Part shown: positions 1 through 64,000 of the stretch, one piece after another | Layout: each line of letters begins with the position of its first letter | How positions within the stretch are numbered: the first letter of the stretch is position 1 | Origin: a bacterium | GTDB taxonomy: Bacteria > Patescibacteriota > Minisyncoccia > Phycocordibacterales > UBA9973 | DNA: 64,000 bases | NCBI GenBank assembly: GCA_037143195.1 | Contig: JBAWZD010000001.1 | Span: 355,733 to 419,732 of the forward strand | Reading direction: 5' to 3' | The notes under the pieces: model-generated | The model's database searches: none | What the model was told of the DNA's origin: nothing | What the model saw: the letters and a program-made list of their open reading frames with translations, nothing else | Translations under genes and position numbers: made by a program

Positions 1-2488
1 GGATCGTGTCCGGTTGCAGCCAAGAAGTCGAGTGCTTCATTCGAAAGTTCAAGCGCGATACCCTTTGTCGCAAGTCTGTCTGCAACAACTTTGGTACGAA
101 TAGTAACGATCTCGCGAATTGCTTCTTGTGAAAGCACATCGAACAAAACGATCTCATCAATACGGTTGAGGAATTCGGGACGGAATTGATCTTTGAGTGC
201 ATCGAGCACTTTGCCTTTCACATTCTCGTAATCACCCGTTGCTGAACTATTGGTAAACCCAATCGATTCCATTTTGGAAATAAATTGCGAACCAATATTA
301 CTCGTCATGATGATGATGGTATTTTTGAAGTTCACGACACGGCCTTTGGCATCAGTGAGTCGTCCATCGTCGAGGACTTGAAGCAACATGTTGAAGACTT
401 CTGGATGTGCCTTTTCAATCTCATCGAAGAGCACGACTGCGTATGGGCGATGACGCACTGCTTCCGTGAGCTGTCCTGATTCATCGTGGCCAACATAGCC
501 TGGTGGCGAACCAACAAGCTTTGAAATACTGTGACGCTCCATGTATTCAGACATATCGACGCGAATGAGCGCCTTGTCATCGTTGAACATAAATTCAGCG
601 AGACTCTTGGTGAGTTCTGTTTTACCAACTCCTGTTGGACCAAGGAAAATGAACGAACCAATCGGACGATTTGGATCACTGATGCCGGCGCGTGAGCGAC
701 GGACTACATCGGCGACACGTTTGATCGCATCGTTTTGACCAACAACACGCTTGTTGAGTTCTTGTTCCATACGCTCAAGTTTCGCGCGCTCTTCTTCGAG
801 CATACGTGTGAGCGGAATACCAGTCCAACGTGCGACGACTTCGGCAATATCTTCTGACGTGATTTCTTCTTTCAAAATGCGACGAGACTTTTGCAATTTT
901 TTCAGACGCGCAAGCTTCTGTTCGAGTTCTTTCTGAAGTGTTGGGATTTTGCCATAGCGAATCTCAGCAGCCTTGGTCAAATCCGCACGCATTTCTGCGT
1001 TGTCAGCTTCGAGGCGAAGTGATTCAAGTTCCTTTTTGATTGCACGAATATCAGAGACGAGGGTTTTCTCATTCTGCCATTTGAGTTCAATCTCCTTTGT
1101 CTTTTCGCGGTAGTTGGCGATTTCCTTTTCGATTTCTTTGATACGAGCCTTTGTGTCACGATTGTCCTGTGAACCTGCTTCAACTTCTGACTTGAGTGCT
1201 TCACGCTCAACTTCAAGACGCATCACCTTGCGGTTTGCTTCTTCGAGGATTGGCGGCTTGTTCTCAAGCGCAATACGAAGTGCTGATGCTGCCTCGTCGA
1301 TGAGGTCGATTGCCTTGTCTGGCAAGAAACGATTCGTAATGTATCGAGTCGAAAAGTTTACAGCAGAGACGATTGCATCGTCAGTAATGCGCACACCGTG
1401 GTAGACCTCGTATTTTTCTTTGAGTCCACGAAGAATTGCAATCGCATCTTCTGGCGTTGGTTCGTCGACGAACACTGGCTGGAAACGTCGTGCGAGTGCA
1501 GGATCCTTTTCAATGTATTTTTGGTATTCCTTGAGTGTTGTTGCACCGATAGCGCGAAGCTCTCCGCGCGCAAGCGCAGGCTTGAGCATGTTTGACGCGT
1601 CGAGTGATCCTTCAGATGCTCCGGCACCAACGAGTGTATGAATTTCATCGACAAAGAGAATGATTTTGCCATCAGCTTTCTCAATCTCCTTCATGATTTG
1701 TTTCAAACGCTCCTCAAACTCTCCGCGATATTTTGTACCAGCAAGAAGTGAACCCAAATCAAGCGACACAATCTCCTTGTCCTTGAGTGACTCTGAAATA
1801 TCTCCTTTGGCAATGCGATTTGCGAGTCCCTCGACGACAGCGGTCTTTCCCGTACCTGCCTCACCAATGAGAATTGGATTGTTCTTTGTGCGACGCGAAA
1901 GAATCTGCATGATACGCATGATTTCTGTATCACGACCAATGACAGGATCGAGTTTGTCCTCACGTGCGAGCTTGGTGAGATTGCGCGTGTACTTGGTGAG
2001 CATGCGCATTTTCTTTGGACCTTCTGCGTCTGTCACGCCATTGTTCTTGACCTCCTCAAGCACTTTCATAACTTGATCTTTGGTCAAACGGAAACGATTG
2101 AGCAAATCTTTGGTCTCGCCAGACACTTCGAGGATTGCGATGAACAAATGTTCTGTCGAAACGAATTCATCTTTCAGTGATGCGGCGATTTTTGACGATT
2201 GTTCGATTGCATTCGCAAGATCTGGAGTGAGATAGATTTGGTAACTTGGAGAAAGCGTCTGAGATGTTTCAGGCGCTTCAATCGCTTCGAGCAGTGTGTC
2301 AGTGAGCAAAATTGTATCTACTTCGAGCTTGTCGAGAATGGAAATAACCATCGACTCTTCTTGAGTCATCAGCGCAGTCAAAAGATGTAGTGTCGAAACA
2401 TTGTTTTGGCCACGTTCAATCGCGAGCTCATGTGCTCGACGGATGGCTTCTTTGGCTTTGGTTGTGAAATGGTTGAATGGTGGCATAG
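1..2488 (-). CDS. clpB: ATP-dependent chaperone ClpB (AAA+ disaggregase), partial; the C-terminal ~30 aa lie beyond the window start
   Basis: Hand translation of the minus strand from the ATG at 2486-2488 gives [36 protein letters not shown] (Clp N-domain). It continues through Walker [24 protein letters not shown], a long coiled-coil middle domain of ClpB type, and a second AAA module. The frame is open to position 1, so it is missing from the ORF track only because no stop lies in the window. Confidence 0.9.
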
Positions 2489-2500
2489 ATATTTATTATA

Positions 2501-3319
2501 TTACAATGTTTTTTGAGTAAGGTCAACAGGTGGGTTTTTTATAAATGTTTGGACTGCATCACTTGCGATAACGTATTCAGTAGTATCATTTTTGGCAAGC
2601 ACAAGACCGATAACATCCCCTTCTAGATTCACCACAAACGTTCCGTCGTCTTTCATTGCTACTTCTGGACTCAAGTCGATGACGTTTGGGCTGTTCTTGC
2701 TTGTTGGATCGAGCGATGAGATTGATTGAACGATTGCTTTACCAACTTTTTGCATCGAAACGATGACTGCTGTTTGTCCTGACTTACTATCGCTATCTTT
2801 TCCAAACGTTCCTGTGGGCAAATCTGTAAGTTTAATCGTTGTATCTGTCGTCGTAAGAAATGCAAACCCGAGTGGCGAGACGGCAGTGACTTTGGCTTCA
2901 GCATATGTCGTTCCAACTTTTATACTATACGTATGCGTGGTATCAAGTGCGCTCGATGAGGTGATAAACTGTCCTCCGCCGATTGAATACCCCTCTCCAA
3001 TCGAACTCGTCGCGTCTTTCGATGTATAGAGTGGATACAGGTGACTGCGAGTTTTGGTAACGGCATCGACGACAAGATCATCTTCTTTGACCACGACGGT
3101 CTGAACTTTGTTTGGACTATAATCGGGAGAAACTTTTTCGATGGTTTGTTGGACAACGCGATTGACTGTCTGGGTAAATCCGGTTGGTGCCTGTTGCATC
3201 AATGTGACCGTAACGATTCCCGTCGCAATCGAGACGACAAACGACAGCAATATTGCAAGCAATATCAGCTGAGTTTTGTTGAGGTCCTTTATTTCTACTG
3301 GCCGATCGTTTTGGTCCAT
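2501..3319 (-). CDS. membrane-anchored protein with a trypsin-like (HtrA/S1C-like) domain, possibly catalytically degenerate, no PDZ domain
   Basis: N-terminal TM helix LILLAILLSFVVSIATGIV. The C-terminal segment KDDGTFVVNLEGDVIGLVLA resembles the GNSGGPLVN-x-GxVIGIN region of HtrA, with the catalytic Ser position replaced. Confidence 0.45.
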   Translation of the reverse strand: MDQNDRPVEIKDLNKTQLILLAILLSFVVSIATGIVTVTLMQQAPTGFTQTVNRVVQQTIEKVSPDYSPNKVQTVVVKEDDLVVDAVTKTRSHLYPLYTSKDATSSIGEGYSIGGGQFITSSSALDTTHTYSIKVGTTYAEAKVTAVSPLGFAFLTTTDTTIKLTDLPTGTFGKDSDSKSGQTAVIVSMQKVGKAIVQSISSLDPTSKNSPNVIDLSPEVAMKDDGTFVVNLEGDVIGLVLAKNDTTEYVIASDAVQTFIKNPPVDLTQKTL

Positions 3320-3350
3320 AATCCCAGTATATCATACGACGCAAGTGCTT

Positions 3351-4532
3351 TTAGTGGTGCCACTTTTCGTATTTTTTCGCAATTGATTCGAGTGCTTTGA
3401 GCGCTCGTTCGATATCTTTTTGATGCGTTGTTCGTCCGATTGAAAATCGCACACTTCCCCATGTTGCATCGTCGCCTTCACCGTACAGAGCTTTGAGTAC
3501 GTGCGAGCCCGTGTCTTTGGTAGAGGCACAAGCACTTCCCATTGAGCATTGTATGCCACGCGAGTCGAGCTCAAGCACGAGGAGCTCGCTCTGAATTCCT
3601 CGTATCGAAATATGAATATTGTTTGGCAGGCGAAATTTTCTACTACCATTTATGCGCGCGTTTGGAATTCGTTTTTCAATCTGTTCCAAAAATGTATCGC
3701 GAAGCAGGATGAGTCGCTGTTTTTCTTCTTCCTGAATCGATCGCGCACTCGTGAGTGCTTTGGCGAGGCCAATACATCCAACAATATTTTCTGTACCCGA
3801 ACGAAGTCCTGATTCTTGCCCGCCTCCATACATGATTGGTGCGATCGGTGTTCCGCGATGCACATAGAGCACAGCAATGCCACTTGGTCCTCCGATTTTG
3901 GTTCCGTTAAACGTCATTAGGTCGACACCAAGCTGTTCAACATTACAATTCTCGTACTGTATGGCTTGGCACGCGTCTGTGTGAAAGAGCGGATAGTGTT
4001 GTGCGCTATCTGTATTTGTTTTTTTGAAATGACGAATCTCTTTTGCCACATCGCGAATCGATTGGATTGTTCCAATCTCGCTATTGCCGTATGCGATTGA
4101 AACAAGAATTGTTTCTGGTCGGAGCGATGCACGCAATTGCTTCATATCAATGCGACCAGTCTCGTCTACCTTGAGATAGGTGACATCCGCTCCGACCGCC
4201 TCAAGATGATGGCACGCTTCGAGCACGGCAGGATGTTCCGTTTCGGTCGTAATAATATGGAGAGTCTTGTTTTGAAACAGTGGATTCATTCGCGCGTGCT
4301 TGAACACGCCAAGAACGGCGAGATTGTCGGATTCAGTGCCGTTCCCTGCAAAGAAAATTTCGCTTGGGTGGGCAGAGAGTGCTGTGGCAATGTCGGCGCG
4401 CGCGCCCGTAAGGGCGCGCGCGCTTTCTACCCCCTTCGAATGTATCGAACTCGCATTCATAGCCCAAAAACTCGCCCAAAAAGTAGCCCATCGGACCTCG
4501 GGGAGCATTGGCGCGAAAGCCGCATAGTCCAT
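3351..4532 (-). CDS. cysteine desulfurase (NifS/IscS family, class V aminotransferase)
   Basis: Contains ...HTDACQAIQ...LMTFNGTKIGGPSGIAVLYV...SGTEN, typical of NifS/IscS. Start placed at the ATG at 4530-4532 (MDYAAFAPML...), which matches the usual MxYLDxAAT start. The track's longer N-terminal extension is unlikely. Confidence 0.85.
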   Translation of the reverse strand: MDYAAFAPMLPEVRWATFWASFWAMNASSIHSKGVESARALTGARADIATALSAHPSEIFFAGNGTESDNLAVLGVFKHARMNPLFQNKTLHIITTETEHPAVLEACHHLEAVGADVTYLKVDETGRIDMKQLRASLRPETILVSIAYGNSEIGTIQSIRDVAKEIRHFKKTNTDSAQHYPLFHTDACQAIQYENCNVEQLGVDLMTFNGTKIGGPSGIAVLYVHRGTPIAPIMYGGGQESGLRSGTENIVGCIGLAKALTSARSIQEEEKQRLILLRDTFLEQIEKRIPNARINGSRKFRLPNNIHISIRGIQSELLVLELDSRGIQCSMGSACASTKDTGSHVLKALYGEGDDATWGSVRFSIGRTTHQKDIERALKALESIAKKYEKWHH

Positions 4533-4621
4533 ATATGTAGTTGTCTGTCGAGCCAAACGGCCCAAAAATCGTGGTCTTTTCATTTTGAATTTTACGTTTC
4601 CTAGTATATACTCTAGCCTGC

Positions 4622-5083
4622 ATGAGTACAAACACCATTCTCTTCGGTGCCCTTTTTCTTTTGGTGGCGATTGCCCTCTTTTTGATTGTGCGCATCGAGA
4701 TTCGTCTCAAGAAATTGTTCCGCGGAAGCCGAGCAAGTAGTCTTGAATCACTCCTCGCCGACATGGCAAAGGCTGTTGATATTCAGAATGATCGCGCAGA
4801 CACAAACGAAGAGCATCTCAAAATACTTGAGGCACGTCTCGAAAAGCAGGGACATGGTGTGAAGCTCGTTCGTTTCAATCCATTTACTGAAGTCGGTGGC
4901 AACCAAAGTTTTGCTGTCGGTATCGTAAACAAAGAAGGCGACGGCGTCGTCTTCTCAAGCCTCTACTCACGTGAGCGCATGAGTGTCTTCGCAAAACCAA
5001 TCACCAAAGGCGTCTCAGATATCGAACTTACCCCTGAAGAAAAATCAGTCGTCGACGACGCTCACAAAAGCGCTAATCTCTAA
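4622..5083 (+). CDS. small membrane-anchored protein (resembles the DUF4446-type family from memory; unverified)
   Basis: N-terminal TM helix, then a conserved-looking block NPFTEVGGNQSFAVGIVNKEGDGVVFSSLYSRERMSVFAKPI. It sits directly upstream of infB on the same strand. Confidence 0.4.
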   Translation: MSTNTILFGALFLLVAIALFLIVRIEIRLKKLFRGSRASSLESLLADMAKAVDIQNDRADTNEEHLKILEARLEKQGHGVKLVRFNPFTEVGGNQSFAVGIVNKEGDGVVFSSLYSRERMSVFAKPITKGVSDIELTPEEKSVVDDAHKSANL

Positions 5084-5092
5084 TCAATTATT

Positions 5093-6610
5093 ATGAAAAA
5101 ATCCGGCGCAAAGAAAACTGAAGACAGTACACGTTCGCCGATCGTCGTCGTCATGGGTCATATCGACCATGGCAAATCTACCTTGCTCGACTACATCCGC
5201 AAGTCAAACGTCGTCGACGGCGAAGCGGGAGGCATCACTCAGCACCTCTCCGCATATGAGGTTGCCCACAAAGACGCCGAGGGCAAAGACCGCACAATCA
5301 CCTTCCTCGATACCCCAGGACACGAGGCATTCAAAGGCATGCGCAATCGCGGTGCACAATCTGCAGACATTGCTATTCTCGTCGTCAGTGCCGAAGACTC
5401 AGTCAAAGCACAGACACTCGAAGCATGGAAGACTATAAACGAAGCCAAACTTCCCTACGTCGTCGCAATCAACAAAATCGACAAGCCAAACGCCAACCCT
5501 GAAAAAGTCAAAATGGATTTGGCCGAAAAAGGCATTTACGTTGAAGGATTCGGAGGAGATGTACCATTCGTAGAAATTTCTGCAAAGACGGGACTTGGGA
5601 TTGATTCGCTCCTTGAGACGATTCTTCTCGTAGCAGACCTCGCCGAGCTCAAAGGAAACGCAGGACTTCCTGCAGAAGGTGTCGTCATCGAAAGTCACCG
5701 CGACACTCGCCGTGGTATCACTGCGACGCTCATCATCCGCAACGGCACACTCGAAAAAGGCATGTATCTCGCATGTGGTAACGCAATCGCAGGAACACGC
5801 ATCATGGAGAACTTCCGTATGAAGCAGATCGATACCGCGACCGTATCACAGCCTGTCGGTATCGTTGGCTGGAGCGATGTTCCCCCAGTCGGTGGTATCT
5901 TCCATACGTACGCGACAAAGGCCGAAGCTGAAGAAGCAGCCAAGGGTGGCAAACACGGTGAAGCATCACAGACCATGCGTGCAGTCGGTGAGAAGATTGA
6001 TAAGAGTCGTCGTATTCCAATCATCATCCGCACAGACACCACCGGTACAGCAGACGCCGTTGTTTCTGAAATCCGCAAACTCGAGATTCCTACAATCGGT
6101 TGGAAAATCCTCGTTGCAGGTGTGGGAACAATTGGCGAGAACGATATCAAAATGGCAGGTGTTGATCCTGAGACAATCATTGTTGGATTCAATACAAAGA
6201 TGGATCCTCGCGCTCGCGACATGAATGAACAATTGAACATCACGGTCAAAACATTCGAAATCATTTACAAACTCTCAGACTATTTGAAAGAAGTCATCGA
6301 AGAACGTCGTCCTCGTGTTGAAACACTCGTCGTTGGAGGAGTGTTGAAAGCTCAGAAAATCTTTTCAAAGACCAAAGACCGCCAAGTCGTTGGAGGCACA
6401 GTGCAGACAGGAGACATTGGCGTTGGGAACGAAGTTCGTATTCTCCGCCGTGAAAACGAAATCGGCAAAGGTACGATCGTGCACCTTGAGCAAAATCGTT
6501 TGAAGGTGAAGACAGTCGCTGAAGGCCTCGCCTGCGGAGCACTCATCGAGAGTCGCATCGAGATAGCTCCAGGAGACATGATCGAAGCAATCACGAAGAA
6601 GATAGAATAA
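5093..6610 (+). CDS. infB: translation initiation factor IF-2 (short form, 505 aa)
   Basis: GTPase G1 motif VVVMGHIDHGKSTLLD, G3 motif DTPGHEAF, NKIDK, and C-terminal beta-barrel domains. rbfA follows as in the classical operon. Confidence 0.95.
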   Translation: MKKSGAKKTEDSTRSPIVVVMGHIDHGKSTLLDYIRKSNVVDGEAGGITQHLSAYEVAHKDAEGKDRTITFLDTPGHEAFKGMRNRGAQSADIAILVVSAEDSVKAQTLEAWKTINEAKLPYVVAINKIDKPNANPEKVKMDLAEKGIYVEGFGGDVPFVEISAKTGLGIDSLLETILLVADLAELKGNAGLPAEGVVIESHRDTRRGITATLIIRNGTLEKGMYLACGNAIAGTRIMENFRMKQIDTATVSQPVGIVGWSDVPPVGGIFHTYATKAEAEEAAKGGKHGEASQTMRAVGEKIDKSRRIPIIIRTDTTGTADAVVSEIRKLEIPTIGWKILVAGVGTIGENDIKMAGVDPETIIVGFNTKMDPRARDMNEQLNITVKTFEIIYKLSDYLKEVIEERRPRVETLVVGGVLKAQKIFSKTKDRQVVGGTVQTGDIGVGNEVRILRRENEIGKGTIVHLEQNRLKVKTVAEGLACGALIESRIEIAPGDMIEAITKKIE

Positions 6611-6631
6611 TCCTTCATCCATTTTTATACT

Positions 6632-6958
6632 ATGGCAATCCGAAATCACAACGAAAAATTAGAACAAGCAATCATTCGCGAAGCAGCGATGTTTTTTGAG
6701 CGCGAAGGCAATCGCACCGCACTTATCACTGTCACGAATGTCGTCCTCACCAAGCGTGGGAATGGAGCAACACTCTTCGTATCAGTCTTCCCTGCCGACA
6801 AAGAAAAGACGGCACTTGATTTCGTCAATCGAAACCTCGGCGAACTCCGCAAAGTCCTTCGCGAAAAGATTCGCTCCCGTGCGATCCCAAGTTTCAAAGT
6901 CATTGCCGATCACGGCGAACAAACTCGCGACGAAATCAACAAGCTTTTGAAAGAATAA
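6632..6958 (+). CDS. rbfA: ribosome-binding factor A
   Basis: 108 aa. RbfA-like ...ALITVTNVVLTKRGNGATLFVSVF... Located immediately downstream of infB. Confidence 0.85.
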   Translation: MAIRNHNEKLEQAIIREAAMFFEREGNRTALITVTNVVLTKRGNGATLFVSVFPADKEKTALDFVNRNLGELRKVLREKIRSRAIPSFKVIADHGEQTRDEINKLLKE

Positions 6959-6960
6959 GA

Positions 6961-6986
6961 AAAACGCCCATTGGGCGTTTTTCTTT
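6961..6986. terminator. rho-independent terminator (bidirectional) after rbfA, ahead of tRNA-Leu
   Basis: aaaacgccc att gggcgttttt hairpin, with an A-run upstream and a T-run downstream. Confidence 0.7.
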
Positions 6987-6990
6987 TGTG

Positions 6991-7071
6991 TGCCCGAGGT
7001 GGGACTCGAACCCACACTCCTTACGGAATTCGATCTTAAGTCGAACGCGGCTACCATTACGCCACTCGGGC
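6991..7071 (-). tRNA. tRNA-Leu(UAA)
   Basis: The reverse complement folds as a cloverleaf: gcccgag acceptor, anticodon loop ctTAAga, long variable arm, ttcgagtcc T-loop. Confidence 0.8.
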
Positions 7072-7097
7072 ATTCCGACGCACTATACCGCACAATG

Positions 7098-7168
7098 AGG
7101 CCTGGGCGAGAATCGAACTCGCGATGAGGGATTTGCAGTCCCCTGAATTACCACTTTTCTACCAGGCC
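7098..7168 (-). tRNA. tRNA-Cys(GCA)
   Basis: Reverse complement ggcctggtagaaaagtggtaattcaggggactGCAaatccctcatcgcgagttcgattctcgcccaggcct. Acceptor ggcctgg pairs with ccaggcc, and the anticodon loop is ctGCAaa. Confidence 0.8.
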
Positions 7169-7225
7169 GTGTCGAAACACTCAGGAACTATACAGGTATT
7201 AGGGCGCGAAATCAAATCAAAAAGC

Positions 7226-7253
7226 TTGAAATTTCTTATAAAAAAGGTATACT
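7226..7253 (+). promoter_or_regulatory. sigma70-like promoter for the tRNA-Lys/tRNA-Leu(UAG) pair
   Basis: TTGAAA, 16-nt spacer, TATACT, about 19 nt upstream of tRNA-Lys. Confidence 0.5.
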
Positions 7254-7271
7254 GATGACTGTTTTATAGTT

Positions 7272-7344
7272 CCGCCCATAGCTCAGCTGGTAGAGCACTC
7301 GCCTCTTAAGCGATTGGTCGTTGGTTCGATTCCAACTGGGCGGA
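7272..7344 (+). tRNA. tRNA-Lys(CUU)
   Basis: ccgccca acceptor, D-arm gctcagctggtagagc, anticodon loop ctCTTaa, T-arm ggttcgattcc, 3' acceptor tgggcgg plus A. Confidence 0.8.
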
Positions 7345-7371
7345 CAACAGTGGGCGTACAATGTGCATCAT

Positions 7372-7453
7372 GCCGGGATGGCGAAATTGGTAGACGCACT
7401 TGCCTTAGGAGCAAGCGGGGTGACCCATGGAGGTTCAAGTCCTCTTCCCGGCA
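7372..7453 (+). tRNA. tRNA-Leu(UAG)
   Basis: gccggga acceptor, anticodon stem cttgc/gcaag with loop ctTAGga, long variable arm cggggtgacccatgg, ttcaagtcc T-loop. Confidence 0.8.
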
Positions 7454-7460
7454 CACATAC

Positions 7461-7491
7461 AAAAAAGGACGGCGTGAGCCGTCCTTTTTTG
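7461..7491. terminator. rho-independent terminator (bidirectional) ending the tRNA pair (+) and the pilin-like operon (-)
   Basis: aaaaaa ggacggc gtga gccgtcc tttttt. Confidence 0.8.
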
Positions 7492-7508
7492 CACCCTATT
7501 GTACAAAT

Positions 7509-7826
7509 TTAATTTGCTGGAATGTTTGGGTTTGCAGTGATACCGAGAGTCTTTTCGATGATATGCAATATCGTAAAAACTCCGAGCATGATAACCATAC
7601 CGATGATACCCCACAATATATGATCCTTGCCTGTCTCACGAGCCTCAGCTTGGTCTGCCTTTGAGAGAAATTCGAATACTCCGTAGAGGAAATAGACGAG
7701 GGCTGCTGCGAACATGAGAATGATAAGCGGATTCGTTATATAGCGGTTTACGCGCCCTACAAAGGCTGCTACAGGCGAGGTAGCTGCGTATGCGATTGCG
7801 GGTTGAAAGTAGTTGAGAATGTTCAT
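7509..7826 (-). CDS. small protein with TrbC/VirB2-like two-helix pilin-like domain (paralog 1 of 6, no N-terminal extension)
   Basis: 105 aa. Two TM helices around the motif FLYGVFEFLSKADQAEARETGKDHILWGIIGMVIMLGVF. This motif recurs at the C-termini of the five upstream genes. Confidence 0.75.
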   Translation of the reverse strand: MNILNYFQPAIAYAATSPVAAFVGRVNRYITNPLIILMFAAALVYFLYGVFEFLSKADQAEARETGKDHILWGIIGMVIMLGVFTILHIIEKTLGITANPNIPAN

Positions 7827-7870
7827 GGTGATACAAAGCGGCCTCGGCTACGCCGAGGCCGCTTATAACT

Positions 7871-8257
7871 TTAGAATGAAGGAAGCTGTCCAGGACCAGT
7901 ACTGTTGTTGACACCGAAGGTACTTGTGAGAATGTTTACCAATCCCCAAAGTCCAAGGATAACAGCGAAACCGATGATACCGTGAACCATTGCTCCGCGA
8001 GCAGCACTCTTTTCTTCAGCATCACTTGCAGTAATGAACTGAACGATACCCCAGATGAAGTATGCAACAGCACCGAGGATGAGCACTGGAATGACGATCT
8101 TGATCAATCCGTAGACGATACAGATAACGTGTGTGAGACCGACACCTCCACCACCAGCACAGTCAGCACTTGGAACTCCTGTTACCTGAGCGAGAGCCAT
8201 AAGCGGGAGAAGCACACTAACTCCAGTCGCACCGAGAACTGCAATATTCTTTTTCAT
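7871..8257 (-). CDS. secreted pilin-like protein (paralog 2), signal peptide plus C-terminal two-helix domain
   Basis: Start placed at MKKNIAVLGATGVSVLLPLMALA (signal peptide; ATG at 8255-8257). C-terminus FIWGIVQFITASDAEEKSAARGAMVHGIIGFAVILGLWG. Confidence 0.7.
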   Translation of the reverse strand: MKKNIAVLGATGVSVLLPLMALAQVTGVPSADCAGGGGVGLTHVICIVYGLIKIVIPVLILGAVAYFIWGIVQFITASDAEEKSAARGAMVHGIIGFAVILGLWGLVNILTSTFGVNNSTGPGQLPSF

Positions 8258-8386
8258 TGTATAAATTTCTGGCGTTAGGATACCTCCTCGCCGATTACTA
8301 AAATACTGATAATCAATACATGTGACCCTCACAATGTCTTAGGTAATTATATCACAAAGTCGATTCCGGCAACTACACCTTGTGGA

Positions 8387-8803
8387 TTAATCCACAGGCA
8401 GTTGAGGGATAACATTGTGAATGCCAAAAGTGCTTCCAACCAAAGTTGTAATCCCCCACACTGAAAACATGACCGCAAGCGCAATAATGCCCCACAACAT
8501 AAATTGTTTCCCTGCTTCACGCTCACTCGACTCTTGCGTTCCGATAAACTTAACAACGCCATACATAAAGATGACGATAGCAACAGCAAACAAGAAAGGA
8601 ACAATTGATTGCTCAATAAAACATGCAAAATATTTGATAACATCGGTTACATTGTGCGAACCGCCGATAAGCGAGCTCGGCACTCCACTCGAACAATATC
8701 CAGTCGCAGTTGTTGTTCCAGCCGCAAAAACGACCGAACTTGAAGCAACAAAAAATACAACGATAGCTACTAAACGGATTGTCTGTGAAAAATATGTTTT
8801 CAT
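8387..8803 (-). CDS. secreted pilin-like protein (paralog 3)
   Basis: Signal peptide MKTYFSQTIRLVAIVVFFVASSSVVFA, a Cys pair, and C-terminus FMYGVVKFIGTQESSEREAGKQFMLWGIIALAVMFSVWG. Confidence 0.75.
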   Translation of the reverse strand: MKTYFSQTIRLVAIVVFFVASSSVVFAAGTTTATGYCSSGVPSSLIGGSHNVTDVIKYFACFIEQSIVPFLFAVAIVIFMYGVVKFIGTQESSEREAGKQFMLWGIIALAVMFSVWGITTLVGSTFGIHNVIPQLPVD

Positions 8804-8827
8804 ACTGAATATACTAAATAATAAATC

Positions 8828-9424
8828 CTACCCCTGTATCGTCGGCGCATTCGTCGTCGGCACAGTCGGCGCTGAATTATTCAATCGAAATGTCTGGTTG
8901 AAAATAGTCAAAATCCCCCAAACTGAAAAGATAACTGCAAAACCAACAACGCCCCAAATCATAAACTGTCTGCCTTCTGCTCGTTCCTCTGCATCACTCG
9001 AAGAGATAAATTGCACCATCCCATACACAAACAAAAGCAAGCCAATGGCAAGCAGGAGCGGAACAATATATCTTTGTAGTGTACACGTGAAGTATTTGAG
9101 GAGATCTGGAATGGAAACAACTCCTGACGCCGGCGTAGCGGAATAATTTTGACAATAGCCTGATAGGTTTTGTGTAGGTGCTGCACCATTCGTTACTGGA
9201 GTTGCAGCAGGATCAAATGGAGCATTGGTCGGATCTGGCGCTGTCTTAAGCGTCGACCAATTATTTACGAATGGATCTGGAGACGTACCGATTGGACCAC
9301 TTCCAGGAATCGGATTTGGGCTTAGCAACTGGGCGTTTGTTGCTAGTGGCACAAAAACCATCACCGCGAAAAATATTCCGAGAAATAGTGCCGTATTCTT
9401 TTTGTTTCCAAGCAATGAGCGCAT
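8828..9424 (-). CDS. secreted pilin-like protein (paralog 4) with Pro/Thr-rich N-terminal region
   Basis: C-terminus FVYGMVQFISSSDAEERAEGRQFMIWGVVGFAVIFSVWG. Start placed at MRSLLGNKKNTALFLGIFFAV (ATG at 9422-9424). The track's longer ORF begins at a GTG. Confidence 0.7.
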   Translation of the reverse strand: MRSLLGNKKNTALFLGIFFAVMVFVPLATNAQLLSPNPIPGSGPIGTSPDPFVNNWSTLKTAPDPTNAPFDPAATPVTNGAAPTQNLSGYCQNYSATPASGVVSIPDLLKYFTCTLQRYIVPLLLAIGLLLFVYGMVQFISSSDAEERAEGRQFMIWGVVGFAVIFSVWGILTIFNQTFRLNNSAPTVPTTNAPTIQG

Positions 9425-9429
9425 TATTT

Positions 9430-10437
9430 TTAACATCCTGTCCCCCCTGCGAGACACCCTACCGTGCTTTTAATAATCGTAGCAAAACCTTCTGCCCCAA
9501 GCACAACCGCAGCACCGATCATGGTATAGAGCAATGCTTGTTTTGCCTCGCCAAGCTTTTCTGCGTTTCCGAGCGCGGTAACAAACAAGAAACCCGAGTA
9601 GAGCATCATAATCACAACGACTGGCGTCAAGAGCAGTGCAACGGCCTTCAAGATCGTCTGAACAAAACTTGGTAAATCCGCACTCCCCTGAATCGGATTA
9701 TCGAGTTTAAAAGCGAGGTTCAAATTGGACTCAATTCCATTTGCAGAAGTTGGGCTCGCATTGGACAATCCTGATTTTGGGGTAACTGGTGTCGTTGTTT
9801 CGCCGACAAGGTCATTTTTTGTTGTCGAATCTGTTCTGGTTACGATGAATGTATACGGAGTATCATTCTTCAGCCCTGGCACTACGATTGGTGACTTTGT
9901 ATCGCTTGCGGTGATGCCACCAGGACTAGCAGTGACCGTGTATGTTGCAGGTGAGCTCCCTGTTGTCGTCGGAAATGTTACTGTTGCTTGTGTGTCTCCG
10001 GCAACGGCAGTAACACTACTCGCTGTCGAGTTGGCAGATTTCGGAGTGAACGGAAGTGACGGTATCGAGTCTGGACTCGAACCCACAGCATTTTTGGCAA
10101 CTACTGTAGCAGTATAGGCGATATCATTTTGCAAGTTTGGCACAGTAAAACTTGTAGTACTAATCGGTGTATAGGTGATATCACCTTTTGACGAATGCGT
10201 TGTTACGACATAAAAATCGGTCGTGAAATTCGCATTCGGGTCGAACGTATACTGTCCAACCACAGAAGTAACTGGGTCAAATGTGATAGTGGCAGTCTGA
10301 TCACCGACTGACGAGACTTTGATATTTTTTGGTGCAGGAGGAACACTCCCAGCAGCAAGCAAAAGTGCTGGTGCAATACTAACACTCAAAACACAAACCA
10401 AAAGCAGGAAACGAATACGGAGTGCTACTTTTTTCAT
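9430..10437 (-). CDS. surface protein with Ig/fibronectin-like N-terminal domains and C-terminal pilin-like two-helix domain (paralog 5)
   Basis: Signal peptide MKKVALRIRFLLLVCVLSVSIAPA (ATG at 10435-10437). Beta-rich repeats (ATITFDPVTSVVGQYTF...). C-terminus MLYSGFLFVTALGNAEKLGEAKQALLYTMIGAAVVLGAEG. Confidence 0.7.
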   Translation of the reverse strand: MKKVALRIRFLLLVCVLSVSIAPALLLAAGSVPPAPKNIKVSSVGDQTATITFDPVTSVVGQYTFDPNANFTTDFYVVTTHSSKGDITYTPISTTSFTVPNLQNDIAYTATVVAKNAVGSSPDSIPSLPFTPKSANSTASSVTAVAGDTQATVTFPTTTGSSPATYTVTASPGGITASDTKSPIVVPGLKNDTPYTFIVTRTDSTTKNDLVGETTTPVTPKSGLSNASPTSANGIESNLNLAFKLDNPIQGSADLPSFVQTILKAVALLLTPVVVIMMLYSGFLFVTALGNAEKLGEAKQALLYTMIGAAVVLGAEGFATIIKSTVGCLAGGTGC

Positions 10438-10471
10438 AGTAAATCTATTATACCAATTTGCCTTATCGACG

Positions 10472-12475
10472 CTAGTAAAATCGTGGGAAACCTGAAACGT
10501 TCGACGGACTAAATTCGTTGTAGCCAAGATGAGTAAGGGTGAATTGCACGATGAGCCAACCACCCATCGCGATAACAAGACCCATGACAGCTTTGATCAT
10601 CATACTCTTTCCTTTTGCAATCGATTCAGCTTTGCCTCCACTCGTGAGAATCAATACGCCAGCCCAGAGCATTACGCCGACCATGATTATGGGAGCAACA
10701 AGATAGAGCAGGAAGCTAATCAAGCGGTTGATGAGTTTCAAAAATTCTTCAAAGTTACATGATTGTACTCCATTGCTCCCTGTATCAGTTGCATCGTTTT
10801 TTCCATTGGTGAGTGGTCCTTTCAATCCACACGTCACCAATGCTCCACCGGTATAACCTGATGTTGCTGAGCCAGTCGCACCGCCTGTCGTATCTGTAAT
10901 CGTTGGAACAGTCGTTGGTGTACTTGAAGATTTTGCTAATGTCAAAAACGTATATGCTGTTGTGTAAACATTTTTACCATCTCCTGACTTGATTTGGTAA
11001 TAATATCCAGTGTTTTCTGTTAATCCGGAAATAGGCGCCGAGTACAGACCAACTTCACCAGAAACAGCTCTGAGAGCAGCTGGAGTTGTCATACTTTTTG
11101 CGTCCTTGCCATAATACGCAGTTGGATTTTCTGAGCCATCAGAAATTTGTGCAAAAATTGTTGCTGATGTGTCTTTTAATTCACTCACGTACGCTGAAGC
11201 ATACACAGGCAATGTTGCAAACGATTCAACGTTCCAAAGTCGAACCTTTGAATCGTTTGGCTTGATTGGAACAAGGTGATACGTGCTTCCCGCTTTCAAG
11301 CCGGTAATCGTAAAACTAAAAGTCTTGTCATTTTGAATTTGTGGAGTTGTTCTCGAATCAAAACTGCCATTCCCTGTCTTGTCGATCAAAAATTGAATTT
11401 CATTTGAAGCAAGTGCCACTTTGCCGACAACAGTCACTTCATTTTGCTTAATATTTTTTATTGAAAGCGATGTAACAACATTTGATACAAGCGTACTATT
11501 CGTAGTATTTGCGTTTGTTATAAATTGCGCTGGATCTGCGAGTGGTTTACCGTCGATAGTCGAAAACGGCTGATAGTAATACGGCGTCCTTTGTGTTAGG
11601 CCCGTAATTCCAGCGTAATATTCAGTGCCGTTCGAAAAACCCGTTACTGATTTCGTAAGCGTGATTCGAGTAGCTCCGTATTTTACAAGTATCGCTGTTG
11701 AAGCGTATGTGCCAGACAACTTAAAATAAAGGTCGACAAAGGTATCCTGCGGAACAACACGAGCTGTTGCAGTCACTGCCCCGATCGTTGTCGTCGTAGT
11801 TGTATTTGTATTTGTCGAGGAACCGATTGCAAACGTCTGGTTCGCTGTAAATGACGCACCGTGGTTTGTAGTCATGCGTACAAAATACGTACCATCAAAT
11901 GCGACATCCGCGGGAAACGGAATCGTGACGGTAAACGAACCATCAGACGCAGGTGAAACTGTGGCTTCATCAGCATTCACATAATCTGCGCTTTTCGAAT
12001 AACTAAGTGACTCAATATCTGGTGATGTCCCCACGATAGTAACGGTTCTACCAATCACGTTCACACTTGATATCGCTGCAACGATAGTCGAGGTGGTAGT
12101 TGTTGTGGTTGTGGTTGTCGTCGAACCAATAACAAACGTCTGTGGCGTAGTCAATGATGTCCCACTGTCTGTCGAGGCGTTCACATAATACGTACCATCG
12201 TAAGCAGCATCAGCAGGAAACGGAATCGTGACGGTGAAAGCGCCTTTTGCATCTGGAGTAATAACTACTGAATCAGCTCCGACAAAACTTTTACTTTTCG
12301 AATAATACAATGTCTCAAGATTGTCCCCTGCTGTTCCAGTAATTTCAACAGTTCGTCCTGTCACGACTATGTTTGTAATCGTTGTTACCGAACCAGCAAA
12401 CACGACACTCGCCGAAAAAAGAATCCCGACAAGTGAGAGTAGCAGTGTGAACAATCGTGTTTTTGAGTAAGTCAT
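10472..12475 (-). CDS. large surface protein (paralog 6) with two tandem ~100-aa repeats, poly-Thr linkers, and a C-terminal pilin-like two-helix domain
   Basis: Signal peptide MTYSKTRLFTLLLSLVGILFSASVVFA. Two tandem repeats (GRTVEITGTAGDNLETLYYSKSKSFVGADSVVITPDAKGAFTVTIPFPADAAYDGTYYV and its paralog), each followed by a T-rich run. C-terminus LYLVAPIIMVGVMLWAGVLILTSGGKAESIAKGKSMMIKAVMGLVIAMGGW. Confidence 0.7.
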   Translation of the reverse strand: MTYSKTRLFTLLLSLVGILFSASVVFAGSVTTITNIVVTGRTVEITGTAGDNLETLYYSKSKSFVGADSVVITPDAKGAFTVTIPFPADAAYDGTYYVNASTDSGTSLTTPQTFVIGSTTTTTTTTTTSTIVAAISSVNVIGRTVTIVGTSPDIESLSYSKSADYVNADEATVSPASDGSFTVTIPFPADVAFDGTYFVRMTTNHGASFTANQTFAIGSSTNTNTTTTTTIGAVTATARVVPQDTFVDLYFKLSGTYASTAILVKYGATRITLTKSVTGFSNGTEYYAGITGLTQRTPYYYQPFSTIDGKPLADPAQFITNANTTNSTLVSNVVTSLSIKNIKQNEVTVVGKVALASNEIQFLIDKTGNGSFDSRTTPQIQNDKTFSFTITGLKAGSTYHLVPIKPNDSKVRLWNVESFATLPVYASAYVSELKDTSATIFAQISDGSENPTAYYGKDAKSMTTPAALRAVSGEVGLYSAPISGLTENTGYYYQIKSGDGKNVYTTAYTFLTLAKSSSTPTTVPTITDTTGGATGSATSGYTGGALVTCGLKGPLTNGKNDATDTGSNGVQSCNFEEFLKLINRLISFLLYLVAPIIMVGVMLWAGVLILTSGGKAESIAKGKSMMIKAVMGLVIAMGGWLIVQFTLTHLGYNEFSPSNVSGFPRFY

Positions 12476-12482
12476 AGTCGTG

Positions 12483-13796
12483 TTAGTTTTTGGTACCAAG
12501 AGCCGTTAATAGCGCACTCGCTTTTGAAAGTGCGGATGATGGGTCGAGCGCTGATGAACTAATATCTTTGATGAGACTTGCAAAAACTTGATCGGACGAT
12601 GCAGGGTTTGGATCAATCCATGACTTTTGGACGAGCTCGGCATTGTACAAGAAACCGAGATATGGGTCAGCAGTTGGCTTGACCGCAAGGACGTCTCGTC
12701 TGGTTGGAATAAGAGAAATGACTCCCCCATATTTTGTAATGAAAGAAGTTTCGTTTGCTGCGTTTGCAAGGAGCGTTGTTGCTGTGTACGAAAGTAGTTG
12801 GTTTGGTGCTGATTTTGGAATAGCAAATCCGTAGGAACGACCAGTCGTCATTGGTAAGCCACTTACACCACTTGGTGGAAGCGCTATACCAAAATTAAGA
12901 TTTGGGTTTTCTGCTCGAATTTGGGGAAGCTCACTCGCAGTTCCAAAGTAATACGCGAGATTACTCTGTGCAAACGCTTCGCGGTCGAGTGGCTGACCGG
13001 CATTCCATGAATACGTGCTGTTAATCGGATTTGAGAATCCCATATAAAACTGCATCGCTGCTATCGAAGCATCACTTTCTGTTTTTGTTGCCGAGGTACC
13101 GAATCGAGCCGCAAGCGATCCGTTTGACTGCGTAATGAATGGACTTCCACTTTGCATAAACAAGAGCGCGAGAATATCTTTTGGGTGCGCGATATTTTTG
13201 TATGTACCCATCGCAGTACCGCTTTGTACCAAAGTAAGATCGGAGCGTTTTTTTGTTAGGAGCGGAATACTGTCCACAAACTGTTGCCATGTAGCTGGTG
13301 GTTGTGCATATCCGATTGCCGATAAGAAATCTCGATTGTAATAGAGCACGAGTGGATCAGCTACCCACGGCACAGCGATAGTGCCATCCGTAGCCGAAAA
13401 AATATTTGCGCTATCAGCAAACGTCGATGTAAATGTAGCCGCTGGAAGTGAAGCAAACGGAATGTGCGTCAACTTGTCTTGGAAACGCCAGAGAAGATTG
13501 TCTGGGAGAAGCACGAGGTCTGGTGGCGTTCCGTTTGCGAGTGCTTCAATCAGACTCGTGTCAAAAGTTGCGGGGTCCTTTTGCACATAGGCAATATGAA
13601 TATCTTTGCTTTGGTTGTTGAAATCAGAAATAAAACCGGAGAGTGCTTGTTGATCGAGCGTACCCCAGATCGTCGCAGTACCCGTGACTGTCGTAGTCGT
13701 GCTTCCTCCAACGTTGATAATACCCGAAAATACAAGGAGTCCTCCGACCGCCCCAGCAACGAATATTCCGATAAAAATGATTTTGAAATTCGACAT
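12483..13796 (-). CDS. membrane-anchored extracellular solute-binding protein (ABC transporter SBP family 1-like)
   Basis: N-terminal TM anchor. About 400-aa periplasmic-binding-fold region with an SBP_bac_1-like signature. First gene of the co-directional operon that continues into the pilin-like array. Confidence 0.55.
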   Translation of the reverse strand: MSNFKIIFIGIFVAGAVGGLLVFSGIINVGGSTTTTVTGTATIWGTLDQQALSGFISDFNNQSKDIHIAYVQKDPATFDTSLIEALANGTPPDLVLLPDNLLWRFQDKLTHIPFASLPAATFTSTFADSANIFSATDGTIAVPWVADPLVLYYNRDFLSAIGYAQPPATWQQFVDSIPLLTKKRSDLTLVQSGTAMGTYKNIAHPKDILALLFMQSGSPFITQSNGSLAARFGTSATKTESDASIAAMQFYMGFSNPINSTYSWNAGQPLDREAFAQSNLAYYFGTASELPQIRAENPNLNFGIALPPSGVSGLPMTTGRSYGFAIPKSAPNQLLSYTATTLLANAANETSFITKYGGVISLIPTRRDVLAVKPTADPYLGFLYNAELVQKSWIDPNPASSDQVFASLIKDISSSALDPSSALSKASALLTALGTKN

Positions 13797-13820
13797 GAGA
13801 TAGGTGGTCAGAGTTAGAAA

Positions 13821-14345
13821 CTATGTTCGCACTAATATCATACCATAATGCATATCACCTGCGTCGATATCACGCTCTTTTTGAAAGCCATGACGACGAA
13901 AGAGTGCAAGCGCCATGTCACTTGTCACTTTGTGTTTCGCATGCGGACCACCGGCAACATCGTGGCGCCACTCAACGAGCAATACTTTTCCTCCTGGACG
14001 AAGCAGACGCTTCACTTCCTGAACAAACGCATCTCGATCATCAACTTGGAAAAATATATTTGTTGCAATCACTCGATCAATCGTTTCTCCTGCAAGCGGA
14101 ACACCTGTCAGACGAGAAACATCACCCCAAAGAGTATGGATATTTGTAAGTCCTCCCGTGCGAGCTTCTGTCACGAGACGAGAAAGCATTTCTTTTTCGA
14201 TATCAACTGCAAACAAACGTCCTCCTTCGAGTCGTTTTGCCGCGGCGAGTGCAAAATGTCCAGCACCACTTCCTAAATCAGCGACATGTTGCGTGCCGTA
14301 AACTCCAAACTGTTTGAGAGCGTCATCTGGATCAAGAAATTTCAC
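13821..14345 (-). CDS. class I SAM-dependent methyltransferase
   Basis: Motif I VADLGSGAGHFALAAA, motif post-I LFAVDIEKEM, and PGGKVLLVEW. Confidence 0.8.
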   Translation of the reverse strand: MKFLDPDDALKQFGVYGTQHVADLGSGAGHFALAAAKRLEGGRLFAVDIEKEMLSRLVTEARTGGLTNIHTLWGDVSRLTGVPLAGETIDRVIATNIFFQVDDRDAFVQEVKRLLRPGGKVLLVEWRHDVAGGPHAKHKVTSDMALALFRRHGFQKERDIDAGDMHYGMILVRT

Positions 14346-14377
14346 ATATAAATTATAGCAATTAATTTGTGTTTACT

Positions 14378-14518
14378 CAAAGCGAGGGTGCAAAAAATAC
14401 AAAATGCCTTTTCAAAGTACTCGCGGAGCGCGACGGCGCGAGCGTGAGGCGAAAATCCTTCAGGATTTTACGCCGGTACTTTGAAAAGGCATTTTGTATT
14501 TTTTGCACCCTTGCTTTG
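14378..14518. repeat. long perfect hairpin (about 43-bp stem) enclosing a conserved ~55-nt core; copy A of a two-copy element
   Basis: 5' arm aaagcgagggtgcaaaaaatacaaaatgccttttcaaagtac, 3' arm gtactttgaaaaggcattttgtattttttgcacccttgcttt. Core tcgCGGAGCGCGACGGCGCGAGcgtgAGGCGAAAATCCTTCAGGATTTTACGCCG (capitals shared with copy B at 21237-21291). Lies between the gyrA stop and the methyltransferase start. Confidence 0.8.
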
Positions 14519-14521
14519 ATA

Positions 14522-16996
14522 TTACAAACAAGTGATTGATGCCACTTTGTCTCCAGCACGAAGCTTCATGATCGAGACACCTTGAGTTTGTCGTCCGAGT
14601 TTTGAGACTGAATCAAGCGCTGTACGAATGACCTGTCCCTTCTGACTCATCGCAATGAGCTCTGCTTCATCAGTAATGACCTTGGCCATAATGAGATCAC
14701 CGGTCTTTGGAGTGACTTTCGCAGTCTTGATTCCAGAACCTCCGCGCTTTTGCACTTTGTATTCTTTGAGTGGAGTTTTCTTTCCGAGTCCGTTTGCACT
14801 CATGACGAGCAACATCGCAACATCACGTGTTTCTTTTTTGACGATATCGAATCCAACAATGAGATCACCCTTGCCGAGTTTCATTGCGCGGACACCACCT
14901 GCAGTGCGTCCCATCTCACGAACATCAGCTTCCTTGAATCGGACACTCTGGCCCTTTGCCGTCGCAAGCATGATTTCATCTCCTTTTTCAACGAGACTTG
15001 CGCCACGGAGACTGTCGTTCTTGTCGAGGTTGATTGCGATGATGCCACTGCGACGAACATCGGCGAATTGTTTCGAACTCATTTTCTTTCCTGTTCCATT
15101 TTCAGTCATCAAGAAAAGATATTGCTCCTTGCCTTTTTCTGATTTTGAAACAGGGAGAATACTCATGACACGCTCGCCATCAGCGAGAGAAATGAAGTTC
15201 ATTACAGACTTCCCTTTCGTCGCGCGCTTTCCTTCTGGAATATCATACATTTTGATTTGATATGCCTTTCCGAGGTTTGTAAAGAAGAGCAAATCATCAT
15301 GTGTGTTTGCAGACAAGAGAATTGTGACAAAATCTTCTTCCTTGGTCTCAAGGTCAACAACGCCAACACCTCCACGCTTTTGTGAGCGGTATTCAGCCGG
15401 ATCAGTGCGCTTCACATAGCCACCTTCGGTAAAGACGAGCATCGATTCTTTTTCCGGAATCAGATCTTCGTCAGTGATTTCTTTGACGCCACCTTTTACG
15501 ACGCGAGTTTTGCGATCATCGCCGTACTTTTCTTTCATTTCACCAAGCTCTTTGCCAATGACTGCAAGCATGCGTTTTGGACTTGCAAGAATCGCTTTGA
15601 GTTCGGCAATCAAATCCTGTTTCTCCTTGAGTTCTTGTTCGACTTGTTTGCGTTCAAGACCCGCGAGTTTTTGCAAACGCATTTCAAGAATAGCAGTTGC
15701 TTGCAAATCGGAGAATTTAAACTCCTTCATAAGATTGAATTTTGCAATTGCTGCGTCTTTTGAGGCGCGGATAACAGAGATAACGCGGTCGATGTGGTCG
15801 AGTGCCTTCTTGAGACCGAGCAAAATGTGCTCGCGTTCTTCTGCCTTGCGGAGATCGTATGCAGTGCGACGCTTCACGACGTCTTTGCGGTGCTTGATGA
15901 ACTCGTCGAGAATGCCCTTGAGTGAGAGTGTCTGAGGTACGCCATCAACGAGCGCAACCATGTTGAAGTGGAAAGCTTGTTCGAGCTGAGTGTGACGATA
16001 CAGATAGTTGAGGACTTTTTGTGGGAAGACTCCTGTCTTCAAATCAATCACGACGCGGATGTCTTTGGTCGATTCATCGCGGAGACCTTTGATACCTTCA
16101 ATTTTTTTCTCTTGCGCAAGTTCGGCAATACTCTGAATGAGGTTTGATTTGTTGACGCGATATGGGATAGACGTGATGACGATCTGTGAGAGTCCAGCTT
16201 TCTGCTCGACAATTTCTGCTTCTCCACGACAGACGACGCCACCGCGGCCACTTGAGTACGCATGAAGCATATCCTTTGAACCGTAGACGAGTCCGCCCGT
16301 TGGAAAATCCGGACCTTTGACGAATTGCATGAGGTCTTCTGTTGTCGCCTCTTCGTTTTCGATGAGGTGCAATGTCGCATCAACAATCTCAGTGAGATTG
16401 TGTGGAGCAATGTTCGTCGCCATACCAACGGCGATTCCAAGCGTTCCATTGATGAGCAAGTTTGGTACGCCAGCGGGAAGCACGATCGGCTCTTTGAGCG
16501 TCGCGTCGTAGTTTGGACGGAAGTCGACGGTCTCCTTTTCGAGATCTTTCAAAAGATCATTCGAAAGTTTTGACATCTTGGCCTCGGTATAACGCATCGC
16601 AGCAGCGTTGTCGCCGTCGATCGAACCGAAGTTACCTTGTCCGATAATGAGCGGATAGCGGAGAGAGAAATCTTGAGCCATTCCCACCATCGAATCATAC
16701 ACAGCGGTATCACCGTGTGGGTGGTATTTTCCGAGCACATCTCCCACCACTGCAGCAGATTTCTTGGTCTTCGCGCTTGAAGTGAGACCCATCTCATGCA
16801 TCGCATAGAGAATACGGCGGTGCACTGGCTTCAAGCCGTCGCGGACATCAGGAAGCGCACGAGCTGTAATAACAGACATCGCGTAACTAATGTATGAAGT
16901 TCGCATTTCAGTACTAATACCAATCGGAACGACTGAAACGTGCGGAATCTTCGGAATCTCTTCGGATGCTTCGGTTTTGCCAGTTTTTTTAGCCAT
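14522..16996 (-). CDS. gyrA: DNA gyrase subunit A
   Basis: 824 aa. Active-site region AAMRYTEA, GyrA-box-type C-terminal beta-pinwheel, and QRRGGxG repeats ([11 protein letters not shown]). Confidence 0.97.
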
Positions 16997-17034
16997 GTAG
17001 GGATAAATATATCACACGCACACTGTTAAATCTA

Positions 17035-17331
17035 TTATTGGTTTCCTGCGCTCGTAGCCGGAGACAAACTTGCTGGAACTCCGTGCAGTTGCTCGAACGA
17101 AGGAACGGAAAAAGTTTTTTGGTATGTGGTGTCATTCACCGTATCCTTCACATTTCCAACGACACTATTTACAAAACCGATACGGGTCTGACTTTCTGCG
17201 CGAAATGTCGCATACCAAATCGTAAGCACGATCGGAGTGAGCACGGCCATCGCAAGGACCAAATATCGCTCGCGAATATGTTGCGGTTTTTGACGAATCG
17301 AATGTATTTTTTTTGAAATTGCTTGTTGCAT
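17035..17331 (-). CDS. hypothetical small membrane protein
   Basis: 98 aa, one TM helix (YLVLAMAVLTPIVLTIWYATF). Start overlaps the stop of the upstream gene (translational coupling). Confidence 0.5.
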   Translation of the reverse strand: MQQAISKKIHSIRQKPQHIRERYLVLAMAVLTPIVLTIWYATFRAESQTRIGFVNSVVGNVKDTVNDTTYQKTFSVPSFEQLHGVPASLSPATSAGNQ

Positions 17332-17948
17332 TAGTTTGCAAGAAGAACGATTACTTCGCCTTCTTTCGCTTCAATTTCTTTTCGACGAATCGTGAGCTTG
17401 TCGAGCGGTTCTACTTTTTCTTCACCGGCTTCCTTGAGGAATGTCTTGAGTGATTCAGCAGTGTAATCCATTGGAATGATGATTTTGGGTTCGATTGCTA
17501 CAGAGATCTTGTTTGCTGCTGCTGCGCCGAGCGTGTTGATCGGAACAAAAAGAATGTCACAGTTGTTGAGGACTTCCATTTGAGATGCGAGGAGGGGTTT
17601 GTCGATTGGTCCAAGGAAACCGAGTTTTGTATCTTCGAAAATGAGCGAGTATACGGCAGTGTTGTATTCTTTGCCGTCGATTGTCGTCATTGTCCCCTTG
17701 CCTTGCACAGTAACCCCCGCGTGTTCATATTCACCTGGACCCGTCACACAAAATGGAACAGTCTCGCCATAGGTCACGCGATCAAAACCAGTGAAGTCAG
17801 GATGGTTCGTGGTCGAAATCGCAAGCACCGAACCGAATCGAGCTGCATCTTTGCCGTTTTTGCCATCCTTTGATGGTGGGTTGATTGCGATAGCAGTATC
17901 GCCTTGTGCAATTTTGAAAAATTGGTTGCCGTAGTACGTGATAATCAT
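17331..17948 (-). CDS. MBL-fold metallo-hydrolase-like protein (Lactamase_B_3-like)
   Basis: 205 aa. N-terminal MIITYYGNQFFKI..GDTAIAINP pattern typical of small beta-lactamase-fold hydrolases. The metal-binding motif is not clearly canonical. Confidence 0.5.
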   Translation of the reverse strand: MIITYYGNQFFKIAQGDTAIAINPPSKDGKNGKDAARFGSVLAISTTNHPDFTGFDRVTYGETVPFCVTGPGEYEHAGVTVQGKGTMTTIDGKEYNTAVYSLIFEDTKLGFLGPIDKPLLASQMEVLNNCDILFVPINTLGAAAANKISVAIEPKIIIPMDYTAESLKTFLKEAGEEKVEPLDKLTIRRKEIEAKEGEVIVLLAN

Positions 17949-18065
17949 GTGACTACTATACTAAATTTGAGCAAATAAAAAAAGCGATTGTTAAAAATGG
18001 GTCTCGAGGCAAAGAAATAGCCCACAATTGCTGTGAGCTTTTCCTTCAATATTTTTTACGTTTTT

Positions 18066-18758
18066 TTACTTGGTGTAATCCAAGGGGACAACCCGATGAC
18101 CTTCGTCCTCGTTCATAATTACAAACTTCATACCCTTGGGAATGATAATTTTCATTTTGTTTTTTACAGAATCGTACCTCCTTGGGAGAGAGTAGCAATC
18201 CGCGTAAAGCTCTGCCTCAAGAGGAGTCATCTTAAAGGTCTTACAGAGTGAACCTCCACTCGGCATAACAAAGACTGAATCTTTTCCGTCGTTGTCGCAC
18301 GGTGCGTATTCTACTTCCTGCAATTCGGAATTAGAATCAGATACTGAAGTAAAACTTCCGCGCTCGAAATACGTGGAAATTGTATGAATGTCATTTGCTA
18401 GTGAGCAAAAAACACTCACGCCAACAAAACCAATAGCGATAAACACCCGCCACTCGCTGGCAGCAAAAGGAGTAATCGCATCCCCCTTTTTTTGTAATCC
18501 TACCCTAGCCCCAAAAAGGAGCACCAGGTAGAAGATACCTTTCAGTATCCCCCAACTGATCCCAAGCTGGTCGGGGTTCGTCATCGTTACCGATGATGAC
18601 AAAAAGAGAGAGGCGCTTGCAACCTCAAAGGTTCTCCAAGCTGCAAACCGCCACCGAGAATTGGTGACGAAACGAAGGATTACAATACTTGCGCCCAATA
18701 ATCCGAGCGCTGTCCAGATTACGGCTGGTGCCGACAAAAAAGTTGTGAACTTTGTCAT
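18066..18758 (-). CDS. hypothetical polytopic membrane protein with a C-terminal soluble domain
   Basis: 230 aa, four predicted TM helices, Cys-containing C-terminal domain. Confidence 0.5.
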   Translation of the reverse strand: MTKFTTFLSAPAVIWTALGLLGASIVILRFVTNSRWRFAAWRTFEVASASLFLSSSVTMTNPDQLGISWGILKGIFYLVLLFGARVGLQKKGDAITPFAASEWRVFIAIGFVGVSVFCSLANDIHTISTYFERGSFTSVSDSNSELQEVEYAPCDNDGKDSVFVMPSGGSLCKTFKMTPLEAELYADCYSLPRRYDSVKNKMKIIIPKGMKFVIMNEDEGHRVVPLDYTK

Positions 18759-18960
18759 ACTAAGACAGTTTTTAAAAATTAGAAAATGGTTTGAACTTAT
18801 TCAAACATATTATGCCATACAATGTCAAGTAGCCAAAAACCCCTATATATAGTAGTATCGGTCCATTACCAGTCGGATCTGAGCGAGCCTGTAAAGGCGA
18901 GCGAAGACATCCTCACGGAGAATAACCCTCGCGGAATACCGCGAAACCTCCATGAGTACT

Positions 18961-18982
18961 CCGCATTAGGCGGATTTTTTTA
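18961..18982 (+). terminator. hairpin plus T-run immediately upstream of the rpsA start (leader attenuator, or terminator of an upstream small RNA)
   Basis: ctccgc atta ggcgga ttttttt, ending 9 nt before the rpsA ATG. The preceding ~130 nt are GC-rich and noncoding. Confidence 0.45.
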
Positions 18983-18990
18983 TACCAATT

Positions 18991-20109
18991 ATGGCAAAAA
19001 AGAAAGACACAGTAGCAGAGCCAGTCGTGGTAGAAGAGCGCATTTTAAGTGAAATGCACACTCTCCTCGACAAAGGCACGACTCCCCTCACAGTTGAAAA
19101 ACTGATTGAAGGTCCAGTCATCGGCATCGAGAAAGCATCCGTATACATTGACCTTGGTCCTTACGGAACAGGTATCATCTATGGTCGCGAATACCGCAAC
19201 GCACGCGAAATCATCAAAAAGATGAACATCGGCGACGTTGTCAAAGCAAAGATCGTCGAGACAGAAAACGATGAAGGATATGTTGAGCTTTCCCTCAAAG
19301 AAGCAAAACAGGCTCTCATCTGGAGTGAAGCAGAAAAGGCAATCAAAGAACGTGCAATCTTCGACCTCGCGGTCAAGGATGCAAACAAGGGTGGACTCAT
19401 CATCGAATGGCAAGGTATCGCAGGATTCCTTCCAGCCTCACAGCTTAAGCCAGACCACTACCCTCGCGTTGAAGATTCTGACAAGGACAAGATCCTCAAG
19501 GAACTCAAGAAACTCATCGGTAAGCGTCTCAATGTCACGATCGTTTCAGCTATGCCAAAGGATGGCAAACTGATCTTCAGTGAGAAAGAGTCATCAACAG
19601 ATGAACGTCAGGCAGTCGTTGGCAAATATGCGCTCGGCGATGAACTCGAAACTACAGTTGCAGGAATCGTTGACTTCGGAGTGTTCCTCAAAGTTGAGGA
19701 AGGTCTCGAAGGTCTCGTTCACATCAGTGAACTTGATTGGGGTCTCGTAGAAGATCCTCGCCAGCTCTACAAAGTTGGTGACAAGGTCAAGGCAAAGGTT
19801 ATCGACATCAAAGACGGCAAAATCTCTCTCTCCATCAAGGCCCTCAAGGACAACCCATGGAAAGAGTTTGACGGCAAGCTCAAGAAAGGAGATATCATCA
19901 AGGGTGTTGTTATCAAATTCAACAAACATGGTGCTCTCGTTTCTATCAAGCAAGGTGTCGCAGGTCTCGTTCACCACTCAAACTTCGGATCAGAGGCAAA
20001 ACTCCGTGAGAAGCTCGAGCTCGGCAAGACATACACATTCCAGATCACTCTTTTCGATCCAAAGGAACAGCGCATGACGCTCTCATGGCTCGAAGAAAAG
20101 AAAGCGTAA
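18991..20109 (+). CDS. rpsA: 30S ribosomal protein S1 (short four-S1-domain form)
   Basis: 372 aa with repeated S1 domains (GxV.G.V..I.DFGVFV-type: IVDFGVFLKVEEGLEGLVHISEL). Confidence 0.9.
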   Translation: MAKKKDTVAEPVVVEERILSEMHTLLDKGTTPLTVEKLIEGPVIGIEKASVYIDLGPYGTGIIYGREYRNAREIIKKMNIGDVVKAKIVETENDEGYVELSLKEAKQALIWSEAEKAIKERAIFDLAVKDANKGGLIIEWQGIAGFLPASQLKPDHYPRVEDSDKDKILKELKKLIGKRLNVTIVSAMPKDGKLIFSEKESSTDERQAVVGKYALGDELETTVAGIVDFGVFLKVEEGLEGLVHISELDWGLVEDPRQLYKVGDKVKAKVIDIKDGKISLSIKALKDNPWKEFDGKLKKGDIIKGVVIKFNKHGALVSIKQGVAGLVHHSNFGSEAKLREKLELGKTYTFQITLFDPKEQRMTLSWLEEKKA

Positions 20110-20130
20110 TCAGCAATCGAATATGTTTTC

Positions 20131-20163
20131 ACAAAAGCACCCATCTTGGGTGCTTTTGTTTTG
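20131..20163 (+). terminator. rho-independent terminator of rpsA
   Basis: aaaagcaccca tctt gggtgcttttgtttt. Confidence 0.75.
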
Positions 20164-20223
20164 TCCATCACGAGCGTTTTGACTTATTCGCATGATAGTG
20201 CAATATGGAACAAAATACTCTTT

Positions 20224-20535
20224 ATGAAACTAATTATCTCAATATGCATATCGCTCTATGCATCGTATGTTGCTCACAAAAACGGAGAGAGCATCCGTGC
20301 TGTAATATTTTTCGATATATTTTATCTTATAGCTGGCTATGCTCAGCTTTTCGGACTAGAAAAAACAGGAAAAAGACTCCGAATGACACCAGATGGATCA
20401 ACGTTGAGAAAAGAATCACAGCCAATTGCAATTATTGTTGCATTCTCAGCAATAGCGCAAGTTCCATTTTTGCTATTGACGACGGCATCACTCATTGGGT
20501 ATGAAATATATCTTACTCAAAAAAAGCAAGCGTAA
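20224..20535 (+). CDS. hypothetical membrane protein (weak call)
   Basis: Three hydrophobic helices. The track's ORF start overlaps the rpsA terminator, so a later ATG at 20224 is used. Confidence 0.3.
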   Translation: MKLIISICISLYASYVAHKNGESIRAVIFFDIFYLIAGYAQLFGLEKTGKRLRMTPDGSTLRKESQPIAIIVAFSAIAQVPFLLLTTASLIGYEIYLTQKKQA

Positions 20536-20568
20536 TTGGGGAGTCACATCATGTGACTCCCCAATTTA
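20533..20568. terminator. bidirectional terminator hairpin between the 20224 ORF and pth
   Basis: aatt ggggagtcacat c atgtgactcccc aatt. Confidence 0.65.
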
Positions 20569-20573
20569 AGTTA

Positions 20574-21164
20574 CTAGTTATTAAACACCGTCATCATCTT
20601 CCCTCGCCCTTCGTGCGCGTACATGTCGAGTGATTCGCCAACACGCTTTGCGATTTTTTTCAATTCGGCAAGTTCGCTGTCTTTAAAATCTTTCATCAAA
20701 AAATCAATCACGGCCTGTTCGCCTTTTGGTTTTTTCATTTTGCCCCCAGGAGTTTCTGGCGAGACGCCAATACGAATACGCACGAATTCCTGACTCTTGA
20801 GTACTTTGATGATGTCGCCGAGACCGTTGTGCCCGCCACTCGAACGATCGAATGAAATCTTGATGCGACCGATAGGCAAATCGAGATCGTCATAAATCAC
20901 GACGAGATTTTCCAAATCTTTTTTGGCTTTGATGAGTGGCTTCACGCTCCCACCAGAATTATTCATAAAATTGTCTGGCGCAACAAATTGCATTTTAGTC
21001 GTGCCAATTTTGCCCGTAGCCCACAGCGCACGGGTGCGTTTGTCCGCGTACCAATCCGAAAAATCATTTTTCTTGGCAAGCATCTCCAAAATAATTCGTC
21101 CCGCATTGTGACGAGTCTGTACGTATTCCTCTCCTGGATTTCCAAGTCCTACAACTGTAAGCAT
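20574..21164 (-). CDS. pth: peptidyl-tRNA hydrolase
   Basis: MLTVVGLGNPG..YxxTRHNAG, and GHNG catalytic region. Confidence 0.95.
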   Translation of the reverse strand: MLTVVGLGNPGEEYVQTRHNAGRIILEMLAKKNDFSDWYADKRTRALWATGKIGTTKMQFVAPDNFMNNSGGSVKPLIKAKKDLENLVVIYDDLDLPIGRIKISFDRSSGGHNGLGDIIKVLKSQEFVRIRIGVSPETPGGKMKKPKGEQAVIDFLMKDFKDSELAELKKIAKRVGESLDMYAHEGRGKMMTVFNN

Positions 21165-21191
21165 TCAAACAGTATATCTCATTCGGAGCAC

Positions 21192-21335
21192 AACGGAAAC
21201 GGTGCAATTATGCAAAATGTGTGCTCCGAAAGCATCTTCGGAGCGCGACGGCGCGAGAATAAGGCGAAAATCCTTCAGGATTTTACGCCGGTGCTTTCGG
21301 AGGTCATATTTTGCATAATTGCACCGTTTCCGTTT
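21192..21335. repeat. long hairpin enclosing the same ~55-nt core as 14378-14518; copy B
   Basis: Arms aacggaaacggtgcaattatgcaaaat..ctccgaaagca pair with tgctttcggag..attttgcataattgcaccgtttccgtt. Core tcttCGGAGCGCGACGGCGCGAGaataAGGCGAAAATCCTTCAGGATTTTACGCCGg. The arm sequences are unrelated to copy A, but in both copies the arms are self-complementary. Confidence 0.8.
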
Positions 21336-21381
21336 GACAATATAAAGTACATTGTTGTCAATAGGGATTGTATACTACAAT

Positions 21382-21960
21382 ATGCCACATATGGATGAAA
21401 TTAAAAGCCCCCAGTCAAAATGGCATGGTGCCCGTGAATTCGGTAAGTTTATCTTCATGGTCGTCGCAATAGTAGTCGTGGTTCGTGTATTCATCGCCCA
21501 GCCGTTCGTCGTGTCTGGAACCTCAATGGTGCCTACATTTCAGGACAAAAACTACCTCATTGTCGATGAATTGACCTATGACTTCAAAAAGCCATCTCGT
21601 GGCGACGTCATCGTCTTCCATCCCCCAGTCGACATGAGTACCTACTACATCAAACGAGTCATCGGTCTTCCTGGTGATACCGTCACAATAAAAAACAGCG
21701 TCATCACTATCACAAATGTAAGTCATCAGGACGGACTCGTACTCACCGAAGACTACATCACCAAAGACACTCCCGACGACAATTTCTCTGTCACCGTTCC
21801 GGCCAATCAGTACTTCGTGATGGGAGACAATCGTCCCGCAAGTTTTGATTCACGCCGTTGGGGACTCCTTCCTGCAAAAAATATCACTGGCCGTGTCCTC
21901 TTCCGTCTCTTCCCCGTCAACGAAATCTCTATTTTCCCTGGCGAACATTCTAAATATTAA
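21382..21960 (+). CDS. lepB: signal peptidase I
   Basis: SGTSMVPTF (catalytic Ser box), KRVIGLPGD, GDNRPASFDSRRWG. Start placed at MPHMDEIK after the track's short N-terminal extension. Confidence 0.9.
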   Translation: MPHMDEIKSPQSKWHGAREFGKFIFMVVAIVVVVRVFIAQPFVVSGTSMVPTFQDKNYLIVDELTYDFKKPSRGDVIVFHPPVDMSTYYIKRVIGLPGDTVTIKNSVITITNVSHQDGLVLTEDYITKDTPDDNFSVTVPANQYFVMGDNRPASFDSRRWGLLPAKNITGRVLFRLFPVNEISIFPGEHSKY

Positions 21961-21976
21961 TTAATTATTCGCAGTA

Positions 21977-23299
21977 TTGTATATGCCTACATCAAAAAAA
22001 CCCGCAAAGAAAGCTGCTCCAAAGACAGGAGAACTCGCCGCACCAAAAGGAATGCGCGATCTCATTGGTGAAGAATATTATCTCTTTCAGGGATTCTTCG
22101 AAAAAGCTCAAGAGGTAGCAATGTATTACGGATTCAAACCCGTAGAGACACCAATGCTTGAACATGATTTCATTTTCAGCTCTGGAATCGGAGCTGGTAC
22201 TGACGTCGTCGACAAAGAAATGTACACGCTTCGCACAAAAGGTGGCGACATGCTCGCCCTTCGTCCAGAGCACACGGCGAGTCTCATGCGTGCATACATC
22301 GAACACGGTATGGCAAACCAGCCACAGCCATGTATGTTCTATCAATACGGTCCTTCATTCCGTCACGACAATCCGCAGAAAGGACGTTACCGCGAATTCT
22401 ACCAATTCGACATCGACGCACTTGGTTCTGAAAAAAGTATTCTTGATGCACTCGTCATCAAGACAATGCTCACCATCATCAATGAAAGTGGCGCACCAGC
22501 AACATCGATTGATCTCAACTCAATCGGTTGTAAAGATTGTCGCCCAGGATATGTTCGTGAACTTGTGAACTACTACAAGAAACATGTAAACAATCTTCCA
22601 GCAGTTGATCGCGAGCGTTTGAAAGCAAATCCACTTCGCATCCTTGATTCCAAAGAAGAAAAGACTCGCGAGATCAACGAAGGTGCTCCCGAAGCAATTT
22701 CATTCCTCTGTCCTGCATGTAAAAAGCACTTCAAAGAAGTCCTCGAATATCTTGAGGAAATGGAAGTGCCTTACAACATCAACAAGAATCTTGTTCGTGG
22801 TCTCTCCTACTACTCCCGCACAGTGTTCGAAGTCGTCGTTCCATCAGAAGACGGTGGCGCACCAATGGCAATCGCCGGTGGAGGTCGCTATGACTATCTC
22901 GGACGTCAGCTCGGAAGCAAAAAAGATATTCCAGCGATTGGTGTTGCGCTCGGCGTTGATCGTCTCATCTCGATGCCATGGTACAACAAGCACACTCCAC
23001 GCATCATCAAGAAGCCTCGCGTCTACTTCATCCAGCTCGGTATTGAAGCAAAGCTCAAGAGTCTCAACATCATTGAGATTCTCCGCAAAGCGCATGTCCC
23101 AATGGCACAGGCGCTCTCAAAAGATTCGCTCGGTGCACAGCTCGCAATGGCAGAAAAATCTGGTGCTCCATACACAATCATCTTCGGACAAAAAGAAGCC
23201 ATCGAACAGTCCGTCATTGTGCGCAATATGACTACGCGTTCTCAAGAAACAGTCAAACAAAAAAACTTGGCTGACTACATGAAAAATCTTAACAAGTAA
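21977..23299 (+). CDS. hisS: histidyl-tRNA synthetase
   Basis: Class II aaRS motifs. HisRS-specific GMRD, ALRPEHTAS, FYQFD, GGGRYDYL. C-terminal anticodon-binding domain. Confidence 0.93.
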   Translation: MYMPTSKKPAKKAAPKTGELAAPKGMRDLIGEEYYLFQGFFEKAQEVAMYYGFKPVETPMLEHDFIFSSGIGAGTDVVDKEMYTLRTKGGDMLALRPEHTASLMRAYIEHGMANQPQPCMFYQYGPSFRHDNPQKGRYREFYQFDIDALGSEKSILDALVIKTMLTIINESGAPATSIDLNSIGCKDCRPGYVRELVNYYKKHVNNLPAVDRERLKANPLRILDSKEEKTREINEGAPEAISFLCPACKKHFKEVLEYLEEMEVPYNINKNLVRGLSYYSRTVFEVVVPSEDGGAPMAIAGGGRYDYLGRQLGSKKDIPAIGVALGVDRLISMPWYNKHTPRIIKKPRVYFIQLGIEAKLKSLNIIEILRKAHVPMAQALSKDSLGAQLAMAEKSGAPYTIIFGQKEAIEQSVIVRNMTTRSQETVKQKNLADYMKNLNK

Positions 23300-23320
23300 T
23301 CACTCACCTGTTTCAAACTC

Positions 23321-23923
23321 ATGTTGACCATCGTCCAAAAAGAAAATCCTGTCTTGCGTGCAATCGCACAGGAAGTTCCGATTTCCGAAATTGAGAGCGC
23401 ACACATCAAGCGTGTCATTCGTGACATGAAAAAGATGCTCAAGACACAACCTGACGGTGTCGCTATTGCCGCACCACAGATCGGTGAATCGCTCCGCATC
23501 TTCGTCGTGTCTGGAAAAATCTTTGAAGAATCATGGCAGAAAGAACTCGTGCTTCCTGAAGGCACAGCAGTCCAGACGCCAGATCTCACATTCATCAATC
23601 CTCGAATTTTGAAACTTTCAAAGACAAAGAAATGGATGCACGAAGGATGTCTTTCGGTGCGACCACTCTGGGGTGAAGTTGAGCGTTCGACCAATGCAAC
23701 GGTCGAAGCGTATGATGAAACCGGCAAAAAATTTACCCGTGGAGCGGGCGGATTGCTCGCGCATATTTTCCAACACGAGACAGACCATCTTGATGGCGTG
23801 CTCTTCATCGACCGTGCACGAAATGTCGCCCCTGGAGAAGTTCCTCCTCCCGTGACTCCCGCAAAAAAGGCTCGTAAACCCAAAGCGCCAGTAAAAAAGT
23901 CGCCAACCAAAACGAAGAAATAA
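23321..23923 (+). CDS. def: peptide deformylase with a Lys-rich C-terminal tail
   Basis: GVAIAAPQIG, EGCLSV, HETDHLDG motifs. Confidence 0.95.
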   Translation: MLTIVQKENPVLRAIAQEVPISEIESAHIKRVIRDMKKMLKTQPDGVAIAAPQIGESLRIFVVSGKIFEESWQKELVLPEGTAVQTPDLTFINPRILKLSKTKKWMHEGCLSVRPLWGEVERSTNATVEAYDETGKKFTRGAGGLLAHIFQHETDHLDGVLFIDRARNVAPGEVPPPVTPAKKARKPKAPVKKSPTKTKK

Positions 23924-23924
23924 C

Positions 23925-24779
23925 ATGAATCCGCAAATCAAAATTGCATTCTGGGGCACGCCACAACTCACGACTCATTACCTCGATGCACTTGAGCAAG
24001 CAGGACTCAAACCTGCGCTCATTATTACAAACCCCGACCGCCCAAAAGGTCGTGGTCAGGAGATCGCACTCACTCCGGCAAAAGTCTGGGGTATCAAACA
24101 CAATGTGCGCGTCTTGCAACCAGAGCGACTTGATGAAGCTTTTTTTCAAGAATTTTTGGAATATAAAATAAACGTTTCGATTGTCGTCGCGTATGGATCA
24201 ATCCTTCCAGAACGCTTCATTGACGTACCTCAATTTGGCACGCTCAACGTCCACTACTCACTCTTGCCCCGCTACCGCGGGGCCTCACCCATCGAGGCCT
24301 CAATCCTCTCCGGAGACAAGGAAACCGGCGTTGCAATTCAAAAGATGGTTCGTCTGCTCGACAGCGGTCCACTCATTGCCGAGAAAATGGTGCCACTGGA
24401 TGAGCACCTGACCGCGCCAGAGCTTCGTGAGCACCTTTCTGTTGTCGGCGCACAACTCATGTTGGAAACGCTTCCCAAGTACCTCACGGGGCTCCTCACA
24501 CCCGCTCCACAAGACGAGTCCAAGGCAACATTCTGCACCAAAATCCAAAAGGAAGATGGCTTCCTTGATCTCACAGGTAATCCTGTCTACCTCTATCGCA
24601 AATACCGCGCATATTACGAATGGCCACGCACATTTTTCTTTTACGAGAGTAACAACAAAAAAGTTCGCCTGATCATTACCAGAGCGAACTTCGTTGATGG
24701 CGTATTCGTCGTCGAACACGTTTTGCCTGAAGGCAAGAAAGAAATGAGTTTCGACGATTTCAAACGCGGGTTTAAATAG
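23925..24779 (+). CDS. fmt: methionyl-tRNA formyltransferase
   Basis: IAFWGTPQ, NVHYSLLPRYRGASPI (formyltransferase SLLP motif). Follows def in the classical def-fmt arrangement. Confidence 0.95.
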   Translation: MNPQIKIAFWGTPQLTTHYLDALEQAGLKPALIITNPDRPKGRGQEIALTPAKVWGIKHNVRVLQPERLDEAFFQEFLEYKINVSIVVAYGSILPERFIDVPQFGTLNVHYSLLPRYRGASPIEASILSGDKETGVAIQKMVRLLDSGPLIAEKMVPLDEHLTAPELREHLSVVGAQLMLETLPKYLTGLLTPAPQDESKATFCTKIQKEDGFLDLTGNPVYLYRKYRAYYEWPRTFFFYESNNKKVRLIITRANFVDGVFVVEHVLPEGKKEMSFDDFKRGFK

Positions 24780-24802
24780 GGCCTAGATAAATCGCGCGAA
24801 AA

Positions 24803-25171
24803 TTATTTCTTCCACGAAAGTCCCTTCATCATAGATTTGATTTTGCGTGCACCGCGATGAAAGAGTGTGCGTCGTTTTGCATTACTCTGTGTGACTTCAC
24901 GCATGAGTTCTTCTTTGGCGAGATCTACCGCCGCAGTAATATCGCCCGCAACACCTGTCGCAAAAAATTCACGTTCGTGGAGTTTAAATTTCACTTCCAC
25001 ATGATATGAATCGTCGCGTGTACGTGCCGTCGCGCGCGAAACAGTGAGGAGTATTTCGTGACCAACATCGTCGGTCATAAAACGCTCAAACCCACGAAAA
25101 CGCTTCTCGATATAGTCACGAACCTTGTCCGAAATCGAAACCGTGTCCCCTGTTATTGTGTAAGTAATCAT
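24803..25171 (-). CDS. hpf: ribosome hibernation promoting factor / RaiA family
   Basis: 122 aa, MITYTITGDTVSISDKVRDYIEKRF..., YfiA/HPF-type beta-alpha-beta-beta-beta-alpha fold signature. Confidence 0.8.
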   Translation of the reverse strand: MITYTITGDTVSISDKVRDYIEKRFRGFERFMTDDVGHEILLTVSRATARTRDDSYHVEVKFKLHEREFFATGVAGDITAAVDLAKEELMREVTQSNAKRRTLFHRGARKIKSMMKGLSWKK

Positions 25172-25183
25172 GCGTATAGTATA

Positions 25184-25420
25184 TCACTCATTCTCTCCCG
25201 GCATAGTGATAGAAAAAATCTTGTGCGGACTCTGGTGTCCGGAAATGAGTCGAGCGGTATTCTCAGGCACGCCAAGCTCTCGCGCAATGAGCGTACGGAT
25301 GCGTACATTCGCGAGATTGCGCTCGGCTGGCTCTCGGACGCTGATCTCATAGCGGTCAGGCCCGAGTCTCGTCACAAGCTCCTTTTTGGCCCCTGCCGTA
25401 ACATTGACTCGGATGTACAT
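25184..25420 (-). CDS. DUF167/YggU family protein
   Basis: MYIRVNVTAGAKKE..LVTRLGPDRYEISVREPAERNLANVRIRTLIARELGVPENTARLISG. Start placed at the ATG at 25418-25420. Confidence 0.7.
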   Translation of the reverse strand: MYIRVNVTAGAKKELVTRLGPDRYEISVREPAERNLANVRIRTLIARELGVPENTARLISGHQSPHKIFSITMPGENE

Positions 25421-25513
25421 ATCTTTGCATTTTAGCACTTTTTTTGTTAGTATTTTTGAGTTCGTGACGCGTGTCCAAATGTGCGCCGAAGCGTGCCCTT
25501 GAAAACCCAATAT

Positions 25514-25829
25514 TCCCCTGTAGCTCAGCGGTAGAGCAATCGACTGTCAGTAAGGCAGCTTCCTAGAGAAATCTAGGTCGAAAACGAGGTGAACTCGGTG
25601 AAGCCCACGAAAGCAATTTCTGGGGTAATACCGAGCCAAGCTCTGATATCAAATTCAGAGAAGGTGTAGAGACTATCCCCTTTGCGGGAGTACTCCGACA
25701 TCTGTCGGCGGAAGCGCCTCGGCCCTCACAGACCAGAAATGGTCAGAGGGTATGATATAGTCCACCCCTTTAAGTAATTTTAGGACAAGTGTAATCGATT
25801 GGTCGCAGGTTCGATCCCTGCCGGGGGAG
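25514..25829 (+). tRNA. tRNA-Asn(GUU) interrupted by a group I intron in the anticodon loop (exons 25514-25547 and 25792-25829)
   Basis: 5' exon tcccctg ta gctcagcggtagagc a atcga ctgt. 3' exon taa tcgat tggtc gcagg ttcgatc cctgc cggggga g. Spliced product is 72 nt with anticodon loop ctGTTaa, discriminator G, and acceptor tcccctg/cggggga. Confidence 0.8.
25548..25791 (+). ncRNA. group I self-splicing intron (~244 nt) inserted between tRNA-Asn positions 35 and 36
   Basis: 5' exon ends in U and the intron ends in G (omega-G). A candidate P1 forms between exon ctgt and intron ggcag near the intron 5' end. The conserved group I core elements are present: ttcagagaaggtgtagagactatcc (R/P7-like) and atgatatagtccac (S element GAUAUAGUCC, 25754-25763). 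Confidence 0.75.
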
Positions 25830-27533
25830 CAGAGTAGGACACACGTCCTCAAAAACCGCATTTCGTCCTGAAGTATCAAGTATATTTTTAGGTTCGAACT
25901 GCGGATTTTTTGTTTTTGCTTCAAGCAATCCTTTTTCGATCGTCTTATACAGAATTCCCTTTGTAATTATTACTTTTTTCTCGGTTAAAGTTAGGTTCGA
26001 ACCCAAACTAGAGAGTGCCTCCGTAATCTCTTCAAAATCGCCACTTTTGATAACTTCTTCCAATTCCGTGAGAATCTCGAGCTTATTGGTAACATCTCTC
26101 ATATCGAGCTTAAAGTCTTGTCCTACGCCCATTCTGGCGCGAACATTCGCCATTTCTCCCTTTATTTCTAACTCTTTTTCTCTAAAGCCCTCCTCGTCCG
26201 TAAAACCTCTTGTGTACGCATCAAGTAATCGTCCATGCTGTTCTTCGAGTCGCTTCATATCCTGATGCCAGCTGTTTTCGATCGTTTTGTCAGTCGTTTT
26301 CTGCTTATGTTCTAATATCTCTATGTTATCAATACACCACCTCGCAAGAGGTGGTGAGAGAGCAATTGTGCGGATATAATCATCTACAACCTGTTCACCA
26401 AGGACACTTTCGCTGAAGCTTTTCGCTGGACAATCAGGCACTTTCTTTTTTGTGCAGTGATAATAGATATAATTTAAAACTTTATTCTTGATACTACGTA
26501 AACCACTACCACATTTGGGACACGCACTTTTATTCGACACAGCAAACTTGTTTTTGCAATTACCACACATAATCTGCAGTTTCTTTTCAGCAGTAACTGA
26601 ACCACCGCAGTGTCCGCATTTTAAGAAATTCTTGTACGGAAATTCTTCTCTATGGGTGGATGATCGCGGATTACCTCTACGACGAATCAATTTGAGAATT
26701 TTGTAATGCTCTCGTTCTGTTATCATCCGTGGCACTAAGGGATTCACTTCATACCTGACAGTGTTCCCATCCGAATCTTTACCGAAGAAGAATCCTGCAT
26801 AGAATGGATCACTGAGCATCTTGTACGTCAGCGAAAGTTTCAATGGTTTACCTCCAAACTTCTTTCTCGCAACACTATGAAGCATAAAATCGTTCACAGC
26901 AACACGGTGCAATTCTCTGACTGAATATTTCTCTGTTAGAAACATTTGAAATAGTTTTTTGACGATTTCAAATCTTTCTGGATCAATCAACGTTTTTCGA
27001 AACCCCTTTTCTCCTCGATCATTCGCATATCCGATTTTTGCAATTCCGGGCGGATATCCCATCTGTCGCTTTTTCACAAGCCCGCGCTTAACGTTCTCGC
27101 CCTTGTTGTCGTTCTCCATCTTTGCCTGACTACAGAGCATCGTGAAGAAAAACTTGTCAGAGGGTGTATTTCGGAATATCTGTTGTTTGGTAATTATATA
27201 TTTTAATTTTTCCTCATCTAACAAATCAACCAGTCGCCCAGCATCTCCAGCATTTCTCGAAAGACGATCAGGGTGCCACGTGATAATTGCTTGCACGCTA
27301 CCTTTGTTAATATCTTTAACCATCTGCTCAAAGACAGGTCGTTGTCCTGATTTCTTTGCTGATTTTGCTTCGGTCAATTTTTCGCTTTCTTGTAATTCAA
27401 AACCATAGCTTATAGCAAGTTTATCTGTCTCAGCTTTTTGTGATTCTATCGACAATGCCTGACGTTCTTCTTGCTCGCTTGATTTGCGATTATATGAGCG
27501 TGCTTTAAGTCCTTTGAATTCACCTTTATCCAT
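25770..27533 (-). CDS. large serine recombinase (phage-integrase-type, resolvase/invertase catalytic domain plus recombinase and zinc-ribbon domains)
   Basis: N-terminus ARSYNRKSSEQEERQALSIESQ (catalytic Ser region), central recombinase domain, Cys cluster CGHCGGSV...CGNCKNKF...CPKCGSG, coiled-coil tail. The 3' end (…LPRQGSNLRPIDY) is encoded antisense to the tRNA-Asn T-arm and 3' exon. Confidence 0.85.
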   Translation of the reverse strand: MDKGEFKGLKARSYNRKSSEQEERQALSIESQKAETDKLAISYGFELQESEKLTEAKSAKKSGQRPVFEQMVKDINKGSVQAIITWHPDRLSRNAGDAGRLVDLLDEEKLKYIITKQQIFRNTPSDKFFFTMLCSQAKMENDNKGENVKRGLVKKRQMGYPPGIAKIGYANDRGEKGFRKTLIDPERFEIVKKLFQMFLTEKYSVRELHRVAVNDFMLHSVARKKFGGKPLKLSLTYKMLSDPFYAGFFFGKDSDGNTVRYEVNPLVPRMITEREHYKILKLIRRRGNPRSSTHREEFPYKNFLKCGHCGGSVTAEKKLQIMCGNCKNKFAVSNKSACPKCGSGLRSIKNKVLNYIYYHCTKKKVPDCPAKSFSESVLGEQVVDDYIRTIALSPPLARWCIDNIEILEHKQKTTDKTIENSWHQDMKRLEEQHGRLLDAYTRGFTDEEGFREKELEIKGEMANVRARMGVGQDFKLDMRDVTNKLEILTELEEVIKSGDFEEITEALSSLGSNLTLTEKKVIITKGILYKTIEKGLLEAKTKNPQFEPKNILDTSGRNAVFEDVCPTLLPRQGSNLRPIDYTCPKIT

Positions 27534-27591
27534 ATAGGTTACATAACAACACATACCAAGTAATGGCTTCGAAGTCCATACCCAGCGGTTA

Positions 27592-27759
27592 TTAGCGATT
27601 ATTTTTTATAATGCGCCTGCAGGCGTGTTTCTTTGCCAGCATTGCCATTCGTAGGAGTCGAGTCGCGAGCTCAACGGCTTCAGCATGCGACAACTGAACA
27701 CCATAATCCTGATCGATTATTTCGATAAGTCGGCTAAGTTGTTTCGCTGATAAGTCCAT
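27592..27759 (-). CDS. small helical protein immediately upstream of the recombinase (candidate Xis/RDF or regulator)
   Basis: MDLSAKQLSRLIEIIDQDYGVQLSHAEAVELATRLLRM.... A 14-bp inverted repeat (27761-27802) overlaps its start. Confidence 0.35.
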   Translation of the reverse strand: MDLSAKQLSRLIEIIDQDYGVQLSHAEAVELATRLLRMAMLAKKHACRRIIKNNR

Positions 27760-27896
27760 ACAAAATGGCCAACAGGACGGTGACTTCCTGCTGGCCATTT
27801 TGTATGACGTCACCGTATGGTCAACGCAAAACGCGCTACCACATTTCTATGGTGACGCGTTTTGATTCGATAATCTCCCTAGGTTTTAGAGGGTCT

Positions 27897-28655
27897 CTAA
27901 AACCTCTTATTTTTGAGTTTGTTGTACTCAGTGACAACCCGCTTAATTGTCGCAGTACTGACCTTAATCTTATCTTCATTACTTAAGATTTTTTGAATAA
28001 TCATTTCCTTTGTCTGATCCACGCACGTTGGATCAAGTTCTTTTCGGGATTTTCTAGACAGGGCGTAGATTTTTTCATCTCTTTCTTTGTTTTGAAGTGG
28101 ATTCATTTTTTCAGGTTTTTTCTGTGTTTGCTCCATGAGAGAATCCTGAATTCTTTCCCAGTTCTCCTTTATGAATTCTTGAACATCTTTGTAATTTGTC
28201 GCTTCAGGAAAAATAAAAAGTTTAACGAATGGTTGCTTCACCGCGACATAAAGATCATCTAGACATTGAAATTTAGAACCGTATTTGTACGCATCTGTAT
28301 CCAAGACAGCAATAGTGTTCTTTGTTTTTCGTTTGATTGCTCCATCTTCATGTTTTTTCATTTTTCTGGTTTCGGGATCACCGAAATAAAGATAGTCAAA
28401 TAAGAAATCTCTATCTAACAATGACACTCCGTACTTTTTTGCAAGATTTATTTGTTCAAGGAACAGATCTTCTGTCATATTTGCATCTAGTCCTTTTATC
28501 CAATGAGTTTTGAGTATCTCTTTCTCGAATCCAAATATTGGCATCTTAAATTTACGACGTATATTGGCTACATCTTCCCAAAAAACGTCACTGAAGGTTA
28601 TCTTATATAACTGATCCTCAAGCCGAGATACTGTCTCGGCGTCACCGCTATTCAT
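27897..28655 (-). CDS. hypothetical protein (island)
   Basis: 252 aa, AT-rich codon usage, no recognisable motif. Confidence 0.5.
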   Translation of the reverse strand: MNSGDAETVSRLEDQLYKITFSDVFWEDVANIRRKFKMPIFGFEKEILKTHWIKGLDANMTEDLFLEQINLAKKYGVSLLDRDFLFDYLYFGDPETRKMKKHEDGAIKRKTKNTIAVLDTDAYKYGSKFQCLDDLYVAVKQPFVKLFIFPEATNYKDVQEFIKENWERIQDSLMEQTQKKPEKMNPLQNKERDEKIYALSRKSRKELDPTCVDQTKEMIIQKILSNEDKIKVSTATIKRVVTEYNKLKNKRF

Positions 28656-28923
28656 ATACCCAAAGTGTACCAGAAAGTGCCGTTTATGCTATGATAATTT
28701 TGTACCGCAAGGTATTCGAACAATTTAATATGAAAGTAACCTAAACCATCGCTTCGGCGGTGGCATGGTGAAAAAATCCGACTAAGGAGCAAACAACCCA
28801 TCATATGGGGGCTTCCTTAGTCGGTCATACGTCGAAAGGCGTATGGATGTCGCAAGACATCACCCCTGTGATGGGCTTTTTGCTGTCCATTTAGGGGGTT
28901 TTATCAGACTTTAAAATAACATT

Positions 28924-29127
28924 ATGGAAATAGCTATAATCATTTTATTAGTGATCATTGTTTTTCAATTATCGGCAATGAATGGGAATTTAAGAATCAT
29001 CGATCAAACACTGGAGGGTATCAGAGAAATGTCTGAGATGAGTGCTGGCCAACGCTGGGAGCACGATTTAAAAATTGACGATCCTGAAGAATATAAACGC
29101 TACCAAAATAGGGATCGTTCTTATTAA
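28924..29127 (+). CDS. hypothetical small membrane-anchored protein (island)
   Basis: 67 aa, N-terminal TM helix MEIAIIILLVIIVFQLSA. Confidence 0.35.
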   Translation: MEIAIIILLVIIVFQLSAMNGNLRIIDQTLEGIREMSEMSAGQRWEHDLKIDDPEEYKRYQNRDRSY

Positions 29128-29158
29128 GTTAGATTGCCACAGAGATATCTAACTCAAT

Positions 29159-29488
29159 TTAATTTAGTTTGCTTTTCAAAAAAGCTATGCCATTTTGCTT
29201 GCCCTCAAGAGTTGTAGCGTACACATCATAATACACCTCTGTTGAAAGAACATCTTCTCCTTTTTTATTCCATTCTTCAACACGCGCATCAAGCCAAGTT
29301 TGTAAATCGTCCTCAGTAAAAGCTTTTTTAAAGTGATCAACGAAATATTCATATGAGGCGCAGATGTACACGCTAGAGTATTTGCTACCATGATCAGACA
29401 ATAAGCGCAGGATTGTCCAATATACATCCCTGTGAGTATCTTCTCTTAGTTTACTATTCTCGATTCTCATAATTTTATTATACCACAC
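29159..29488 (-). CDS. hypothetical protein, last gene of the R-M/defense operon
   Basis: 109 aa. Its start overlaps the stop of the DUF3800-like gene. Confidence 0.5.
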   Translation of the reverse strand: MWYNKIMRIENSKLREDTHRDVYWTILRLLSDHGSKYSSVYICASYEYFVDHFKKAFTEDDLQTWLDARVEEWNKKGEDVLSTEVYYDVYATTLEGKQNGIAFLKSKLN

Positions 29489-30290
29489 TGATTAGTCTTC
29501 TAAATTTTGCTTTTATTCTGTCGGTGCTTTCTTTTATTGAAGGTGATAATGTTCTTTTAGGGTAAACATTGAAACCTTTTCCTAAAATTGTATTAAGATC
29601 GGTATCATCTGATTTCCAAAAATTATCCTTTATGATGGGTAGAAAATTATACGCCATCTCCTTCATACTATACTGAATTGCACCTAATACTACGTCGTTA
29701 ATTTGATGAATCTGACTATATTCATTACTGATTTGAACGACAGGATAAATAATATAACGCAGATCAGAATAATCTATTCCATTAGCATAGGCAGAAAAAC
29801 AATGTCCGGTCATGTGGGAAGTAAACGCTTGCTCAAAGCAATCTGATATAACCATACCATTTTCTCTTATTGATTCGAGGTACTGATTAAATTTATGCAG
29901 ACAAACATTCATTCCATATTTTGTTGTCTGTAATTGGCGAGATTTATTTATTCTAAATTTAATAATCATATCCACGAAACTCATATCGTGATAGAAGTCA
30001 TGTGGTGCAAGATAAACAATAATTTTGCATTTTGACTTACTCACCATTTCTAGAATACGTTGTTTAAATTCTGCATGAATAGTAGCATCTAATATTCCTT
30101 CTCCATTCCAATTGTTATTTGTCCATTTTATTGGACGCTCATGTTTTATTCCATAATGACTTTTTAGTTTCAGTACCTTCTTACAAAGAGGGGCAAGTTC
30201 TTTTTCATCTACAATAATTCCACCATAAATGAAGAATTCGAATTTGTCGTCACTGGTTATATTGGACTCATCAGTAATAAGGAATTTCAT
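29478..30290 (-). CDS. DUF3800-like protein
   Basis: 270 aa. N-terminus MKFLITDESNITSDDKFEFFIYGGIIV matches the M..IDESG.. start characteristic of DUF3800. Sits 14 nt downstream of hsdR. Confidence 0.5.
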   Translation of the reverse strand: MKFLITDESNITSDDKFEFFIYGGIIVDEKELAPLCKKVLKLKSHYGIKHERPIKWTNNNWNGEGILDATIHAEFKQRILEMVSKSKCKIIVYLAPHDFYHDMSFVDMIIKFRINKSRQLQTTKYGMNVCLHKFNQYLESIRENGMVISDCFEQAFTSHMTGHCFSAYANGIDYSDLRYIIYPVVQISNEYSQIHQINDVVLGAIQYSMKEMAYNFLPIIKDNFWKSDDTDLNTILGKGFNVYPKRTLSPSIKESTDRIKAKFRRLISVV

Positions 30291-30304
30291 CTGTTAGTCA
30301 GTAT

Positions 30305-33271
30305 TTATTTATTCATCTTCTTGACCACATATTCGAACACTTTCTCTTGGACGAATTTCTTGAGTTCTGGACTCTGATCAAGTTTTTGATACAAGCTGAA
30401 GTGATTGTCGAGCACGCCAACAAGCTCGTCTTGAAAGAGCTGATCAAATTTCAATTTCGCAGAATCCTTGCTGTTATTTTCTACAGAACCTCTCAGCACT
30501 TCACTTGCAAGAAGTCGCTTACTCAAGTCATTGAGAATAACTCGATCACCATCAGTGAAATTCGTACCGTATCGTTCATTGATTTCTTTTATGATTTTTG
30601 ATAGCGCGTCTCGTTCATCTTCGGTTGAACCCTTACTATCTCCACTACCCATTGGATCGATAACTCCTTCAGTATTTTCAAGTTGAACATTCTTTTCTCC
30701 AGTCTTTTCAATTCTATATGTTGCCATATCTATCGCTTCAAGCACTTCATACGGAAGTGGATTTTCTCGTCTTGGTAATTTCTTAATCAGAAACTTCAGG
30801 AAGATATATAGCTTCTCAAGCTGAGGATCTTCAAATGTAACAATCTGCGAGATGAATGCGTATTTTTTGAGATAGTCGAATACAGTTGTTTTGAAACTTT
30901 CCATTTCTTCTTCAGTAAGATTTTCTTCTTGGATTCTTGAAACGACACCATCAATTATGTGATTGAGCTTATCCGGTGTTGCACCTGCGAAGTATTCATC
31001 TATAAACCCATTTACCTCGAAATCCGTGAAGAACTTGAATCCACGCACCTCACGCTCGAGATCGTGCAGTATATTCGGATTAGTAGCTTCTGAGAGCACT
31101 GTGGTGGTGTAATAGGGCTGAAAAGCGTCCTTAATCTCGTCTGTTTGATTCACAAAGTCGAGAACGAACGTATCGTCCTTTCCGTAAGTAGTTCGGTTCA
31201 ATCGTGAGAGTGTTTGAACTGCACCAACCCCTCCAAGCTTCTTATCGACATACATCACCGAAAGCAACGGCTGATCGAATCCTGTTTGATATTTTTCCGC
31301 TACGATCAAAAACTTATACTCGTCTTTTTTGAATTCTTCAGTAGTTTGAGTATCGGACACCTTGTTCATCTGCGCTTCAGTATATTCCAACTTCGTGTCG
31401 ACATCTTTTACGGTACCAGAAAAAGCCACTAATGCTTTATGGTGGTATCCTTTTTCCTTGAGATATTTATCAAACGCAATCTTATATCGAACAGCGTGGA
31501 GACGAGATTTTGTTACCACCATCGCCTTTGCCTTGCCACCGACAAGTGAAGCTATTTTTTCTTCAAAGTGCTCCACCATGATCGCTGTCTTTTTATCGAT
31601 AGCATGCTCATGGCGCTCCACGTATCCGATCATCAATCGCTGTGCTTTTTTCTTGTCGAATTCAGGATCGTCTTCAACTTTTTTCAGAAGCCCGAAGTAT
31701 GTTTCGTATGTCGTGTAATTCTTCAAAACATCAAGAATGAATTTCTCCTCAATAGCTTGTTTCATTGAATACAGAGAGAACGGTATATATTTTCCAGTGA
31801 GTGGGTCTTCAGCTCCAAAGAGTTCAAGTGTCTTTTGTTTTGGAGTTGCAGTGAACGCAAAGAAGCTCAAGTTTGGTGAAGCGACCTTTCGCGCTTTCAT
31901 GCGCTCAATGATTTGATCTTCCACTGTCTTGAATACTTTTTCTTCTTTCTCCGTTTCTTTTTCTGCTTCGTCCAAAGTAAGTACTTGTCGCAAATCGGCG
32001 GCAGATTCTCCGGATTGCGAAGAATGAGCTTCGTCAATGATGACTGCGAATTTTTTGCCCTCCACTTTTTCTATTGCATCAACAATCACAGGGAATTTCT
32101 GCAGAGTCGTCGTAATAATTCTTACTCCTGCTTCCAATGATTCCTTGAGTTCTTTTCCTCCATTCTCTATGTGTTTTACAAGCCCTGTCACCTGACTGAA
32201 GCTCTTTACCGTGTCTGAAAGCTGTTTATCGAGCACACGGCGGTCGGTAACGACAATAACGCCATCAAACACGTTCTTGCTTGCAATATCGTGTAATTCG
32301 GCAAGACGATGCGCTACCCATGCAATGGTATTACTTTTTCCTGATCCAGCGCTGTGTTGAATAAGATAGTTTTTCCCTGAGCCATTCTCCTGAGCATCTA
32401 ACACGATTTTTCTCACTGTCTCCAATTGATGATAACGAGGGAAGATTATTTTTTCTTCCTTACTTTTCTTTCCGTTTTTGTCTTCTTTTTCTTCGGTGAT
32501 ATCTTGTATGAAATTCCCGAGTAAATCAAACACACTGTCTTTTGACCAGACATCTTCCCAGAGATAGTGGGTTTTGTATTTTCCTTTTGGTGCATCAGGA
32601 TTGCCAGACGAACCATTGTTGCCTTTGTTGAACGGCAAGAAATATGTCGTAAGACCAGTGAGTCGAGTCGTCATATATGCCTGTTCAGTGTCTACTGCAA
32701 AGTGAGTCAGGCATCGCTTGAAGGATAGGAGTTTCTCTTTTTGATCACGATCCGTTCTGTATTGAGAAATAGCATTGATAACATTCTGTCCTGTAAATTG
32801 ATTTTTGAGTTCCACAGTAAAAACAGGGAGTCCGTTCACGAAGATAACCATGTCTAGAGAGTTCTCGTTCTTTGCGCTGTATTTGACCTGACGCATAACA
32901 CTCAATATATTTCCAGCGTAATCAGCGAGTGTTTCCGGATTTTTGTCATTTTCTGGCTTGAAGTGCGCAAGATGAAAACGCACCCCCCGATCGGTAACCC
33001 CATCACGCAGAACACTCAACAAGCCACGAGAAAGAAGCTCCTCATCAATTCTAGCCAAGAATTTACTCTGTGCTTCTCCTCCGTACTGCTCAACAATCTT
33101 CTGCCATGCTTCATTCTGAGTATTTTGAATAAACTCCAAAACCAGCTCTGTATCCATACAGAGAGTTTTATCGTAGGAAGAATTTAATCTCGAACGATAT
33201 TTGTGGAGCTCAGCAAGTTCCTTCTCGATGAATTCTTCAAATCCTTTTTCTTTTGTGTTTGTTTTTATCAT
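30305..33271 (-). CDS. hsdR: Type I restriction enzyme R subunit
   Basis: 988 aa. N-terminal PD-(D/E)xK nuclease (DMVIFVNGLPVFTVELK). SF2 helicase motifs: motif I IQHSAGSGKS, DEAH box FAVIIDEAHSSQ. C-terminal helical domain. Confidence 0.93.
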   Translation of the reverse strand: MIKTNTKEKGFEEFIEKELAELHKYRSRLNSSYDKTLCMDTELVLEFIQNTQNEAWQKIVEQYGGEAQSKFLARIDEELLSRGLLSVLRDGVTDRGVRFHLAHFKPENDKNPETLADYAGNILSVMRQVKYSAKNENSLDMVIFVNGLPVFTVELKNQFTGQNVINAISQYRTDRDQKEKLLSFKRCLTHFAVDTEQAYMTTRLTGLTTYFLPFNKGNNGSSGNPDAPKGKYKTHYLWEDVWSKDSVFDLLGNFIQDITEEKEDKNGKKSKEEKIIFPRYHQLETVRKIVLDAQENGSGKNYLIQHSAGSGKSNTIAWVAHRLAELHDIASKNVFDGVIVVTDRRVLDKQLSDTVKSFSQVTGLVKHIENGGKELKESLEAGVRIITTTLQKFPVIVDAIEKVEGKKFAVIIDEAHSSQSGESAADLRQVLTLDEAEKETEKEEKVFKTVEDQIIERMKARKVASPNLSFFAFTATPKQKTLELFGAEDPLTGKYIPFSLYSMKQAIEEKFILDVLKNYTTYETYFGLLKKVEDDPEFDKKKAQRLMIGYVERHEHAIDKKTAIMVEHFEEKIASLVGGKAKAMVVTKSRLHAVRYKIAFDKYLKEKGYHHKALVAFSGTVKDVDTKLEYTEAQMNKVSDTQTTEEFKKDEYKFLIVAEKYQTGFDQPLLSVMYVDKKLGGVGAVQTLSRLNRTTYGKDDTFVLDFVNQTDEIKDAFQPYYTTTVLSEATNPNILHDLEREVRGFKFFTDFEVNGFIDEYFAGATPDKLNHIIDGVVSRIQEENLTEEEMESFKTTVFDYLKKYAFISQIVTFEDPQLEKLYIFLKFLIKKLPRRENPLPYEVLEAIDMATYRIEKTGEKNVQLENTEGVIDPMGSGDSKGSTEDERDALSKIIKEINERYGTNFTDGDRVILNDLSKRLLASEVLRGSVENNSKDSAKLKFDQLFQDELVGVLDNHFSLYQKLDQSPELKKFVQEKVFEYVVKKMNK

Positions 33272-33275
33272 AAAT

Positions 33276-35150
33276 TTATTCTTTCAATTTAGCATGCACC
33301 GACAACACAAAATTATAGAAGGTTGTATATTTATCTTGTATGATTTGCTTGGTGTTTGTTTTTTTAACGACATCAGACAATACTTTGTTTGTAATCAAAG
33401 ATTTTAATTCTTTTAGATCGTCATTCGGGCTTATTTTTCTTAGTGATTTTAGTTTATCTTTTACTTCATCTAAAACAGCTTTCGTTGAATCAATTTGTAT
33501 TATTACAGAAAAAAGTTCGTTTACTGATTCAATAATAATTTCAGATGGTAGTAAATCTTCTATTGTAAAGTAAGCTTTACTTTGAGCTGAAAAATCATTC
33601 AATTCAAAGATATTATTTTTCAAAGAAGAGTTATCCTTAATCATGTTATTTTTTATACTCTTACCTTTTTGATCTGAGTCAAGAATAAAAAAACCTTTAA
33701 CTAGTTTATTATCGAAGAATTTTGCATATGTAGGCATTTTGTCAGCACTCTCAGAAGATATAGAACCTATATCTAAAGGTTTTATGTCAGATTTAAATTT
33801 TGATGTAAAAACATCAAACAAATCCTTATCGGTTCTACCTTCAAAAACTAACATATATGGTTTTATGTGTTCGTACACTGATGTTCCGAGTGCTTCATAT
33901 AATACTTCTTCTTGATATGGATTTTCAGGATCAATAGAATACGCACTTGTAACAGAACCTTTCGATACACTTCCACATTTCTCAACTCTTACATGTCGAT
34001 TTAAACTTTTTCGATCAACCATATAGATTGAATGCGTTGAAACAAAAACTAAATTGTTTTGCGCGATATTTAGTATCTCATCTCTAAGATATCTTACTCC
34101 GCTTGGGTGCAAGTGAACTTCGGGTTCGTCCAAGAGAATAACTTGGTTTTTTAAAATTGATTTTTTGTTTTCAACAGAAAGGTTAAGTAATATTGATACG
34201 AGTTGTCGAAATCCATCACTACGTTGAGACATTGCATATTTAGGTGTTGGATCATCCTTATCTTCTACGTAAACCGAACATGATAAATCTTGCTCGATTT
34301 GTATTCTAATCGAGATATTGTGTTCCGACCAAATCAAATTTATATGCTCAGTGATTGCTCTGGAGAGATCTTCCTGTAACTCCATTCTATTTTCTGCACT
34401 TTGTGATGCAAGAGAAACTGCGTAAGGGATATCATCTCTTTCAGCTATTTTAAAGATATTTCGAAGTGGAATTGACTTTGATTGATCTGTTGCAAATTCA
34501 TTCAGATTTACAGGTTTATTTATTAGATACTTGTCGTCATTAGGAGCCCAAAAAATTATTTTTGGAATACCTAAATCAAAAATTGTAGATTTTTCTGATA
34601 AAATCTTCTCTAAAATTTCCTTGTTTAAGATTCTTGCACCCGCACCAACAAGTGTGACGATACTTTCTTCTGTAACTGGTTCTTCACCCTGATATATTTC
34701 TTTGATTAACTTAATAGCGTTTTGTCCATCAATGAAATAGAGCCCGAGAGTTTTTATGTCATCAATTTCTATAAAAAATTGATCTATTCGCTTGTTCTCG
34801 AAATCAAAAACAACCACGCTTTCTATATTTTTAATCTTTATTTCTTTTGCCAAATCAAGAGGGATACCATTTTTACTCAAGTGGTCAACATAAAATTGCC
34901 AATTTTGAATTCCTAAGTTTAAACGAACTGATACTGATTCTTTTTTCTTCTGTGCCGATTTAAGACAATCAGTATTGTAGTTAATTGTTTCTCCTTTTGA
35001 TATAAGATTTATCGCTTTAAGTATATTACTTTTACCCGTCTCGTTAACACCCAAGAGTATATAGCAACTCTTATTGGCAATCGAATCAGTAGTCAAAAAA
35101 ATCTCTTTAATACTTCGGTAGTTATTTATTTTTATACTGTTTATTTTCAT
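33276..35150 (-). CDS. OLD-family ATP-dependent endonuclease (ABC-type ATPase fused to a Toprim/DUF4435-like nuclease; PARIS/Gabija-like), embedded between hsdS and hsdR
   Basis: MKINSIKINNYRSIKE... Walker A LLGVNETGKSNILKAI, signature-like SDGFRQLVSILL, Walker B/H-loop VILLDEPEVHLHP, VFVSTHS. C-terminal Toprim-like motifs MLVFEGRTDKDLF and GFFILDSDQKG. Confidence 0.75.
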   Translation of the reverse strand: MKINSIKINNYRSIKEIFLTTDSIANKSCYILLGVNETGKSNILKAINLISKGETINYNTDCLKSAQKKKESVSVRLNLGIQNWQFYVDHLSKNGIPLDLAKEIKIKNIESVVVFDFENKRIDQFFIEIDDIKTLGLYFIDGQNAIKLIKEIYQGEEPVTEESIVTLVGAGARILNKEILEKILSEKSTIFDLGIPKIIFWAPNDDKYLINKPVNLNEFATDQSKSIPLRNIFKIAERDDIPYAVSLASQSAENRMELQEDLSRAITEHINLIWSEHNISIRIQIEQDLSCSVYVEDKDDPTPKYAMSQRSDGFRQLVSILLNLSVENKKSILKNQVILLDEPEVHLHPSGVRYLRDEILNIAQNNLVFVSTHSIYMVDRKSLNRHVRVEKCGSVSKGSVTSAYSIDPENPYQEEVLYEALGTSVYEHIKPYMLVFEGRTDKDLFDVFTSKFKSDIKPLDIGSISSESADKMPTYAKFFDNKLVKGFFILDSDQKGKSIKNNMIKDNSSLKNNIFELNDFSAQSKAYFTIEDLLPSEIIIESVNELFSVIIQIDSTKAVLDEVKDKLKSLRKISPNDDLKELKSLITNKVLSDVVKKTNTKQIIQDKYTTFYNFVLSVHAKLKE

Positions 35151-36391
35151 ATTTTTACTTTTCCTGTTACGACATTCGATATTAACGACGACTTAAACTC
35201 TTTTAAAATTTCAATTGATTGTTCTGTCTTGCGGATAGCAGTATCAAAAAGCTTTGTTTTTTCGTTTAGTTTATTTACGATTTCTTTTTGTTTTTCTAAA
35301 TTAGGAAGTGAAAATTCATAGTTTCTAACGAATGAAGTAGTAACTCGTTTTTGTCCTGCTGTCCCGCGCATTTCAACTTCGCCTGATTTTCTGAATTTAT
35401 CAGAAAAAATTAGATAGTATAGATAATCAGCCAGTATCGAATCTTTCGGACGCATAACCATGAATTCGGTTGTGCCAAAACCAAACCCATTCTTTAATCC
35501 TTTCATTACTCCGGCTTTTCCGTTTTCGTAGCATGGAGTAATCTTGGCTAAAACAACATCTCCATTTCGAAAATAGGTAAACCCATCTTTTACCTCTTTG
35601 TATTTTTTTTCTTGTAGTTCAAGTTTTCCGTTCTCAGATATAGCTTCCATTGGTACAAACGAAACAGTATCTTCTAAGTCAGTGTCTGAAACAACTTTTT
35701 TTGTGGGATTTACTTGTACATGATTTTTAATTTTTACAAAATCACCTTTGATATCCATAATCATATGATTAACCAAAGCGGTGCGCCTTTCTTTTAGCAA
35801 TTCAATTTGTATTTCTTTTTTTTCTATAATTTGATCGATAAACGATGTTTTTTCATCAAGATAATTTGCAATTTTAGTTTGTTCTTTTGATTCAGGAACC
35901 GTAATTAAGATTCGTTTCATTTCGCTCTCACGAGTAGTCCAGAGATCGTCAACAATGCCTCGCCCCCAGCGATAAAACTCTTCAGAGAATAGATTACTTC
36001 TAAACAAATAATGAAAATACTTTGAGTCAAAAGTCGGGTTTCTTTTTCGGAGAACGTTGTAAACAAGAGAAACTCCTCCCTCATATTCTGACATTCCAAC
36101 AGCACCTTTTCTATCTGATCGCCCATTGATAGCTATATCACCAATCTTTACATGTTTTCGCAAGCTACCCTCGGCAACCTTGGCAGCATTTTCTATTTGC
36201 TTCTTAATACCACCATAGGTGACTGACAGAGGTTCATAATTTTCTTCAGTTACCTTATCATGGGGGAAATCAAATACTGATACAACTTTTTGCGATTCCC
36301 AACCTTTAGGAATTTTACCCAACCACTCAACACCCGAATCTTTGTATTCAGGATATTTATCGTATTTTTTTGTGAGTTTTAGTGTTTGCAT
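35147..36391 (-). CDS. hsdS: Type I restriction-modification specificity subunit (two target-recognition domains)
   Basis: 414 aa, duplicated TRD architecture with conserved central and C-terminal coiled-coil spacers. The 4-nt ATGA overlap with the downstream OLD gene indicates translational coupling. Confidence 0.9.
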   Translation of the reverse strand: MQTLKLTKKYDKYPEYKDSGVEWLGKIPKGWESQKVVSVFDFPHDKVTEENYEPLSVTYGGIKKQIENAAKVAEGSLRKHVKIGDIAINGRSDRKGAVGMSEYEGGVSLVYNVLRKRNPTFDSKYFHYLFRSNLFSEEFYRWGRGIVDDLWTTRESEMKRILITVPESKEQTKIANYLDEKTSFIDQIIEKKEIQIELLKERRTALVNHMIMDIKGDFVKIKNHVQVNPTKKVVSDTDLEDTVSFVPMEAISENGKLELQEKKYKEVKDGFTYFRNGDVVLAKITPCYENGKAGVMKGLKNGFGFGTTEFMVMRPKDSILADYLYYLIFSDKFRKSGEVEMRGTAGQKRVTTSFVRNYEFSLPNLEKQKEIVNKLNEKTKLFDTAIRKTEQSIEILKEFKSSLISNVVTGKVKI

Positions 36392-36392
36392 A

Positions 36393-36635
36393 TTAATTAA
36401 TTTTTAACAACCAAAGAACAATTCCAGAGATTAATGCAATCGCAACACCAATTAATATCTGCCCCATAACTGATTTAGGTAGTAATGATTGAGCTGTTTT
36501 AAAAATTGATCTTATTATTTTTGTTCTCGTTCCTTCATTTTTAATTGCATTATTAAAACCAATAAATTCACAGTCCTCAATTTTTGTGTCAGAAGCTTCT
36601 TTTGTTATATGAATACCAATAGTTTTATTTTCCAT
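36393..36635 (-). CDS. small protein with a C-terminal TM helix, between hsdM and hsdS
   Basis: About 80 aa from MENKTIGIHITKEASDTKIEDCEF... to ...ILIGVAIALISGIVLWLLKIN. Its ATG overlaps the hsdM stop by a few nt. Confidence 0.45.
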   Translation of the reverse strand: MENKTIGIHITKEASDTKIEDCEFIGFNNAIKNEGTRTKIIRSIFKTAQSLLPKSVMGQILIGVAIALISGIVLWLLKIN

Positions 36636-36639
36636 ATAT

Positions 36640-46371: not shown

Positions 46372-47511
46372 TTAATCAAATTTCATTCCGAGGTGTAAAC
46401 CACGCTCGCGAACGACCTGCTCGACACAATCTGCTGACCACGCTCCAAGTGTTGGAATGAGGAGCAAATTCTCTCGTGTCCGCTGAACTAAATCAAACAA
46501 ATTTTGAATACTCGCTTTTTTCAACAGACGAGATACTCGGTCAGGAAGGTTTAGATTTTCAAGGGTCACGCTCATTAATCTAGTTTTTTCAGTTTCGATA
46601 CTCCGTGCCTCTTTGGAGACTGACAACTCAAGATTTTTGATTGTATCCAGCTCATTTTGAATCGTAATTAACTTGTTCCACAACTCAACATAGTCAGAGA
46701 CTGTCTTACAAATGAAATAATGTTCATTGTTCAACTCATTCGATAAGCGCGAAATTGCATTCCTTTGGGTTAGCTCAAAAAACGCGTCGGTCACATCGTA
46801 CTTTTCCATCAAATCGGATTTGCTTTCGTTAGAAAGCTCATACTTGGCCTGAACGAATTCCTTCTCGCGCCAATCGAAGTTACCGATTCGAATTTTGAGA
46901 TACTCGATGAACCTTTCATCAAAATACCGAGATTCTCTCGTCTTAGGCGACAGAAGCATTTCGCATGTCGATGATGTAAGCAGGCTACGAATAGTCCCTA
47001 TTTTCAGATCTTCTGGAAAAGGAATTTCTTCATTGTGCATTTTTTTTAATACCTCATCGAGGTAGTGTCCTGCTGTATTTTGATCTTTTACTTCAGGATA
47101 CAATTTGTTAATCAGCGCTTTCCACCCTTCACAAATGCCGGGTGAAAACATGTTGCCTCCAGACATGTTTTTGTAAAAAATTGCTCCAGCAATAAAGTCT
47201 TCCCATCTGATTAAATTGAGGTGCTTAAACAGATGAGGTTTCAAGTCAATAATCGCGGGAGATTTCATCACAAGTGAACACTCGAGATCGTCAGCTACAA
47301 GCCACGCATATACCTTCAACAGGTATAACTTGTTTTCGGGGACAGCCTCCTTCTTCAGATCTACGTTTTTGGACTCCTCAGGGAGGTTGCTATTAACGCA
47401 ACTCTCAGTAATTTTATACAGTTCCGCTATGAGTTTAAGCGGGATGCTATTCTTGTACAGAATCGCGATGTTCCTCTTCATTTCTGGGGTGACTACTTTG
47501 TGTGTGGACAT
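46372..47511 (-). CDS. protein with a C-terminal RNA polymerase alpha-subunit CTD-like (HhH) domain
   Basis: C-terminus LENLNLPDRVSRLLKKASIQNLFDLVQRTRENLLLIPTLGAWSADCVEQVVRERGLHLGM matches the RpoA alpha-CTD consensus (LEELELSVRSANCLKRAGI.TLGDL..).. Start placed at MSTHKVV... (ATG at 47509-47511). The track's extension runs through an inverted repeat. Confidence 0.6.
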   Translation of the reverse strand: MSTHKVVTPEMKRNIAILYKNSIPLKLIAELYKITESCVNSNLPEESKNVDLKKEAVPENKLYLLKVYAWLVADDLECSLVMKSPAIIDLKPHLFKHLNLIRWEDFIAGAIFYKNMSGGNMFSPGICEGWKALINKLYPEVKDQNTAGHYLDEVLKKMHNEEIPFPEDLKIGTIRSLLTSSTCEMLLSPKTRESRYFDERFIEYLKIRIGNFDWREKEFVQAKYELSNESKSDLMEKYDVTDAFFELTQRNAISRLSNELNNEHYFICKTVSDYVELWNKLITIQNELDTIKNLELSVSKEARSIETEKTRLMSVTLENLNLPDRVSRLLKKASIQNLFDLVQRTRENLLLIPTLGAWSADCVEQVVRERGLHLGMKFD

Positions 47512-47714
47512 ATATTTTGATTTTAACGGTTGCCACAAAAGATTGGTGACGCTTCTCTGGCAACCGTTAAAACCATATTTTTCAATGAAATAATCAACCA
47601 TGAATACTACACATATATTCACAAATGTCAAATTATCCACGTTTCAAAGTTGGCCAATTATGGCTCAACGATGTTACGTTAATTGTGATCAACGTTCCTG
47701 CTATTACACATGTG

Positions 47715-48020
47715 TTAGCGATGCGGACATCCAGCCCAACAACACGGACGGCGCTTCCCTTTCAAAAGATTTTCGCTCATGATTCGCATTCGGCGATTGC
47801 GTGTTTCAAGTTTCTTTGCAGAAGTAATCCAACAAATCCATTCGTTACGCGCGAGCGGAGTGAGGTCTTTCCATAGTGTCGATATATCTTGTTTTGATGC
47901 GAGTATTTGCTGCACATCAAGCGGGACTCGATGCACCATCTTCGCGACGACTTGTTTCTGTGTCATAGGTTCTATATTACCAAAATCTCGTCTCGAGCGC
48001 CCTGTGTATGATTGTTCCAT
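47715..48020 (-). CDS. YdeI/OmpD-associated (OmdA) family protein
   Basis: C-terminal signature LTPLARNEWICWITSAKKLETRNRRMRIMSENLLKGKRR (W..WI.SAKK.ETR..R). Confidence 0.55.
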   Translation of the reverse strand: MEQSYTGRSRRDFGNIEPMTQKQVVAKMVHRVPLDVQQILASKQDISTLWKDLTPLARNEWICWITSAKKLETRNRRMRIMSENLLKGKRRPCCWAGCPHR

Positions 48021-48128
48021 TTGACATTCTCCAGAAACTGCTTAATCTGTCAATAATACCTTCCTCTTTCATTATTTTGGTGACCACAGAAGATTTCCGC
48101 CTTTTGTGGTCACCAAAATAATATACGT

Positions 48129-48449
48129 ATGTGGCACTTCATTAAATCACTGTTCGTTTTCGAAAATGTGAACCATTTCATATGGTTTTTAGGATCAATA
48201 ACGATCCTCGTTTATCTCGTGGCAAATTCACTCTTGTACAAAAGGAGTGCGTTGCTAAAATTTCTCACGCAGATTTTCCTTATTCTTGCATTGATAGCTG
48301 CATTTTGTGTTTTTATTCTTTATCCGAATCTAAAAATACAAGAGCATACCTTCACCATACATTGTGTTTGGTACAATACATTATTGGGAGTCGTAACATT
48401 CTTGTTTCGACGAAAAATAGAGAAAATAAATCATAAAAAGCCAACCTGA
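48129..48449 (+). CDS. hypothetical membrane protein
   Basis: 106 aa, three hydrophobic helices. Terminator hairpin at 48434-48464 (aaaagccaac ctgaaa gttggcttttt). Confidence 0.45.
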   Translation: MWHFIKSLFVFENVNHFIWFLGSITILVYLVANSLLYKRSALLKFLTQIFLILALIAAFCVFILYPNLKIQEHTFTIHCVWYNTLLGVVTFLFRRKIEKINHKKPT

Positions 48450-48479
48450 AAGTTGGCTTTTTATCTGGGTTACGCTTTT

Positions 48480-49208
48480 TTATTCTTTACCGTATTTCTT
48501 GGCGTACACGTAGAATCGTGCACTGACTGCAAGAAGCGCAATGAGTGTGACGATGAATGCCCAGAACCAACCAGAACGGACAGACCACGTTCCTGCGCCG
48601 ATTGCCGAAGCAGACAAAGCTTGCGTCGTGACTGTTTCAGTTTGAGCGGGAGCTACGACTTCTGGTGCCTTCACTGCCTCGACTGGAGCAACTTTCTTCA
48701 CCGGCGTTGTTGTTACAGTTGTGACTTTCTGCTCAAGAGGAGCAGTGATGGTGATTGCAACCGGAGCACTTGTGATTGCAGTTTGTGTACTTTCCTGAAA
48801 GGCAATCGAGTTCGAATCAATTGAGATTTGGCCAACACCTGCTGATTTCGCGGTAAAGGTAATTGTTTCAAATACTTTTTTGCCAGAGAACCCACCAGGA
48901 AGTCCAGCAGTCTTGATAAGAATTCCGTTTGTCGCGTCAAGCGAATCATATCCTGCTTGTGTCAGCGCCATCCACTCATTGGTCTGTGCGACATTCGTGA
49001 CAGATACAAGATCCGTTGGATATTTGATTTCAATTTTTTCTGCGTCATTGACGTCAGTCGCAGAATCAACACTGACAGTAATCGTAAACGTCGTACCTGC
49101 GACTGCGTTTACAGAACTTGGCGACATACTTGCAGTTGTAGCTGCGAATGTCGCGTGACTAAACATGAGAACTCCGAGCACAATGAGAATTGTAGAATAT
49201 TTTTTCAT
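48480..49208 (-). CDS. cell-surface anchor protein with a cohesin-like beta-sandwich domain and a C-terminal TM anchor
   Basis: Signal peptide. Domain ...SPSSVNAVAGTTFTITVSVDSATDVNDAEKIEIKYPTDLVSVTNV... resembles the cohesin/Ig-like fold. T/V/P-rich linker. C-terminal TM WFWAFIVTLIALLAVSARFYVYAKKYGKE. Confidence 0.5.
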   Translation of the reverse strand: MKKYSTILIVLGVLMFSHATFAATTASMSPSSVNAVAGTTFTITVSVDSATDVNDAEKIEIKYPTDLVSVTNVAQTNEWMALTQAGYDSLDATNGILIKTAGLPGGFSGKKVFETITFTAKSAGVGQISIDSNSIAFQESTQTAITSAPVAITITAPLEQKVTTVTTTPVKKVAPVEAVKAPEVVAPAQTETVTTQALSASAIGAGTWSVRSGWFWAFIVTLIALLAVSARFYVYAKKYGKE

Positions 49209-49212
49209 ATAA

Positions 49213-51951
49213 TTATTTCGTCCATTTCGCCATAAGCATTACAAAATCCAGCACATCGACCTTCCCGTCACTATTAAAATCTGCAATATTACTTGTACCG
49301 GTACCTCCCCAATGTGCCATCAATGTGACGAAGTCGAGAATGTCTACCTTACAATCGTGGTTGGTGTCTACTTTTCCAAGCGAACACGTGTTGCCACCGC
49401 CGCCACCTGAACCTCCTCCGCCTCCGCCACCACCTCCACCTCCTCCACCACCGCCTCCGCCACTAGTGGTTGAGCAAGGGCTCGTGGTAAAGGTCATATC
49501 ACTTCCTGTACCGTTGCCGTACGAATTGACGGCAAGTGCTTGATAGTGATATGTCGTCGCACATGTGAGACTTGGGAGATCAAGATGAAATACTCCGCTC
49601 GTAAAGGTGCCTGTCGCGATGACCTGACCGCCATATGCACTCGTCGTTCCAAATGAGAATCCTCGTCCGGTTACCGTACTTGAGCCCGTGTAATCGATAA
49701 TTCCGTTAATCGTTGCGCTTGTCTGTGTGATTGAAGTCGCAGCTGATGTCGTTACATATGGCACAGGCTGGCGTGTCCAGATGAATCCAGGAGAATCATC
49801 ACCTGCAACAATCCACAAACCGTCTCTCGACATTCCAAGCGAAGCCCAGAACGCAGAACCGGCCGATGTTTGTGGAACCCATGTTGTTCCGCTATCAGTC
49901 GAAATCAAAATGAAATGACCATCAGCATCCGGACCACCTTCGGCAAGCACAATTACTTTGCCATCGTCAGAGACGCGAGCGTTGCTCCAATCTCCAGTAC
50001 CAGCACTTGTCATTTTGGTCCATGTCACGCCACCATCAGTTGAACTATACGCGTACCCGTGCGCTTCGACAGCGACAATATATGTTCCATCACTTGAAGC
50101 GGATACGTTTTTCCAAGAATGTGAACCGAGATCGGTAAAGTCTGCCCATGTGAGTCCACCATCGAGCGATTGATGAATGAGCCCGTTTGAGTCACTTACA
50201 ATAATGTCTGTTCCATTCTGAGCGACGGCGAGCGCACTCCACGGACCCGAACCAAGGACTGTAGCATCCGTCCATGTCATTCCTCCGTTATGTGAAATTG
50301 AAAGATATCCTGCGAACGTTGTGTATAGAATAGTCTGGCCATCAGTACTAAGGCCGAGCGCCTGACTCAATTGTGATCCAAGAGTCGGAAGCGCGCTCCA
50401 TGTTGCTCCTGTATCAAATGAAATATATACCGAGCCAGTTACTTTGTCTGAAGCAAGCATTCGAGTGCCAGAACCTGAGATTGCGACACTGTTCCAAAAA
50501 TGCGTACCGAGATTTGGGACTTGTGTCCATGTCACATCACCGTCGGTTGAGATATACAAATTTTCATTTGGATAATCGGTTGCAATCGTTGTTTGACCAT
50601 CATCGGAGGTCGCGATATTTGACCAGAAGTGTGCACCCGAACCGACTTGACGAATCCACGCCGAACCAGAGTACACAGTGGTACATGGAAGCGTCTGCAC
50701 CGTCGCATCACTACCATACGAAACACCATCAGCATTTGAAGCGAACGCACGATAGTGGTAGAGAGTATTACATGCGAGTCCGGTATGCACATCAGCGCCG
50801 GTAAATGACGGCGAGTTTCCTTGTGTAAAAGGAAGCGTGAGTCCAATCGTAACGTTCGTACCATATGCAGTTGTGAGACCATATTCGGCTCCAACACTTT
50901 CGAGGAACGAATCACCGTAATCAGGAACTGATCCATTCAATTGAGCTCCAAATTCACGAATCGTTCCTGTAGTCAAAGTCGTGACGACAGGTGGTCGTCC
51001 GTTTGTATAAATATATCCACCCAAATCTACAGCAGAAAATGGTGCACCGTTTGTCGTTGAAGCCACTGCTTGCCACATACGATTGCCCGCGACTGTATCA
51101 TGCACCCATGTAGATCCACCGTCATATGATTCGTACAATCCTCCTGCTCCGTTATCGGCTGCAATGAGCGTCATGCCATCCGCACTACTTGCGACAGATG
51201 ACCAACTTCGCACACCCGAACTGTAATCAGGATTCCATGTCGTGCCACTGTCTGTTGAGGTATACAAATAGTCACCGACAGCACCAGCCGTCATATGTGT
51301 ACCGTCTGCATTGATTGAAATACTAAGCCATGAACGATTCCCAGCGCTTGTAGCTTCAGTCCATGTTGCACCAGAGTCGTTTGAAATCATTATTGATCCG
51401 ATTGCGCTCGCAGCTGCAAGTGTCGTTCCGCTACTTGAAGATGCTACTACTTGCCACAGAGAAACCCCGAGTGATGTCTGGGTCGTCCATGTCGCTCCAC
51501 TGTCTGTTGAGAGATATACATTTCCGTTTGATTCAGCTGCGATCAATTGCGAACCACTCGCATTTGAGGCAATTGAGGCCCATACGTGTGAACCGAGACT
51601 CGTTTGCTCAGTCCATGTCACACCACCATCAGTTGAAGTAAAGAGTGATCCACCCGCAACGATAGCTGCGAGCTTTTGGCCATCAGCACTTCCGGTGACA
51701 GAGTTCCATTCTTGCGGACCTGTTGCAGTTTGTTGCGTCCAATGCAAACCACGATCAGTCGACGTATAAACGTATCCAGCGCCTGATTCATTGTCTACTG
51801 CGGCGAGTCTTGTGCCATCAGCGCTACTCGTAATCGAAAGCCAGTGATGCTGACCAGAATCCGTTCGCTCAATCCATGTATGGGCTGACGCGACGTGAGT
51901 AACTACAAAAAATAAAACTGCGAAAAATGGAACTATAGCTATTTTTTTCAT
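49213..51951 (-). CDS. secreted BNR/Asp-box repeat protein (>15 S-x-D-x-G-x-T-W units) with poly-Gly linker and C-terminal dockerin-like domain
   Basis: Signal peptide. Repeated STDGGVTW / STDSGATW / SNDSGATW units. GGGGGGGGGGGGGGGGGSGGGGG linker. C-terminus DTNHDCKVDILDFVTLMAHW...DFNSDGKVDVLDFVMLMAKW, a duplicated dockerin type I calcium-binding motif. Confidence 0.75.
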   Translation of the reverse strand: MKKIAIVPFFAVLFFVVTHVASAHTWIERTDSGQHHWLSITSSADGTRLAAVDNESGAGYVYTSTDRGLHWTQQTATGPQEWNSVTGSADGQKLAAIVAGGSLFTSTDGGVTWTEQTSLGSHVWASIASNASGSQLIAAESNGNVYLSTDSGATWTTQTSLGVSLWQVVASSSSGTTLAAASAIGSIMISNDSGATWTEATSAGNRSWLSISINADGTHMTAGAVGDYLYTSTDSGTTWNPDYSSGVRSWSSVASSADGMTLIAADNGAGGLYESYDGGSTWVHDTVAGNRMWQAVASTTNGAPFSAVDLGGYIYTNGRPPVVTTLTTGTIREFGAQLNGSVPDYGDSFLESVGAEYGLTTAYGTNVTIGLTLPFTQGNSPSFTGADVHTGLACNTLYHYRAFASNADGVSYGSDATVQTLPCTTVYSGSAWIRQVGSGAHFWSNIATSDDGQTTIATDYPNENLYISTDGDVTWTQVPNLGTHFWNSVAISGSGTRMLASDKVTGSVYISFDTGATWSALPTLGSQLSQALGLSTDGQTILYTTFAGYLSISHNGGMTWTDATVLGSGPWSALAVAQNGTDIIVSDSNGLIHQSLDGGLTWADFTDLGSHSWKNVSASSDGTYIVAVEAHGYAYSSTDGGVTWTKMTSAGTGDWSNARVSDDGKVIVLAEGGPDADGHFILISTDSGTTWVPQTSAGSAFWASLGMSRDGLWIVAGDDSPGFIWTRQPVPYVTTSAATSITQTSATINGIIDYTGSSTVTGRGFSFGTTSAYGGQVIATGTFTSGVFHLDLPSLTCATTYHYQALAVNSYGNGTGSDMTFTTSPCSTTSGGGGGGGGGGGGGGGGGSGGGGGNTCSLGKVDTNHDCKVDILDFVTLMAHWGGTGTSNIADFNSDGKVDVLDFVMLMAKWTK

Positions 51952-52110
51952 GTTATTGAATTATAGCATACTTGTTTTAAAAGTCAAATATCCCAAAAGT
52001 ACTAAGGCTTGAAAGAAAATGGGTCACGAACTGGAGAAAGAATTTTGTACTATTGACACAAATCGATATTATATGTAATACTATGAGTCAACCATTTAAA
52101 TCTAAAGAAG

Positions 52111-52296
52111 ATGAAGTCACAACTTGCAACACAAGGAAACGGCCTAGTAATACCATTTCCATTAGAGAAAGAAAACACCGTCGTAACTGATGGCGAAGGA
52201 ATGAAACCTACAGGTGAGGCTGAAGAATTCCCCGAAGTTCCGTTCGACCCCGAACATGTGGGGTACGACACGAAATCAGATAGAGATGGAAAATAA
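52111..52296 (+). CDS. hypothetical small acidic protein
   Basis: 61 aa. Followed by a terminator at 52317-52355 (aagccatcatttt agt gatggctt tatttatttt). Confidence 0.3.
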   Translation: MKSQLATQGNGLVIPFPLEKENTVVTDGEGMKPTGEAEEFPEVPFDPEHVGYDTKSDRDGK

Positions 52297-52569
52297 CTTT
52301 TCGTCTCGATCCAAATACAAAAGCCATCATTTTAGTGATGGCTTTATTTATTTTGTGTCATTTATATAATTAAATGACGGATATACTTGGTGTGCCCACA
52401 ACGGGGCGATAGTTAGCCCGTTCCTACATGAGGAGCGGTGAGGGAGAAAAGTGTGGCCTTCACAAAGGAAAGCATGAATTCAATTTGTTTTCAGTGTGAA
52501 GAACTTTTGTCCATTGAGAACGGGTTCTCAAGTTTGGTACGGGCTACATGCTCGAACTATTCTTTTTTA

Positions 52570-52612
52570 AAAGAAAACACCAGCCATCTTTCGAAGGCTG
52601 GTGTTTTCTTTG
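52570..52612. terminator. strong bidirectional terminator (16-bp perfect stem) closing a ~230-nt noncoding stretch
   Basis: ttttttaa aagaaaacaccagcc atctttcgaa ggctggtgttttcttt. Confidence 0.7.
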
Positions 52613-52806
52613 AAGAGAGTCTCAAGTTCAAAGCAAAAATCAGCCTTCGAGAGGAAGGGTAATCACAATTGCTTTTCCTTTGGACATGCGACGAAACATA
52701 CTCGAAGTATAGCAGGTAACACTCCCCCGTCAAGCAATCGAGTTGTATACGCGCACGAAAAAATATACAATTACATGCATTACAAGAAATTAATTCTATA
52801 TTTATT

Positions 52807-53547
52807 ATGAGTTTTTGGAACAACAAAGAATACGATTCACTTAAAATGCTGCTCGTCGCCGTACTTGTGACAGCAATTGGGTTGTTTACGTACAATGAAA
52901 TGAAAATTAAGCCGCTTGAAAACGCGGGACGAGTTATCTCGACGAGTGCTTCGGGGAATCATCGTGGCGCAAAAGGTGGCAATCCGTACGGAAGTGATGT
53001 TGGTGGCGGGAAGGGCGTATGTGATCAATCTGTCACTGTCGCGCTCGTGCCTTCGTACAACACTGGGACATCAGCAGCATCATTCAGCTTGAATCCTTCA
53101 TCGACGAGCGGAGTAGCAAATACAAACGTCAACCTCGGAACATACCGACTCGACAACCCGAGTCCATGTCCAATGAATGTCACCATGATGAAATTCATAT
53201 CGAATCCCTCAACAGTTCCCTCTCCTTCATACAGTGTGATTCAAAACATCAAATTATATGAGGCGTCGAGTGGTACACAATTTGGCGCGACACTTCCGTT
53301 CACGACCCCGATCGATAGCACCGGAACACTTCCATTCACTTCAACAGTCGGAGTCAACGTACCAGCATATGGATACGCGGAGTTTACCCTCGTTGCTGAT
53401 GGACGTAATGTTCCCCCACCAGCACATATTACGATACAGCTCACCGAGTTCAGCGCGACAAACATCTTGACCACAGTGGTTGACCACGCAGTCTTTCCAA
53501 CAAGCATGCCACTCGTGTCTGCTCCAACCGTAACATTCGTTCCCTAA
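52807..53547 (+). CDS. hypothetical membrane-anchored extracellular protein
   Basis: 246 aa, N-terminal TM LKMLLVAVLVTAIGLFTY, S/T-rich beta-type sequence. Confidence 0.5.
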   Translation: MSFWNNKEYDSLKMLLVAVLVTAIGLFTYNEMKIKPLENAGRVISTSASGNHRGAKGGNPYGSDVGGGKGVCDQSVTVALVPSYNTGTSAASFSLNPSSTSGVANTNVNLGTYRLDNPSPCPMNVTMMKFISNPSTVPSPSYSVIQNIKLYEASSGTQFGATLPFTTPIDSTGTLPFTSTVGVNVPAYGYAEFTLVADGRNVPPPAHITIQLTEFSATNILTTVVDHAVFPTSMPLVSAPTVTFVP

Positions 53548-53550
53548 TTC

Positions 53551-54147
53551 ATGAACACCTACAAAGATATCCTCGGCGTTGTAACAATCGTCATTGCGAT
53601 CATTAGTTATTCGGACTATTTTTTTTCTATTTTCCGAGGGAACACAATCCCACGCACAATATCTTGGCTCATCTGGGGCGTTCTTGGAGCAATCGCATTT
53701 GTCGTTCAATACAATGCAGGTGGTGGAGCCGGAACATGGATTACTGGCTTCACAGCGCTAATGTGTTTCCTTGTCGCTGGTACATCGTTCATAAAATGCA
53801 CTGAGCATTTTACACTTTATGATTGGGTTCCACTCTCAGGTGCAGTGATTACTCTTCTGTTTTGGTGTGTCACAAACAATGCACTCGTTGCAATATTCCT
53901 GATCATCATTACGCACACGCTTGGGTTCATTCCAACGATGCATAATGCGTACAAGAATCCCGACGAGGAAACCGCGATGACGTTCATGCTCAACGGCTTA
54001 AAATTCTCAATTGCGATCATCGCACTTGATTCATATACGATGACGACATGGCTCTACCCTGCTGTTATCGTGTTATTGAATATACTTCTTGTGCTGATTA
54101 TCGTCACGCGCAGAGTATCGCTTCGAAAAATACGAGCAATTTCGTAA
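53551..54147 (+). CDS. hypothetical polytopic membrane protein (about six TM helices)
   Basis: 198 aa. Lies 3 nt downstream of the previous gene. Confidence 0.5.
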   Translation: MNTYKDILGVVTIVIAIISYSDYFFSIFRGNTIPRTISWLIWGVLGAIAFVVQYNAGGGAGTWITGFTALMCFLVAGTSFIKCTEHFTLYDWVPLSGAVITLLFWCVTNNALVAIFLIIITHTLGFIPTMHNAYKNPDEETAMTFMLNGLKFSIAIIALDSYTMTTWLYPAVIVLLNILLVLIIVTRRVSLRKIRAIS

Positions 54148-54193
54148 GAGACAAGGTATACTTAAGACTTATCACTAACAGACGCAAATTCCA

Positions 54194-54320
54194 ATGGCAA
54201 AAAGAAAGACGAGTGTCAGCCCAAAGAAAATGACTCGACACCCGCACAAGACGGCAAAGCGCCTTGCGGCAAAGAAAGTCATGCTCGCAAAAAAGGCTAC
54301 GAAAAAAGCCCGAGCATAAT
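54194..54320 (+). CDS. very basic 41-aa ORF (ribosomal-protein-like composition; unassigned)
   Basis: MAKRKTSVSPKKMTRHPHKTAKRLAAKKVMLAKKATKKARA. Below the ORF-track length cutoff, found by hand. Confidence 0.3.
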
Positions 54321-54466
54321 GATTTGATTGAGGGAATATACTCAGTCACCCATTACACAAAAGCCACCTCACGGTGGCTTTTGTGTACGTCGTACATACT
54401 AGTAATCGAGTGCAAAATTCGGTATAGTAGAGAGTATTTTATTAATAAATAAGTAGAATTTTTTGT

Positions 54467-54847
54467 ATGTTGAATCGTATTCAAAATAGTGCTTTGTTCA
54501 CAACGGACACAGGAATGCTCGTGCTCCGCATCGGTCTCGGAATCGTGTTTATTGTTAGTGGTTGGATGAAAGTCTCCAACATGCACAGTACTGTTGGTTT
54601 CTTCGCATCAATCGGATTTAACGCATTCTGGGCATACCTTGCTTCAGCAGTTGAATTTCTTGGCGGTATCGCAGTCCTTCTCGGTGTCTTTACTCGCATC
54701 GCAGCAGCTCTCCTCGTTGTTGTCATGATCGTCGCTGTCTATGTCGTCCATGGTCAGCCAACAATGATTATGACCCCACTCTCAGTTGGATTCTCAGCGC
54801 TCGCGCTCATGTTCGCAGGTGCAGGAAAATACGCACTTCGAAAATAA
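54467..54847 (+). CDS. DoxX family membrane protein
   Basis: LVLRIGLGIVFIVSGWMKV...FLGGIAVLLGVFTRIAAALLVVVM, typical DoxX. Bidirectional terminator at 54868-54908 (atcactgcga gaatat tcgcagtgat ttttttt). Confidence 0.8.
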   Translation: MLNRIQNSALFTTDTGMLVLRIGLGIVFIVSGWMKVSNMHSTVGFFASIGFNAFWAYLASAVEFLGGIAVLLGVFTRIAAALLVVVMIVAVYVVHGQPTMIMTPLSVGFSALALMFAGAGKYALRK

Positions 54848-54913
54848 TTTTCGTCCGGTTTACGTTTCAAAAAAATCACTGCGAGAATATTCGCAGTGAT
54901 TTTTTTGTACCTA

Positions 54914-55555
54914 TTACTGAGTAACCACGCCGAGTGTGCTGAACAATCCGTCAACAACGGGAATGATTGTTTCTTTTGTTACCACATCCTTCTTACCATG
55001 TGTAATTTCAAACATAATATCGAGTCGGTATTCCTCGTTTGGGACGGCTGTATCTGCTTCAAGAACTCTCCCCGCCTTGATTACAACAGACGTAGCATCA
55101 CCGAGACGAACATACGAGCGTTCAATGACAGAATCACCCCGATCGCCAAACAAGACAACGTAGGTTGAACCTCCCATTGAATCTTCAGACAGAGTCATCG
55201 GTGCAAATACGTCAAGACGCGCCTTCGTTCCACCTGAATCACTTTGAATGAATTTTCGCCCAATCAGTGCACCAAGCTTCACGGTACCTGTACCGATTTT
55301 TTTGTTACTCCCCATATACGGGTAAATTCCCGTACCATCGTGCAAGCCAACAAGAGCGTCACCTTTTGGAAGTGTTACAACTGCTTTCATAAGTCGATCA
55401 TTACTGGTCGTACTATATTTCGCAATTGTGAGATTTTCAGCAATGCGTTCACGAACCAATGTTTCCGCTCGCGCGTTCTCGATCTTTCGTGCAACGATAA
55501 AACAAATAAAAAAAACAAGTACTGTTAGAAATGGTATTAAAAATCTCTTTCTCAT
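54914..55555 (-). CDS. hypothetical membrane-anchored protein
   Basis: 213 aa, N-terminal TM, beta-rich ectodomain. Confidence 0.5.
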   Translation of the reverse strand: MRKRFLIPFLTVLVFFICFIVARKIENARAETLVRERIAENLTIAKYSTTSNDRLMKAVVTLPKGDALVGLHDGTGIYPYMGSNKKIGTGTVKLGALIGRKFIQSDSGGTKARLDVFAPMTLSEDSMGGSTYVVLFGDRGDSVIERSYVRLGDATSVVIKAGRVLEADTAVPNEEYRLDIMFEITHGKKDVVTKETIIPVVDGLFSTLGVVTQ

Positions 55556-55577
55556 ACCTCTAGTATATCATGGACGT

Positions 55578-56186
55578 TTATGAATGTTGTTTCGCGCGTT
55601 TCCAGATACGCTTCCAAAAAACAGCAAGTAAAATGATGGCGACGACAATAATGCTCAGCAAGAATTTACTCACCAGCGCGCTAATGGAAGGCCAATTGTC
55701 TCCAACATAATAGCCAATCGTACAATACAAAAGTACTTGAAGAATTTCACCGATACTTTCATATACAATATATTTGCGGTATGGAACCTCTCCAAGACCA
55801 CAGATAATGTTCACGCAGAGATTCGACACGACCTCAAACCTCGTAATAAAAATAAGAAATGCTGGTTTTGATTGAATCCGTTGTTCGAACGTCGCATATT
55901 TTTCGGAGGCAAGTATTTTTCGAAATCCGATTTGATTTAAAATACGCTTTCCATATCTTCGAGCAACATAATAGCCAACGTTGTCGCCCACAATGTTGCC
56001 AAGACTTCCCCACACAACAATCCAAAAGAATGACAAATATCCCTGACTCGCGAAGGCGGCACTCGCCATCAAGAGCGTCCCTGGTGGCACAGGAAATGCA
56101 AACGCAGCAATGAACGTAATAACAAAAATGGCTCCGTATTTATACAGAAGTAGATACGGCAGAATTACTTGGACGAGCCATGACAT
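55578..56186 (-). CDS. DedA/VTT-domain (SNARE-associated) family membrane protein
   Basis: ...GYLSFFWIVVWGSLGNIVGDNVGYYVARRYG... (DedA signature G..GD...Y..GR..G). Start placed at MSWLVQ (ATG at 56184-56186). Confidence 0.75.
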   Translation of the reverse strand: MSWLVQVILPYLLLYKYGAIFVITFIAAFAFPVPPGTLLMASAAFASQGYLSFFWIVVWGSLGNIVGDNVGYYVARRYGKRILNQIGFRKILASEKYATFEQRIQSKPAFLIFITRFEVVSNLCVNIICGLGEVPYRKYIVYESIGEILQVLLYCTIGYYVGDNWPSISALVSKFLLSIIVVAIILLAVFWKRIWKRAKQHS

Positions 56187-56221
56187 AGAAATACGAAGAG
56201 ATACGAGTATAATACTAACAC

Positions 56222-56782
56222 ATGTCAAAAAAAATACAGGATTACCTCAATACACTTCGCCTTCGTGACGATAGCCACGAACATATTGTGCGATCACCGC
56301 TTCGTGTCAAAAACGACGGATCAGCGACTTGTATTGAGGGCGCGCTCCTTGCAGCAAGTATCCTCAAGGCGCAAGGAGCGCGCCCTCTCCTCCTCGACCT
56401 CAAAGTAGGAGCCCGAAACACAAAAGACGTTGACCATGTCGTCGCCCTCTTCAAAAAAAACGGTGTCTGGGGCGCACTTTCTATGACCCACCATGCCGTC
56501 CTCAGGTACCGCGACCCGATTTACAAATCCGTCCGAGAACTCGCGATGTCATATTTTCACGAATATTTTACGGATGATGGCAAAAAGAATCTACGAAGTT
56601 TTTCGAAGCCGTTTGATGTCGACAAGCACGCAATACAAAATTGGGAAACGAGCACTGAAGATCTTTTTGAAATTGCCGTTGCTCTTGATGACTCCCCTCA
56701 CGAAATGATTCTTACAAAAGAAATGGAGCGCGGTCTCAGACTCGCAGATCCAATTGAAATACGTGCGAGTAATACACAATAA
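56222..56782 (+). CDS. hypothetical protein, possible papain/transglutaminase-like Cys-His fold
   Basis: 186 aa. Candidate catalytic Cys in DGSATCIEGALLAASIL and His in DHVVALFKKNGVWGALS. Weak inference. Confidence 0.35.
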   Translation: MSKKIQDYLNTLRLRDDSHEHIVRSPLRVKNDGSATCIEGALLAASILKAQGARPLLLDLKVGARNTKDVDHVVALFKKNGVWGALSMTHHAVLRYRDPIYKSVRELAMSYFHEYFTDDGKKNLRSFSKPFDVDKHAIQNWETSTEDLFEIAVALDDSPHEMILTKEMERGLRLADPIEIRASNTQ

Positions 56783-56785
56783 TCC

Positions 56786-57271
56786 TTACGAACGAGTAAG
56801 GTACGTAAAAAGATCAGTCCTCATTTTGCGTGACAAACATGGGAGTACTGTTTCTTCATCTTTTCCATGACGGTGCCACGATACTGCAAAATCACTCATG
56901 CCGAAAAATGTTTTGCTTCGAACTATTTCTACGTTAGTCAATTCTTTGTATGCAATCGCAGTAACAGTGTGAGACAAAATACCACTTCGTATATAAAGTC
57001 CTTTTTCTCCAGCCAAAAACGAAAAACCAAAATATTCAGGCAATACGGCAAGGCCCAAAAACAGCACGAGCGTACACACAAAAAAGAGTGCGACATGATA
57101 CGGCTTTCCAAACAAGAGAATAGCAAAAGTACTTTTTGCGAAAAACACTGAAACCAACCAGTGCAAAAGAACGAGCCCTCCTCCGATAAGCACAGGGTAT
57201 TTGATACTTCCGAGGACCATTGCGATTGCCGCTTGATACCCAAGTGAATACGGCCGGTCTCGTACAATCAT
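56786..57271 (-). CDS. membrane protein with a bacterial PH domain (YdbT/DUF304-like)
   Basis: Two N-terminal TM helices followed by a ~80-aa domain with the GEKGLYIRSGILSHTVTAIAYKELTNVEI pattern typical of bPH_2. Confidence 0.55.
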   Translation of the reverse strand: MIVRDRPYSLGYQAAIAMVLGSIKYPVLIGGGLVLLHWLVSVFFAKSTFAILLFGKPYHVALFFVCTLVLFLGLAVLPEYFGFSFLAGEKGLYIRSGILSHTVTAIAYKELTNVEIVRSKTFFGMSDFAVSWHRHGKDEETVLPCLSRKMRTDLFTYLTRS

Positions 57272-57331
57272 AGGGTTATTATAGTCGCTTTGGGCATTTA
57301 AAAAAAGGTAAAACTATGGTATCTTGTCCAT

Positions 57332-58942
57332 ATGAAAAAAACAGCCCTTCTCTCGGTCTACGACAAAACTGGTATTGTCGAATTCGCCCAAAGTTTACTT
57401 GATTTGCCCAATCAAGACTGGGAAATCCTCGCCTCAGGCGGTACTGCAAACGCGCTCGTTCGCGCAGGTATTCCCGTCACCGATGTTGGGAGTATCGTCG
57501 GCGACCCTATCCTCGGACACCGCGTCGTCACGCTTAGTCGTGAAGTCCACGCAGGACTCCTCGCCAAAGACAACGCCGAGGATCGTGCCGAACTCGACGC
57601 ACTTGGTATTCGCTTCATCGATCTCGTCTGTTGCGATCTCTACCCTCTCAAAGGCGCGATTACGGCGAGCGATGCAACAATGGAATCTGTCATCGAACAG
57701 ACCGATATTGGTGGGCCAACAATGATCCGTAGTGGTGCCAAAGGTGGACGTATCACTGTTTGTGATCCTGCCGACCGCACACGCGTCATCGAATGGCTCA
57801 CCACCGGTATGCCCGACAAGGAAAAGTTTGTCCAAAATCTCCGTGCCAAAGCCGAAGCTGTCATTGCCGACTATGTACTCACCTCTGCCCGATATCATGC
57901 GGGCGGTATGTACGACGGTATGGTTGGTACGCAAATCGCTGAATGCAAATATGGAGAAAATGCATACCAAACCCCAGCGCGCGTTTACGACGCGCTCTCA
58001 AACGACCCACTCGCGCTCAAACAATTCACTCTCGTCGCAGGAGCCTCGCCATCGTACAACAATTGGTGTGATGTCGACCGTATGCTTCAAACCATCACCC
58101 ATGTCGCCGCAGGTTTTGATGTGAATTTCAAATCAGTTCCAAAAATCGCGCTTGCGGTGAAGCATGGCAATACTTGTGGCGCAGCATTTGGTGACAACGC
58201 AGTCGAAGTACTTCAGAAGATGATCATGGGTGACCCTCGCGCAATTTTCGGAGGACTCGTCATGACCAATTTCCCTATCGACGACGCACTCGCAGAAGTG
58301 CTCCTTTCGTACAATATGCCCGAGGGTCAGCGTCGCATTCTTGACGGTATCATTGCTCCGGAATTCACCGGAAGTGCAATCGACCATTTGAAACGCAAAG
58401 GTGACAAATGTCGTTTCCTCGCAAACAGTGCGCTCCTCTCACTCACAAAAGACAGTCTCGATATGAATCCTCGTTTCCGTTATGCGCGCGGTGGTTTCCT
58501 CACTCAGCCAAACTACACATTCATTCTTGATTTGAAGAGCACAGATCTTGAGAAATCTGGACAAGCAACAGAAGCGCAAGAAAAAGATTTGCTCCTCGCC
58601 AAAGCGATTTGTGATACATCAAATTCAAATACAATCGCACTCGTTAAAGACGCGCAACTCATCGGCAACGGTGTCGGACAGCAAGACCGTGTCAGCGCAG
58701 CCAACCTCGCGACAATGCGTGCAGAAGCAGCAAACCATTTCATCGTAGGCGCAGTCGCTGCAAGTGACAGCTTCTTCCCATTCCCTGATGCTCCAGAGGT
58801 ACTCATCGCAGCCGGTGTCAAAGTCATCCTCTCGACCAGCGGTTCGGTCAACGATCCAAAGTCCATCGATGTCTGCCAAAAAGCGGGCGTCCCTCTCTAC
58901 CTCATTCCCGACACACTCGGTCGCGGATTCTTCGGTCACTAA
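57332..58942 (+). CDS. purH: bifunctional AICAR transformylase / IMP cyclohydrolase
   Basis: N-terminal MGS-like domain MKKTALLSVYDKTGIVEFAQ, ASGGTA, C-terminal AICARFT domain. Terminator at 58947-58978 (aaagccccga ttgt tcggggcttt gttttttt). Confidence 0.9.
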   Translation: MKKTALLSVYDKTGIVEFAQSLLDLPNQDWEILASGGTANALVRAGIPVTDVGSIVGDPILGHRVVTLSREVHAGLLAKDNAEDRAELDALGIRFIDLVCCDLYPLKGAITASDATMESVIEQTDIGGPTMIRSGAKGGRITVCDPADRTRVIEWLTTGMPDKEKFVQNLRAKAEAVIADYVLTSARYHAGGMYDGMVGTQIAECKYGENAYQTPARVYDALSNDPLALKQFTLVAGASPSYNNWCDVDRMLQTITHVAAGFDVNFKSVPKIALAVKHGNTCGAAFGDNAVEVLQKMIMGDPRAIFGGLVMTNFPIDDALAEVLLSYNMPEGQRRILDGIIAPEFTGSAIDHLKRKGDKCRFLANSALLSLTKDSLDMNPRFRYARGGFLTQPNYTFILDLKSTDLEKSGQATEAQEKDLLLAKAICDTSNSNTIALVKDAQLIGNGVGQQDRVSAANLATMRAEAANHFIVGAVAASDSFFPFPDAPEVLIAAGVKVILSTSGSVNDPKSIDVCQKAGVPLYLIPDTLGRGFFGH

Positions 58943-58987
58943 TACAAAAGCCCCGATTGTTCGGGGCTTTGTTTTTTTAATTTCAAT

Positions 58988-59329
58988 TTACTCTGCGGAA
59001 AAATATCCGATTCCTACGAGAAACAAAAATAGTTCGTTCTCACGTTCGGTTAAATTGATTTCCGGTGGATTCGCTCCCTCGTGAGGTGAAGGATATTCAA
59101 GCGCCTCTTTGTACAGAGCTATCCTCGGCGCACAGGTTGCATACTCACGAACCAAAGGATTGTTCTTATGCTCATCGAGCAATGCTTTTCTTGTTTTCGG
59201 TTCGGTTGGAACGAAAACAAAATCAGCGCACGGCCTGTGCTCAGCGATACGTACTTGTCCGTCAGTAAACGGTTCGAGGTCAACTTGAGTGTCCTCATTT
59301 GCGGGATTGATTGTGTCTGTGATCTGCAT
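58988..59329 (-). CDS. hypothetical protein
   Basis: 113 aa, acidic, no recognisable motif. Confidence 0.4.
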   Translation of the reverse strand: MQITDTINPANEDTQVDLEPFTDGQVRIAEHRPCADFVFVPTEPKTRKALLDEHKNNPLVREYATCAPRIALYKEALEYPSPHEGANPPEINLTERENELFLFLVGIGYFSAE

Positions 59330-59505
59330 ACAAATTTAGTTTTGATTTAAAAGAAAAAATAGCCCTTCAGGTCGAGTGACCGAAGGACTTTTGGTGGCGC
59401 TCCTTGATTCAAGAAACAACAACAGAAACCCTCCGAAGGAGCGGCTTCTTCGTCTTCTTTGTTGTATTCAATTGGAATGCGTACTGTGTATTCATGGCTT
59501 CTTTT

Positions 59506-59540
59506 ATAAAAAACCGCCCTCTTTCGAGGGCGGTTTTGTT
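59506..59540. terminator. rho-independent terminator hairpin
   Basis: aaaaaaccgccctc tttcga gggcggttttgtt. Confidence 0.65.
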
Positions 59541-59930
59541 GCAGTGCGAGTAGTGACTATACAACAAATGAGCCCTCAAGTGAGAGTGGCTTCGCCTTCT
59601 TTGAATTTGTTGTGGACAGACAATACATACCTGTTTTAATCATACGTGGCGAAGCGCTCACTGTCAATAATTATCTACGATTTTATAAAACATGATCCTG
59701 TATTGACGAACACACATGAAATGCTAATCTAAATATATGATGCTCGTAAAGCAACAAACGAATGCAGCTCCGGCAACACAGGCCTTTTATTGGACTCTCA
59801 CATTAGAGAGCTCCTCTTTGCGCTGACTTCCCCTCCTCCCCACAAAATAGCACAGACCAAAAAAGAGCTCTCTAATCATGAGAGCCATTTTTTTTGTGTT
59901 CCGAATCAATTCATCCTTTAAAAAAAGAAT

Positions 59931-60134
59931 ATGCAAAACCAAACAAATCATGCCGTACTCATCGTCCACGAGGGACCTCACGGCCACTACGCAGAATGTA
60001 CCTGCAAAGAACTCCATCCAGTACATTGGGCTGAGGGTGTTATCCCGATTCCCGATACGACGATCAAGTTGTGCAAGGAATGTAAACAAAGTTACTGTTG
60101 CAATCTTTGTCGTCTACTTGGTTCAATCCACTAA
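59931..60134 (+). CDS. small Cys/His-rich ORF (possible zinc-binding protein; weak call)
   Basis: 67 aa with HEGPHGHYAECTCKELHPVHW...CKECKQSYCCNLC. A bidirectional terminator follows at 60153-60188. Confidence 0.25.
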   Translation: MQNQTNHAVLIVHEGPHGHYAECTCKELHPVHWAEGVIPIPDTTIKLCKECKQSYCCNLCRLLGSIH

Positions 60135-60197
60135 CAGGTCACAAATGGCCGAAAAAAAATAGCCACCAAAAAGGTGGCTATTTTTATACAAAACACA

Positions 60198-61601
60198 TTA
60201 TTTTCCTGCAAGTTTTGCAGCGAGACCAATGTAATTCTCAGGAGTGAATGCGAGCAATTCTTTTTTGACAGCTGGTGTAACATCAAGCGCTTCAATGAAA
60301 GTCTTGAATTCAGCTATCGTCACGGCACGACCGCGAGTGAGCTCTTTGAGCTTCTCATATGGCATGGCGACTTTTTCTCGACGAAGCACGGTCTGGATTG
60401 CTTCCGCGATAACTTCTGGGTGGTCGGCGAGCGCTCCGCGAATGGCTGTTTCTGAAACGGCAATTTTTGAGAGACCTTTTTCGAGCGAGCCGTAGGCGAG
60501 CACGCTGTAACCGAATGCACTTCCAAAGTTGCGTTCAACAGTCGAATCAGAAAGATCACGCTGAAGACGTGATATTGGAAGCTTCGTTGCAAAATACATC
60601 AACATCGCGTTTGCCATACCAAGATTGCCTTCTGAATTTTCAAAATCAATCGGGTTCACTTTGTGAGGCATTGTCGAAGACCCAATCTCCCCCGCCTTTG
60701 GCTTTTGGATAATCCACGCGTCCGAAATGTAACGCCACATGTCTTGGTTGAAATCAATCAAGATTGTATTCGCACGACGAATAATATCGCAGAGTTCTGC
60801 GTATGTATCATGTGACTCAATTTGTGTGGTGATCAAATTCGCCTCAAGTTGTGCGCCTTTCTTTGTCATGACAGTCGTCTTTGTATCAATCGTGTTCAAA
60901 CTTGCAATAAACTTTTTGGAAAAATTCATCCAATCAATCTTTGGAAACGCAGACATATGCGCATTGTAGTTTCCCGTCGCACCATTTACCTTGGCAAGAA
61001 TTTTGAAACTCTTGAGCATCTTGATTTGTCGTTCGAGGCGAAATGCATACACGGCGAATTCTTTGCCGAGTGTTGTCGGCGAAGCACTCTGACCATGCGT
61101 GCGTGAGAGCATTGGAAGTTTGGCATATTCTTTTGCGTAGCCCTTGAGCTTCGCATGGATACTCTCGAGCGCTGGGATCAAGACGTCGTTCAATCCGTCA
61201 CGGAGCATGAGCGCATACGAGACATTGTTTGCATCTTCGGACGTGAGGCCGAAGTGAATCCATTCGATTTCATTCTTGATTGAAGTTTTTGCGAGCTGTT
61301 CCTTGAGGAAATATTCCACCGCCTTCACATCGTGATTGGTCGTTGCTTCGAATACTTTGACTGCTTCTGCATCACTTGGTGAAAGTTTGCAGACGGTACG
61401 AATTGTTTCCTTTTCGCTTGAGGTAAACGCACGAAGTCCGAGACCTTTTGTCTCGGAAAGTGCAATCAAATACTCACCCTCCATCACTGCGCGATATCGC
61501 ATAAGCGCCGCCTCACTGAAATATGGGCGAAGTCCTGCGACTTTGTCAGCATAGCGACCATCGAGCGGTGAAAGTGATTCGATTTGATTATTTGATTTCA
61601 T
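60198..61601 (-). CDS. purB: adenylosuccinate lyase
   Basis: 467 aa, fumarate-lyase signature region GSSTMPHKVNP, long PurB type with C-terminal ADSL_C. Confidence 0.95.
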   Translation of the reverse strand: MKSNNQIESLSPLDGRYADKVAGLRPYFSEAALMRYRAVMEGEYLIALSETKGLGLRAFTSSEKETIRTVCKLSPSDAEAVKVFEATTNHDVKAVEYFLKEQLAKTSIKNEIEWIHFGLTSEDANNVSYALMLRDGLNDVLIPALESIHAKLKGYAKEYAKLPMLSRTHGQSASPTTLGKEFAVYAFRLERQIKMLKSFKILAKVNGATGNYNAHMSAFPKIDWMNFSKKFIASLNTIDTKTTVMTKKGAQLEANLITTQIESHDTYAELCDIIRRANTILIDFNQDMWRYISDAWIIQKPKAGEIGSSTMPHKVNPIDFENSEGNLGMANAMLMYFATKLPISRLQRDLSDSTVERNFGSAFGYSVLAYGSLEKGLSKIAVSETAIRGALADHPEVIAEAIQTVLRREKVAMPYEKLKELTRGRAVTIAEFKTFIEALDVTPAVKKELLAFTPENYIGLAAKLAGK

Positions 61602-62559
61602 ATTGTTTGAGATTATTTTGAATACGCTGTTCGATTGGCACAGTGAAATCCATAGTGAATTCTTTGCCGGTCATCGTTTCATAAATCTCAATATATCGGC
61701 GTGAGAGCTCGGCAACCAAATCCTTCGGAGCATCGGGAATCGTCGCATCGTTGTATGGATCACAATTGTCTTTGAACCACAGACGGAGGAATTCCTTGTC
61801 GAAATATTCTGGTTCTGCGCCACTCGCCATACGTTCAGCATATGAGCCAAGTTTCCAATACCGTGATGAATCTGGAGTGTGAATCTCATCAATGAGTGTG
61901 AGTGTACCGTTCTCATCGAGACCGAATTCATATTTTGTATCAACGAGAATCAATCCGTGCTCGGCAGAAATTTCTTGTCCTCGTTTAAAAAGTGCGAGTG
62001 CGGTGTCACGAAGCCGTGTGAGTAATTCTTTCGTCGCAAAACCTTCGGCGACAAGCTCGTCGAGCGTGAGCGCGCGATCGTGTGCGTCTTCTTTGGTCGT
62101 CGGGTCAAAAATTGGTTCAGGGAGTTTGGAATTTTTTTGCAAACCGTCGGGCAACACAAGTCCTCCAAAATTGCGCTCACCATTTGAGTAGCGAGTCCAA
62201 ATTGAAGTATTGGTCGAGCCAGTGAGGTATCCGCGCACGACGGCTTCGACTTTGATCACTTCGCAACGCTTCACGACAACGACGTTCGCATCAGGCATGT
62301 CGATGATGTGGTTTGGCACAATGTCCTTGGTTTGCTCAAACCAAAAACGGCTCGTGCCTGTGAGGACGGCACCCTTACATGGAATATGCGCGATAATACG
62401 ATCAAACGATGAATGACGGTCGGTCGAAACCAAAATAACCTTGTCTGCCTGCGTGTAAATGTCGCGCACTTTGCCCTTCTTCTTCTCGCCCAAATTCGTA
62501 AGGTTGGTATCCTTGAGCACAAAATCGACGTTCTCCTTGAGTTTTTCGATTGGTATCAT
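61588..62559 (-). CDS. purC: phosphoribosylaminoimidazole-succinocarboxamide (SAICAR) synthetase, long form
   Basis: 323 aa, ...GKVRDIY...LVDTKYEFG... SAICAR synthetase motifs. Overlaps the purB start by 14 nt. Confidence 0.9.
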   Translation of the reverse strand: MIPIEKLKENVDFVLKDTNLTNLGEKKKGKVRDIYTQADKVILVSTDRHSSFDRIIAHIPCKGAVLTGTSRFWFEQTKDIVPNHIIDMPDANVVVVKRCEVIKVEAVVRGYLTGSTNTSIWTRYSNGERNFGGLVLPDGLQKNSKLPEPIFDPTTKEDAHDRALTLDELVAEGFATKELLTRLRDTALALFKRGQEISAEHGLILVDTKYEFGLDENGTLTLIDEIHTPDSSRYWKLGSYAERMASGAEPEYFDKEFLRLWFKDNCDPYNDATIPDAPKDLVAELSRRYIEIYETMTGKEFTMDFTVPIEQRIQNNLKQYEIK

Positions 62560-62586
62560 ACGTTTGAATCGCTACTAATAAATAAT

Positions 62587-63630
62587 TTAGACCAATACTG
62601 TCTTTCCAACTCCCGCCACAATCTCGCCGATCTCATATGGCTTGAATTCTTTTTCGTTCGCGAGCATTTCCATCGCACGAGCTTTTTCTGTTTGTGGCAC
62701 GATGAGCACCATACCGATACCCATATTGAATGCGCGGTACTGATCACTCTCAGGCACATTTGCAATTTTGATGATCGCTTGGAATATTGGAAGCACTGGC
62801 CATGTGCCTTTTTTGATTTGTACGTTTACGTTTTTTGGAATGACGCGCGGAATATTTTCGATGAATCCGCCTCCGGTGAGGTGCGCGATTGCGTTCACCT
62901 GTACACTTGCGTCGAGTACACGAAGTACCGCGGGAGCATAGTTGAGGTGGACTTTAAGCAATGCCTCTCCGATCGATTCGCCGAGACCTTCGTAGGTATC
63001 ATTTACTGTGAGTTTTGCCGTATCAAAAAATGCCTTTCGCGCGAGCGAGTAGCCGTTTGTATGAAGACCACTCGACGAAAGACCAATCACTGCATCACCG
63101 ACGGCAACTTTTTCACCAGTGATGATTTTGTCTTTTTCAACAACACCGGTGATTGCTCCCGCAATGTCGTGTTCACCTGCGAGATATGTTCCTGGCATTT
63201 CAGCCGTTTCGCCACCAATCAAACTAATTCCACCATCAAGACAGGCCTGTGCCATGCCACGCATAATCTCAGCCATGATACTTGTGTCGAGTTTCTCGTG
63301 CGCGACATAATCAAGAAATGTGATTCCTTTTGCGCCCATACAGACGATGTCATTGGCGCTATGGTTGACGATATCGGCACCGACGCGAGAATAGTCATTC
63401 GCCATTTTTGCGACCATGAGTTTCGTTCCAACTCCGTCGACACTCTGCACGAGCACAGGATTTTTGTAACTTTTCGCAATATCTGAAATATCGTAGAGCG
63501 CACCAAAACTTCCAATGCCTGCGAGGACGTTTGGAGTGTGGGTTGCCTTCACAATATCTTTGATCTGACGGACGACTTCATTGCCCGCCTCGATGTTTAC
63601 GCCTGATTGTGAGTATGCATCTTCGGCCAT
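62587..63630 (-). CDS. purM: phosphoribosylformylglycinamidine cyclo-ligase (AIR synthetase)
   Basis: 347 aa, ...GIGSFGALYD..., DGVGTK, PurM N- and C-domains. Confidence 0.95.
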   Translation of the reverse strand: MAEDAYSQSGVNIEAGNEVVRQIKDIVKATHTPNVLAGIGSFGALYDISDIAKSYKNPVLVQSVDGVGTKLMVAKMANDYSRVGADIVNHSANDIVCMGAKGITFLDYVAHEKLDTSIMAEIMRGMAQACLDGGISLIGGETAEMPGTYLAGEHDIAGAITGVVEKDKIITGEKVAVGDAVIGLSSSGLHTNGYSLARKAFFDTAKLTVNDTYEGLGESIGEALLKVHLNYAPAVLRVLDASVQVNAIAHLTGGGFIENIPRVIPKNVNVQIKKGTWPVLPIFQAIIKIANVPESDQYRAFNMGIGMVLIVPQTEKARAMEMLANEKEFKPYEIGEIVAGVGKTVLV

Positions 63631-63631
63631 A

Positions 63632-64000
63632 TTATTTTTGTCCTTCCAAATATGCCTTCACACCGAGACTGTGAAGTTTGTCATTCTTGATAGTAATATC
63701 ACTTGCCATTTTCTTTTTGTAATCGACAAGTTTTTGTGTGAGCGTCGCGTCGTTCGTCGCGAGAATTTGAACAGCAAGAAGTCCTGCATTCTTTGCTGCA
63801 TTAACTCCAACACAGGCGACAGGAATACCTGGTGGCATTTGGACCATTGAGAGGAGTGAATCAAGACCGTCGAGCGACTTGCCTTTGATTGGCACAGCGA
63901 TAACAGGAAGCGTTGTAACTGCAGCCATAACACCGGCGAGGTGTGCCGCGCCTCCAGCAGCAGCGATCATGACCTTAATCCCACGAGAGCTCGCCGAAGA
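63632..64000 (-). CDS. purE: N5-carboxyaminoimidazole ribonucleotide mutase, partial; the N-terminus lies beyond the window end
   Basis: ...[51 protein letters not shown]... canonical PurE core. The frame is open to the window edge. Confidence 0.9.

Follow-up and report, generated by a model that had tools for sequence, protein, structure and literature searches.

The window, a 64-kb stretch of DNA that we analysed as a whole, carries two copies of a long foldback element between its genes. Copy A lies between gyrA (14522-16996, minus strand) and a gene for a SAM-methyltransferase (13821-14345, minus strand), 2 nt past the gyrA stop codon and 31 nt ahead of the methyltransferase gene. Copy B occupies the divergent spacer between pth (20574-21164, minus strand) and lepB (plus strand, to 21960). 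The two copies are the longest of the 18 inverted repeats in the window. An inverted-repeat search gave arms of 49 nt and 94% complementarity for copy A (14377-14425 and 14471-14519), and arms of 43 nt and 93% complementarity for copy B (21192-21234 and 21292-21334). Two blocks common to both copies, CGGAGCGCGACGGCGCGAG and AGGCGAAAATCCTTCAGGATTTTACGCCG, each occur exactly twice in the window, where 0 occurrences were expected (100 shuffles). These results bear out the sequence-only reading, which had described two long, near-perfectly self-complementary intergenic hairpins with an identical core. A scan of the whole window with a covariance model of the element, filters off, found no third copy. 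The parts of the two copies are listed in Table 1. The outer end of copy A also contains, on the minus strand, a -35-like TTGAGT (14375-14380), 17 nt upstream of a TG-n-TATAAT; the pair forms a promoter-like site before the methyltransferase gene.

Table 1. Parts of the two foldback elements, in positions of the window
Feature	Position	Strand	Details
Copy A, whole foldback element	14377-14519	+	covariance-model match 14412-14485, 96.2 bits
Copy A P1 5' arm, A-rich	14377-14419	+	pairs with 14477-14519
Copy A P2	14420-14446	+	base helix CUCGC/GCGUG, 14420-14424 with 14442-14446
Copy A P2 internal loop GGA/GA	14425-14427 / 14440-14441	+	
Copy A P2 tip GCGC-GACG-GCGC	14428-14439	+	
Copy A junction A	14447	+	
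Copy A P3, GGCGAAAAUCC-UUCA-GGAUUUU-A-CGCC	14448-14474	+	bulged A = 14470
Copy A junction GG	14475-14476	+	
Copy A P1 3' arm, T-rich	14477-14519	+	2 nt from gyrA stop codon (14522-14524, - strand)
Copy B, whole foldback element	21192-21334	+	covariance-model match 21227-21300, 94.5 bits
Copy B P1 5' arm	21192-21234	+	pairs with 21292-21334, small internal loop
Copy B tip	21235-21291	+	P2 21235-21261, junction A 21262, P3 21263-21289, GG 21290-21291
Copy B P1 3' arm	21292-21334	+	

Relatives of the two copies are found in other genomes, as the sequence-only reading had suggested a wider search might show. A scan of one genome per species with the pattern GGAGCGCGACGGCGCGAG-N3-6-AGGCG gave 30 loci. 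Twenty-six of these lie in Patescibacteria MAGs (labelled Saccharibacteria, Paceibacterota, Parcubacteria or Colwellbacteria), and the other four are chance matches in G+C-rich genomes. The identical pattern gave 37 loci in a scan of metagenomes, about 28 of them true. The covariance model, which has 74 positions and was built on 18 ungapped copies, gave 76 matches, 65 of them distinct, including copies with a P2 hairpin unlike the search pattern. Thirteen copies are present in the MAG 'Ki1-1-6m_bin-1343', a sister genome of the window in which one locus (L033) is 88.8% identical to window positions 20452-25831, and seven are present on a single 645-kb Colwellbacteria scaffold. Across the family, the element is about 115-170 nt long and its density reaches one copy per 2 kb (five copies in 10 kb at L062, four in 5 kb at L082).

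All of the family members that we found, in genomes and metagenomes, belong to Patescibacteria/CPR. Searches of viral contigs, phage records and plasmid records gave no member; in the viral contigs, the P2 18-mer had chance matches only, inside G+C-rich coding DNA, and the P3 27-mer had none. At gathering thresholds, the 4227 models of Rfam 15 identified four tRNAs and a LOOT RNA in the window but nothing at A or B, which settles a check that had been proposed from the sequence alone. A Colwellbacteria locus likewise gave nothing with Rfam 15. When A and B were searched at E <= 10, only generic long-hairpin models appeared, far under threshold, the best being mir-2059 (19.7 bits, threshold 90) and MIR1523 (22 bits, threshold 96). 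On the elements searched, no Rfam 15 family came near its threshold, including the hammerhead, twister, twister-sister, pistol, hatchet and hairpin ribozymes and HEARO/IS605-orfB. Because none of the 4227 models matches, the foldback family is separate from the Rfam motifs. A literature search for the sequence, and for descriptions of repeats or RNA motifs in CPR, returned nothing relevant. The family is thus an unannotated, multi-copy one whose range in these searches is Patescibacteria/CPR only.

The predicted single-strand fold of both A and B is a long stem with two small hairpins on top, forming a three-way junction (-97.2 kcal/mol and z = -15.1 for A; -94.8 kcal/mol and z = -14.4 for B). 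The sequence-only reading had arrived at such a fold, and it is strongly supported by covariation in all of the helices across about 65 distinct sequences. In an alignment of these sequences, 92.4% of the cells pair, compared with 42-49% after a shift of the 3' partners by 1-3 columns, double-sided changes occur in 25 of the 28 pairs, and for none of the five measures does any of 500 shuffles equal the observed value; this alignment was fitted to the covariance model and so somewhat favours the structure. An ungapped MAFFT alignment (A2) that was not fitted to the model gave 95.2% paired as against at most 52%, and the 18-sequence seed alignment agrees with the larger set.

Each part of this fold has its own pattern of conservation. 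P1 is the long hairpin stem, which varies between copies yet stays paired. P2 consists of a covarying base helix, a G-N-A/G-A internal loop, a covarying 4-bp tip and a G-A-C-N loop, and P3 is a covarying hairpin of 11-12 bp with a bulged A. Four variable nucleotides between the conserved blocks had been taken for a linker; instead, they are the 3' strand of the 5-bp P2 base helix, and they pair and covary with the 4-5 nt just 5' of the conserved GGAG. A and B belong to different subfamilies, with P2 bases of CUCGC/GCGUG and UCUUC/GAAUA, respectively, and elsewhere in the family this helix reads CUCUC/GAGGG, CUUAC/GUAAG and others. The P2 tip also covaries under a relaxed search pattern (GCGC/GCGC, GGAC/GUCC, GGCC/GGCC, CGCC/GGCG). 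A 29-nt P3 block is identical in A, B and L033.

Ten unpaired positions are 97-100% invariant. They belong to the P2 loops (G-N-A/G-A and G-A-C-N), the single A between P2 and P3, and the G that follows P3; in P3, 83% of the sequences keep the A that bulges from the 3' strand. Of the junction strands, one has 0 nt, one is a single A and one is just G(G/U). The unpaired CUGAUGA...GAA core of the hammerhead ribozyme is absent from the junction, and here too we agree with the sequence-only reading, which had looked for that core in vain. The P2 loop is not a k-turn, as it has 3+2 nt rather than 5+2 and position 17 is not always G. Several variants gain material while keeping the conserved unpaired positions. 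A type II element of the Colwellbacteria (L022, about 2370-2535) has the same arms with a 120-nt head, an extended P2 and a GUAA tetraloop. In two copies a mini-hairpin has been added, at the junction in one and in the P3 loop in the other, some P3 hairpins end in C(UUCG)G loops, and a subfamily of the Parcubacteria has gained both an outer AAC/GUU stem and a 3x3 internal loop (GAA/GAA).

The unit that repeats is the entire hairpin with its arms. Two Colwellbacteria copies, L012 and L017, have 3 differences in about 115 nt and lie in unrelated flanks, a sign that spread has been recent. The seven Colwellbacteria copies combine three arm types and two P3 types in five combinations, and this shuffling implies that exchange has occurred between them. 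Arms of the A type recur at three other loci of the sister genome (L010, L014 and L029, 88-90% identical), and A and B have GGTGCAA...CAAAATG...GAAAG in common in their arms. Thus, the earlier picture of a conserved structure closed by a varying paired stem stands, but the description of the arms as unrelated between copies does not.

Orthologous sites differ in whether they hold the element. At the gyrA-methyltransferase site, L038-40 have it, next to a methyltransferase gene of 95% identity; L043 and L044 have an empty site, with a spacer of 12 nt and no hairpin in L043, and unrelated hairpins occupy the site in L045, L046 and L047. At the lepB-pth site, L033 and L085 have the element, L085 with different arms and a covarying variant tip; L087 is empty and has no hairpin, and a plain G+C hairpin stands in its place in L088. 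Near-identical copies in unrelated flanks, together with these empty orthologous sites, indicate that the element has spread as a repeat. As a possible target-site duplication, TA stands at both ends of copy A, L014 and L010, but this dinucleotide is self-complementary and may simply extend the palindrome, and no such duplication was seen in copy B or the Colwellbacteria copies. Clustering of 439 neighbouring ORFs revealed no recurrent transposase or partner gene; only syntenic housekeeping genes recur.

Between the window and L033, the 57-nt tip is fully identical and the arms are about 94% identical, whereas the surrounding 5.4 kb are 88.8% identical. By our calculation, the chance that an unconstrained stretch of 55 nt would remain unchanged is about 0.001 (0.888^55). 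A tip frozen amid such DNA argues for purifying selection on it. The stem of copy B remains nearly perfect in L033, with one clean compensatory change in the arms (U:A to G:C). The arms of copy A and L038 differ by several double changes and by mirrored indels, such as GAGG in one arm and CCTT in the other. Mirrored indels are hard to obtain by independent mutation, and they suggest that, besides selection, copying of one arm from the other (by template switching or conversion) helps to keep the arms complementary.

In a close relative, copy A also occurs with its tip inverted. In L038-40, the boundaries are kept, the arms are homologous and the tip is identical at 55 of 57 positions, but it lies on the opposite strand. 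The GGAG strand is the plus strand in the window, antisense to both gyrA and the methyltransferase gene, and is sense to them in L038-40. The flanks confirm the flip, as a minus-strand match (82.6% over 386 nt) links the upstream flank of one element with the downstream flank of the other. No other orthologous pair that we compared shows a true flip. Because the arms are palindromic, the flip is most simply put down to an exchange between them; a separate insertion at that very nucleotide, facing the other way, could also have produced it but is less parsimonious.

One of the two strands folds far better than the other. On the GGAG strand, the tips contain 56 G:U or U:G pairs compared with 13 A.C or C.A mismatches. 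In the distal arms, counted in a strand-neutral way with all non-Watson-Crick pairs treated alike, the numbers are 45 and 9 (P = 7e-7; the copies are not all independent). The GGAG strand is predicted to fold better than its complement by 10 kcal/mol in A and 12 kcal/mol in B; the gap is 10-23 kcal/mol in most copies tested, usually so in Parcubacteria copies, and 3-23 kcal/mol overall. The one-sided wobbles and the asymmetry in stability argue that pairing has been selected on one strand, in a form that tolerates G:U. This pattern suggests that the single GGAG strand is under selection, probably as RNA, with folded ssDNA less favoured. A search for promoters 5' of the GGAG strand gave TAnnnT-like hexamers in some copies, but their placement was not consistent. 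All 13 copies of one Parcubacteria subfamily have a folding strand that runs antisense to the neighbouring gene and has little room for its own promoter, which weighs against the reading that we propose below.

The element favours convergent spacers. Within the loci retrieved for the family, it occurs in 19 of 46 convergent spacers (41%), 24 of 183 tandem spacers (13%) and 3 of 44 divergent spacers (7%). Typically, 16-40 nt separate the 74-nt core from a stop codon, so that an arm abuts the stop, and some copies fill the entire spacer in conserved operons, for example in ftsI-element-mur ligase-element. The neighbours are housekeeping genes by Pfam (mraW, ftsI, mur ligase, L21, recR, rpe, rpiB, tgt and ruvA). 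Saccharibacteria-like genomes carry the element in both orientations relative to genes, and in the Parcubacteria subfamily mentioned above the gene 3' of the GGAG strand runs towards the element at all 13 copies. On the Colwellbacteria scaffold, all seven copies have the GGAG strand on the locally C-rich strand, with negative GC skew, and their orientation switches with the skew along the scaffold. This strand bias, which is inseparable from gene orientation and transcription, contrasts with the mixed orientations of the Saccharibacteria-like genome.

These positions raise the question of whether the element terminates transcription. The 5' arms are A-rich (A 391, T 214) and the 3' arms T-rich (A 204, T 370), a polarity seen in 22 of 26 copies. 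The element sits at gene 3' ends and has the A-tract/T-tract symmetry of the bidirectional type of terminator, and plain terminator-like hairpins occupy sites A and B in relatives. It is like bidirectional intrinsic terminators in these arms and in its preference for gene ends and convergent spacers. It differs from them in having a stem 3-5 times longer, a 55-nt branched loop, an outer G+C clamp beyond the T-rich stretch and no free U-run. A consensus terminator scan found no canonical terminator at A or B, and we saw no enrichment of T/U-runs after the hairpin on either strand; seeming U-runs in a few copies are not general. For copy B, whose neighbours are divergent genes, a terminator would have little purpose. 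The sequence-only reading had stated that there is no T-run, which is true outside the hairpin but leaves out the T-rich 3' arms. Its conclusion that these are not ordinary terminators holds in so far as a U-run or a consensus match is concerned; considering the positions and the arm polarity, it was too strong.

Based on these observations, we propose a model for the foldback family that addresses what multiplies, where copies sit and how the arms stay paired. We hold with moderate confidence that it is a mobile structured repeat, in the manner of MITEs and REPINs, which is selected as a folded strand, sits at terminator positions and probably terminates or insulates transcription. We propose that the whole hairpin multiplies as a non-autonomous selfish repeat, and that its GGAG strand is selected in a folded single-stranded form, most likely RNA. 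A factor that reads the tip may take part in this. Copies survive mainly in spacers that face gene 3' ends, where the long A-rich and T-rich stems take the places that ordinary terminator hairpins have in relatives and probably serve in termination or insulation. Selection for folding, together with arm-to-arm correction, would keep the arms complementary, and recombination or template switching between the arms would occasionally flip the tip.

Like REPs and REPINs, the copies are short, non-coding, multi-copy extragenic hairpins with compensatory pairing, enriched after genes and in convergent spacers; they contain no gene and would act in trans. However, REPs consist of a tag and a short imperfect palindrome that is conserved at the ends of REPINs, whereas the conserved part here is the junction at the tip. 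Membership of the REP/REPIN-RAYT system was rejected, since the copies have no GTAG/CGTC tag and no linked RAYT. Like the MITEs Correia, ERIC, RUP and BOX, which are non-autonomous repeats of 100-200 nt with inverted ends and long hairpins, the family shows presence and absence among relatives, subfamilies and mosaics, and MITEs can supply promoter or terminator signals. The copies are short, non-coding and multi-copy, with inverted-repeat ends and insertion polymorphism, as MITEs are. Nevertheless, terminal inverted repeats are preserved in MITEs, which usually also create target-site duplications, while in the foldback family the termini vary most and an almost invariant tip spans several CPR lineages. 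Within the loci retrieved for the family, we found no parent insertion sequence that shares the element termini, and no transposase or recurrent partner gene near any copy, which counts against our reading. Conservation of the tip rather than the termini counts against a classical MITE or REP nature. In addition, element-bearing orthologous sites persist between species with a frozen tip; this speaks for a host-level function more than for a purely selfish repeat and is therefore a point against our own reading.

The family could instead be a class of functional RNA acting in cis or in trans. The GGAG strand would form a rod of about 140-170 nt whose three-way-junction head binds a protein or is catalytic, as a new motif for self-cleavage or processing, and the copies would be so many genes for a single RNA class, not products of transposition. 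We regard this as a tentative second choice, somewhat unlikely overall. A small structured RNA was one of the options raised by the sequence-only reading, and it fits the strand-specific G:U pattern. It also fits the covariation in every helix, the invariant nucleotides of the loops, bulge and junction, the excess of G:U over A.C (4-5:1), the large asymmetry of the strands in stability, and the tip frozen between orthologs, as well as the C(UUCG)G loops of some P3 hairpins and the size variants that keep the conserved loops (GUAA in L022, extra junction hairpins). The Breaker/Weinberg-type motifs of Rfam provide a likeness, in that they are discovered by comparison only, covary strongly and have multiple copies per genome. 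However, the copies have no conserved promoter and many fill the whole spacer, and their orientation relative to genes is mixed and has flipped between close relatives without other change. The evidence for repeat spread, from near-identical copies in unrelated flanks and from empty orthologous sites, also counts against it, and the junction has next to none of the unpaired core on which known small ribozymes depend.

In a bolder version, which we consider unlikely, the family would be a new class of CPR-specific mobile structured nucleic acid: either an RNA with an invariant head (G-N-A/G-A loop, GAC loop, bulged A) that acts as a catalytic or protein-recruiting module and drives its own spread or processing, or an ITR-like ssDNA transposon made of a single hairpin that flips between two forms. 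If true, this would represent a mechanism of repeat propagation undescribed in bacteria, in genomes of about 1 Mb.

It is quite improbable, in our view, that the element is a ssDNA element, although several features invite the idea. In this case, the T-shaped fold would be cut or recombined by an HUH enzyme (Y1/RAYT-like or Rep-like) or a tyrosine recombinase, as in REPINs, IS200/IS605, attC sites and ITRs. The T-shaped hairpin with one flip/flop-like inversion, the good folding of one strand alone and the seven of seven Colwellbacteria copies on the same replication-related strand are all consistent with this. So is a RAYT-like Y1 transposase at the place of copy A in one relative (L042), where it is located shortly before the methyltransferase gene, with gyrA not alongside. 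However, this Y1 gene is flanked by hairpins of its own GTAG type, GAGCAAGG-GTAGT-CCTTGCTC, which are absent from the window and all other loci, and tblastn with the transposase found no homolog in the window or the other loci. The folding strand is on the C-rich strand, not on the lagging-strand template where ssDNA elements are active, and the many G:T wobbles in the long stems are more typical of RNA.

Two known ssDNA structures deserve comparison with the foldback family. The first is attC, in which the structure of one folded strand is likewise conserved over its sequence, in sites of 57-141 nt that are sometimes branched and lie directly after stop codons; the outer AAC...GUU stem and unpaired spacer of one subfamily recall the attC R boxes. 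However, attC conserves its base (R''/R' boxes RYYYAAC/GTTRRRY) and varies at the tip, the opposite of the foldback family, in which an outer AAC...GUU stem is confined to one subfamily. There are no cassette arrays here and we saw no integrase; the flanks are housekeeping genes such as the dcw cluster, recR, ruvA and tgt. An integron cassette, an idea that came from the gene-element maps, was rejected in view of the Pfam neighbours, which are the dcw cluster and other core genes. The second is the ITR of parvoviruses such as AAV, a T-shaped hairpin of about 145 nt that ends a linear ssDNA genome and takes flip and flop forms via hairpin transfer. The long stem with two small arms and the tip found in both orientations resemble it, as an analogy only, but the foldback copies are internal to chromosomes and a single inversion is explained more simply by arm exchange.

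Could each copy have evolved in place as an ordinary terminator or regulatory palindrome specific to its gene, with the tip a product of convergence or a site for a host factor? The location next to stop codons, the enrichment in convergent spacers, the A/T polarity of the arms and the plain hairpins of relatives at the same sites all point that way. However, the 18-nt search string is exact in all scan matches, which come from several CPR lineages, and A, B and L033 have an identical 29-nt P3 block; both lie far beyond convergence. Whole elements are nearly identical in unrelated flanks, a canonical stem with a U-run is lacking, and copy B lies between divergent genes, which together make this reading very improbable. 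Hardly credible is the insertion of a miniature core into the loops of pre-existing hairpins, an option of the sequence-only reading that would account for a conserved tip on differing stems and for stems resembling the bidirectional terminators of this genome (inverted repeats I6, I7 and I13), since the arms are part of the repeat unit and common to copies at different loci, the empty sites in L043 and L087 have no hairpin, the arms of the second element in L022 enclose a larger homologous tip, and at 11 orthologous loci we found no arms that close a simple loop without the tip.

One further system was considered. TIGR-Tas arrays contain box C (RUGAUGA) and box D (CUGA), two spacers in a palindromic stem, and a tas gene (PMC12045711). 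The foldback family is not such a stem-loop array, as its conserved positions are without box C/D and no Nop-domain gene is present among the scanned neighbours.

In sum, interspersed extragenic hairpin repeats and candidate structured motifs are already known as kinds, but the foldback family itself is uncatalogued, and it departs from known repeats in that its conserved part is the branched tip and not the termini. The head is almost unchanged across several CPR lineages, and the density of copies is very high in some genomes. This matters because CPR/Patescibacteria genomes are tiny and have little spare DNA, yet in some of them an element of about 140 nt follows a large share of the genes. 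A covarying motif with invariant loops that is absent from Rfam is also a new target for RNA biology, in a lineage with hardly any characterised non-coding elements. If the element is a terminator or insulator cassette, as our model suggests, it would help to explain how operon boundaries are set in the genomes that carry it. If it moves via a folded single strand, this would imply that CPR lineages have a trans-acting enzyme in common. Practical uses of the covariance model are annotation of the element, the marking of rearrangement points and the flagging of assembly breaks, such as that of contig L016, which starts within an element copy.

The spacers that hold copies A and B in the window appear to be hot spots of hairpin turnover. 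In relatives, these two spacers are filled by unrelated hairpin elements: those of L045 and L047 lie between gyrA and the methyltransferase gene, and that of L088 lies between lepB and pth. In a further relative, L042, whose methyltransferase is 84% identical to that of the window, the position of copy A is occupied by a Y1_Tnp gene. This gene is bounded by inverted GAGCAAGG-GTAGT-CCTTGCTC hairpins, of which we found no occurrence outside L042, either in the window or in any of the other loci compared.

Features of the window and of related loci
Feature	Location	Strand	Description
Promoter-like site	window 14352-14380	-	TTGAGT, 17 nt, TG-n-TATAAT; 10/12 matches
Palindrome	window 21336-21363		TTGACAATATAAAGTACATTGTTGTCAA; directly adjoins copy B, lepB-pth spacer
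LOOT RNA (Rfam RF03000)	window 28738-28861	+	93.1 bits vs gathering score 46.4
Four clustered tRNA genes	window 6990-7454	both	Leu-taa, Cys-gca, Lys-ctt, Leu-tag
Two overlapping inverted repeats	window 52562-52653		27-nt arms each; mutually exclusive; common segment GAAGGCTGGTGTTTTCTTTGAA
Y1_Tnp (PF01797, RAYT-like)	L042 553-1293		246 aa; immediately upstream of methyltransferase gene
Hairpin element	L047 2370-2450		complex nested inverted repeat
Hairpin element	L045 2375-2425
Hairpin element	L088 1935-1985		G+C-rich; GGCAGCGCGAGCG...CGCTCGCGCTGCC
Head-to-head pairs of copies	L062 927-1125; L052 2418-2625		two different subfamilies; each pair inside one tandem spacer
Mini-palindrome	L082 9385-9404; L051 about 3600-3625		CCTGCCTGCC-GACA-GGCAGG and close variant

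Both copies in the window adjoin possible regulatory sites. The outer end of copy A supplies the -35 of a promoter-like site ahead of the methyltransferase gene, and an equivalent arrangement was seen in L038. The TTGACA of the palindrome beside copy B is conserved in L085, L087 and L088, relatives of which some carry the element and others lack it, so this palindrome may act as an operator or a promoter element.

Family copies can also occur in pairs. In L062 and L052, one copy is antisense to the preceding gene and the other is sense to the following gene; if transcription reads through both copies, their heads could pair with each other in the transcript. Two other family members, in L082 and L051, contain a mini-palindrome, at the P2/P3 junction in one and in the P3 loop in the other, and this may represent a second palindromic insert, of very small size, nested within the element. 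In the sister genome, one contig starts within a copy (L016 1-62), which suggests that the element breaks assemblies.

The window also contains the tRNA cluster and two overlapping inverted repeats whose arrangement looks like a terminator/antiterminator switch. G+C content is 0.33-0.42 over about 28-47 kb and 0.41-0.50 in the remainder; the LOOT RNA lies at the border of the low-G+C stretch.

Follow-up and report, generated by a model that had tools for sequence, protein, structure and literature searches.

What does the interrupted tRNA gene at 25514-25829 of the window, the 64-kb stretch of DNA analysed here, encode, and can its product be put together? On the + strand a tRNA body is found in two pieces, 25514-25547 and 25792-25829, which are separated by an insert of 244 nt. 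The locus is very probably a tRNA-Asn(GUU) gene in which a group I ribozyme of 244 nt, lacking an endonuclease gene, is inserted between U35 and U36 of the anticodon. Its three parts are the following:

25514-25547, + strand: tRNA-Asn(GUU) 5′ exon, comprising the acceptor 5′ strand, the D arm, the anticodon stem 5′ strand and C32 U33 G34 U35 (from the sequence and from ARAGORN on the ligated exons)
25548-25791, + strand: group I intron of 244 nt with no ORF (from the RF00028 match and from pairing across 15 homologues)
25792-25829, + strand: tRNA-Asn 3′ exon, comprising U36 A37 A38, the anticodon stem 3′ strand, the variable loop, the T arm, the acceptor 3′ strand and G73 (from the sequence and from ARAGORN)

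In the tRNA body the acceptor stem is UCCCCUG/CGGGGGA, the D arm GCUC/GAGC and the T arm GCAGG-UUCGAUC-CCUGC, and the halves of the anticodon stem are AUCGA at 25539-25543 and UCGAU at 25795-25799. CCA is not encoded in the gene, and the discriminator base is G73. When the exons are ligated, ARAGORN recognizes a tRNA-Asn(gtt) with the loop CUGUUAA, and the junction of the predicted product reads ...AUCGACUGUUAAUCGAU...; the body also has the U1-A72 pair, which together with G73 is presumably as in tRNA-Asn, the comparison being with the E. coli tRNA. ARAGORN with default settings missed the split gene in the window, and a consensus promoter/terminator scan did not find a + strand promoter for it. 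Four conventional tRNA genes are clustered at 6990-7454 of the window, two per strand: the minus strand has Leu-UAA and Cys-GCA, the plus strand has Lys-CUU and Leu-UAG, and the Leu-UAA gene is intronless.

The nature of the insert was addressed with the Rfam model RF00028 (Intron_gpI), which, in a search of 551 nt (25400-25950), aligned end to end over model positions 1-253, with 49.7 bits and an E-value of 1.1e-11. The score is 0.3 bit below the gathering threshold of 50 bits, which is a curation convention and not a biological feature; the intron is absent from the scan of the whole window at the gathering threshold, and it is seen only in a scan in E-value mode. In the cmscan alignment there is a 37-nt insertion relative to RF00028, corresponding to a stretch with two hairpins between P7 and P3′. 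U (25547) is the last base of the 5′ exon and G (25791) that of the insert; the segment UCAGAGAAGGUGUAGAGACUA, which resembles the R element, lies at 25655-25675, and the S element is placed in the list below. A first-pass annotation, made from the letters of the sequence, had named these stems, the 244-nt spacing, the U and G boundaries, the S and R-like segments and a short P1, and all of them were found at their places; its proposal of a group I intron, for which it had pointed to Intron_gpI as a check, is borne out both by this match over the full model, albeit just under the cut-off, and by covariation in 15 homologues.

The secondary structure, from P1 to P9 and with the pseudoknot formed by P3 and P7, was drawn by hand on the window sequence, and it was compared with a MAFFT alignment (A2) of 15 sequences, namely the window, six loci of public genomes and eight published sequences. 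The elements of the structure are listed here; percentages refer to cells of this alignment that hold a standard pair.

25544-25558, + strand: P1, in which C32-U35 and the intron base C1 (CUGU(C), 25544-25548) pair with the internal guide GGCAG at 25554-25558
25562-25577, + strand: P2 hairpin of 6 bp with a GAAA tetraloop; 6 of 6 pairs compensatory, 97.8% paired
25585-25591, + strand: P3 5′ strand, pairing with 25715-25721; 99% paired, three pairs compensatory
25594-25635, + strand: P4-P5 domain, with P4 formed by 25594-25599 and 25630-25635, and P5/P5a at 25604-25624 with a GCAA tetraloop
25636-25664, + strand: P6/P6a hairpin; P6 invariant, P6a with 6 of 6 pairs compensatory and 93.3% paired
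25671-25675, + strand: P7 5′ strand (GACUA), with which the R element GGUGUAGAGACUA ends; it pairs with 25758-25762; five pairs invariant in 15 of 15 sequences
25676-25708, + strand: two small hairpins between P7 and P3′, one P7.1-like (25676-25689) and one P7.2-like (25695-25708)
25715-25721, + strand: P3 3′ strand, pairing with 25585-25591
25723-25750, + strand: P8 hairpin, its two helices 81.5% and 65.4% paired; 7 of 9 pairs compensatory
25755-25764, + strand: S element GAUAUAGUCC, consisting of J8/7 and the P7 3′ strand (UAGUC, 25758-25762); invariant columns in A2 and in the Rfam alignment
25767-25784, + strand: P9 hairpin with a GUAA tetraloop; 7 of 7 pairs compensatory, 86.1% paired
25791, + strand: omega G, which closes the intron; all 15 sequences of A2 have G in this column

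Across the 15 homologues, standard pairs occupy 90.1% of the cells, against 33-44% when the partners are slid by 1-3 columns, a difference that is inflated because the window, on which the structure was drawn, is itself in the alignment; this does not inflate the compensatory counts, and changes on both sides were found in 51 of 75 pairs. The covariation score is 0.486, with values of at most 0.10 in the controls, and none of 500 shuffles reached the observed values. The compensatory changes fall mostly in P2, P3, P4, P6a and P9, while P7 never varies. Support differs among the helices: P4 is 95.6% paired, with compensatory changes in five of its six pairs; P5 (75% paired) and P5a (37.5%) are both poorly aligned by MAFFT, so that it is mainly the window sequence itself that supports them, and P5a and the distal part of P8, being variable in length and poorly aligned, are weakly supported. 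The P7.1-like hairpin occurs in 10 sequences, where it is 100% paired, and the P7.2-like one is 75% paired, with compensatory changes in all five pairs. Hairpins of this kind between P7 and P3′ (P7.1/P7.2) are a hallmark of subgroup IA, and the two hairpins of the window intron are consistent with an assignment to it.

The point of insertion needs more care. With GU in front of the insert and UG at its end, the boundaries can formally be placed in two registers, 33/34 and 35/36. With the former, the gene would be a tRNA-Thr(UGU), having a 5′ exon that ends in ...CGACU and a 3′ exon that starts with UGUAAUCGAU; indeed, intron-aware ARAGORN (aragorn -i) reports a tRNA-Thr(tgt) i(33,244), and in this register, too, the 5′ site follows a U and the 3′ site follows a G (25789). 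However, U33 faces an A in P1, and the wobble that marks the 5′ splice site is U35·G (25547·25555), present in 15 of 15 sequences; four pairs of P1 are invariant, whereas the next pair (+1), between the first intron base and its guide base, covaries (GC in six sequences, CG in five, AU in three and UG in one). The homologous intron at L057, in a tRNA-Asn gene which ARAGORN miscalled as Asp, ends in ...AAAAUG before UAA; as the bases preceding its terminal G are AAAAU, a terminal G is obtained only with 35/36, and 33/34 would end that intron in A. Natural intronless genes with these exons read CUGUUAA, and the U1-A72 pair and G73, presumably as in tRNA-Asn of E. coli, point away from tRNA-Thr. 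In addition, the same miscall by ARAGORN and tFind has been documented for a homologue, where sequencing of the spliced product disproved it (Nakagawa et al., mSystems 2026, PMC13011429; preprint 10.1101/2025.07.03.662931). A tRNA-Thr gene is scarcely credible here. The three lines of evidence from P1, from the omega G of L057 and from the intronless alleles settle the predicted register as 35/36 of tRNA-Asn, where the first reading of the sequence had put it.

The intronless alleles come from metagenomes. The exact 3′ exon was found in 11 metagenome contigs, five with introns of 216-563 nt and six intronless; the latter read ...CGACUGU joined to UAAUCGAU..., and in four of them (L122, L126, L131 and L132) the 5′ exon is also identical to that of the window. 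In two of these contigs the gene lies at the syntenic HisRS-Def-Fmt-HPF-DUF167 locus, with neighbours of 50-76% amino-acid identity to those of the window:

L122, 4384-4455: intronless tRNA-Asn gene on a metagenome contig
L131, 3441-3512: intronless tRNA-Asn gene on a metagenome contig

The intronless genes share the predicted junction, and thus the predicted ligation product is identical to a natural tRNA-Asn gene of close relatives; together with the ARAGORN call on the ligated exons, these six contigs, two of them syntenic, uphold the earlier identification of the host gene as tRNA-Asn(GUU). As judged from these sequences, the intron is polymorphic for presence and absence at one orthologous locus, syntenic relatives having the same exons and no intron, and such a polymorphism could help to date its gain or loss in Saccharibacteria. 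Exact look-ups of the neighbouring proteins found Def and Fmt in only one 4.2-kb Logan contig (L001, SRR12676973); the HisRS ORF matched no contig, probably because of a difference in the start codon. The L001 contig stops at window position 25538, inside the tRNA 5′ exon and just before the anticodon stem, which is consistent with a branch of the assembly graph between tRNA-Asn variants in that sample.

A split gene might also be a decaying one, a non-functional tRNA pseudogene inactivated by its intron, with an intact tRNA-Asn gene elsewhere doing the work. Two U·U mismatches in the P9 of the window copy would agree with decay, the gene borders an integrated island, and the view is limited to 64 kb of the genome. 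Within these 64 kb, however, ARAGORN found no second tRNA-Asn, and intron-containing and intronless copies for one anticodon rarely occur in the same genome (PMC13011429). Nothing is damaged in the core helices, in the invariant nucleotides of J and P7, in U35·G or in the omega G, and intronless genes of relatives match the exons at 100% identity. The P9 of L068, a locus of a Saccharibacteria MAG, is similarly weak, with two U·U mismatches at shifted positions; the weakness is therefore a trait of the lineage. Decay of the gene is very improbable, and a working split tRNA-Asn gene is the reading followed here.

For such a gene, the mechanism with the best support is the usual group I splicing of a pre-tRNA, which may be proposed to run as follows. 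The precursor would be transcribed as a single RNA and the intron would fold into its P3-P9 core, while C32-U35 and the first intron base would pair with the guide GGCAG to form P1, placing U35·G at the cleavage site. A free, exogenous guanosine bound in P7 would attack after U35; the terminal G (25791) would then replace it in the P7 site, and the 3′-OH of U35 would attack the 25791/25792 bond. U35 would thereby be joined to U36, restoring the GUU anticodon in a 72-nt tRNA, to which CCA would be added.

To the right of the tRNA lies an island of low GC content, which abuts the tRNA-Asn 3′ end and spans about 25.83-48.4 kb; across this border the GC content goes from about 0.47 to 0.33-0.41. 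Besides a DUF3800 protein, the island encodes:

25770-27554, − strand: large serine recombinase ORF, with Resolvase and Zn_ribbon_recom domains
30305-33271: HsdR of a type I restriction-modification system
33276-35150: AAA_15/AAA_21 ATPase
35147-36391: HsdS
36640-38394: HsdM
38409-39545: Fic protein

An RNA of the LOOT family (Rfam RF03000) is also predicted inside the island, at 28738-28861 on the + strand, between the ORFs 27897-28655 (− strand) and 28924-29127 (+ strand); the match covers the full model with 93.1 bits, against a gathering threshold of 46.4, and an E-value of 1.6e-16, and a search of the literature on LOOT RNA found nothing useful on its function.

The recombinase frame is not closed before it reaches the tRNA, so that the 3′ exon and the end of the intron are covered in antisense by its last 18 codons, an overlap already noticed at first pass and confirmed by the coordinates of the ORF; these last 18 residues, PRQGSNLRPIDYTCPKIT, are encoded by the tRNA, and the similarity to the homologue at L021 stops at the tRNA boundary. 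This overlap, and the fall in GC content directly to the right of the tRNA, could mean that the island itself supplied the intron and the 3′ exon by replacing the 3′ half of the tRNA, so that the split gene would be an artefact of the junction. Yet the intron occurs without the recombinase at L031, L120, L124 and L130, and the recombinase lies beside an intronless allele at L122 and L132. The window, L068 and the metagenome loci are identical as far as the 3′ end of the tRNA, their divergence setting in only beyond ...GGGGGAGC(A), and neither a displaced tRNA 3′ half nor an att repeat was found in the window, allowing up to 3 mismatches and with short-word BLAST. The explanation fails because intron and recombinase occur independently of each other and the window holds no displaced tRNA fragment, and it is left with practically no chance.

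Recombinases with 25-44% identity are found at the same position and in the same orientation at tRNA-Asn in L021, L057, L068/L127, L125, L122 and L132; including the window, seven tRNA-Asn loci, some with the intron and some lacking it, have this arrangement with the recombinase at the edge. These findings suggest that the tRNA-Asn 3′ end may be a recurrent attachment site for elements with such recombinases, independently of the intron. A stronger version, to which only a small chance is given, would see in it a dedicated attachment site for diverse large-serine-recombinase elements of Patescibacteria, which carry the recombinase gene at their extreme edge, with a frame that crosses the junction into the tRNA antisense strand. 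If this were true, the last ~18 residues of the recombinase (PRQGSNLRPIDYT...) would be host-encoded only in the integrated state, and integration or excision would swap the C-terminus of the enzyme, which could act as a built-in switch of directionality or expression. No relatives of the recombinase were found in viral contigs, either with the single sequence or with a profile of three sequences; thus these scans offer no evidence for the island being a phage, nor an attP for comparison. A literature search on serine recombinases at tRNA genes in Saccharibacteria found nothing relevant.

The distribution of related introns was explored by scanning one genome per GTDB species with a 22-base core pattern, GAGCCAAGC-N10-40-GGTGTAGAGACTA, which matched at least 120 loci (L002-L121). 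The matches listed come mostly from introns in tRNA-Leu(UAA) of Pseudomonadota and Acidobacteriota, the other host tRNAs being Met/Ile2 CAU, Arg CCU/UCU, Thr, Phe, Lys, Ser and Asn (L051, L057). The pattern also matches at L043, in a MAG labelled as a Methanosarcinaceae archaeon, where ARAGORN found no split tRNA; either mis-binning or a group I intron of an archaeon could account for this match. The sequences nearest to the window among the matches listed all belong to Patescibacteria MAGs (L068, L031, L051, L008, L120, L077, L057 and L021), and the nearest tRNA with its intron among them is L068, with exons 100% identical and an intron about 83-85% identical. L120, also from a Saccharibacteria MAG, shares the Def-Fmt-DUF167-tRNA-Asn synteny, at 40-65% amino-acid identity. 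Judging from these relatives, the host would most likely belong to Saccharimonadia.

The P1 loop (L1) has only 5 nt in the window, leaving the intron without a homing endonuclease gene, whereas L068, L077, L120 and L021 have an insertion of about 320-340 nt at this place. In L068 the insertion (3602-3934) encodes an HNH-type endonuclease ORF with a CANCHxExH motif and a weak Pfam match (PF01844, E 7e-4); the inserts of L077, L120 and L021 are similar and have the same CANCH motif. The HNH reading frame of the L1 insertion ends inside the P1/P2 region of the ribozyme. Since close relatives carry the HNH ORF in L1 and the window copy lacks it, the latter is probably immobile and vertically inherited.

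Group I introns at this very site are already known. Williams 2020 (10.1101/2020.01.27.920355) is credited by Nakagawa et al. with the first listing of the site, as type ‘Asn.4Ug’, which is the site of the window intron; that tFind survey maps introns by the regularity of the exons and by U-1 and omega G, extending the four classical types to 21, and it is a catalogue without splicing experiments. Among 95 complete Patescibacteria genomes, Nakagawa et al. found 15 tRNA-Asn(GUU) and three tRNA-Asp(GUC) genes split at 35/36, often miscalled by ARAGORN and tFind as Thr(UGU) or Ala(UGC) with an intron at 33/34; nearly all of these introns were classified as subgroup IA by subgroup covariance models, and four of them contain HNH genes, unlike the window copy (PMC13011429). 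For the one from GCA_016700035.1, a gel and the sequence of the ligated tRNA demonstrated precise self-splicing in vitro, which was abolished by changing the omega G to C (PMC13011429). This intron is about 60% identical to that of the window and has a single longer hairpin between P7 and P3′ in place of two; from its activity we infer that the window copy would splice as well.

The likeness to the published introns extends to the host tRNA, the insertion site, the U-1 and omega G boundaries and the miscall by ARAGORN as Thr(UGU) at 33/34, as well as to the GCAGC guide, AGAGACUA, GAUAUAGUCC and a GNRA loop on P9; the size of the window intron is within the published range. In the alignment A2 it is 49-67% identical to the eight published sequences, six of which have P7.1/P7.2-type hairpins or a shorter form of them, as in the window; the supplementary tables of PMC13011429 (Table S3) have no entry identical to the exact intron and exon strings of the window. 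Default ARAGORN, tRNAscan-SE and the Rfam gathering threshold either miss the gene or call it tRNA-Thr, and the genome would therefore seem to be devoid of tRNA-Asn; such an apparent loss would harm estimates of genome completeness, a point also made in the published work (PMC13011429).

The classical IC3 introns resemble the one described here, which is presumably self-splicing like them: both are compact ribozymes, about 200-250 nt long, that sit in the anticodon loop and use nucleotides of this loop for P1, and both have the strings GAGCCAAGC...GGUGUAGAGACUA, matched in at least 120 GTDB species. However, the classical introns interrupt the cyanobacterial tRNA-Leu(UAA) at 34/35 and the Azoarcus tRNA-Ile and Agrobacterium tRNA-Arg at 36/37, whereas the window intron lies at 35/36 of tRNA-Asn and has extra hairpins between P7 and P3′, and its homologues were classified as IA and not IC (PMC13011429). 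Host and site had been called unusual in the first-pass annotation, which holds for the classical literature only, as tRNA-Asn, position 35/36 and Patescibacteria have since been published together with in vitro splicing (PMC13011429, 10.1101/2025.07.03.662931). The window intron is one more member of this published and experimentally validated class, and it leaves the current understanding of group I introns unchanged.

Follow-up and report, generated by a model that had tools for sequence, protein, structure and literature searches.

How much of the AT-rich DNA that follows the tRNA-Asn gene in the window (the whole stretch of 64,000 nucleotides that was analysed) belongs to one mobile element, and which enzyme put it there? 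A sequence-only reading had proposed a single 22.7-kb island, bounded on the left by a large serine recombinase (LSR) gene and ending at 48,470. The evidence supports a horizontally acquired island with the LSR on its left side, next to the 3' end of tRNA-Asn, and we consider it likely that tRNA-Asn(GTT) has received two insertions in tandem at its 3' end, an apparently intact element 1 and a remnant, made by a Patescibacteria-specific LSR clade. Element 1 would span 25,833-39,950 (14,118 bp core to core) and is apparently intact, and segment 2 (39,951-43,738, 3.8 kb) would be what is left of an earlier element of this kind, now without a recombinase (Table 1). Three independent assemblies, namely a Logan contig, an ENA contig and an NCBI MAG, show the same arrangement.

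The LSR open reading frame occupies 25770-27554 on the minus strand; its likely start is M8, at 27533, so that the protein has 587 aa and not the 588 first read. It matches the Pfam families Resolvase (PF00239, E 1.4e-24) and Zn_ribbon_recom (PF13408, E 3.8e-8) above cut-off, and a PHROG integrase at 2.3e-59; PF07508 is weak in the window LSR (E 0.006, below cut-off) and is a precomputed match in many of its homologues. Residues S18, R16, R65, R90 and R93 of the catalytic site are invariant in an alignment of 36 sequences, and the domains follow in the order resolvase catalytic domain, recombinase domain, zinc ribbon. By these catalytic and recombinase/zinc-ribbon features the enzyme classifies as a large serine recombinase. 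Its best NCBIfam match, XisF, reaches 102 bits where the cut-off is 375, and its PDB matches lie at E ~1e-6. The C-terminal part includes about 180 extra aa, with motifs that are conserved at the nucleotide level. As the sequence-only reading had noticed, the gene overlaps the tRNA: the final 21 LSR codons are antisense to the tRNA-Asn 3' exon (25792-25829) and the last 22 nt of its probable group I intron.

Table 1. Positions of the features discussed, in window coordinates.
Feature	Position	Strand	Basis or remark
tRNA-Asn(GTT) 5' exon	25514-25547	+	ARAGORN, intron option; splice to anticodon GTT agrees with intron-less L085/L087
Probable group I intron in anticodon loop; host DNA, outside the island	25548-25791	+	Rfam RF00028
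LSR, 587 aa when integrated	25770-27533	-	tail PRQGSNLRPIDYTCPKIT is the antisense reading of tRNA and intron
tRNA-Asn 3' exon, proposed B arm of attL	25792-25829	+	T-loop GGTTCGATC at 25808-25816; T-loop motif 10 nt from core
Proposed attL core GAGCAG; minus strand encodes conserved LSR Leu-Leu	25827-25832		L083/L084 similarity stop; fixed family register
Proposed P' side of attL, in LSR coding end	25833-25899		ends with palindromic AGGTTCGAAC (25890-25899, 'FEP' codons)
Second GGTTCGAACC copy, 'GSNL' codons	25994-26003		DNA-level conservation
ORF of 55 aa, next upstream of LSR; candidate for a directionality factor or a regulator	27592-27759	-	conserved position
21-bp inverted repeat, operator-like, overlapping 55-aa ORF start	27757-27806		95% complementary
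252-aa protein adjoining LOOT, predicted helix-turn-helix DNA binder	27897-28655	-	
LOOT RNA (Rfam RF03000), core part of element family	28738-28861	+	93.1 bits, gathering score 46.4
DUF3800 protein	29478-30290	-	weak PADLOC match to PDC-M04A
Type I R-M operon	30305-38394	-	hsdR 30305-33271; hsdS 35147-36391; hsdM 36640-38394
OLD-family ATPase-TOPRIM nuclease, inside Type I R-M operon	33276-35150	-	
Fic-domain protein, SoFic type	38409-39545	-	PADLOC SoFic 2.1e-116; NCBIfam
Hairpin, 20-bp stem, right past stop codon of reconstructed LSR ORF	39849-39901		inverted-repeat search
Proposed P arm of attR1	39905-39944	-	encodes RMLDDVRTCILRG and stop in frame with core; GTTCGAAC at 39922-39929, 15 nt from core
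Proposed attR1 core GAGCAG, right end of the 14.1-kb element	39945-39950		sole exact P-type site in window
Putative older LSR 3'-end scar	39951-40030		hairpin and T-run, then AGGTTCGGAC at 40017-40026; similar scar in L085
Remnant segment, two orphan genes	40265-43569	-	287 aa (40265-41128); 717-aa repeat protein (41416-43569)
Proposed attR2 core GAGCAG, where the last of the DNA inserted relative to L087 stops	43733-43738		degenerate P-like arm on its left
Host DNA, right after tRNA-Asn in L087 empty site	43739-43860	+	TAATTTGAC… and conserved hairpin

ARAGORN with its intron option places the whole tRNA-Asn gene at 25514-25830. The 244-nt intron scores 49.7 bits (E 1.3e-11) against RF00028, whose gathering score is 50, and introns of related tRNA-Asn genes score 59-85 bits. 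Its boundaries are confirmed by the intron-less orthologues in the related loci L085 and L087, which align 25547 straight onto 25792, the predicted splice sites; the intron is missing in L085-L088 and found in L083, L084 and L089. The closest relatives, L083 and L084 (~88% nucleotide identity), lose similarity to the window exactly at 25830/25831, and the island is missing from the more distant L085-L089; the empty-site relatives are 70-89% identical to the window, and none is a conspecific strain. Vertical ancestry, under which relatives would carry the same genes in the same place, fails on this comparison. The empty site in the L083-L089 comparisons and a GC content of 0.378 in both inserted segments, against 0.46 in the flanks, are features by which mobile islands are recognized.

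The GC content of 25770-48470 is 0.38, against 0.46 in both flanks, and falls to 0.31-0.34 only at 33-37 kb, so that the contrast of 33% with 48-50% first read from the letters was too steep. Low GC (0.386-0.396) does persist past 43,738 to about 48.4 kb, and the relatives examined lack homologues of the ORFs at 43,881-47,640, as a single 22.7-kb island running from the LSR to ~48,470 would have it. Such an extent is nevertheless very improbable: L087 runs from its tRNA directly into DNA that aligns to window 43,758-43,860 (L087 13304-13408, 74.5%, E 5e-11), orthologues of the OmdA gene (47715-48020) adjoin the same tRNA in L085, L086 and L087, and near 48.4 kb there is no core, no P-type site and no repeat of the attL region. 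L084 has the same AAT(G)TTTGAC flank. By comparison with relatives the inserted DNA ends at 43,738, and the LSR has its best att partner at 39,945-39,950, so the earlier right edge at 48,470 is displaced. Of the gene content listed in the sequence-only reading, the small ORF upstream of the LSR with its inverted repeat, the Type I R-M operon, a repeat protein, the alpha-CTD-like gene and the YdeI/OmdA gene are present, but the alpha-CTD-like gene is outside the element, and so is the YdeI/OmdA gene, which its orthologues mark as host DNA. The stretch at 43.74-47.7 kb, outside both elements, is likewise low in GC, a point that we count against two insertions.

The hexamer GAGCAG is present at three junctions (25827, 39945 and 43733). 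An att duplication exists, yet it is limited to this 6-bp core: a repeat search of the window found no long direct repeat of the tRNA end and nothing beyond GAGCAG, as serine-integrase chemistry predicts. The earlier remark that no direct repeat could be seen holds for a long one and misses the hexamer. The Islander signature is present in part, as the LSR gene adjoins an intact tRNA gene at one end of the island; a displaced tRNA 3' fragment repeated at the far end and a tyrosine integrase were not found, the enzyme being a serine recombinase. The left arms of the proposed att sites have the 6-bp core in common and differ in motif spacing: GTTCGAAC-N15-GAGCA occurs exactly once in the 64 kb, at 39945, and the tRNA side reads GTTCGATC-N10-GAGCA. 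The right arms lack such a motif; the P' arm has no recognizable T-loop-like motif at the expected 16-24 bp position, which makes the att sites asymmetric. When the P arm at 39905-39944 is joined to the LSR, a 582-aa ORF results that ends in …CPTLLRMLDDVRTCILRG and a stop codon, in agreement with family members such as P0056 and P0084 (…PTLLRMLNDVRT…). At the 39945 junction lie the codons with which the LSR frame reaches the C-terminus of the family consensus (…PTLL followed by RMLDDVRTCILRG and stop), an extension that the integrated-state LSR lacks.

Could the two segments instead move whole, as a single composite element of 17.9 kb (25,833-43,738) that relies on the degenerate P-like arm at 43.72 kb, the perfect P-type site at 39,945 being an internal relic of earlier accretion? 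The L087 empty site fits the 43,738 junction rather than 39,950, the arm left of 43,733 retains the core, has a 5/8 match (TTTTGTAC) exactly where the motif would lie and shares AGGA and ACCGC with the P' arm, and the two segments are equal in GC (0.378). Joined to the LSR, however, the 43,733 arm gives a tail (…LLARRWAFCTARS and stop) that fits the family consensus poorly, whereas with the 39,945 arm the tail agrees almost perfectly with that consensus and the motif is exact; in addition, an LSR-end scar lies on the outer flank of 39,950, where it is expected at a border between two elements. We regard the composite element as unlikely. Against two insertions it must be said that integration beside an LSR scar implies an attL-like site, unlike those of canonical serine integrases, and that just such a 17.9-kb composite could hold the P-type site at 39,945 as a relic in its interior. 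L085 has an LSR-end scar after its tRNA, with a score that was reached by none of 500 shuffles. The two orphan genes of segment 2 have no family matches and are not present in the relatives.

Under the two-insertion interpretation, attP would lie within the last LSR codons, with crossover in GAGCAG, the hexamer that encodes the conserved Leu-Leu, and attB would consist of the last tRNA bases and the downstream DNA that adjoins them. At 10 nt from the core, the tRNA T-loop (TCGAWC) may serve as the zinc-ribbon-domain binding motif of the B half-site, and its copy in the P arm, at a distance of 15 nt, as that of the P half-site; these spacings agree with the 5-bp offset that is canonical for attB and attP. 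Integration would keep the tRNA intact and exchange the C-terminal extension of the LSR (…LL-RMLDDVRTCILRG) for the antisense-tRNA tail (…LL-PRQGSNLRPIDYTCPKIT). Excision would be recombination of attL with attR1, probably aided by the 55-aa protein, and would yield a predicted attP of …CCAGCATGCGGAGCAG joined to AGTAGGACACACG… and a predicted attB-with-scar of …GGGGGAGCAG joined to CGTAGAAAAAAC…. Two exact scans of metagenome contigs gave no match to the predicted attP and P arm; neither an excised circle nor a restored attB was found, and none of the contigs was circular. These scans, and the missing extension of the integrated LSR, are what one would see if the island were a fixed, vertically inherited relic, its LSR decaying or kept for another role. 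We find this highly improbable, since the LSR ORF is full-length with its catalytic residues, the proposed attL and attR1 are intact, relatives at ~88% nucleotide identity lack the island, and the same site holds different occupants, such as a restriction-endonuclease-like gene in L083. Element 1 may well be mobile at present.

Element 1 would thus comprise the LSR, the 55-aa protein, the 252-aa helix-turn-helix protein, the LOOT RNA and a defence cargo that includes the DUF3800 protein. The 55-aa protein has no Pfam match and resembles no known family; its ORF is conserved in the same place, ahead of the LSR gene, in 13 of 15 related loci. LOOT RNA lies upstream of the LSR in 11 further loci, and by these occurrences the two are conserved core parts of the elements. 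PADLOC matches REase_I, MTase_I (9e-251), Specificity_I (3e-93), Old (3.5e-26) and SoFic (2e-116), which identify the cargo as a predicted defence island with a Type I R-M system, an OLD-family nuclease and SoFic. Cargo varies among related elements and is mostly R-M or defence. A prophage or conjugative element was rejected, as Pfam, PHROG and PADLOC gave no capsid, tail, terminase, relaxase or type IV secretion matches.

The sequence-only reading had doubted that LSRs target tRNA genes, but the whole LSR clade sits against tRNA 3' ends. An antisense tRNA overlaps the LSR end in at least 44 of 80 related loci (31 + 9 + 4), the tRNAs being Asn, Gln, Ser, Lys, Gly, Trp and His, and the register of the tRNA end is identical in 15 of the 17 family loci where it is measurable; because of these overlaps and the fixed register, we infer that tRNA genes are the targets of this Patescibacteria clade, whose LSR genes appear to carry attP within their own 3' end. 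Of the best 120 homologues, about three quarters have either a tRNA-antisense tail or a stop 2 residues past LL. LSR genes are in tandem in L004 and L026, and the distal copy in L004 has the full-length extension. Viral contigs hold only distant relatives, which share the N-terminal part of the LSR. The palindromic, T-loop-like GGTTCGAACC is conserved as DNA where the end of the LSR gene is read in three different frames ('GSNL', 'FEP' and 'VRT'), at fixed spacing from the crossover, and the Ser codon TCG of the 'GSNL' copy is present in 48 of 48 loci. We suggest tentatively, as a possibility with the odds against it, that these copies, with the tRNA T-loop as a further one after integration, are accessory binding sites for the recombinase or a regulator and set directionality together with the C-terminal tail swap, in a site architecture more elaborate than that of any characterised serine integrase. 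If so, LOOT, a structured RNA with orphan status, would belong to these elements as a dedicated part.

How does this system compare with known ones? The window LSR has the domain order of the large serine integrases of phages and integrative elements (phiC31, Bxb1, A118/LI, TP901-1, SPbeta SprA, SCCmec CcrAB, XisF). Their att sites are short (about 40-50 bp), with few common bases at the crossover and a binding motif that lies 5 bp further out in attP than in attB, the ZD-motif shift of Rutherford et al. 2013 (PMC3783163), and the proposed att sites of the window would agree with this on their left arms. The window LSR differs from these integrases in its remote sequence similarity, its tRNA 3'-end targets, a putative attP in its own coding end, the ~180-aa C-terminal extra region and the lack of a recognised RDF family. 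Many related recombinases adjoin tRNA genes in the same way, which is seldom reported for LSRs: Mageeney et al. 2020 (PMC7192596) described tRNA use by serine integrases as previously unreported and found it in only 14 of 297 computational cases. Among Prochlorococcus tycheposons, 27 of 937 encode a large serine and not a tyrosine recombinase (bioRxiv 10.1101/2020.12.28.424599). Tycheposons are likewise tRNA-associated cargo islands, in a different host phylum. We know of no link between them and LOOT RNA. The tRNA islands of tyrosine integrases (Islander/P4-type) are alike in having the integrase gene at the island edge beside a tRNA that is kept intact, in reuse of the same tRNA site, with tandem arrays and remnants, and in accessory or defence cargo; they use a tyrosine recombinase, whereas the window element has a serine recombinase, no displaced tRNA fragment or long repeat but 6 bp only, and its proposed crossover at the very 3' end of the tRNA. 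An attP inside the integrase gene itself occurs in Myxococcus phage Mx8 IntP, whose target is likewise a tRNA gene, and in SSV1-type archaeal integrases, both tyrosine recombinases, in which integration alters or splits the integrase frame so that the free and integrated forms encode different proteins. The window enzyme, in contrast, is an LSR, and only its last 13 residues would be exchanged.

Relatives of the window were gathered through the genomic contexts of Fmt homologues, and their comparison places an insertion at the tRNA-Asn gene. In two of these genomes (L083 and L084; Fmt 93% identical, ~88% nucleotide identity) the alignment to the window stops at 25830/25831. Past its tRNA L084 reads …GGGGGAGCA/AATGTTTGAC (slashes mark junctions), and L083, the closest relative, carries different DNA there (11895-12870), with a gene fragment that has restriction-endonuclease-like domains (DpnII, MTES_1575) and no adjacent large serine recombinase (LSR); the tRNA-Asn site is thus a hotspot with different occupants. 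A third relative, L087, reads …GGGGGAGCA/AATTTGACGAAAT…, and the 105 nt that come next align with window 43758-43860 (74.5%, E 5e-11). The window itself reads …GGGGGAGCAG/AGTAGGAC… at attL and …CGCGAGCAG/TAATTTGAC… at 43,733-43,738, so the junctions and the L087 match together indicate an insertion of 17.9 kb with the common core GAGCAG. Thus, the sequence-only reading was right that an island is present, since similarity to L083 and L084 ends at the tRNA and 17.9 kb is inserted relative to L087; its right-hand limit of ~48,470 is not borne out, as L087 puts the end of the inserted DNA at 43,738. A search of 40-52 kb for repeats of the attL region, direct or inverted, gave chance-level matches only.

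The drop in GC content described in that reading is real and smaller than stated, with a mean of 0.38 over 25770-48470 against 0.46 in the flanks, and values of 0.31-0.34 at 33-37 kb only. Its list of island genes was partly wrong, since OmdA (47715-48020) has orthologues adjoining the tRNA in L085-L087 and is therefore a host gene. The mapped insertion does not include the stretch 43739-47714 (GC 0.386, five orphan ORFs), for which neither a recognisable att site nor homologues in the relatives compared were found. Farther right, in host DNA, a 912-aa BNR/Asp-box repeat protein (49213-51951) has a C-terminal dockerin and a poly-Gly tract. The window belongs to a genome of the Patescibacteria (CPR), and homologues of the window proteins in the protein search are named Minisyncoccia, Paceibacterota or Parcubacteria.

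Coordinates of the tRNA, recombinase, RNA and neighbouring features in the window and in the compared loci
Feature	Locus	Position	Strand	Remarks
tRNA-Asn(GTT) 5' exon	window	25514-25547		
Group I intron	window	25548-25791		244 nt, in the anticodon loop
tRNA-Asn(GTT) 3' exon	window	25792-25829		
LSR	window	25770-27533	-	587 aa from second Met; Resolvase 1.4e-24, zinc-ribbon recombinase domain 3.8e-8, Recombinase weak
55-aa ORF	window	27592-27759		21-bp inverted repeat overlaps start; directly upstream of LSR in 13/15 related loci
LOOT RNA	window	28738-28861	+	93 bits
LOOT RNA	L004	8142-8259		
LOOT RNA	L005	7741-7856		
LOOT RNA	L008	8347-8471		
LOOT RNA	L009	3798-3917		
LOOT RNA	L010	7337-7455		
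LOOT RNA	L011	8245-8360		
LOOT RNA	L012	7654-7769		
LOOT RNA	L013	6315-6439		
LOOT RNA	L014	6825-6951		
LOOT RNA	L023	7387-7513		
LOOT RNA	L034	7883-8004		
Hairpin + T-run	L004	~11630-11665		first 45 nt past tRNA 3' end; also in L005, L007, L011, L012, L014 and others
422-aa protein	window	46372-47640		RNA polymerase alpha C-terminal domain; in low-GC 43.74-47.7 kb stretch
Tandem repeat	window	49393-49461		poly-Gly tract of the 912-aa protein

The tRNA at 25.5 kb is missed by default ARAGORN and by the Rfam tRNA model, and the split gene is recovered by ARAGORN when introns are allowed. Against Rfam RF00028 the intron reaches 49.7 bits (E 1.3e-11), just short of the gathering score of 50. L085 and L087 have the same tRNA gene without it, and their alignments join window 25547 straight to 25792, so that both splice sites and the anticodon for Asn are confirmed. 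Since the intron is present in L083, L084 and L089, all of which lack the island, it is host DNA; its presence varies among close Patescibacteria with the same gene neighbourhood. Nine further LSR-adjacent tRNA genes carry introns of 220-569 nt (L003, L005, L009, L012, L014, L017, L058, L060 and L064), ARAGORN's amino-acid calls for such tRNAs shift with intron placement, and intron-containing tRNA genes beside LSRs escape default tRNA finders. Two Logan contigs from one run (L001 and L002) have ends that overlap by ~30 nt in the tRNA 5' exon (window 25509-25538), an assembly-graph branch that may reflect strain variation or tRNA sequence common to other genomes.

The LSR matches a PHROG integrase family at 2.3e-59 and is only remotely similar to XisF, CcrB, SPbeta SprA and TP901-1 Int. 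An exact look-up of a 594-aa form was empty, and the recorded form is the 587-aa one from M8. As the earlier reading had claimed, the last codons are antisense to the tRNA and the intron 3' end: the tail …CPTLL-PRQGSNLRPIDYTCPKIT, up to its stop codon, is antisense to the acceptor stem, T-arm, anticodon stem and last 22 nt of the intron. The same arrangement recurs across the family. Among 2,491 LSR homologues found by protein search at E <=1e-10, conserved sequence stops at …V(R/C)PTLL; many continue with QDSNLRPID, QGSNLGP, DSNQRPT and similar strings, which are antisense T-arm translations, most others end two residues past PTLL, and ~21 of the top 120 have a conserved extension, LLRMLNDVRT…. 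We then scanned loci from one genome per GTDB species (80 loci), and in 31 of them ARAGORN places an antisense tRNA over the LSR 3' end (16 Asn, 5 Gln, 4 Ser, 2 Gly, 2 Trp, 1 Lys and 1 His). Nine more have intron-containing tRNAs, four have a contig that ends inside an antisense tRNA, and most of the rest are distant homologues from outside the CPR, in which the extension is kept and no tRNA is present. Both the tRNA 3' end and the Leu-Leu codons could be placed in 17 loci, and in 15 of these their relative position is identical.

Inside the island, a search with the C-terminal extension motif of the family located a second, better candidate for the att partner. At 39,958-39,905 on the minus strand the DNA encodes (F)STLL-RMLDDVRTCILRG and a stop; its plus strand reads GTTCGAAC-N15-GAGCAG, with the core at 39,945-39,950, and is the only exact match to this pattern that the window contains. 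The corresponding tRNA arm reads GTTCGATC-N10-GAGCAG. When the arm left of the 39,945 core (the P arm) is joined to the LSR, the result is a 582-aa ORF that ends in …CPTLLRMLDDVRTCILRG, near the homologues P0056 and P0084, and a hairpin with a 20-bp stem follows its stop codon. Just outside this site, 39,951-40,030 holds a hairpin with a T-run and then AGGTTCGGAC, and resembles an LSR gene end. A clearer scar of this kind, ~70 bp with a perfect hairpin and GGTTCGAA, follows the intron-less tRNA-Asn of L085 (11660-11726), where there is no LSR. In addition, L004 and L026 have two tandem LSR genes, and the tRNA-distal copy of L004 has the full extension, as insertion of a new element on the tRNA side of an older one would predict; our initial description of the distal copy as an attR relic was dropped because the sequence is a complete second LSR gene in a tandem array. 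That the L087 comparison measures one insertion of 17.9 kb would also suit a single composite unit of that length, for which the predicted junction pair is CCTCCTCGCGAGCAGAGTAGGACAC and GGGGGAGCAGTAATTTGAC; we consider this unlikely. Because of the P-type site, the LSR-end scar and the tandem LSR loci, we read the locus as two parts, an intact element of 14.1 kb and, after it, a remnant of 3.8 kb. A 29-nt inverted repeat (28697-28725 / 43690-43718, 83% complementary, ATTTTGTACCGC…) has one arm just upstream of the LOOT RNA and the other in a degenerate P-like arm at the 43.7-kb junction.

From these sequences we infer each mechanistic step that follows, including the roles of the T-loop and of the 55-aa ORF. 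The T-loop motif is separated from the core by 10 nt in the tRNA arm and by 15 nt in the P arm. In the structural model of serine integrases the zinc-ribbon motif occupies bp 11-19 in attB and 16-24 in attP, 5 bp nearer the centre in attB (Rutherford et al. 2013, PMC3783163). The observed spacing fits that rule, with the T-loop as the putative attB half-site motif. Crossover would fall within the Leu-Leu codons, so that integration would exchange the last 13 LSR residues for a tRNA-encoded tail and leave the tRNA untouched. Excision of the 14.1-kb element is predicted to yield the attP GTTCGAACATCGTCCAGCATGCGGAGCAGAGTAGGACACACGTCC and the restored site CCTGCCGGGGGAGCAGCGTAGAAAAAACAAGCG. The 55-aa ORF is an obvious candidate for a directionality factor or regulator; its family gave nothing significant against Pfam and matched no known family. 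A T-loop-like motif was looked for at P' arm positions 16-24 and was absent, and symmetry between left and right half-sites was sought and not found. Neither the predicted attP junction nor the P arm was found when metagenomes were scanned for them, none of the short contigs with a full-length LSR (L168, L169 and others) is circular, and in a search for a conspecific empty site exact look-up of a 717-aa protein returned nothing and that of a 122-aa protein the source contig only. No excised form was found in these searches, and we offer mobility of the island as a proposal.

The LSR gene end also carries repeats of the motif (G)GTTCGAACC(T) in three reading frames. The palindromic, T-loop-like GGTTCGAACC occurs at window 25994-26003, 25890-25899 and 39922-39929, and at like positions with fixed spacing in ~48 loci. 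The codons GSNL are written GGT-TCG-AAC-CTn, with Ser as TCG in 48/48 loci against a background of 15%; FEP (G-TTC-GAA-CCT) lies 105 nt downstream of GSNL in 46/48 loci, with 61 nt to the tRNA end in 32/41; and VRT (GTT-CGA-ACC-T) lies within the extension. The fixed wobble bases show that it is the nucleotide sequence on which selection acts. The two distal copies lie farther from the crossover than a canonical attP would allow, and hairpin extrusion that would bring FEP into half-site range was rejected on disagreeing distances. The codons TE(A/V)F(A/T)SV of many members give rise, on the tRNA-sense strand, to a strong hairpin and T-run; the stem varies in sequence from locus to locus with pairing kept (judged by eye), and the hairpin is weak in the window. 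It is probably an element-supplied terminator for the tRNA, lying antisense within the LSR gene.

All the cargo genes point the same way as the LSR; they encode HsdR, an OLD-family ATPase-TOPRIM nuclease, HsdS, HsdM, a SoFic-type Fic protein and a DUF3800 protein, and the domain and family searches found no genes for phage or conjugation functions. A viral-contig scan gave no evidence for a phage, as it returned only distant LSR relatives matching mainly residues 14-383. Related elements bear R-M systems of other kinds, an Eco57I-type methylase with an XhoI-type endonuclease (L005, with a homologous pair in L011) or Type I R-M genes (L012 and L014). A LOOT RNA lies upstream of the LSR in the window and 11 tested loci, which are all the members of the close tRNA-Asn subclade with enough upstream DNA, and is absent from nine more distant loci tested; it is a constant component of this subclade of LSR elements. 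It looks to have its own promoter and terminator, and in eight elements checked an ORF of 165-330 aa, in either orientation, starts ~70-110 nt away from it. The neighbour in the window is a 252-aa protein from a family of 72 cluster representatives, whose predicted model is good (pLDDT 87.5) and resembles only HTH DNA-binding domains. No function for LOOT is published in the literature searched, and the RNA here gains a genomic context.

Serine integrases are widely used genome-engineering tools, and a large natural clade that targets tRNAs and whose site logic can be read, with the T-loop as half-site motif, would widen their known target range and could yield new orthogonal integrases. The system also offers a testable case in which the protein sequence of an integrase depends on the integration state of its element, and it shows how the very small genomes of Patescibacteria acquire and swap genes for R-M and other defences at a single hotspot. 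As a defence island at a tRNA, the island itself is of an ordinary kind. In the literature searched serine integrases are described as avoiding tRNA genes and no description of the CPR LSR clade was found; their use of tRNAs has been given as not known, with 14 of 297 computational cases and a call for proof (Mageeney et al. 2020, PMC7192596), and a minority of tycheposons carry an LSR. What sets the island apart from others of its kind is the combination of its enzyme class, an apparent attP within the recombinase gene, tRNA targeting across the clade and the association with LOOT.

Follow-up and report, generated by a model that had tools for sequence, protein, structure and literature searches.

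An OLD-family ATPase-Toprim nuclease gene between hsdS and hsdR of a type I restriction-modification locus on a mobile island of a Paceibacterota genome

Results

Position of the OLD gene in the restriction-modification locus

[quoted passage not shown] The initial annotation had placed the gene in the slot of prrC and on a scaffold different from that of PrrC/RloC, and both statements hold. The minus-strand hsdS/OLD junction reads ...GTAAAAATATGAAAATAAAC..., where the hsdS stop TGA shares letters with the OLD ATG and thereby forms a 4-nt ATGA overlap. The OLD/hsdR junction reads ...GAATAAATTTATGATA..., with the OLD stop, 4 nt (ATTT) and then the hsdR ATG; the junction letters thus bear out the overlap and the 4-nt gap first annotated. 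By this arrangement the OLD gene is probably translationally coupled to and co-transcribed with the type I R-M genes. The reading frame did not arise by chance: its homologues in the database number 410, the best with an E-value of 1e-287, and it matches 509 clusters at E<=1e-30 in a library of 50%-identity representatives. The chosen start codon is supported by the N-terminus MKINSIKINNYRSI, which agrees with the consensus of the family.

Table 1. Features of the OLD protein, the host operon and the mobile island (positions in the window)
Feature	Position	Strand	Remarks
OLD-family nuclease gene	33276..35150	-	intact ORF, 624 aa, ATG start; Pfam, PADLOC, NCBIfam
ABC ATPase region, residues 1 to about 420	33891..35150	-	insert (about 80-300) between Walker A and signature/Walker B
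Walker A, G34-x-N36-E37-x-G39-K40-S41	35028..35051	-	N36, E37, G39, K40 invariant in 37 sequences
ABC signature-like motif, Q309-R310-S311-D312-G313	34212..34226	-	R310, S311 invariant
Walker B and D-loop region, ILLDEPEVHLHP (D341, E342, H348)	34104..34139	-	aligns to P2 Old 'fidepelylhps'
H-loop, T372-H373-S374	34029..34037	-	H373, S374 invariant
C-terminal region 425-624, predicted Toprim fold and helical domain	33279..33878	-	AF2 on region alone, pLDDT 92.2
Toprim glutamate motif, E437-G-R-T-D441-K-D443	33822..33842	-	E437, D441, D443 invariant
Toprim DxD motif, D491-S-D493	33672..33680	-	both aspartates invariant
T529-I-E531-D532, candidate remaining metal-B ligands	33555..33566	-	E531, D532 invariant; T529 in 34/37
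K583, C-terminal helical region	33402..33404	-	Lys in 36/37 sequences
hsdS, 414 aa	35147..36391	-	Pfam Methylase_S 4.6e-12
hsdR, 988 aa	30305..33271	-	HSDR_N, SWI2_SNF2/ResIII, T1R_D3
hsdM, 584 aa	36640..38394	-	Pfam N6_Mtase 1.6e-60, HsdM_N 1.8e-23
Eight-gene array Fic(SoFic)-hsdM-80aa ORF-hsdS-OLD-hsdR-DUF3800-109aa ORF	29159..39545	-	ORF spacing
14.2-kb mobile unit with operon and serine recombinase gene	25792..39949	.	comparison with L001
Serine recombinase gene	25770..27554		part of 14.2-kb mobile unit

Neighbouring genes of the eight-gene array (Table 1) overlap or stand at most 14 nt apart, and the array is probably one operon. It is the spacing of the genes, not signals, that supports this operon structure, because in the promoter/terminator scan promoter-like sites were not enriched over shuffles (41 vs 49). 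A promoter-like site (39592..39565) and, upstream of it, a strong terminator-like hairpin (40249..40221) were seen as consensus matches only. HsdR keeps its own nuclease motif (D140, E154, K156) as well as helicase motifs (GSGKS at 310, DEAH at 413), which ruled out a role of OLD in replacing a lost HsdR nuclease. A link between OLD and DUF3800 was also considered and rejected: a DUF3800 gene comes after hsdR in the window and immediately after OLD in a second locus (L173), and the two DUF3800 proteins have no pairwise similarity.

The island, which sits in a genome of the Paceibacterota (candidate phyla radiation, CPR), is 97.5% identical to positions 5205..19355 of a second contig, L001, with unlike flanks on either side. 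In L001 the recombinase end adjoins a tRNA-Asn, of which the window retains only the 3' half. The GC content is 0.27-0.35 in OLD, hsdS and the small ORF and 0.40-0.42 in hsdM, hsdR and Fic; this contrast, together with the patchy divergence between the island and L001, suggests a cassette-like history.

Family placement of the OLD protein

The best PADLOC model for the OLD protein was Old (3.5e-26), and the ATPase half matched the Pfam families AAA_15 (5.3e-17, over the full model) and AAA_21 (9.6e-14), which identifies it as an OLD-type ATPase. GajA gave the best profile match among solved structures (2e-11, HMM profile search); phmmer with the OLD sequence alone found nothing significant in the PDB (top rows lactate dehydrogenase and L23, E about 0.1). 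A metagenome scan with the single OLD protein returned no relative, and its repeat with an alignment (A1) found relatives. The full-length AF2 model (pLDDT 88.5) was closest to GajA (8sm3, 2.8e-15) and Ts OLD (6p74, 2.3e-14) in a Foldseek search of the PDB, over 640-700 columns; in profile as in structure, the similarity to AriA/AriB was weaker than that to Old and GajA. When the C-terminal 200 residues were searched, ranks 1-5 were the C-terminal regions of Xanthomonas and Burkholderia OLD (6njx, 6njv, 6nk8, 6njw), with a probability of 0.96-1.00, a TM of 0.37-0.46 and modest E-values of 2e-3 to 2e-2. By this comparison of predicted folds, the C-terminal 200 residues resemble the class 2 OLD Toprim-plus-helical region best. 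The OLD-like_TOPRIM profile (PF20469) scored below its Pfam gathering threshold (18.6 vs 23.2 bits) and is recorded for most OLD homologues of 40-48% identity, so the weak score probably reflects a limit of model sensitivity and not the absence of the domain.

The ATPase-Toprim identity proposed in the initial annotation is therefore upheld by AAA_15, AAA_21, PADLOC Old, the C-terminal Foldseek matches and the hhalign alignment to P2 Old given below, which agree with one another. The C-terminal half is a Toprim domain, and the family is not an ordinary SMC/RecF-like one. That the protein is a genome-maintenance ATPase of the SMC/RecF/RecN type without a nuclease role is effectively refuted: it has no long coiled coil, the profiles favour AAA_15/OLD over SMC_N (22.7 bits at a cut-off of 40), the Toprim domain is conserved with invariant acidic residues, and the gene lies inside an R-M operon on a mobile island.

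It is also quite improbable that the protein is a fused PARIS-like sensor, whose ATPase half would bind a phage DNA-mimic independently of R-M and free the Toprim half, possibly against tRNA. PADLOC AriA models do match the ATPase half (8.8e-20) and the fused AriAB model matches residues 328-602 (5.3e-13), but the PADLOC Old model is better by six orders of magnitude, DUF4435 had no match at E<=0.01, and the fold of the C-terminal part is matched by those of OLD proteins. Given linkage to Ocr-sensitive systems, a sensor of this sort would be of use, and the solitary relatives described below are compatible with it. The AriA models, however, span generic AAA_15 features only and reach just the ATPase half (residues 1-379), which together with the missing DUF4435 match leaves the PARIS-like part of the original label weak.

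Conserved motifs and candidate catalytic residues

All motifs quoted in the initial annotation were found in the OLD protein (LLGVNETGKS at residue 32, ILLDEPEVHLHP at 338, THS at 372, EGRTD at 437 and ILDSD at 489), and conservation was scored across 37 homologous sequences of 40-71% identity. In the ATPase half the motifs GxNExGKS, DEPE, HxH and THS are all invariant among the aligned homologues, as are D341, E342, P343, E344, H348 and P349 around the Walker B/D-loop (37 sequences). The segment first labelled Walker B/H-loop does contain Walker B, but its HLHP belongs to the D-loop region, and the H-loop histidine is H373 of THS.

The catalytic inventory of the Toprim half appears intact. 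In the hhalign alignment of OLD to P2 Old (98.5% probability), E437 and D441 stand opposite E398 and E402, and D491 and D493 opposite D453 and D455. In the alignment to GajA, E437 stands opposite E379 and D491/D493 opposite the 'TDND' motif. T529 and E531 are candidate metal-B ligands in a T-x-E pattern like that of T506/E508 in Bp OLD (PMC7049728), and K583, which sits 52 residues after E531 (equivalent spacing of 54 in Bp OLD), is the candidate equivalent of Bp OLD K562. These three assignments were made from spacing, conservation and motif form, not from superposition.

Genomic contexts of relatives

Relatives with at least 38% identity and a readable context were counted by lineage, and type III Res was told from HsdR, with which it shares a helicase core, by a Pfam check of the neighbours. 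The hsdS-OLD-hsdR arrangement was found in four lineages (among them L084, L085 and L086) and a mod-OLD-res arrangement in type III operons in five (L092, L094, L097, L105/L101/L007 and L107); in one further relative the gene directly precedes a type I operon. No R-M gene adjoins the solitary genes of twelve relatives (38-48% identity), and those at 42-48% identity lie amid housekeeping genes or beside transposases or recombinases. In the NJ tree the solitary forms are interspersed among the embedded ones. About 45% of the informative relatives thus occur in or at R-M operons, always adjoining the R/res gene, which is more than hitch-hiking easily explains and suggests that a functional tie to restriction may exist. 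That relatives occupy one slot in operons of either type, or stand alone, points to a portable back-up defence module and not to a new kind of system. Judged by these gene neighbourhoods, OLD most likely acts as a self-contained defence nuclease, whose gene has come to lie immediately before a restriction-subunit gene more than once.

The same census bears on a PrrC-like guard, in which HsdMSR (or its R subunit) would hold OLD latent until an anti-restriction protein, that is a DNA mimic (Ocr, ArdA) or an Stp-like peptide disabling the restriction enzyme, releases the nuclease and the infection is aborted. Guardian logic of this kind is established for PrrC and PARIS (PMC12707154), and embedded ABC ATPase systems have been proposed to follow it (10.1101/2024.01.29.577857). 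Such a guard would fit the prrC-type slot, in which OLD is translationally coupled to hsdS as well as to hsdR, and the recurrence of the position immediately upstream of R/res in both operon types. However, PrrC itself is almost exclusively embedded (10.1101/2024.01.29.577857), unlike the OLD subfamily with its 12 solitary relatives, some of them amid housekeeping genes, and with solitary and embedded forms interleaved in the tree. The solitary relatives at 42-48% identity make an obligate, PrrC-like dependence on HsdMSR unlikely. In addition, one subfamily serves both type I and type III operons, and since the M/S and Mod subunits are architecturally unrelated, OLD is unlikely to dock specifically on the methylase side. 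A guard role against anti-restriction, of the sort that the initial annotation suggested, may be plausible; a guard built in the manner of PrrC is considered unlikely.

Far less probable is a function of OLD as an accessory nuclease, integral to restriction, that processes or degrades DNA after translocation and cleavage by HsdR or Res. Canonical type I and type III enzymes function without such a partner, close relatives are solitary, and HsdR retains its PD-(D/E)xK-type motif as well as its helicase motifs. These observations stand against the coupling of the gene to, and its position immediately upstream of, a translocase-nuclease gene in both operon types, and against the 5'-3' exonuclease activity of some OLD enzymes (PMC10568477), which would suit this function.

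A bolder interpretation is possible but doubtful, namely that the subfamily is a dedicated sentinel of ATP-dependent restriction enzymes and, in function, a single-chain counterpart of PrrC and PARIS. It would then have been recruited immediately upstream of hsdR/res in operons of both types, which we regard as conceivable at best, and would fire when the enzyme is blocked by a phage DNA mimic or stalls on DNA. With similar reserve, it might represent a fifth context class of OLD nucleases, linked to R-M and common in CPR bacteria.

Discussion

Proposed function of the OLD nuclease

As a self-contained second-line nuclease, OLD would use its N-terminal ABC ATPase, probably as a dimer, as a nucleotide-dependent switch or sensor. 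The C-terminal Toprim domain is predicted to cut nucleic acid by two-metal catalysis, with metal A bound by E437, D491 and D493 and metal B by D441, probably together with T529 and E531; the helical region would probably provide the catalytic lysine K583. In uninfected cells the nuclease is most likely kept inactive. An infection that the restriction enzyme fails to stop would license it to nick or degrade DNA, so that phage replication is halted and the cell is possibly killed. We infer the defence role, the DNA substrate and the infection-dependent activation from the properties of relatives: the defence nucleases P2 Old, Vc OLD, GajA and HEC-04 all depend on both their ATPase and their Toprim residues (PMC7049728, PMC12392090, 10.1101/2024.01.29.577857). 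A counter-example is Cran1, an OLD-family class with a non-defence role (PMC12796447). As a counterpoint on the substrate, Toprim effectors may also target tRNA (AriB).

Stand-alone OLD nucleases have mostly been portrayed as isolated genes with obscure triggers, and a well-conserved subfamily gives a fuller picture of them. The trigger of OLD may be the failure or inhibition of restriction, for which the solitary and embedded relatives provide natural controls. The tiny CPR genome stacks SoFic, type I R-M, OLD and a DUF3800 candidate on a 14-kb island, which bears on how CRISPR-poor CPR bacteria with very small genomes defend themselves.

Comparison with known systems

Like the class 1 OLD proteins (P2 Old, Thermus scotoductus Ts OLD and Vibrio cholerae Vc OLD), the OLD protein has no UvrD-type helicase, reverse transcriptase or split partner. 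Its metal-A E...DxD residues and the metal-B acidic residue at E+4 align with those of P2 Old, which was also its sole match in the phage database, and many members of the subfamily are single genes. It differs from class 1 in its low identity to P2 Old (about 22%, over residues 249-445 only), in the presence of a helical domain, in a C-terminal region nearer to class 2 (Ts OLD only at rank 17) and in lacking a conserved basic residue 7 positions after the metal-B Glu (K550 in P2, R487 in Ts). Whereas class 1 genes have been described in reviews as not proximal to defence genes (PMC10568477), this copy and those of nine other lineages lie in or at R-M operons.

With class 2 OLD (Gabija GajA, Bp and Xcc OLD) it shares the Toprim plus C-terminal helical layout, the T-x-E and distal Lys pattern of Bp T506/E508/K562 and a helicase-containing gene immediately downstream. 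This gene is, however, HsdR, an SF2 type I subunit, and not a UvrD/PcrA/Rep-like GajB; no UvrD domain was found in the island by Pfam. The spacing from DxD to T-x-E is 36 residues here and 49 in class 2, which suggests that the class 2 Toprim insert is reduced.

In EcoprrI the gene order has prrC between hsdS and hsdR. The embedding itself has been stated (PMC12707154). The OLD gene resembles prrC itself in this position only; as proteins, PrrC/RloC and OLD have in common an ABC-type NTPase N-terminal half and a presumed back-up role. The effector of OLD is a Toprim and not an anticodon-nuclease domain, no AAA_13/PrrC/RloC-type profile was among its Pfam and PADLOC matches, and its subfamily is often solitary and occurs also in type III operons. 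PARIS (AriA/AriB, class 4 OLD) likewise combines an AAA_15/21 ABC ATPase with a Toprim effector and is genetically associated with Ocr-sensitive defences; OLD is a single polypeptide, and its Toprim is of the OLD type, not DUF4435. Membership in PrrC/RloC, PARIS or Gabija was thus ruled out by the Toprim domain, the lack of a DUF4435 match at E<=0.01 and the missing GajB, respectively.

The closest parallels are embedded ABC ATPase-Toprim modules, namely RloA/RloB and AbiL in type I hsd loci, HEC-01/HEC-04 in Hma and OLD-ABC+TOPRIM in BREX (10.1101/2024.01.29.577857, PMC12839542, PMC12065111, PMC11464382; RloB is discussed in PMC12065111). HEC-04 is a fused ATPase-Toprim protein that cannot defend without its Walker A and Toprim residues. 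All of these modules, like OLD, place an AAA_15/21 ATPase and a Toprim nuclease within a modification-based defence operon. The OLD protein differs in being a fused OLD type with Old as its best PADLOC model; the 25 PADLOC families listed for it do not include HEC-04, RloB is not among its Pfam matches, and AbiLi matches the ATPase half only. The position that the initial annotation singled out is confirmed as a slot, but it is less novel than implied, since embedding in type I R-M, BREX and Hma has been published. Embedding as a principle has been described before, as has the enzyme family, and the system is not of a new kind. For the mod-OLD-res embedding of an OLD subfamily in type III operons no description was found in the searchable literature; the fresh details are this type III embedding and the slot common to type I and type III operons.

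Results

Analysis of the junctions showed that the end of hsdS and the start of the gene for the OLD protein overlap by four bases (ATGA, within AAAATATGAAAATA) and that four bases (ATTT) separate the OLD stop codon from the hsdR ATG. According to the Pfam matches, HsdM, HsdS and HsdR around OLD constitute a complete type I restriction-modification (R-M) system. The slot between hsdS and hsdR, the ATGA overlap and the 4-nt gap, all claimed in the initial annotation, are thus borne out by coordinates, domains and junction sequence. HsdR retains its own nuclease motif (D140, E154, and K156) as well as the helicase motifs, which makes it very unlikely that OLD serves as an accessory nuclease of restriction. 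Searching the database revealed 410 OLD homologues with E-values down to 1e-287, and 509 representative clusters of a 50%-identity library matched OLD at E<=1e-30. As the N-terminus also agrees with the family consensus, the gene is evidently real.

Features of the window (positions in nt; GC as fraction)
Feature	Position	Strand	GC	Evidence or remark
IF-2, short, 505 aa	5093..6610
Four clustered tRNAs	6990..7454
T4SS-pilin-like protein	10472..12499
GyrA	14522..16996			91% identical to Candidatus Pacebacteria protein
Host backbone	1..25000, 49000..64000		about 0.47
Serine recombinase gene	25770..27554			on island
Mobile unit, 14.2 kb	25792..39949			97.5% identical to L001 5205..19355
109-aa ORF	29159..29488			last gene of array
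DUF3800 protein, 270 aa, with overlapping 109-aa ORF	29159..30290		0.316 (DUF3800)	directly after hsdR; Pfam 4.9e-5; PADLOC candidate PDC-M04A 4.5e-9
hsdR	30305..33271	-	0.407	HSDR_N, SWI2_SNF2/ResIII, T1R_D3 matches
OLD gene, 624 aa	33276..35150	-	0.306	ORF listing
hsdS	35147..36391	-	0.345	Methylase_S match
80-aa ORF	36393..36635		0.272	hsdM-hsdS junction; hydrophobic C-terminal segment GQILIGVAIALISGIVLWLL
hsdM			0.402	HsdM_N and N6_Mtase matches
Fic gene	38409..39545		0.419	first gene of array; PADLOC SoFic 2e-116
287-aa protein	40265..41128			no assigned family
717-aa repeat protein	41416..43569			repeats of about 95 aa

The motifs quoted in the initial annotation were all found in OLD, LLGVNETGKS at residue 32, ILLDEPEVHLHP at 338, THS at 372, EGRTD at 437 and ILDSD at 489, and its assignment to the OLD-family ATPase-Toprim proteins proved right. 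The Pfam search it had proposed detected AAA_15 (5.3e-17, full model length) and AAA_21 (9.6e-14), together with OLD-like_TOPRIM on residues 434-493 at 18.6 bits, under the 23.2-bit cut-off; the latter domain is recorded for most homologues of 40-48% identity. The top PADLOC model was Old (3.5e-26, residues 249-569), followed by AriA (8.8e-20, ATPase half only) and GajA models (about 1e-16). Among solved structures, GajA was the best match of a 37-member family profile (2e-11), with the family sequence FEGKTDKD opposite IEGPSEK (E379) and DSD opposite TDND. Moreover, hhalign of this profile with phage P2 Old gave 98.5% probability and paired E437/D441 and D491/D493 with E398/E402 and D453/D455, respectively, which are necessary for P2 Old killing according to mutation. 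In the conservation set of 37 sequences (40-71% identity), ten residues of the ATPase half (N36, E37, G39, K40, R310, S311, D341, E342, H348, and H373) and seven of the Toprim half (E437, D441, D443, D491, D493, E531, and D532) were invariant in 37/37, and T529 and K583 were close to invariant. The form and spacing of T506/E508/K562 in Bp OLD are mirrored by T529-x-E531 and, 52 residues later, K583, which may be their counterparts.

Two proteins in the alignment of OLD homologues (P0058 and P0068 in A1) have Trp in place of several Gly residues that are invariant elsewhere (G34, G313, G438, G486, and G496). This suggests an origin from UGA=Gly organisms (code 25) and translation with UGA as Trp.

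The AF2 model of full-length OLD was confident (pLDDT 88.5) and its best PDB matches in Foldseek were GajA and Ts OLD, with both halves aligned. When residues 425-624 were modelled separately (pLDDT 92.2), ranks 1-5 were C-terminal regions of Xanthomonas/Burkholderia OLD (probability 0.96-1.00, TM 0.37-0.46), whereas small Toprim proteins and RNase M5 occupied lower ranks and Ts OLD appeared only at rank 17. From these ranks, the C-terminal half is an OLD-type Toprim plus helical domain, and its layout is nearer to class 2 OLD than to Ts OLD. Both objections foreseen in the initial annotation, a C-terminal half that is not Toprim and an ordinary SMC/RecF-like ATPase, therefore fail; a maintenance ATPase of the latter type is contradicted by the Toprim evidence and extremely improbable.

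For the genomic context of relatives, at least 168 loci were retrieved, neighbours were labelled by iteratively built, Pfam-checked HMMs, and counts were made over full-length relatives that had readable flanks and shared at least 38% identity. The type I order hsdS-OLD-hsdR was found in four lineages, that of the window and those of loci L084 (71%), L085 (64%) and L086 (47%), and one lineage (L172) has OLD directly upstream of the operon (OLD-hsdM-UvrD-hsdS-hsdR). The type III order mod-OLD-res was found in five lineages (L107, L092, L094, L097, and L105/L101/L007), with homologues of 39-44% identity, N6_N4_Mtase as mod and ResIII as res; adjoining genes overlap or lie no more than 11 nt apart. 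At L092, the start of OLD overlaps the stop of Mod, with about 7 nt between OLD and res; the type III spacing is as tight as that of hsdS-OLD-hsdR. Twelve lineages are solitary, without an adjoining R-M gene, including Marinifilum (48%) and Aquimarina (45%, adjoining an AbiC-like gene); in Aliarcobacter butzleri and a JGI genome the solitary homologue lies amid housekeeping genes. Embedded and solitary forms are intermixed in the neighbour-joining tree. Distant relatives (26-33% identity) also occur in type I loci, either as hsdS-OLD-hsdR in Bacteroidales (L030, L035, L049, and L051) or as hsdM-X-hsdS, the latter mostly about 480-aa ATPase-only forms. The OLD subfamily is thus a portable cassette that has repeatedly settled next to the gene for the restriction subunit in ATP-dependent R-M systems, without depending on R-M. 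The functional analogy to PrrC/RloC drawn in the initial annotation is a plausible hypothesis; in its strict form, a latent complex of OLD with HsdMSR, it is unlikely, because relatives occur alone, and in operons of both type I and type III.

Other genes were observed at related loci. In Methanococcoides alaskense (L006, 1698..3491), hsdS and hsdR flank a GmrSD-type gene. The UvrD-like helicase gene of L172 (6644..8299) lies between hsdM and hsdS in the operon directly downstream of the OLD homologue, and by analogy the two resemble a Gabija-like pair split by hsdM. At L173, a reverse transcriptase and a DUF3800 protein, not alignable to that of the window, directly follow the OLD homologue.

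The host is evidently a Paceibacterota (CPR) bacterium. The OLD gene belongs to an array of eight genes, from Fic to the 109-aa ORF, with gaps of <=14 nt. The 80-aa ORF had no family match and is the same in L001 and L002; in relatives, AntA (L085), KilA-N (L086) or a UvrD helicase (L172) occupies this junction. The mobile unit recurs in L001, a contig of a different sample, where neither flank is that of the window. There, its serine-recombinase end adjoins an entire tRNA-Asn(gtt), of which the window retains just the 3' half, with the recombinase ORF running into it. The far end opens with a degenerate tRNA 3' end copy, possibly an att repeat. The differing flanks, the state of tRNA-Asn and the degenerate copy together indicate an integrative defence island that carries SoFic, type I R-M, OLD, DUF3800 and a serine recombinase.

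Base composition along the operon (30305..38394) is mosaic: the 80-aa ORF, hsdS, OLD and DUF3800 are low in GC (GC3 0.15-0.26), and hsdM, hsdR and Fic are higher. OLD and hsdS are 99.9% identical to the L001 copies, and hsdR is 97.2% identical, with differences clustered at 31000-32000 and 32750-33250. Fic shares only 84.7% nucleotide identity compared with 97-100% for its neighbours, which suggests allele replacement by recombination; this patchy divergence fits cassette exchange.

Just outside the island, in low-GC DNA, lies the gene of the 717-aa repeat protein (pattern W..N....LPR....DW..F..LP..WQ..W), which has internal 234-nt matches at 70% identity and no Pfam match, followed by that of the 287-aa protein.

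Discussion

The ATPase and two-metal Toprim residue inventories of OLD are intact, its gene is coupled to the operon, its slot recurs and close relatives are solitary. OLD probably functions as an autonomous, ATP-regulated Toprim DNA nuclease, which would back up the co-transcribed restriction enzyme as a second layer. Known OLD triggers include anti-restriction proteins, such as Ocr for PARIS and Gabija, and the blocking of another defence, RecBCD in the case of P2 Old. Autonomy would also fit a fused PARIS-like Ocr sensor, which we consider quite unlikely. In P2 Old (PMC7049728) and HEC-04 (10.1101/2024.01.29.577857), function in vivo depends on the Walker A lysine as well as on the Toprim acidic residues, and DNA nicking and exonuclease activities are known for Ts, Bp and Vc OLD (PMC10568477, PMC12392090).

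OLD classes are set by context: single gene (class 1), with GajB (class 2), retrons (class 3) and PARIS (class 4) (PMC10568477, PMC11464382). Under this scheme OLD falls into class 1 by default, although its C-terminal region resembles class 2. The OLD subfamily is an exception to the review statement that class 1 genes do not lie near defence genes. Embedding of ABC-ATPase/Toprim modules in defence operons is already published as a general phenomenon: RloA/RloB, with RloB as the Toprim protein, is nested in type I R-M (PMC12065111), guilt-by-embedding, in which HEC-04 was validated, revealed such modules in Hma, BREX, DISARM and type I R-M (10.1101/2024.01.29.577857), and those in BREX are back-up effectors (PMC12839542). 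No description of the mod-OLD-res arrangement was found in the literature searched, which was covered incompletely. The comparative twist of the OLD subfamily is that type I and type III operons share one slot for it, and that the solitary relatives can serve as natural controls.

Follow-up and report, generated by a model that had tools for sequence, protein, structure and literature searches.

Bacterial RNA polymerase (RNAP) reads DNA upstream of promoters with two modules: sigma region 4, which reads the -35 element, and the alpha subunit's C-terminal domain (alpha-CTD), which reads A/T-tract UP elements via the minor groove. Sigma region 2 (PF04542) is the part that docks on core RNAP and recognises the -10 element. 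In E. coli, the alpha-CTD binds DNA through the '265 determinant' (R265, N268, C269, N294, G296, K298, S299 and E302), and positions 258, 259 and 261 of the same domain contact sigma region 4. Modules of this kind are not confined to RNAP, as the stand-alone regulator WhiA carries a C-terminal sigma region-4-like HTH (PMC10243135).

In the 64,000-nucleotide stretch of a patescibacterial contig analysed here (the window), the CDS at 46372..47511 on the (-) strand (379 aa plus stop, based on the ORF list and full-length relatives) encodes a divergent member of a family that fuses an HTH to both upstream-reading modules of RNAP, sigma region 4 and the alpha-CTD. Patescibacteria (CPR) have tiny genomes with very few recognisable transcription factors and, to our knowledge, next to nothing has been learnt about their gene regulation. 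On balance, we consider the target to be a stand-alone modular DNA-binding transcription regulator, a divergent copy within its family, and not an RNAP subunit.

The alpha-CTD of the target is already annotated in GenBank, where entry MEI8130263.1 is called "alpha C-terminal domain-containing protein" and starts with the ATG at 47601, giving 409 aa. Alignment favours the ATG at 47511 as the start, since every relative aligns there from its own residue 1 in tblastn; with the GenBank start, a promoter-like site and a leader hairpin, both described below, would fall within the CDS.

Domain architecture of the target and its family

The initial annotation had likened the last ~60 aa of the protein to the RpoA C-terminal domain, and the 60-aa string it quoted matches exactly within ORF 46372-47511 (-). 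This likeness is borne out by a PF03118 match of 31.8 bits (E 1.2e-7), above the gathering threshold of 23.8 bits, in an alpha-CTD-like helix-hairpin-helix domain at aa 314-379 (46375..46572, (-) strand). The predicted structure of this segment is the compact helix-hairpin-helix fold typical of the alpha-CTD, and its Foldseek matches include chains of 3N97. A single-sequence AlphaFold2 run reached a pLDDT of only 36; the usable model, built on the family alignment, predicts the fold of every domain with confidence. The preceding ~320 aa are unrelated to RpoA, as had also been noticed. Neither PF01000 (RNA_pol_A_bac) nor PF01193 (RNA_pol_L) has a match in the target at E<=10, which leaves it without an alpha-NTD, and the NCBIfam rpoA models TIGR02027 and PRK05182 cover aa 284-378 only, with 38.4 bits against a cutoff of 302 and 37.4 bits against 227.8, respectively.

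This upstream part, previously left anonymous, carries two HTHs. The first is a probable LuxR/GerE-type HTH at the N-terminus (aa 9-48, 47368..47487, (-) strand), with model helices at 9-20, 25-32 and 36-41; the N-terminal profile of the family matches the DNA-binding domain of NarL (E 1.2e-3), and single relatives match HTH_23, HTH_7 and GerE. It is followed by an all-helical, family-specific domain at aa 58-198 (46918..47340, (-) strand, pLDDT about 90), with the family motifs LLKLYAWLxAD, YLxLxxWE, EGYRxLI, MHxEEIPFP and RYFD in alignment A1; this domain has no match in Pfam, NCBIfam, PHROG, PADLOC or PDB sequences. The second HTH, at aa 199-262 (46726..46917, (-) strand), is sigma-70 region-4-like and has a degenerate recognition helix. 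Neither HTH reaches the Pfam threshold in the target alone; when the family profile is used, aa 206-261 are aligned with residues 545-603 of sigma-70, with an hhalign probability of 88.9 %. A single long helix at aa 271-313 (46573..46701, (-) strand, AlphaFold2 pLDDT 57-84) lies in the most length-variable region of alignment A1 and, judging from the model, may form a coiled coil or serve as a linker for dimerisation.

A search of 1.84 billion representative sequences shows that the family is rare, with ~25 clusters, 14 of them at E<1e-30. Full-length relatives (E 4.7e-43 to 5.5e-22) cover aa 1-330 plus the CTD, and the target is collinear with the family over its full length, N-terminal motifs included (alignment A1), at an identity of only ~30 % to all relatives. 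PF03118 is matched by 25 of the 25 members and PF04545 by 10 of them, with a best value of 1.5e-13. Furthermore, the family profile matches sigma region-4 structures at ~1e-7, and in hhalign comparisons with E. coli sigma-70, residues 375-613 included, region 4 aligns and nothing else does. Sigma regions 2 and 3 were found neither by Pfam in the 25 members, where PF04542 is absent, nor by hhalign. The family is new, as is its architecture of LuxR-like HTH, unmatched helical domain, sigma-70 region-4-like HTH, long helix and alpha-CTD; literature searches on alpha-CTD-like proteins, on PF03118 and on transcription factors of CPR bacteria turned up neither a description nor a published name of it.

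The one member with a taxonomic label is located in a Ca. Nomurabacteria MAG (PF03118, 89.9 bits), and this MAG, together with the CPR-like contexts of other members, suggests that the family may be restricted to Patescibacteria. A scan of genome contigs returned mostly Chitinophagaceae RpoA CTDs and recovered one true relative. None was found by peptide-pattern scans of metagenome and viral contigs or by tblastn against phages and plasmids, and viral proteins (BFVD) gave no match at E <= 1e-3. The earlier statement that free-standing alpha-CTD-like domains are rare does not hold up, since the 143 matched clusters include 97 non-RpoA clusters with 2-12 tandem alpha-CTD-like repeats and 14 single-domain clusters without an NTD. 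With more than 100 non-RpoA clusters carrying one, the alpha-CTD is a reusable DNA-binding module.

The accessory block and the loci of relatives

All 11 loci of relatives that were examined are core chromosomal and not mobile, with rps, fus, mur, fts or rpoA genes as neighbours. With X as the family gene, the arrangement map-murI-X-murD-murC is found in the Ca. Nomurabacteria MAG and on a second contig, rpsG-X-fusA at one relative's locus, and rpsL/rpsG...rpmB-X on a 545-kb contig. At locus L093, the order is S13-S11-S4-rpoA-L17-L13-S9-X and rpoA is complete with its own CTD, i.e. a family gene and rpoA coexist in one genome. The target, unlike rpoA, lies outside the S13-S11-S4-rpoA-L17 cluster. 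The absence of rpoA from the window, as stated in the initial annotation, is consistent with tblastn searches with the 25 family proteins, whose alpha-CTDs would cross-match rpoA and which hit the target locus only.

Unlike its relatives, the target has no core chromosomal neighbourhood and sits in a low-GC accessory block (25770..48449), recognised from composition, Pfam, PADLOC and cluster sizes, with a right boundary (48449) set by composition only. The block contains a large serine recombinase, DUF3800, a type I restriction-modification system with an OLD-like ATPase, SoFic and unknown genes, and its GC content is 0.32-0.41 compared with 0.45-0.50 in the flanks. With a synonymous-codon score of -0.054, the target falls within the range of the island core (-0.19 to 0.00), and the flanks score mostly above 0. 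The clusters of Fic and of the target are singletons, and flank proteins have relatives of at least 90 % identity on 12-18 other contigs; judged indirectly by these cluster sizes, the block is apparently strain-specific. The serine recombinase (25770-27554) adjoins the 3' exon of an intron-containing tRNA (~25514-25829) and overlaps with it. With regard to att direct repeats, neither a tRNA 3'-end repeat nor any other end-to-end repeat was found at the block, which is weak negative evidence because serine recombinases require only very short cores. Within the window, the target is neighboured by unknown ORFs and an OmdA-like gene, and a terminator-like hairpin (46321..46353; a 14-bp stem followed by a T-run, from a consensus scan) separates it from the convergent gene at 45375-46280 (+). 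The target and its unknown neighbours have no match in PHROGs or PADLOC. The proposal of a mobile-island gene thus stands as regards an atypical, apparently strain-specific block, but it does not extend to the relatives at their 11 core loci.

Most relatives keep 7-8 of the eight residues of the 265 determinant, most have acidic residues at positions 258/259/261, and about 10 members retain the region 4.2 recognition motif E-R-x-R-Q. The eight 265-determinant positions of the target read R, R, L, T, G, W, S and C, with three canonical residues (R265, G296 and S299); its acidic '261' patch is weakened (E-N-x-N vs E-D-x-D/E), and none of the five canonical DNA-contact residues of region 4.2 is left. 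UP-element binding, as suggested earlier, is less likely for the target than for its relatives because the UP-contacting residues of its alpha-CTD are mostly replaced. Relative P0011 has substitutions similar to those in the alpha-CTD of the target, so variant alpha-CTDs recur within the family. From these residues, the target copy probably has an altered or weakened DNA specificity, with fold and leader element retained. It would illustrate how such a regulator enters a defence-rich accessory block, by capture or duplication, and then diverges at its DNA-contact residues.

The leader hairpin and competing readings of the target

The leader of the target contains a hairpin of ~57 nt (47519..47574, (-) strand) which ends 7 nt before the start codon, is perfect over 17 bp in its lower stem and is supported by an inverted repeat, an MFE fold and a covariance model (65 bits). 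Of 12 family genes, 8 have such a hairpin, at a distance of 5-16 nt upstream of the start codon. In the hairpin alignment, 91.5 % of cells are paired, compared with 71 % in shuffles, and 19 of the 25 pairs show a compensatory change (covariation across 8-12 loci). When run over the window and 196 kb of family loci, the covariance model matched eight family leaders and one neighbouring ORF only. A second copy at 48070..48123 on the (+) strand (41.1 bits, E 2e-6), which was not in the training set of the model, lies 5 nt upstream of a small hydrophobic ORF of 106 aa (48129..48449, (+) strand, from the ORF list) and has the apex CA(C/G)AGAAG...CTTTTGTGG in common with the target hairpin. This ORF has no match in Pfam or PADLOC and an island-like codon score of -0.167; it is a candidate for a gene co-regulated with the target.

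The hairpins have outer T/A tracts and a GGTTA/TAACC core, and in most copies the 3' end lies 5-8 nt from the AUG and 19-29 nt downstream of the -10 element. At the target, a sigma-70-type promoter-like site (TTGACA-16-TAGTAT, 47604..47631, (-) strand, a consensus match only) is placed 29 nt upstream of the hairpin, and 6-7 relatives' loci have equal promoter and hairpin geometry. An intrinsic terminator was considered on either strand and rejected because the T-tract precedes the stem and the A-tract follows it. Rfam has no family for the hairpin and gave chance microRNA-precursor matches only. A DNA-pattern scan of metagenomes for the hairpin ends found mostly unrelated perfect palindromes of the type GAATTTTTGGGTTAT...ATAACCCAAAAATTC, with three additional bona fide hairpin copies and no more. 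Some hairpins precede small, unrelated ORFs on contigs that showed no family gene, so protein and hairpin are linked by association only. By this strong association with family genes, the hairpin or palindrome is the best candidate for a control element.

For typical members of the family, the sigma region 4 and the alpha-CTD would bind adjacent DNA sites, by analogy with their side-by-side placement on UP/-35 DNA in RNAP. The protein would repress or activate a small regulon with its own gene among the members, the long helix may allow it to dimerise, and the conserved ~57-nt hairpin or palindrome would be the control element of family genes. Counting against this reading are the HTHs of the target, both below the Pfam threshold, its substituted contact positions in the alpha-CTD and region 4.2, the RNA-like features of the hairpin (below) and its occurrence away from family genes.

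The hairpin could also be the ligand of the protein as RNA, in which case the target would be a translational autoregulator that binds its own leader and a few others. Between hairpin and start codon lie 5-8 nt with no Shine-Dalgarno visible, so binding would control ribosome access, and its geometry relative to the AUG and the -10 element and its enrichment at family genes (8/12) fit such a role. Moreover, in 6 of 9 copies the sense strand folds more stably than the antisense, there are 19 G·U pairs in sense vs 6 in antisense, and a G·U pair, present in 9 of 12 copies, and a G×G mismatch are conserved; on these features, the element behaves more like RNA than a double-stranded operator. The occurrence of the hairpin without a family gene nearby weighs against this reading. 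Furthermore, we know of no characterised LuxR-type HTH, sigma region 4 or alpha-CTD that is not a double-stranded-DNA binder, and all recognisable domains of the target belong to these classes. We regard RNA autoregulation as rather unlikely.

Another reading would have the copy in the accessory block serve as a decoy of the alpha-CTD and/or sigma region 4 that reprogrammes host transcription to the benefit of the element. This could be achieved by titrating activators that dock on the alpha-CTD or sigma region 4, by replacing sigma region 4 on the beta-flap or by forming a dominant-negative heterodimer with a host family member. The apparently strain-specific, low-GC block with adjacent defence genes is in line with this reading, as is the finding that 5 of 8 contact residues of the alpha-CTD and 5 of 5 of region 4.2 are gone from a protein with a confidently predicted fold; relatives are normally core chromosomal, and the target may therefore be an extra copy. 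However, the '261' patch that would contact sigma region 4 is weakened as well, and the family leader element and a strong promoter are kept, as in ordinary members. No relatives were found in phage, plasmid or viral-contig collections, and no matches in PHROG or PADLOC, which together with the core loci of relatives also speaks against the takeover or anti-defence mimic proposed in the initial annotation. A decoy role is thus unlikely. Improbable in our view is the broader version, in which the whole family would be a portable, in-trans 'upstream promoter reader' that combines sigma region 4 with a canonical alpha-CTD, closer to that of E. coli than the divergent RpoA CTD of the cell itself, binds UP/-35-like DNA and bridges to RNAP or competes with it, and the target an element-encoded dominant-negative or decoy of the host factor; if true, a decoy of a host promoter reader would be a novel means by which mobile elements rewire the transcription of their host.

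Decay of a paralogue, drifting to loss of function after horizontal acquisition or duplication, would account for the missing contact residues and for the linker of the target, the shortest in the family. Its PF03118 score is the lowest seen (31.8 bits, compared with 89.9 in the Nomurabacteria member), it has no Sigma70_r4 match, and it is a singleton cluster at ~30 % identity to all relatives. Nevertheless, the ORF is uninterrupted over 379 aa and keeps all family-conserved hydrophobic and core motifs (alignment A1), the fold is confident in every domain, the promoter-like site is intact, the 17-bp lower stem of the leader is perfect and P0011 carries similar substitutions, which makes decay quite unlikely. 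A true RNAP component, either an alternative alpha subunit or a new sigma factor fused to an alpha-CTD, is hardly credible and was rejected on the missing alpha-NTD, rpoA scores below the cutoffs and the absence of sigma regions 2/3.

Comparison with known systems

With its fusion of sigma region 4 and alpha-CTD, its core neighbourhoods and its covarying leader, this family is a tangible candidate for a regulator specific to the lineage, and one open to testing. Like NarL/GerE proteins and WhiA, it uses tetra-helical HTH modules outside sigma factors, but the target has no receiver or ligand domain, and its central 140-aa domain is without a match. We know of no stand-alone regulator of the NarL/GerE/WhiA type with an alpha-CTD.

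The multi-repeat alpha-CTD proteins and the small phage alpha-CTD proteins present in BFVD (~130 aa long and labelled 'RNA polymerase, alpha subunit, C-terminal') likewise use PF03118-like domains outside RpoA; however, they have only the alpha-CTD in common with the family, over 62-66 aligned columns, and lack the N-terminal 300 aa of the family. With the RpoA CTD (E. coli alpha 249-329; B. subtilis 1z3e_B) the target has the PF03118 domain in common; as this domain has no tether to an alpha-NTD, the protein does not enter RNAP by way of alpha. The alpha-CTDs of the family are 50-57 % identical to the E. coli/Bacillus alpha-CTD, compared with 28-32 % to the RpoA CTD of their own genome. The family has no sigma regions 1-3 and is therefore not a sigma factor. 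The closest structural parallel of its two modules is PDB 3N97, in which the alpha-CTD and sigma region 4 are found on UP and -35 DNA; the family joins both in one chain, in the order sigma region 4, long helix and alpha-CTD, and in the target all -35-reading residues are replaced.

The alpha-CTD match and the domain architecture of the family

The open reading frame at 46372-47511 on the minus strand includes the C-terminal 60 amino acids that the initial annotation likened to the C-terminal domain of RpoA. The HMM comparison bears this out, since PF03118 (RNA_pol_A_CTD) matches residues 308-367 with 31.8 bits and an E-value of 1.2e-7, well above chance and above the gathering score of 23.8. 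No other match was returned by the Pfam scan of the protein, the NCBIfam rpoA equivalogs matched only residues ~284-378 with scores far under their cutoffs, and phmmer against the PDB returned RpoA C-terminal domains alone. The observation is correct but not new, as the domain is already present in the GenBank annotation: MEI8130263.1, named 'DNA-directed RNA polymerase subunit alpha C-terminal domain-containing protein', is the exact 409-residue product from the upstream ATG at 47601, on a 451,635-bp MAG contig. The start is taken here as 47511, because residue 1 of the relatives aligns to this ATG and because a near-consensus promoter-like site (TTGACA-16-TAGTAT, 47631-47604) would otherwise fall within the GenBank coding sequence.

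When 1.84 billion cluster representatives were searched exhaustively with HMMER, 143 matches were obtained. Among them, 18 are collinear full-length relatives of 376-432 residues (plus a fragment of 194), with 27-41 % identity and a best E-value of 4.7e-43, and seven more distant relatives match over the N-terminal ~230-340 residues. PF03118 is found in all 25 aligned members (best 7e-26) and Sigma70_r4 (PF04545) in ten of them (best 1.5e-13). Furthermore, profile positions 202-262 match solved sigma region-4 domains (SigA and RpoD, 1tty; ~1e-7), and hhalign pairs residues 206-261 of the window protein with E. coli sigma-70 545-603 (probability 88.9 %), the only part of sigma-70 375-613 that aligned to the family. 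The profile of the first ~205 residues matches the DNA-binding domain of NarL over residues 11-49 (E 1.2e-3). Residues ~58-198 are confidently predicted as a helical domain with strongly conserved motifs, for which profile and sequence searches detected no relatives. AlphaFold2 gave a pLDDT of 86.5 with the 25-sequence family alignment and an unusable 36 with the single sequence.

From N- to C-terminus, the architecture thus comprises a probable LuxR-type HTH, the novel helical domain, a sigma-70 region-4-like HTH, a long helix (residues 271-313) and the alpha-CTD. The domains of RNA polymerase origin are known; their combination, with the rest of sigma and alpha absent, is a novel architecture of transcription regulator, and literature searches found no published description of this combination, its apparently narrow distribution or the leader hairpin described below. 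Regulator function remains a candidate assignment from domain content, for the window gene as for all family members.

With regard to alpha-CTD-like domains outside RpoA, the initial view that free-standing copies are rare fails in metagenomic sequence space. Among the matches P0019-P0143, 97 cluster representatives are proteins other than RpoA that carry 2-12 alpha-CTD-like repeats in tandem and reach up to 1,406 residues, and 14 more are single-domain proteins devoid of the NTD. Phage proteins of ~130 residues annotated as alpha-CTD are also found in BFVD. These multi-repeat, single-domain and phage proteins represent large uncharacterised uses of the domain.

Genomic setting in the window and in relatives

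The window gene lies in a stretch from ~25.8 to ~48.4 kb in which GC content falls from 0.45-0.50 to 0.32-0.41. The synonymous-codon log-likelihood score is mostly above 0 in the flanks and ranges from -0.19 to 0.00 in the block core, with -0.054 for the gene itself and -0.167 for the adjoining small ORF. Besides unknown ORFs, the block contains a large serine recombinase and a defence cluster (27897-39545) with a DUF3800 protein (PDC-M04A), type I R-M genes (hsdR, 30305-33271; hsdS, 35147-36391; hsdM, 36640-38394), an OLD/AriA/GajA-like AAA_15-TOPRIM ATPase between hsdS and hsdR (33276-35150) and SoFic (38409-39545; 2e-116). At its left end is a tRNA-Asp(GUC)-like gene (~25514-25829, plus strand), missed by ARAGORN and by the Rfam gathering-threshold scan, with a group I intron in the anticodon loop (RF00028, 49.7 bits for a gathering score of 50, E 1e-11). 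Because the 3' exon and the recombinase ORF overlap at the 3' end of the latter, the block probably uses this gene as its attachment site. The flank proteins IF-2, PurB, PurC and PurH have relatives of at least 90 % identity on 12-18 other contigs, whereas Fic and the window protein form singleton clusters. No att-like repeat was found at the right end. The proposal that the gene is island-encoded is therefore supported reasonably but not rigorously.

Other features were observed in this region. A LOOT RNA (RF03000; 28738-28861, plus strand, 93 bits), on which the literature offered nothing useful, lies in the block between an unknown 252-residue ORF and the DUF3800 gene. An ORF of 717 residues (41416-43569, minus strand), with no match in Pfam, PHROG or PADLOC, carries an internal ~73-nt repeat, the copies of which (42969-43041 and 43251-43323) are 282 nt apart and 74 % identical. 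Just beyond the block, a secreted BNR/Sortilin-repeat protein of 912 residues (49213-51951, minus strand) has a poly-Gly linker and, at its C-terminus, a dockerin/EF-hand-like module.

In relatives, all eleven loci with recovered context are core chromosomal. The family gene (X) is found in map-murI-X-murD-murC (twice), rpsG-X-fusA and, on a 545-kb contig, rpsL-rpsG...rpmB-X; close to ftsA/ftsZ or to the HU gene, rpsO and cca; with tig-clpP, with thyA and in a polysaccharide cluster; and, at locus L093, in S13-S11-S4-rpoA-L17-L13-S9-X. The one locus recovered from the species-representative genome collection belongs to a MAG of Candidatus Nomurabacteria (Parcubacteria group, Patescibacteria), and no relatives were found in the phage, plasmid, IMG/VR and JGI-contig collections. 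The distribution appears narrow, with only one member carrying a taxonomic label. The rpoA of L093 (3477-4445) is complete, encoding 322 residues with its own CTD, so that the family coexists with a normal alpha subunit; for this relative, the family gene is not the only rpoA-like gene in its genome. The alpha-CTD of the family protein at L093 (6001-7284) shares 50-57 % identity with those of E. coli and Bacillus but only 28-32 % with the CTD of its own genome's RpoA, which makes it the more 'canonical' copy there, as a single data point.

A leader hairpin upstream of family genes

A hairpin of ~57 nt precedes the gene at 8 of 12 family loci, the window included. It lies 19-29 nt 3' of a good sigma-70-type -10 element and ends 5-16 nt (mostly 5-8) 5' of the true start codon, with an A-rich spacer and no visible Shine-Dalgarno sequence. 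The motif, UUUU..GGUUA..AGAGRA-loop-CUUUUG..UAACC..AAAA, has outer UUUU...AAAA tracts, a GGUUA/UAACC core and an apex in which the purine-rich 5' AGAGRA pairs with CUUUUG, with a conserved G×G mismatch common to the copies. Outside these shared parts the sequences differ, with compensation: in eight sequences, 91.5 % of cells are paired, compared with 71.0 ± 2.0 % in shuffles, and double changes occur at 19 of 25 pairs, while slid controls give 0.06-0.15 against 0.64 for the true register. For 12 sequences, pairing is 89.3 % versus 70.7 % after shuffling, and nine of them retain one particular G·U pair. The sense fold is more stable than the antisense in six of nine copies and never appreciably less so; this, together with the bias in G·U pairs (19 sense, 6 antisense), points to an RNA-level element.

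Copies are located in the window at 47519-47574 (minus strand) and 48070-48123 (plus strand), and on the loci and contigs L002 (1751-1807), L088 (1966-2022), L093 (5935-5995), L094 (5936-5993), L090 (9902-9958), L089 (9906-9962), L082 (900-961), L139 (86-141 and 2370-2423) and L167 (30-86). Across 196 kb of family loci and window, a covariance model recovered the eight family-gene copies and one other, which indicates a strong association with family genes. The association is not exclusive, as the hairpin also precedes a few small ORFs of unknown or membrane type: the second window copy is 5 nt 5' of a 106-residue ORF (48129-48449), about 600 bp from the family gene, and three further good copies from a metagenome pattern scan each lie 5-6 nt 5' of a small unrelated ORF, and no family gene was seen on their contigs. 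Rfam has no matching family. A perfect palindrome, GAATTTTTGGGTTAT...GC-rich apex...ATAACCCAAAAATTC, recurs on many peat and wetland contigs (L152, L160, L165, L194, L124, L184, L180, L141, L161); its outer T-tract/GGTTAT ends are those of the hairpin, but it is strand-symmetric and may represent an unrelated family of repeats or terminators.

An RNA element so close to the start codon bears on the foremost rival account, in which the protein would bind RNA and regulate its own translation; this is considered unlikely, as all recognisable domains of the protein are of types that bind double-stranded DNA in every characterised case.

Divergence of the window copy and a possible mode of action

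Once E. coli numbering is mapped onto the alignment, most relatives keep 7-8 of the eight residues of the alpha-CTD DNA-binding '265 determinant' (R265, N268, C269, N294, G296, K298, S299, E302), compared with three in the window protein (R-R-L-T-G-W-S-C). An acidic E-D-x-D/E patch, which most relatives keep at the positions of the '261 determinant', reads E-N-x-N in the window protein; and the region 4.2 recognition motif E-R-x-R-Q, kept in about ten, is D-A-F-E-L at R584/E585/R586/R588/Q589. Its PF03118 score of 31.8 bits compares with 89.9 for the Nomurabacteria member. The window gene is a divergent family member, in which the predicted fold is kept but, by alignment, both modules derived from RNAP have lost most of their canonical DNA-contact residues; these substitutions imply altered or reduced DNA recognition.

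The interpretation in the initial annotation is supported in part: the domain stands, but takeover or anti-defence mimicry of the alpha-CTD is not supported; in refined form, as a decoy or dominant-negative protein, it ranks second among the rivals and is improbable. Slightly lower is a decaying paralogue, also improbable. A bona fide RNAP component is very improbable; the absence of an NTD rules out an alpha subunit, and a sigma factor is ruled out as region 2 or 3 is listed for none of the members.

The evidence best supports a DNA-binding regulator of modular build, probably a dimer, for which the leader element would be the best candidate control site. Family and leader together offer a concrete, testable lead into gene regulation in Patescibacteria. 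The sigma region-4 and alpha-CTD modules would read adjacent sites, in the major groove and the minor groove of an A/T tract, respectively; in RNA polymerase, sigma region 4 and the alpha-CTD sit together on UP/-35 DNA (PDB 3N97).
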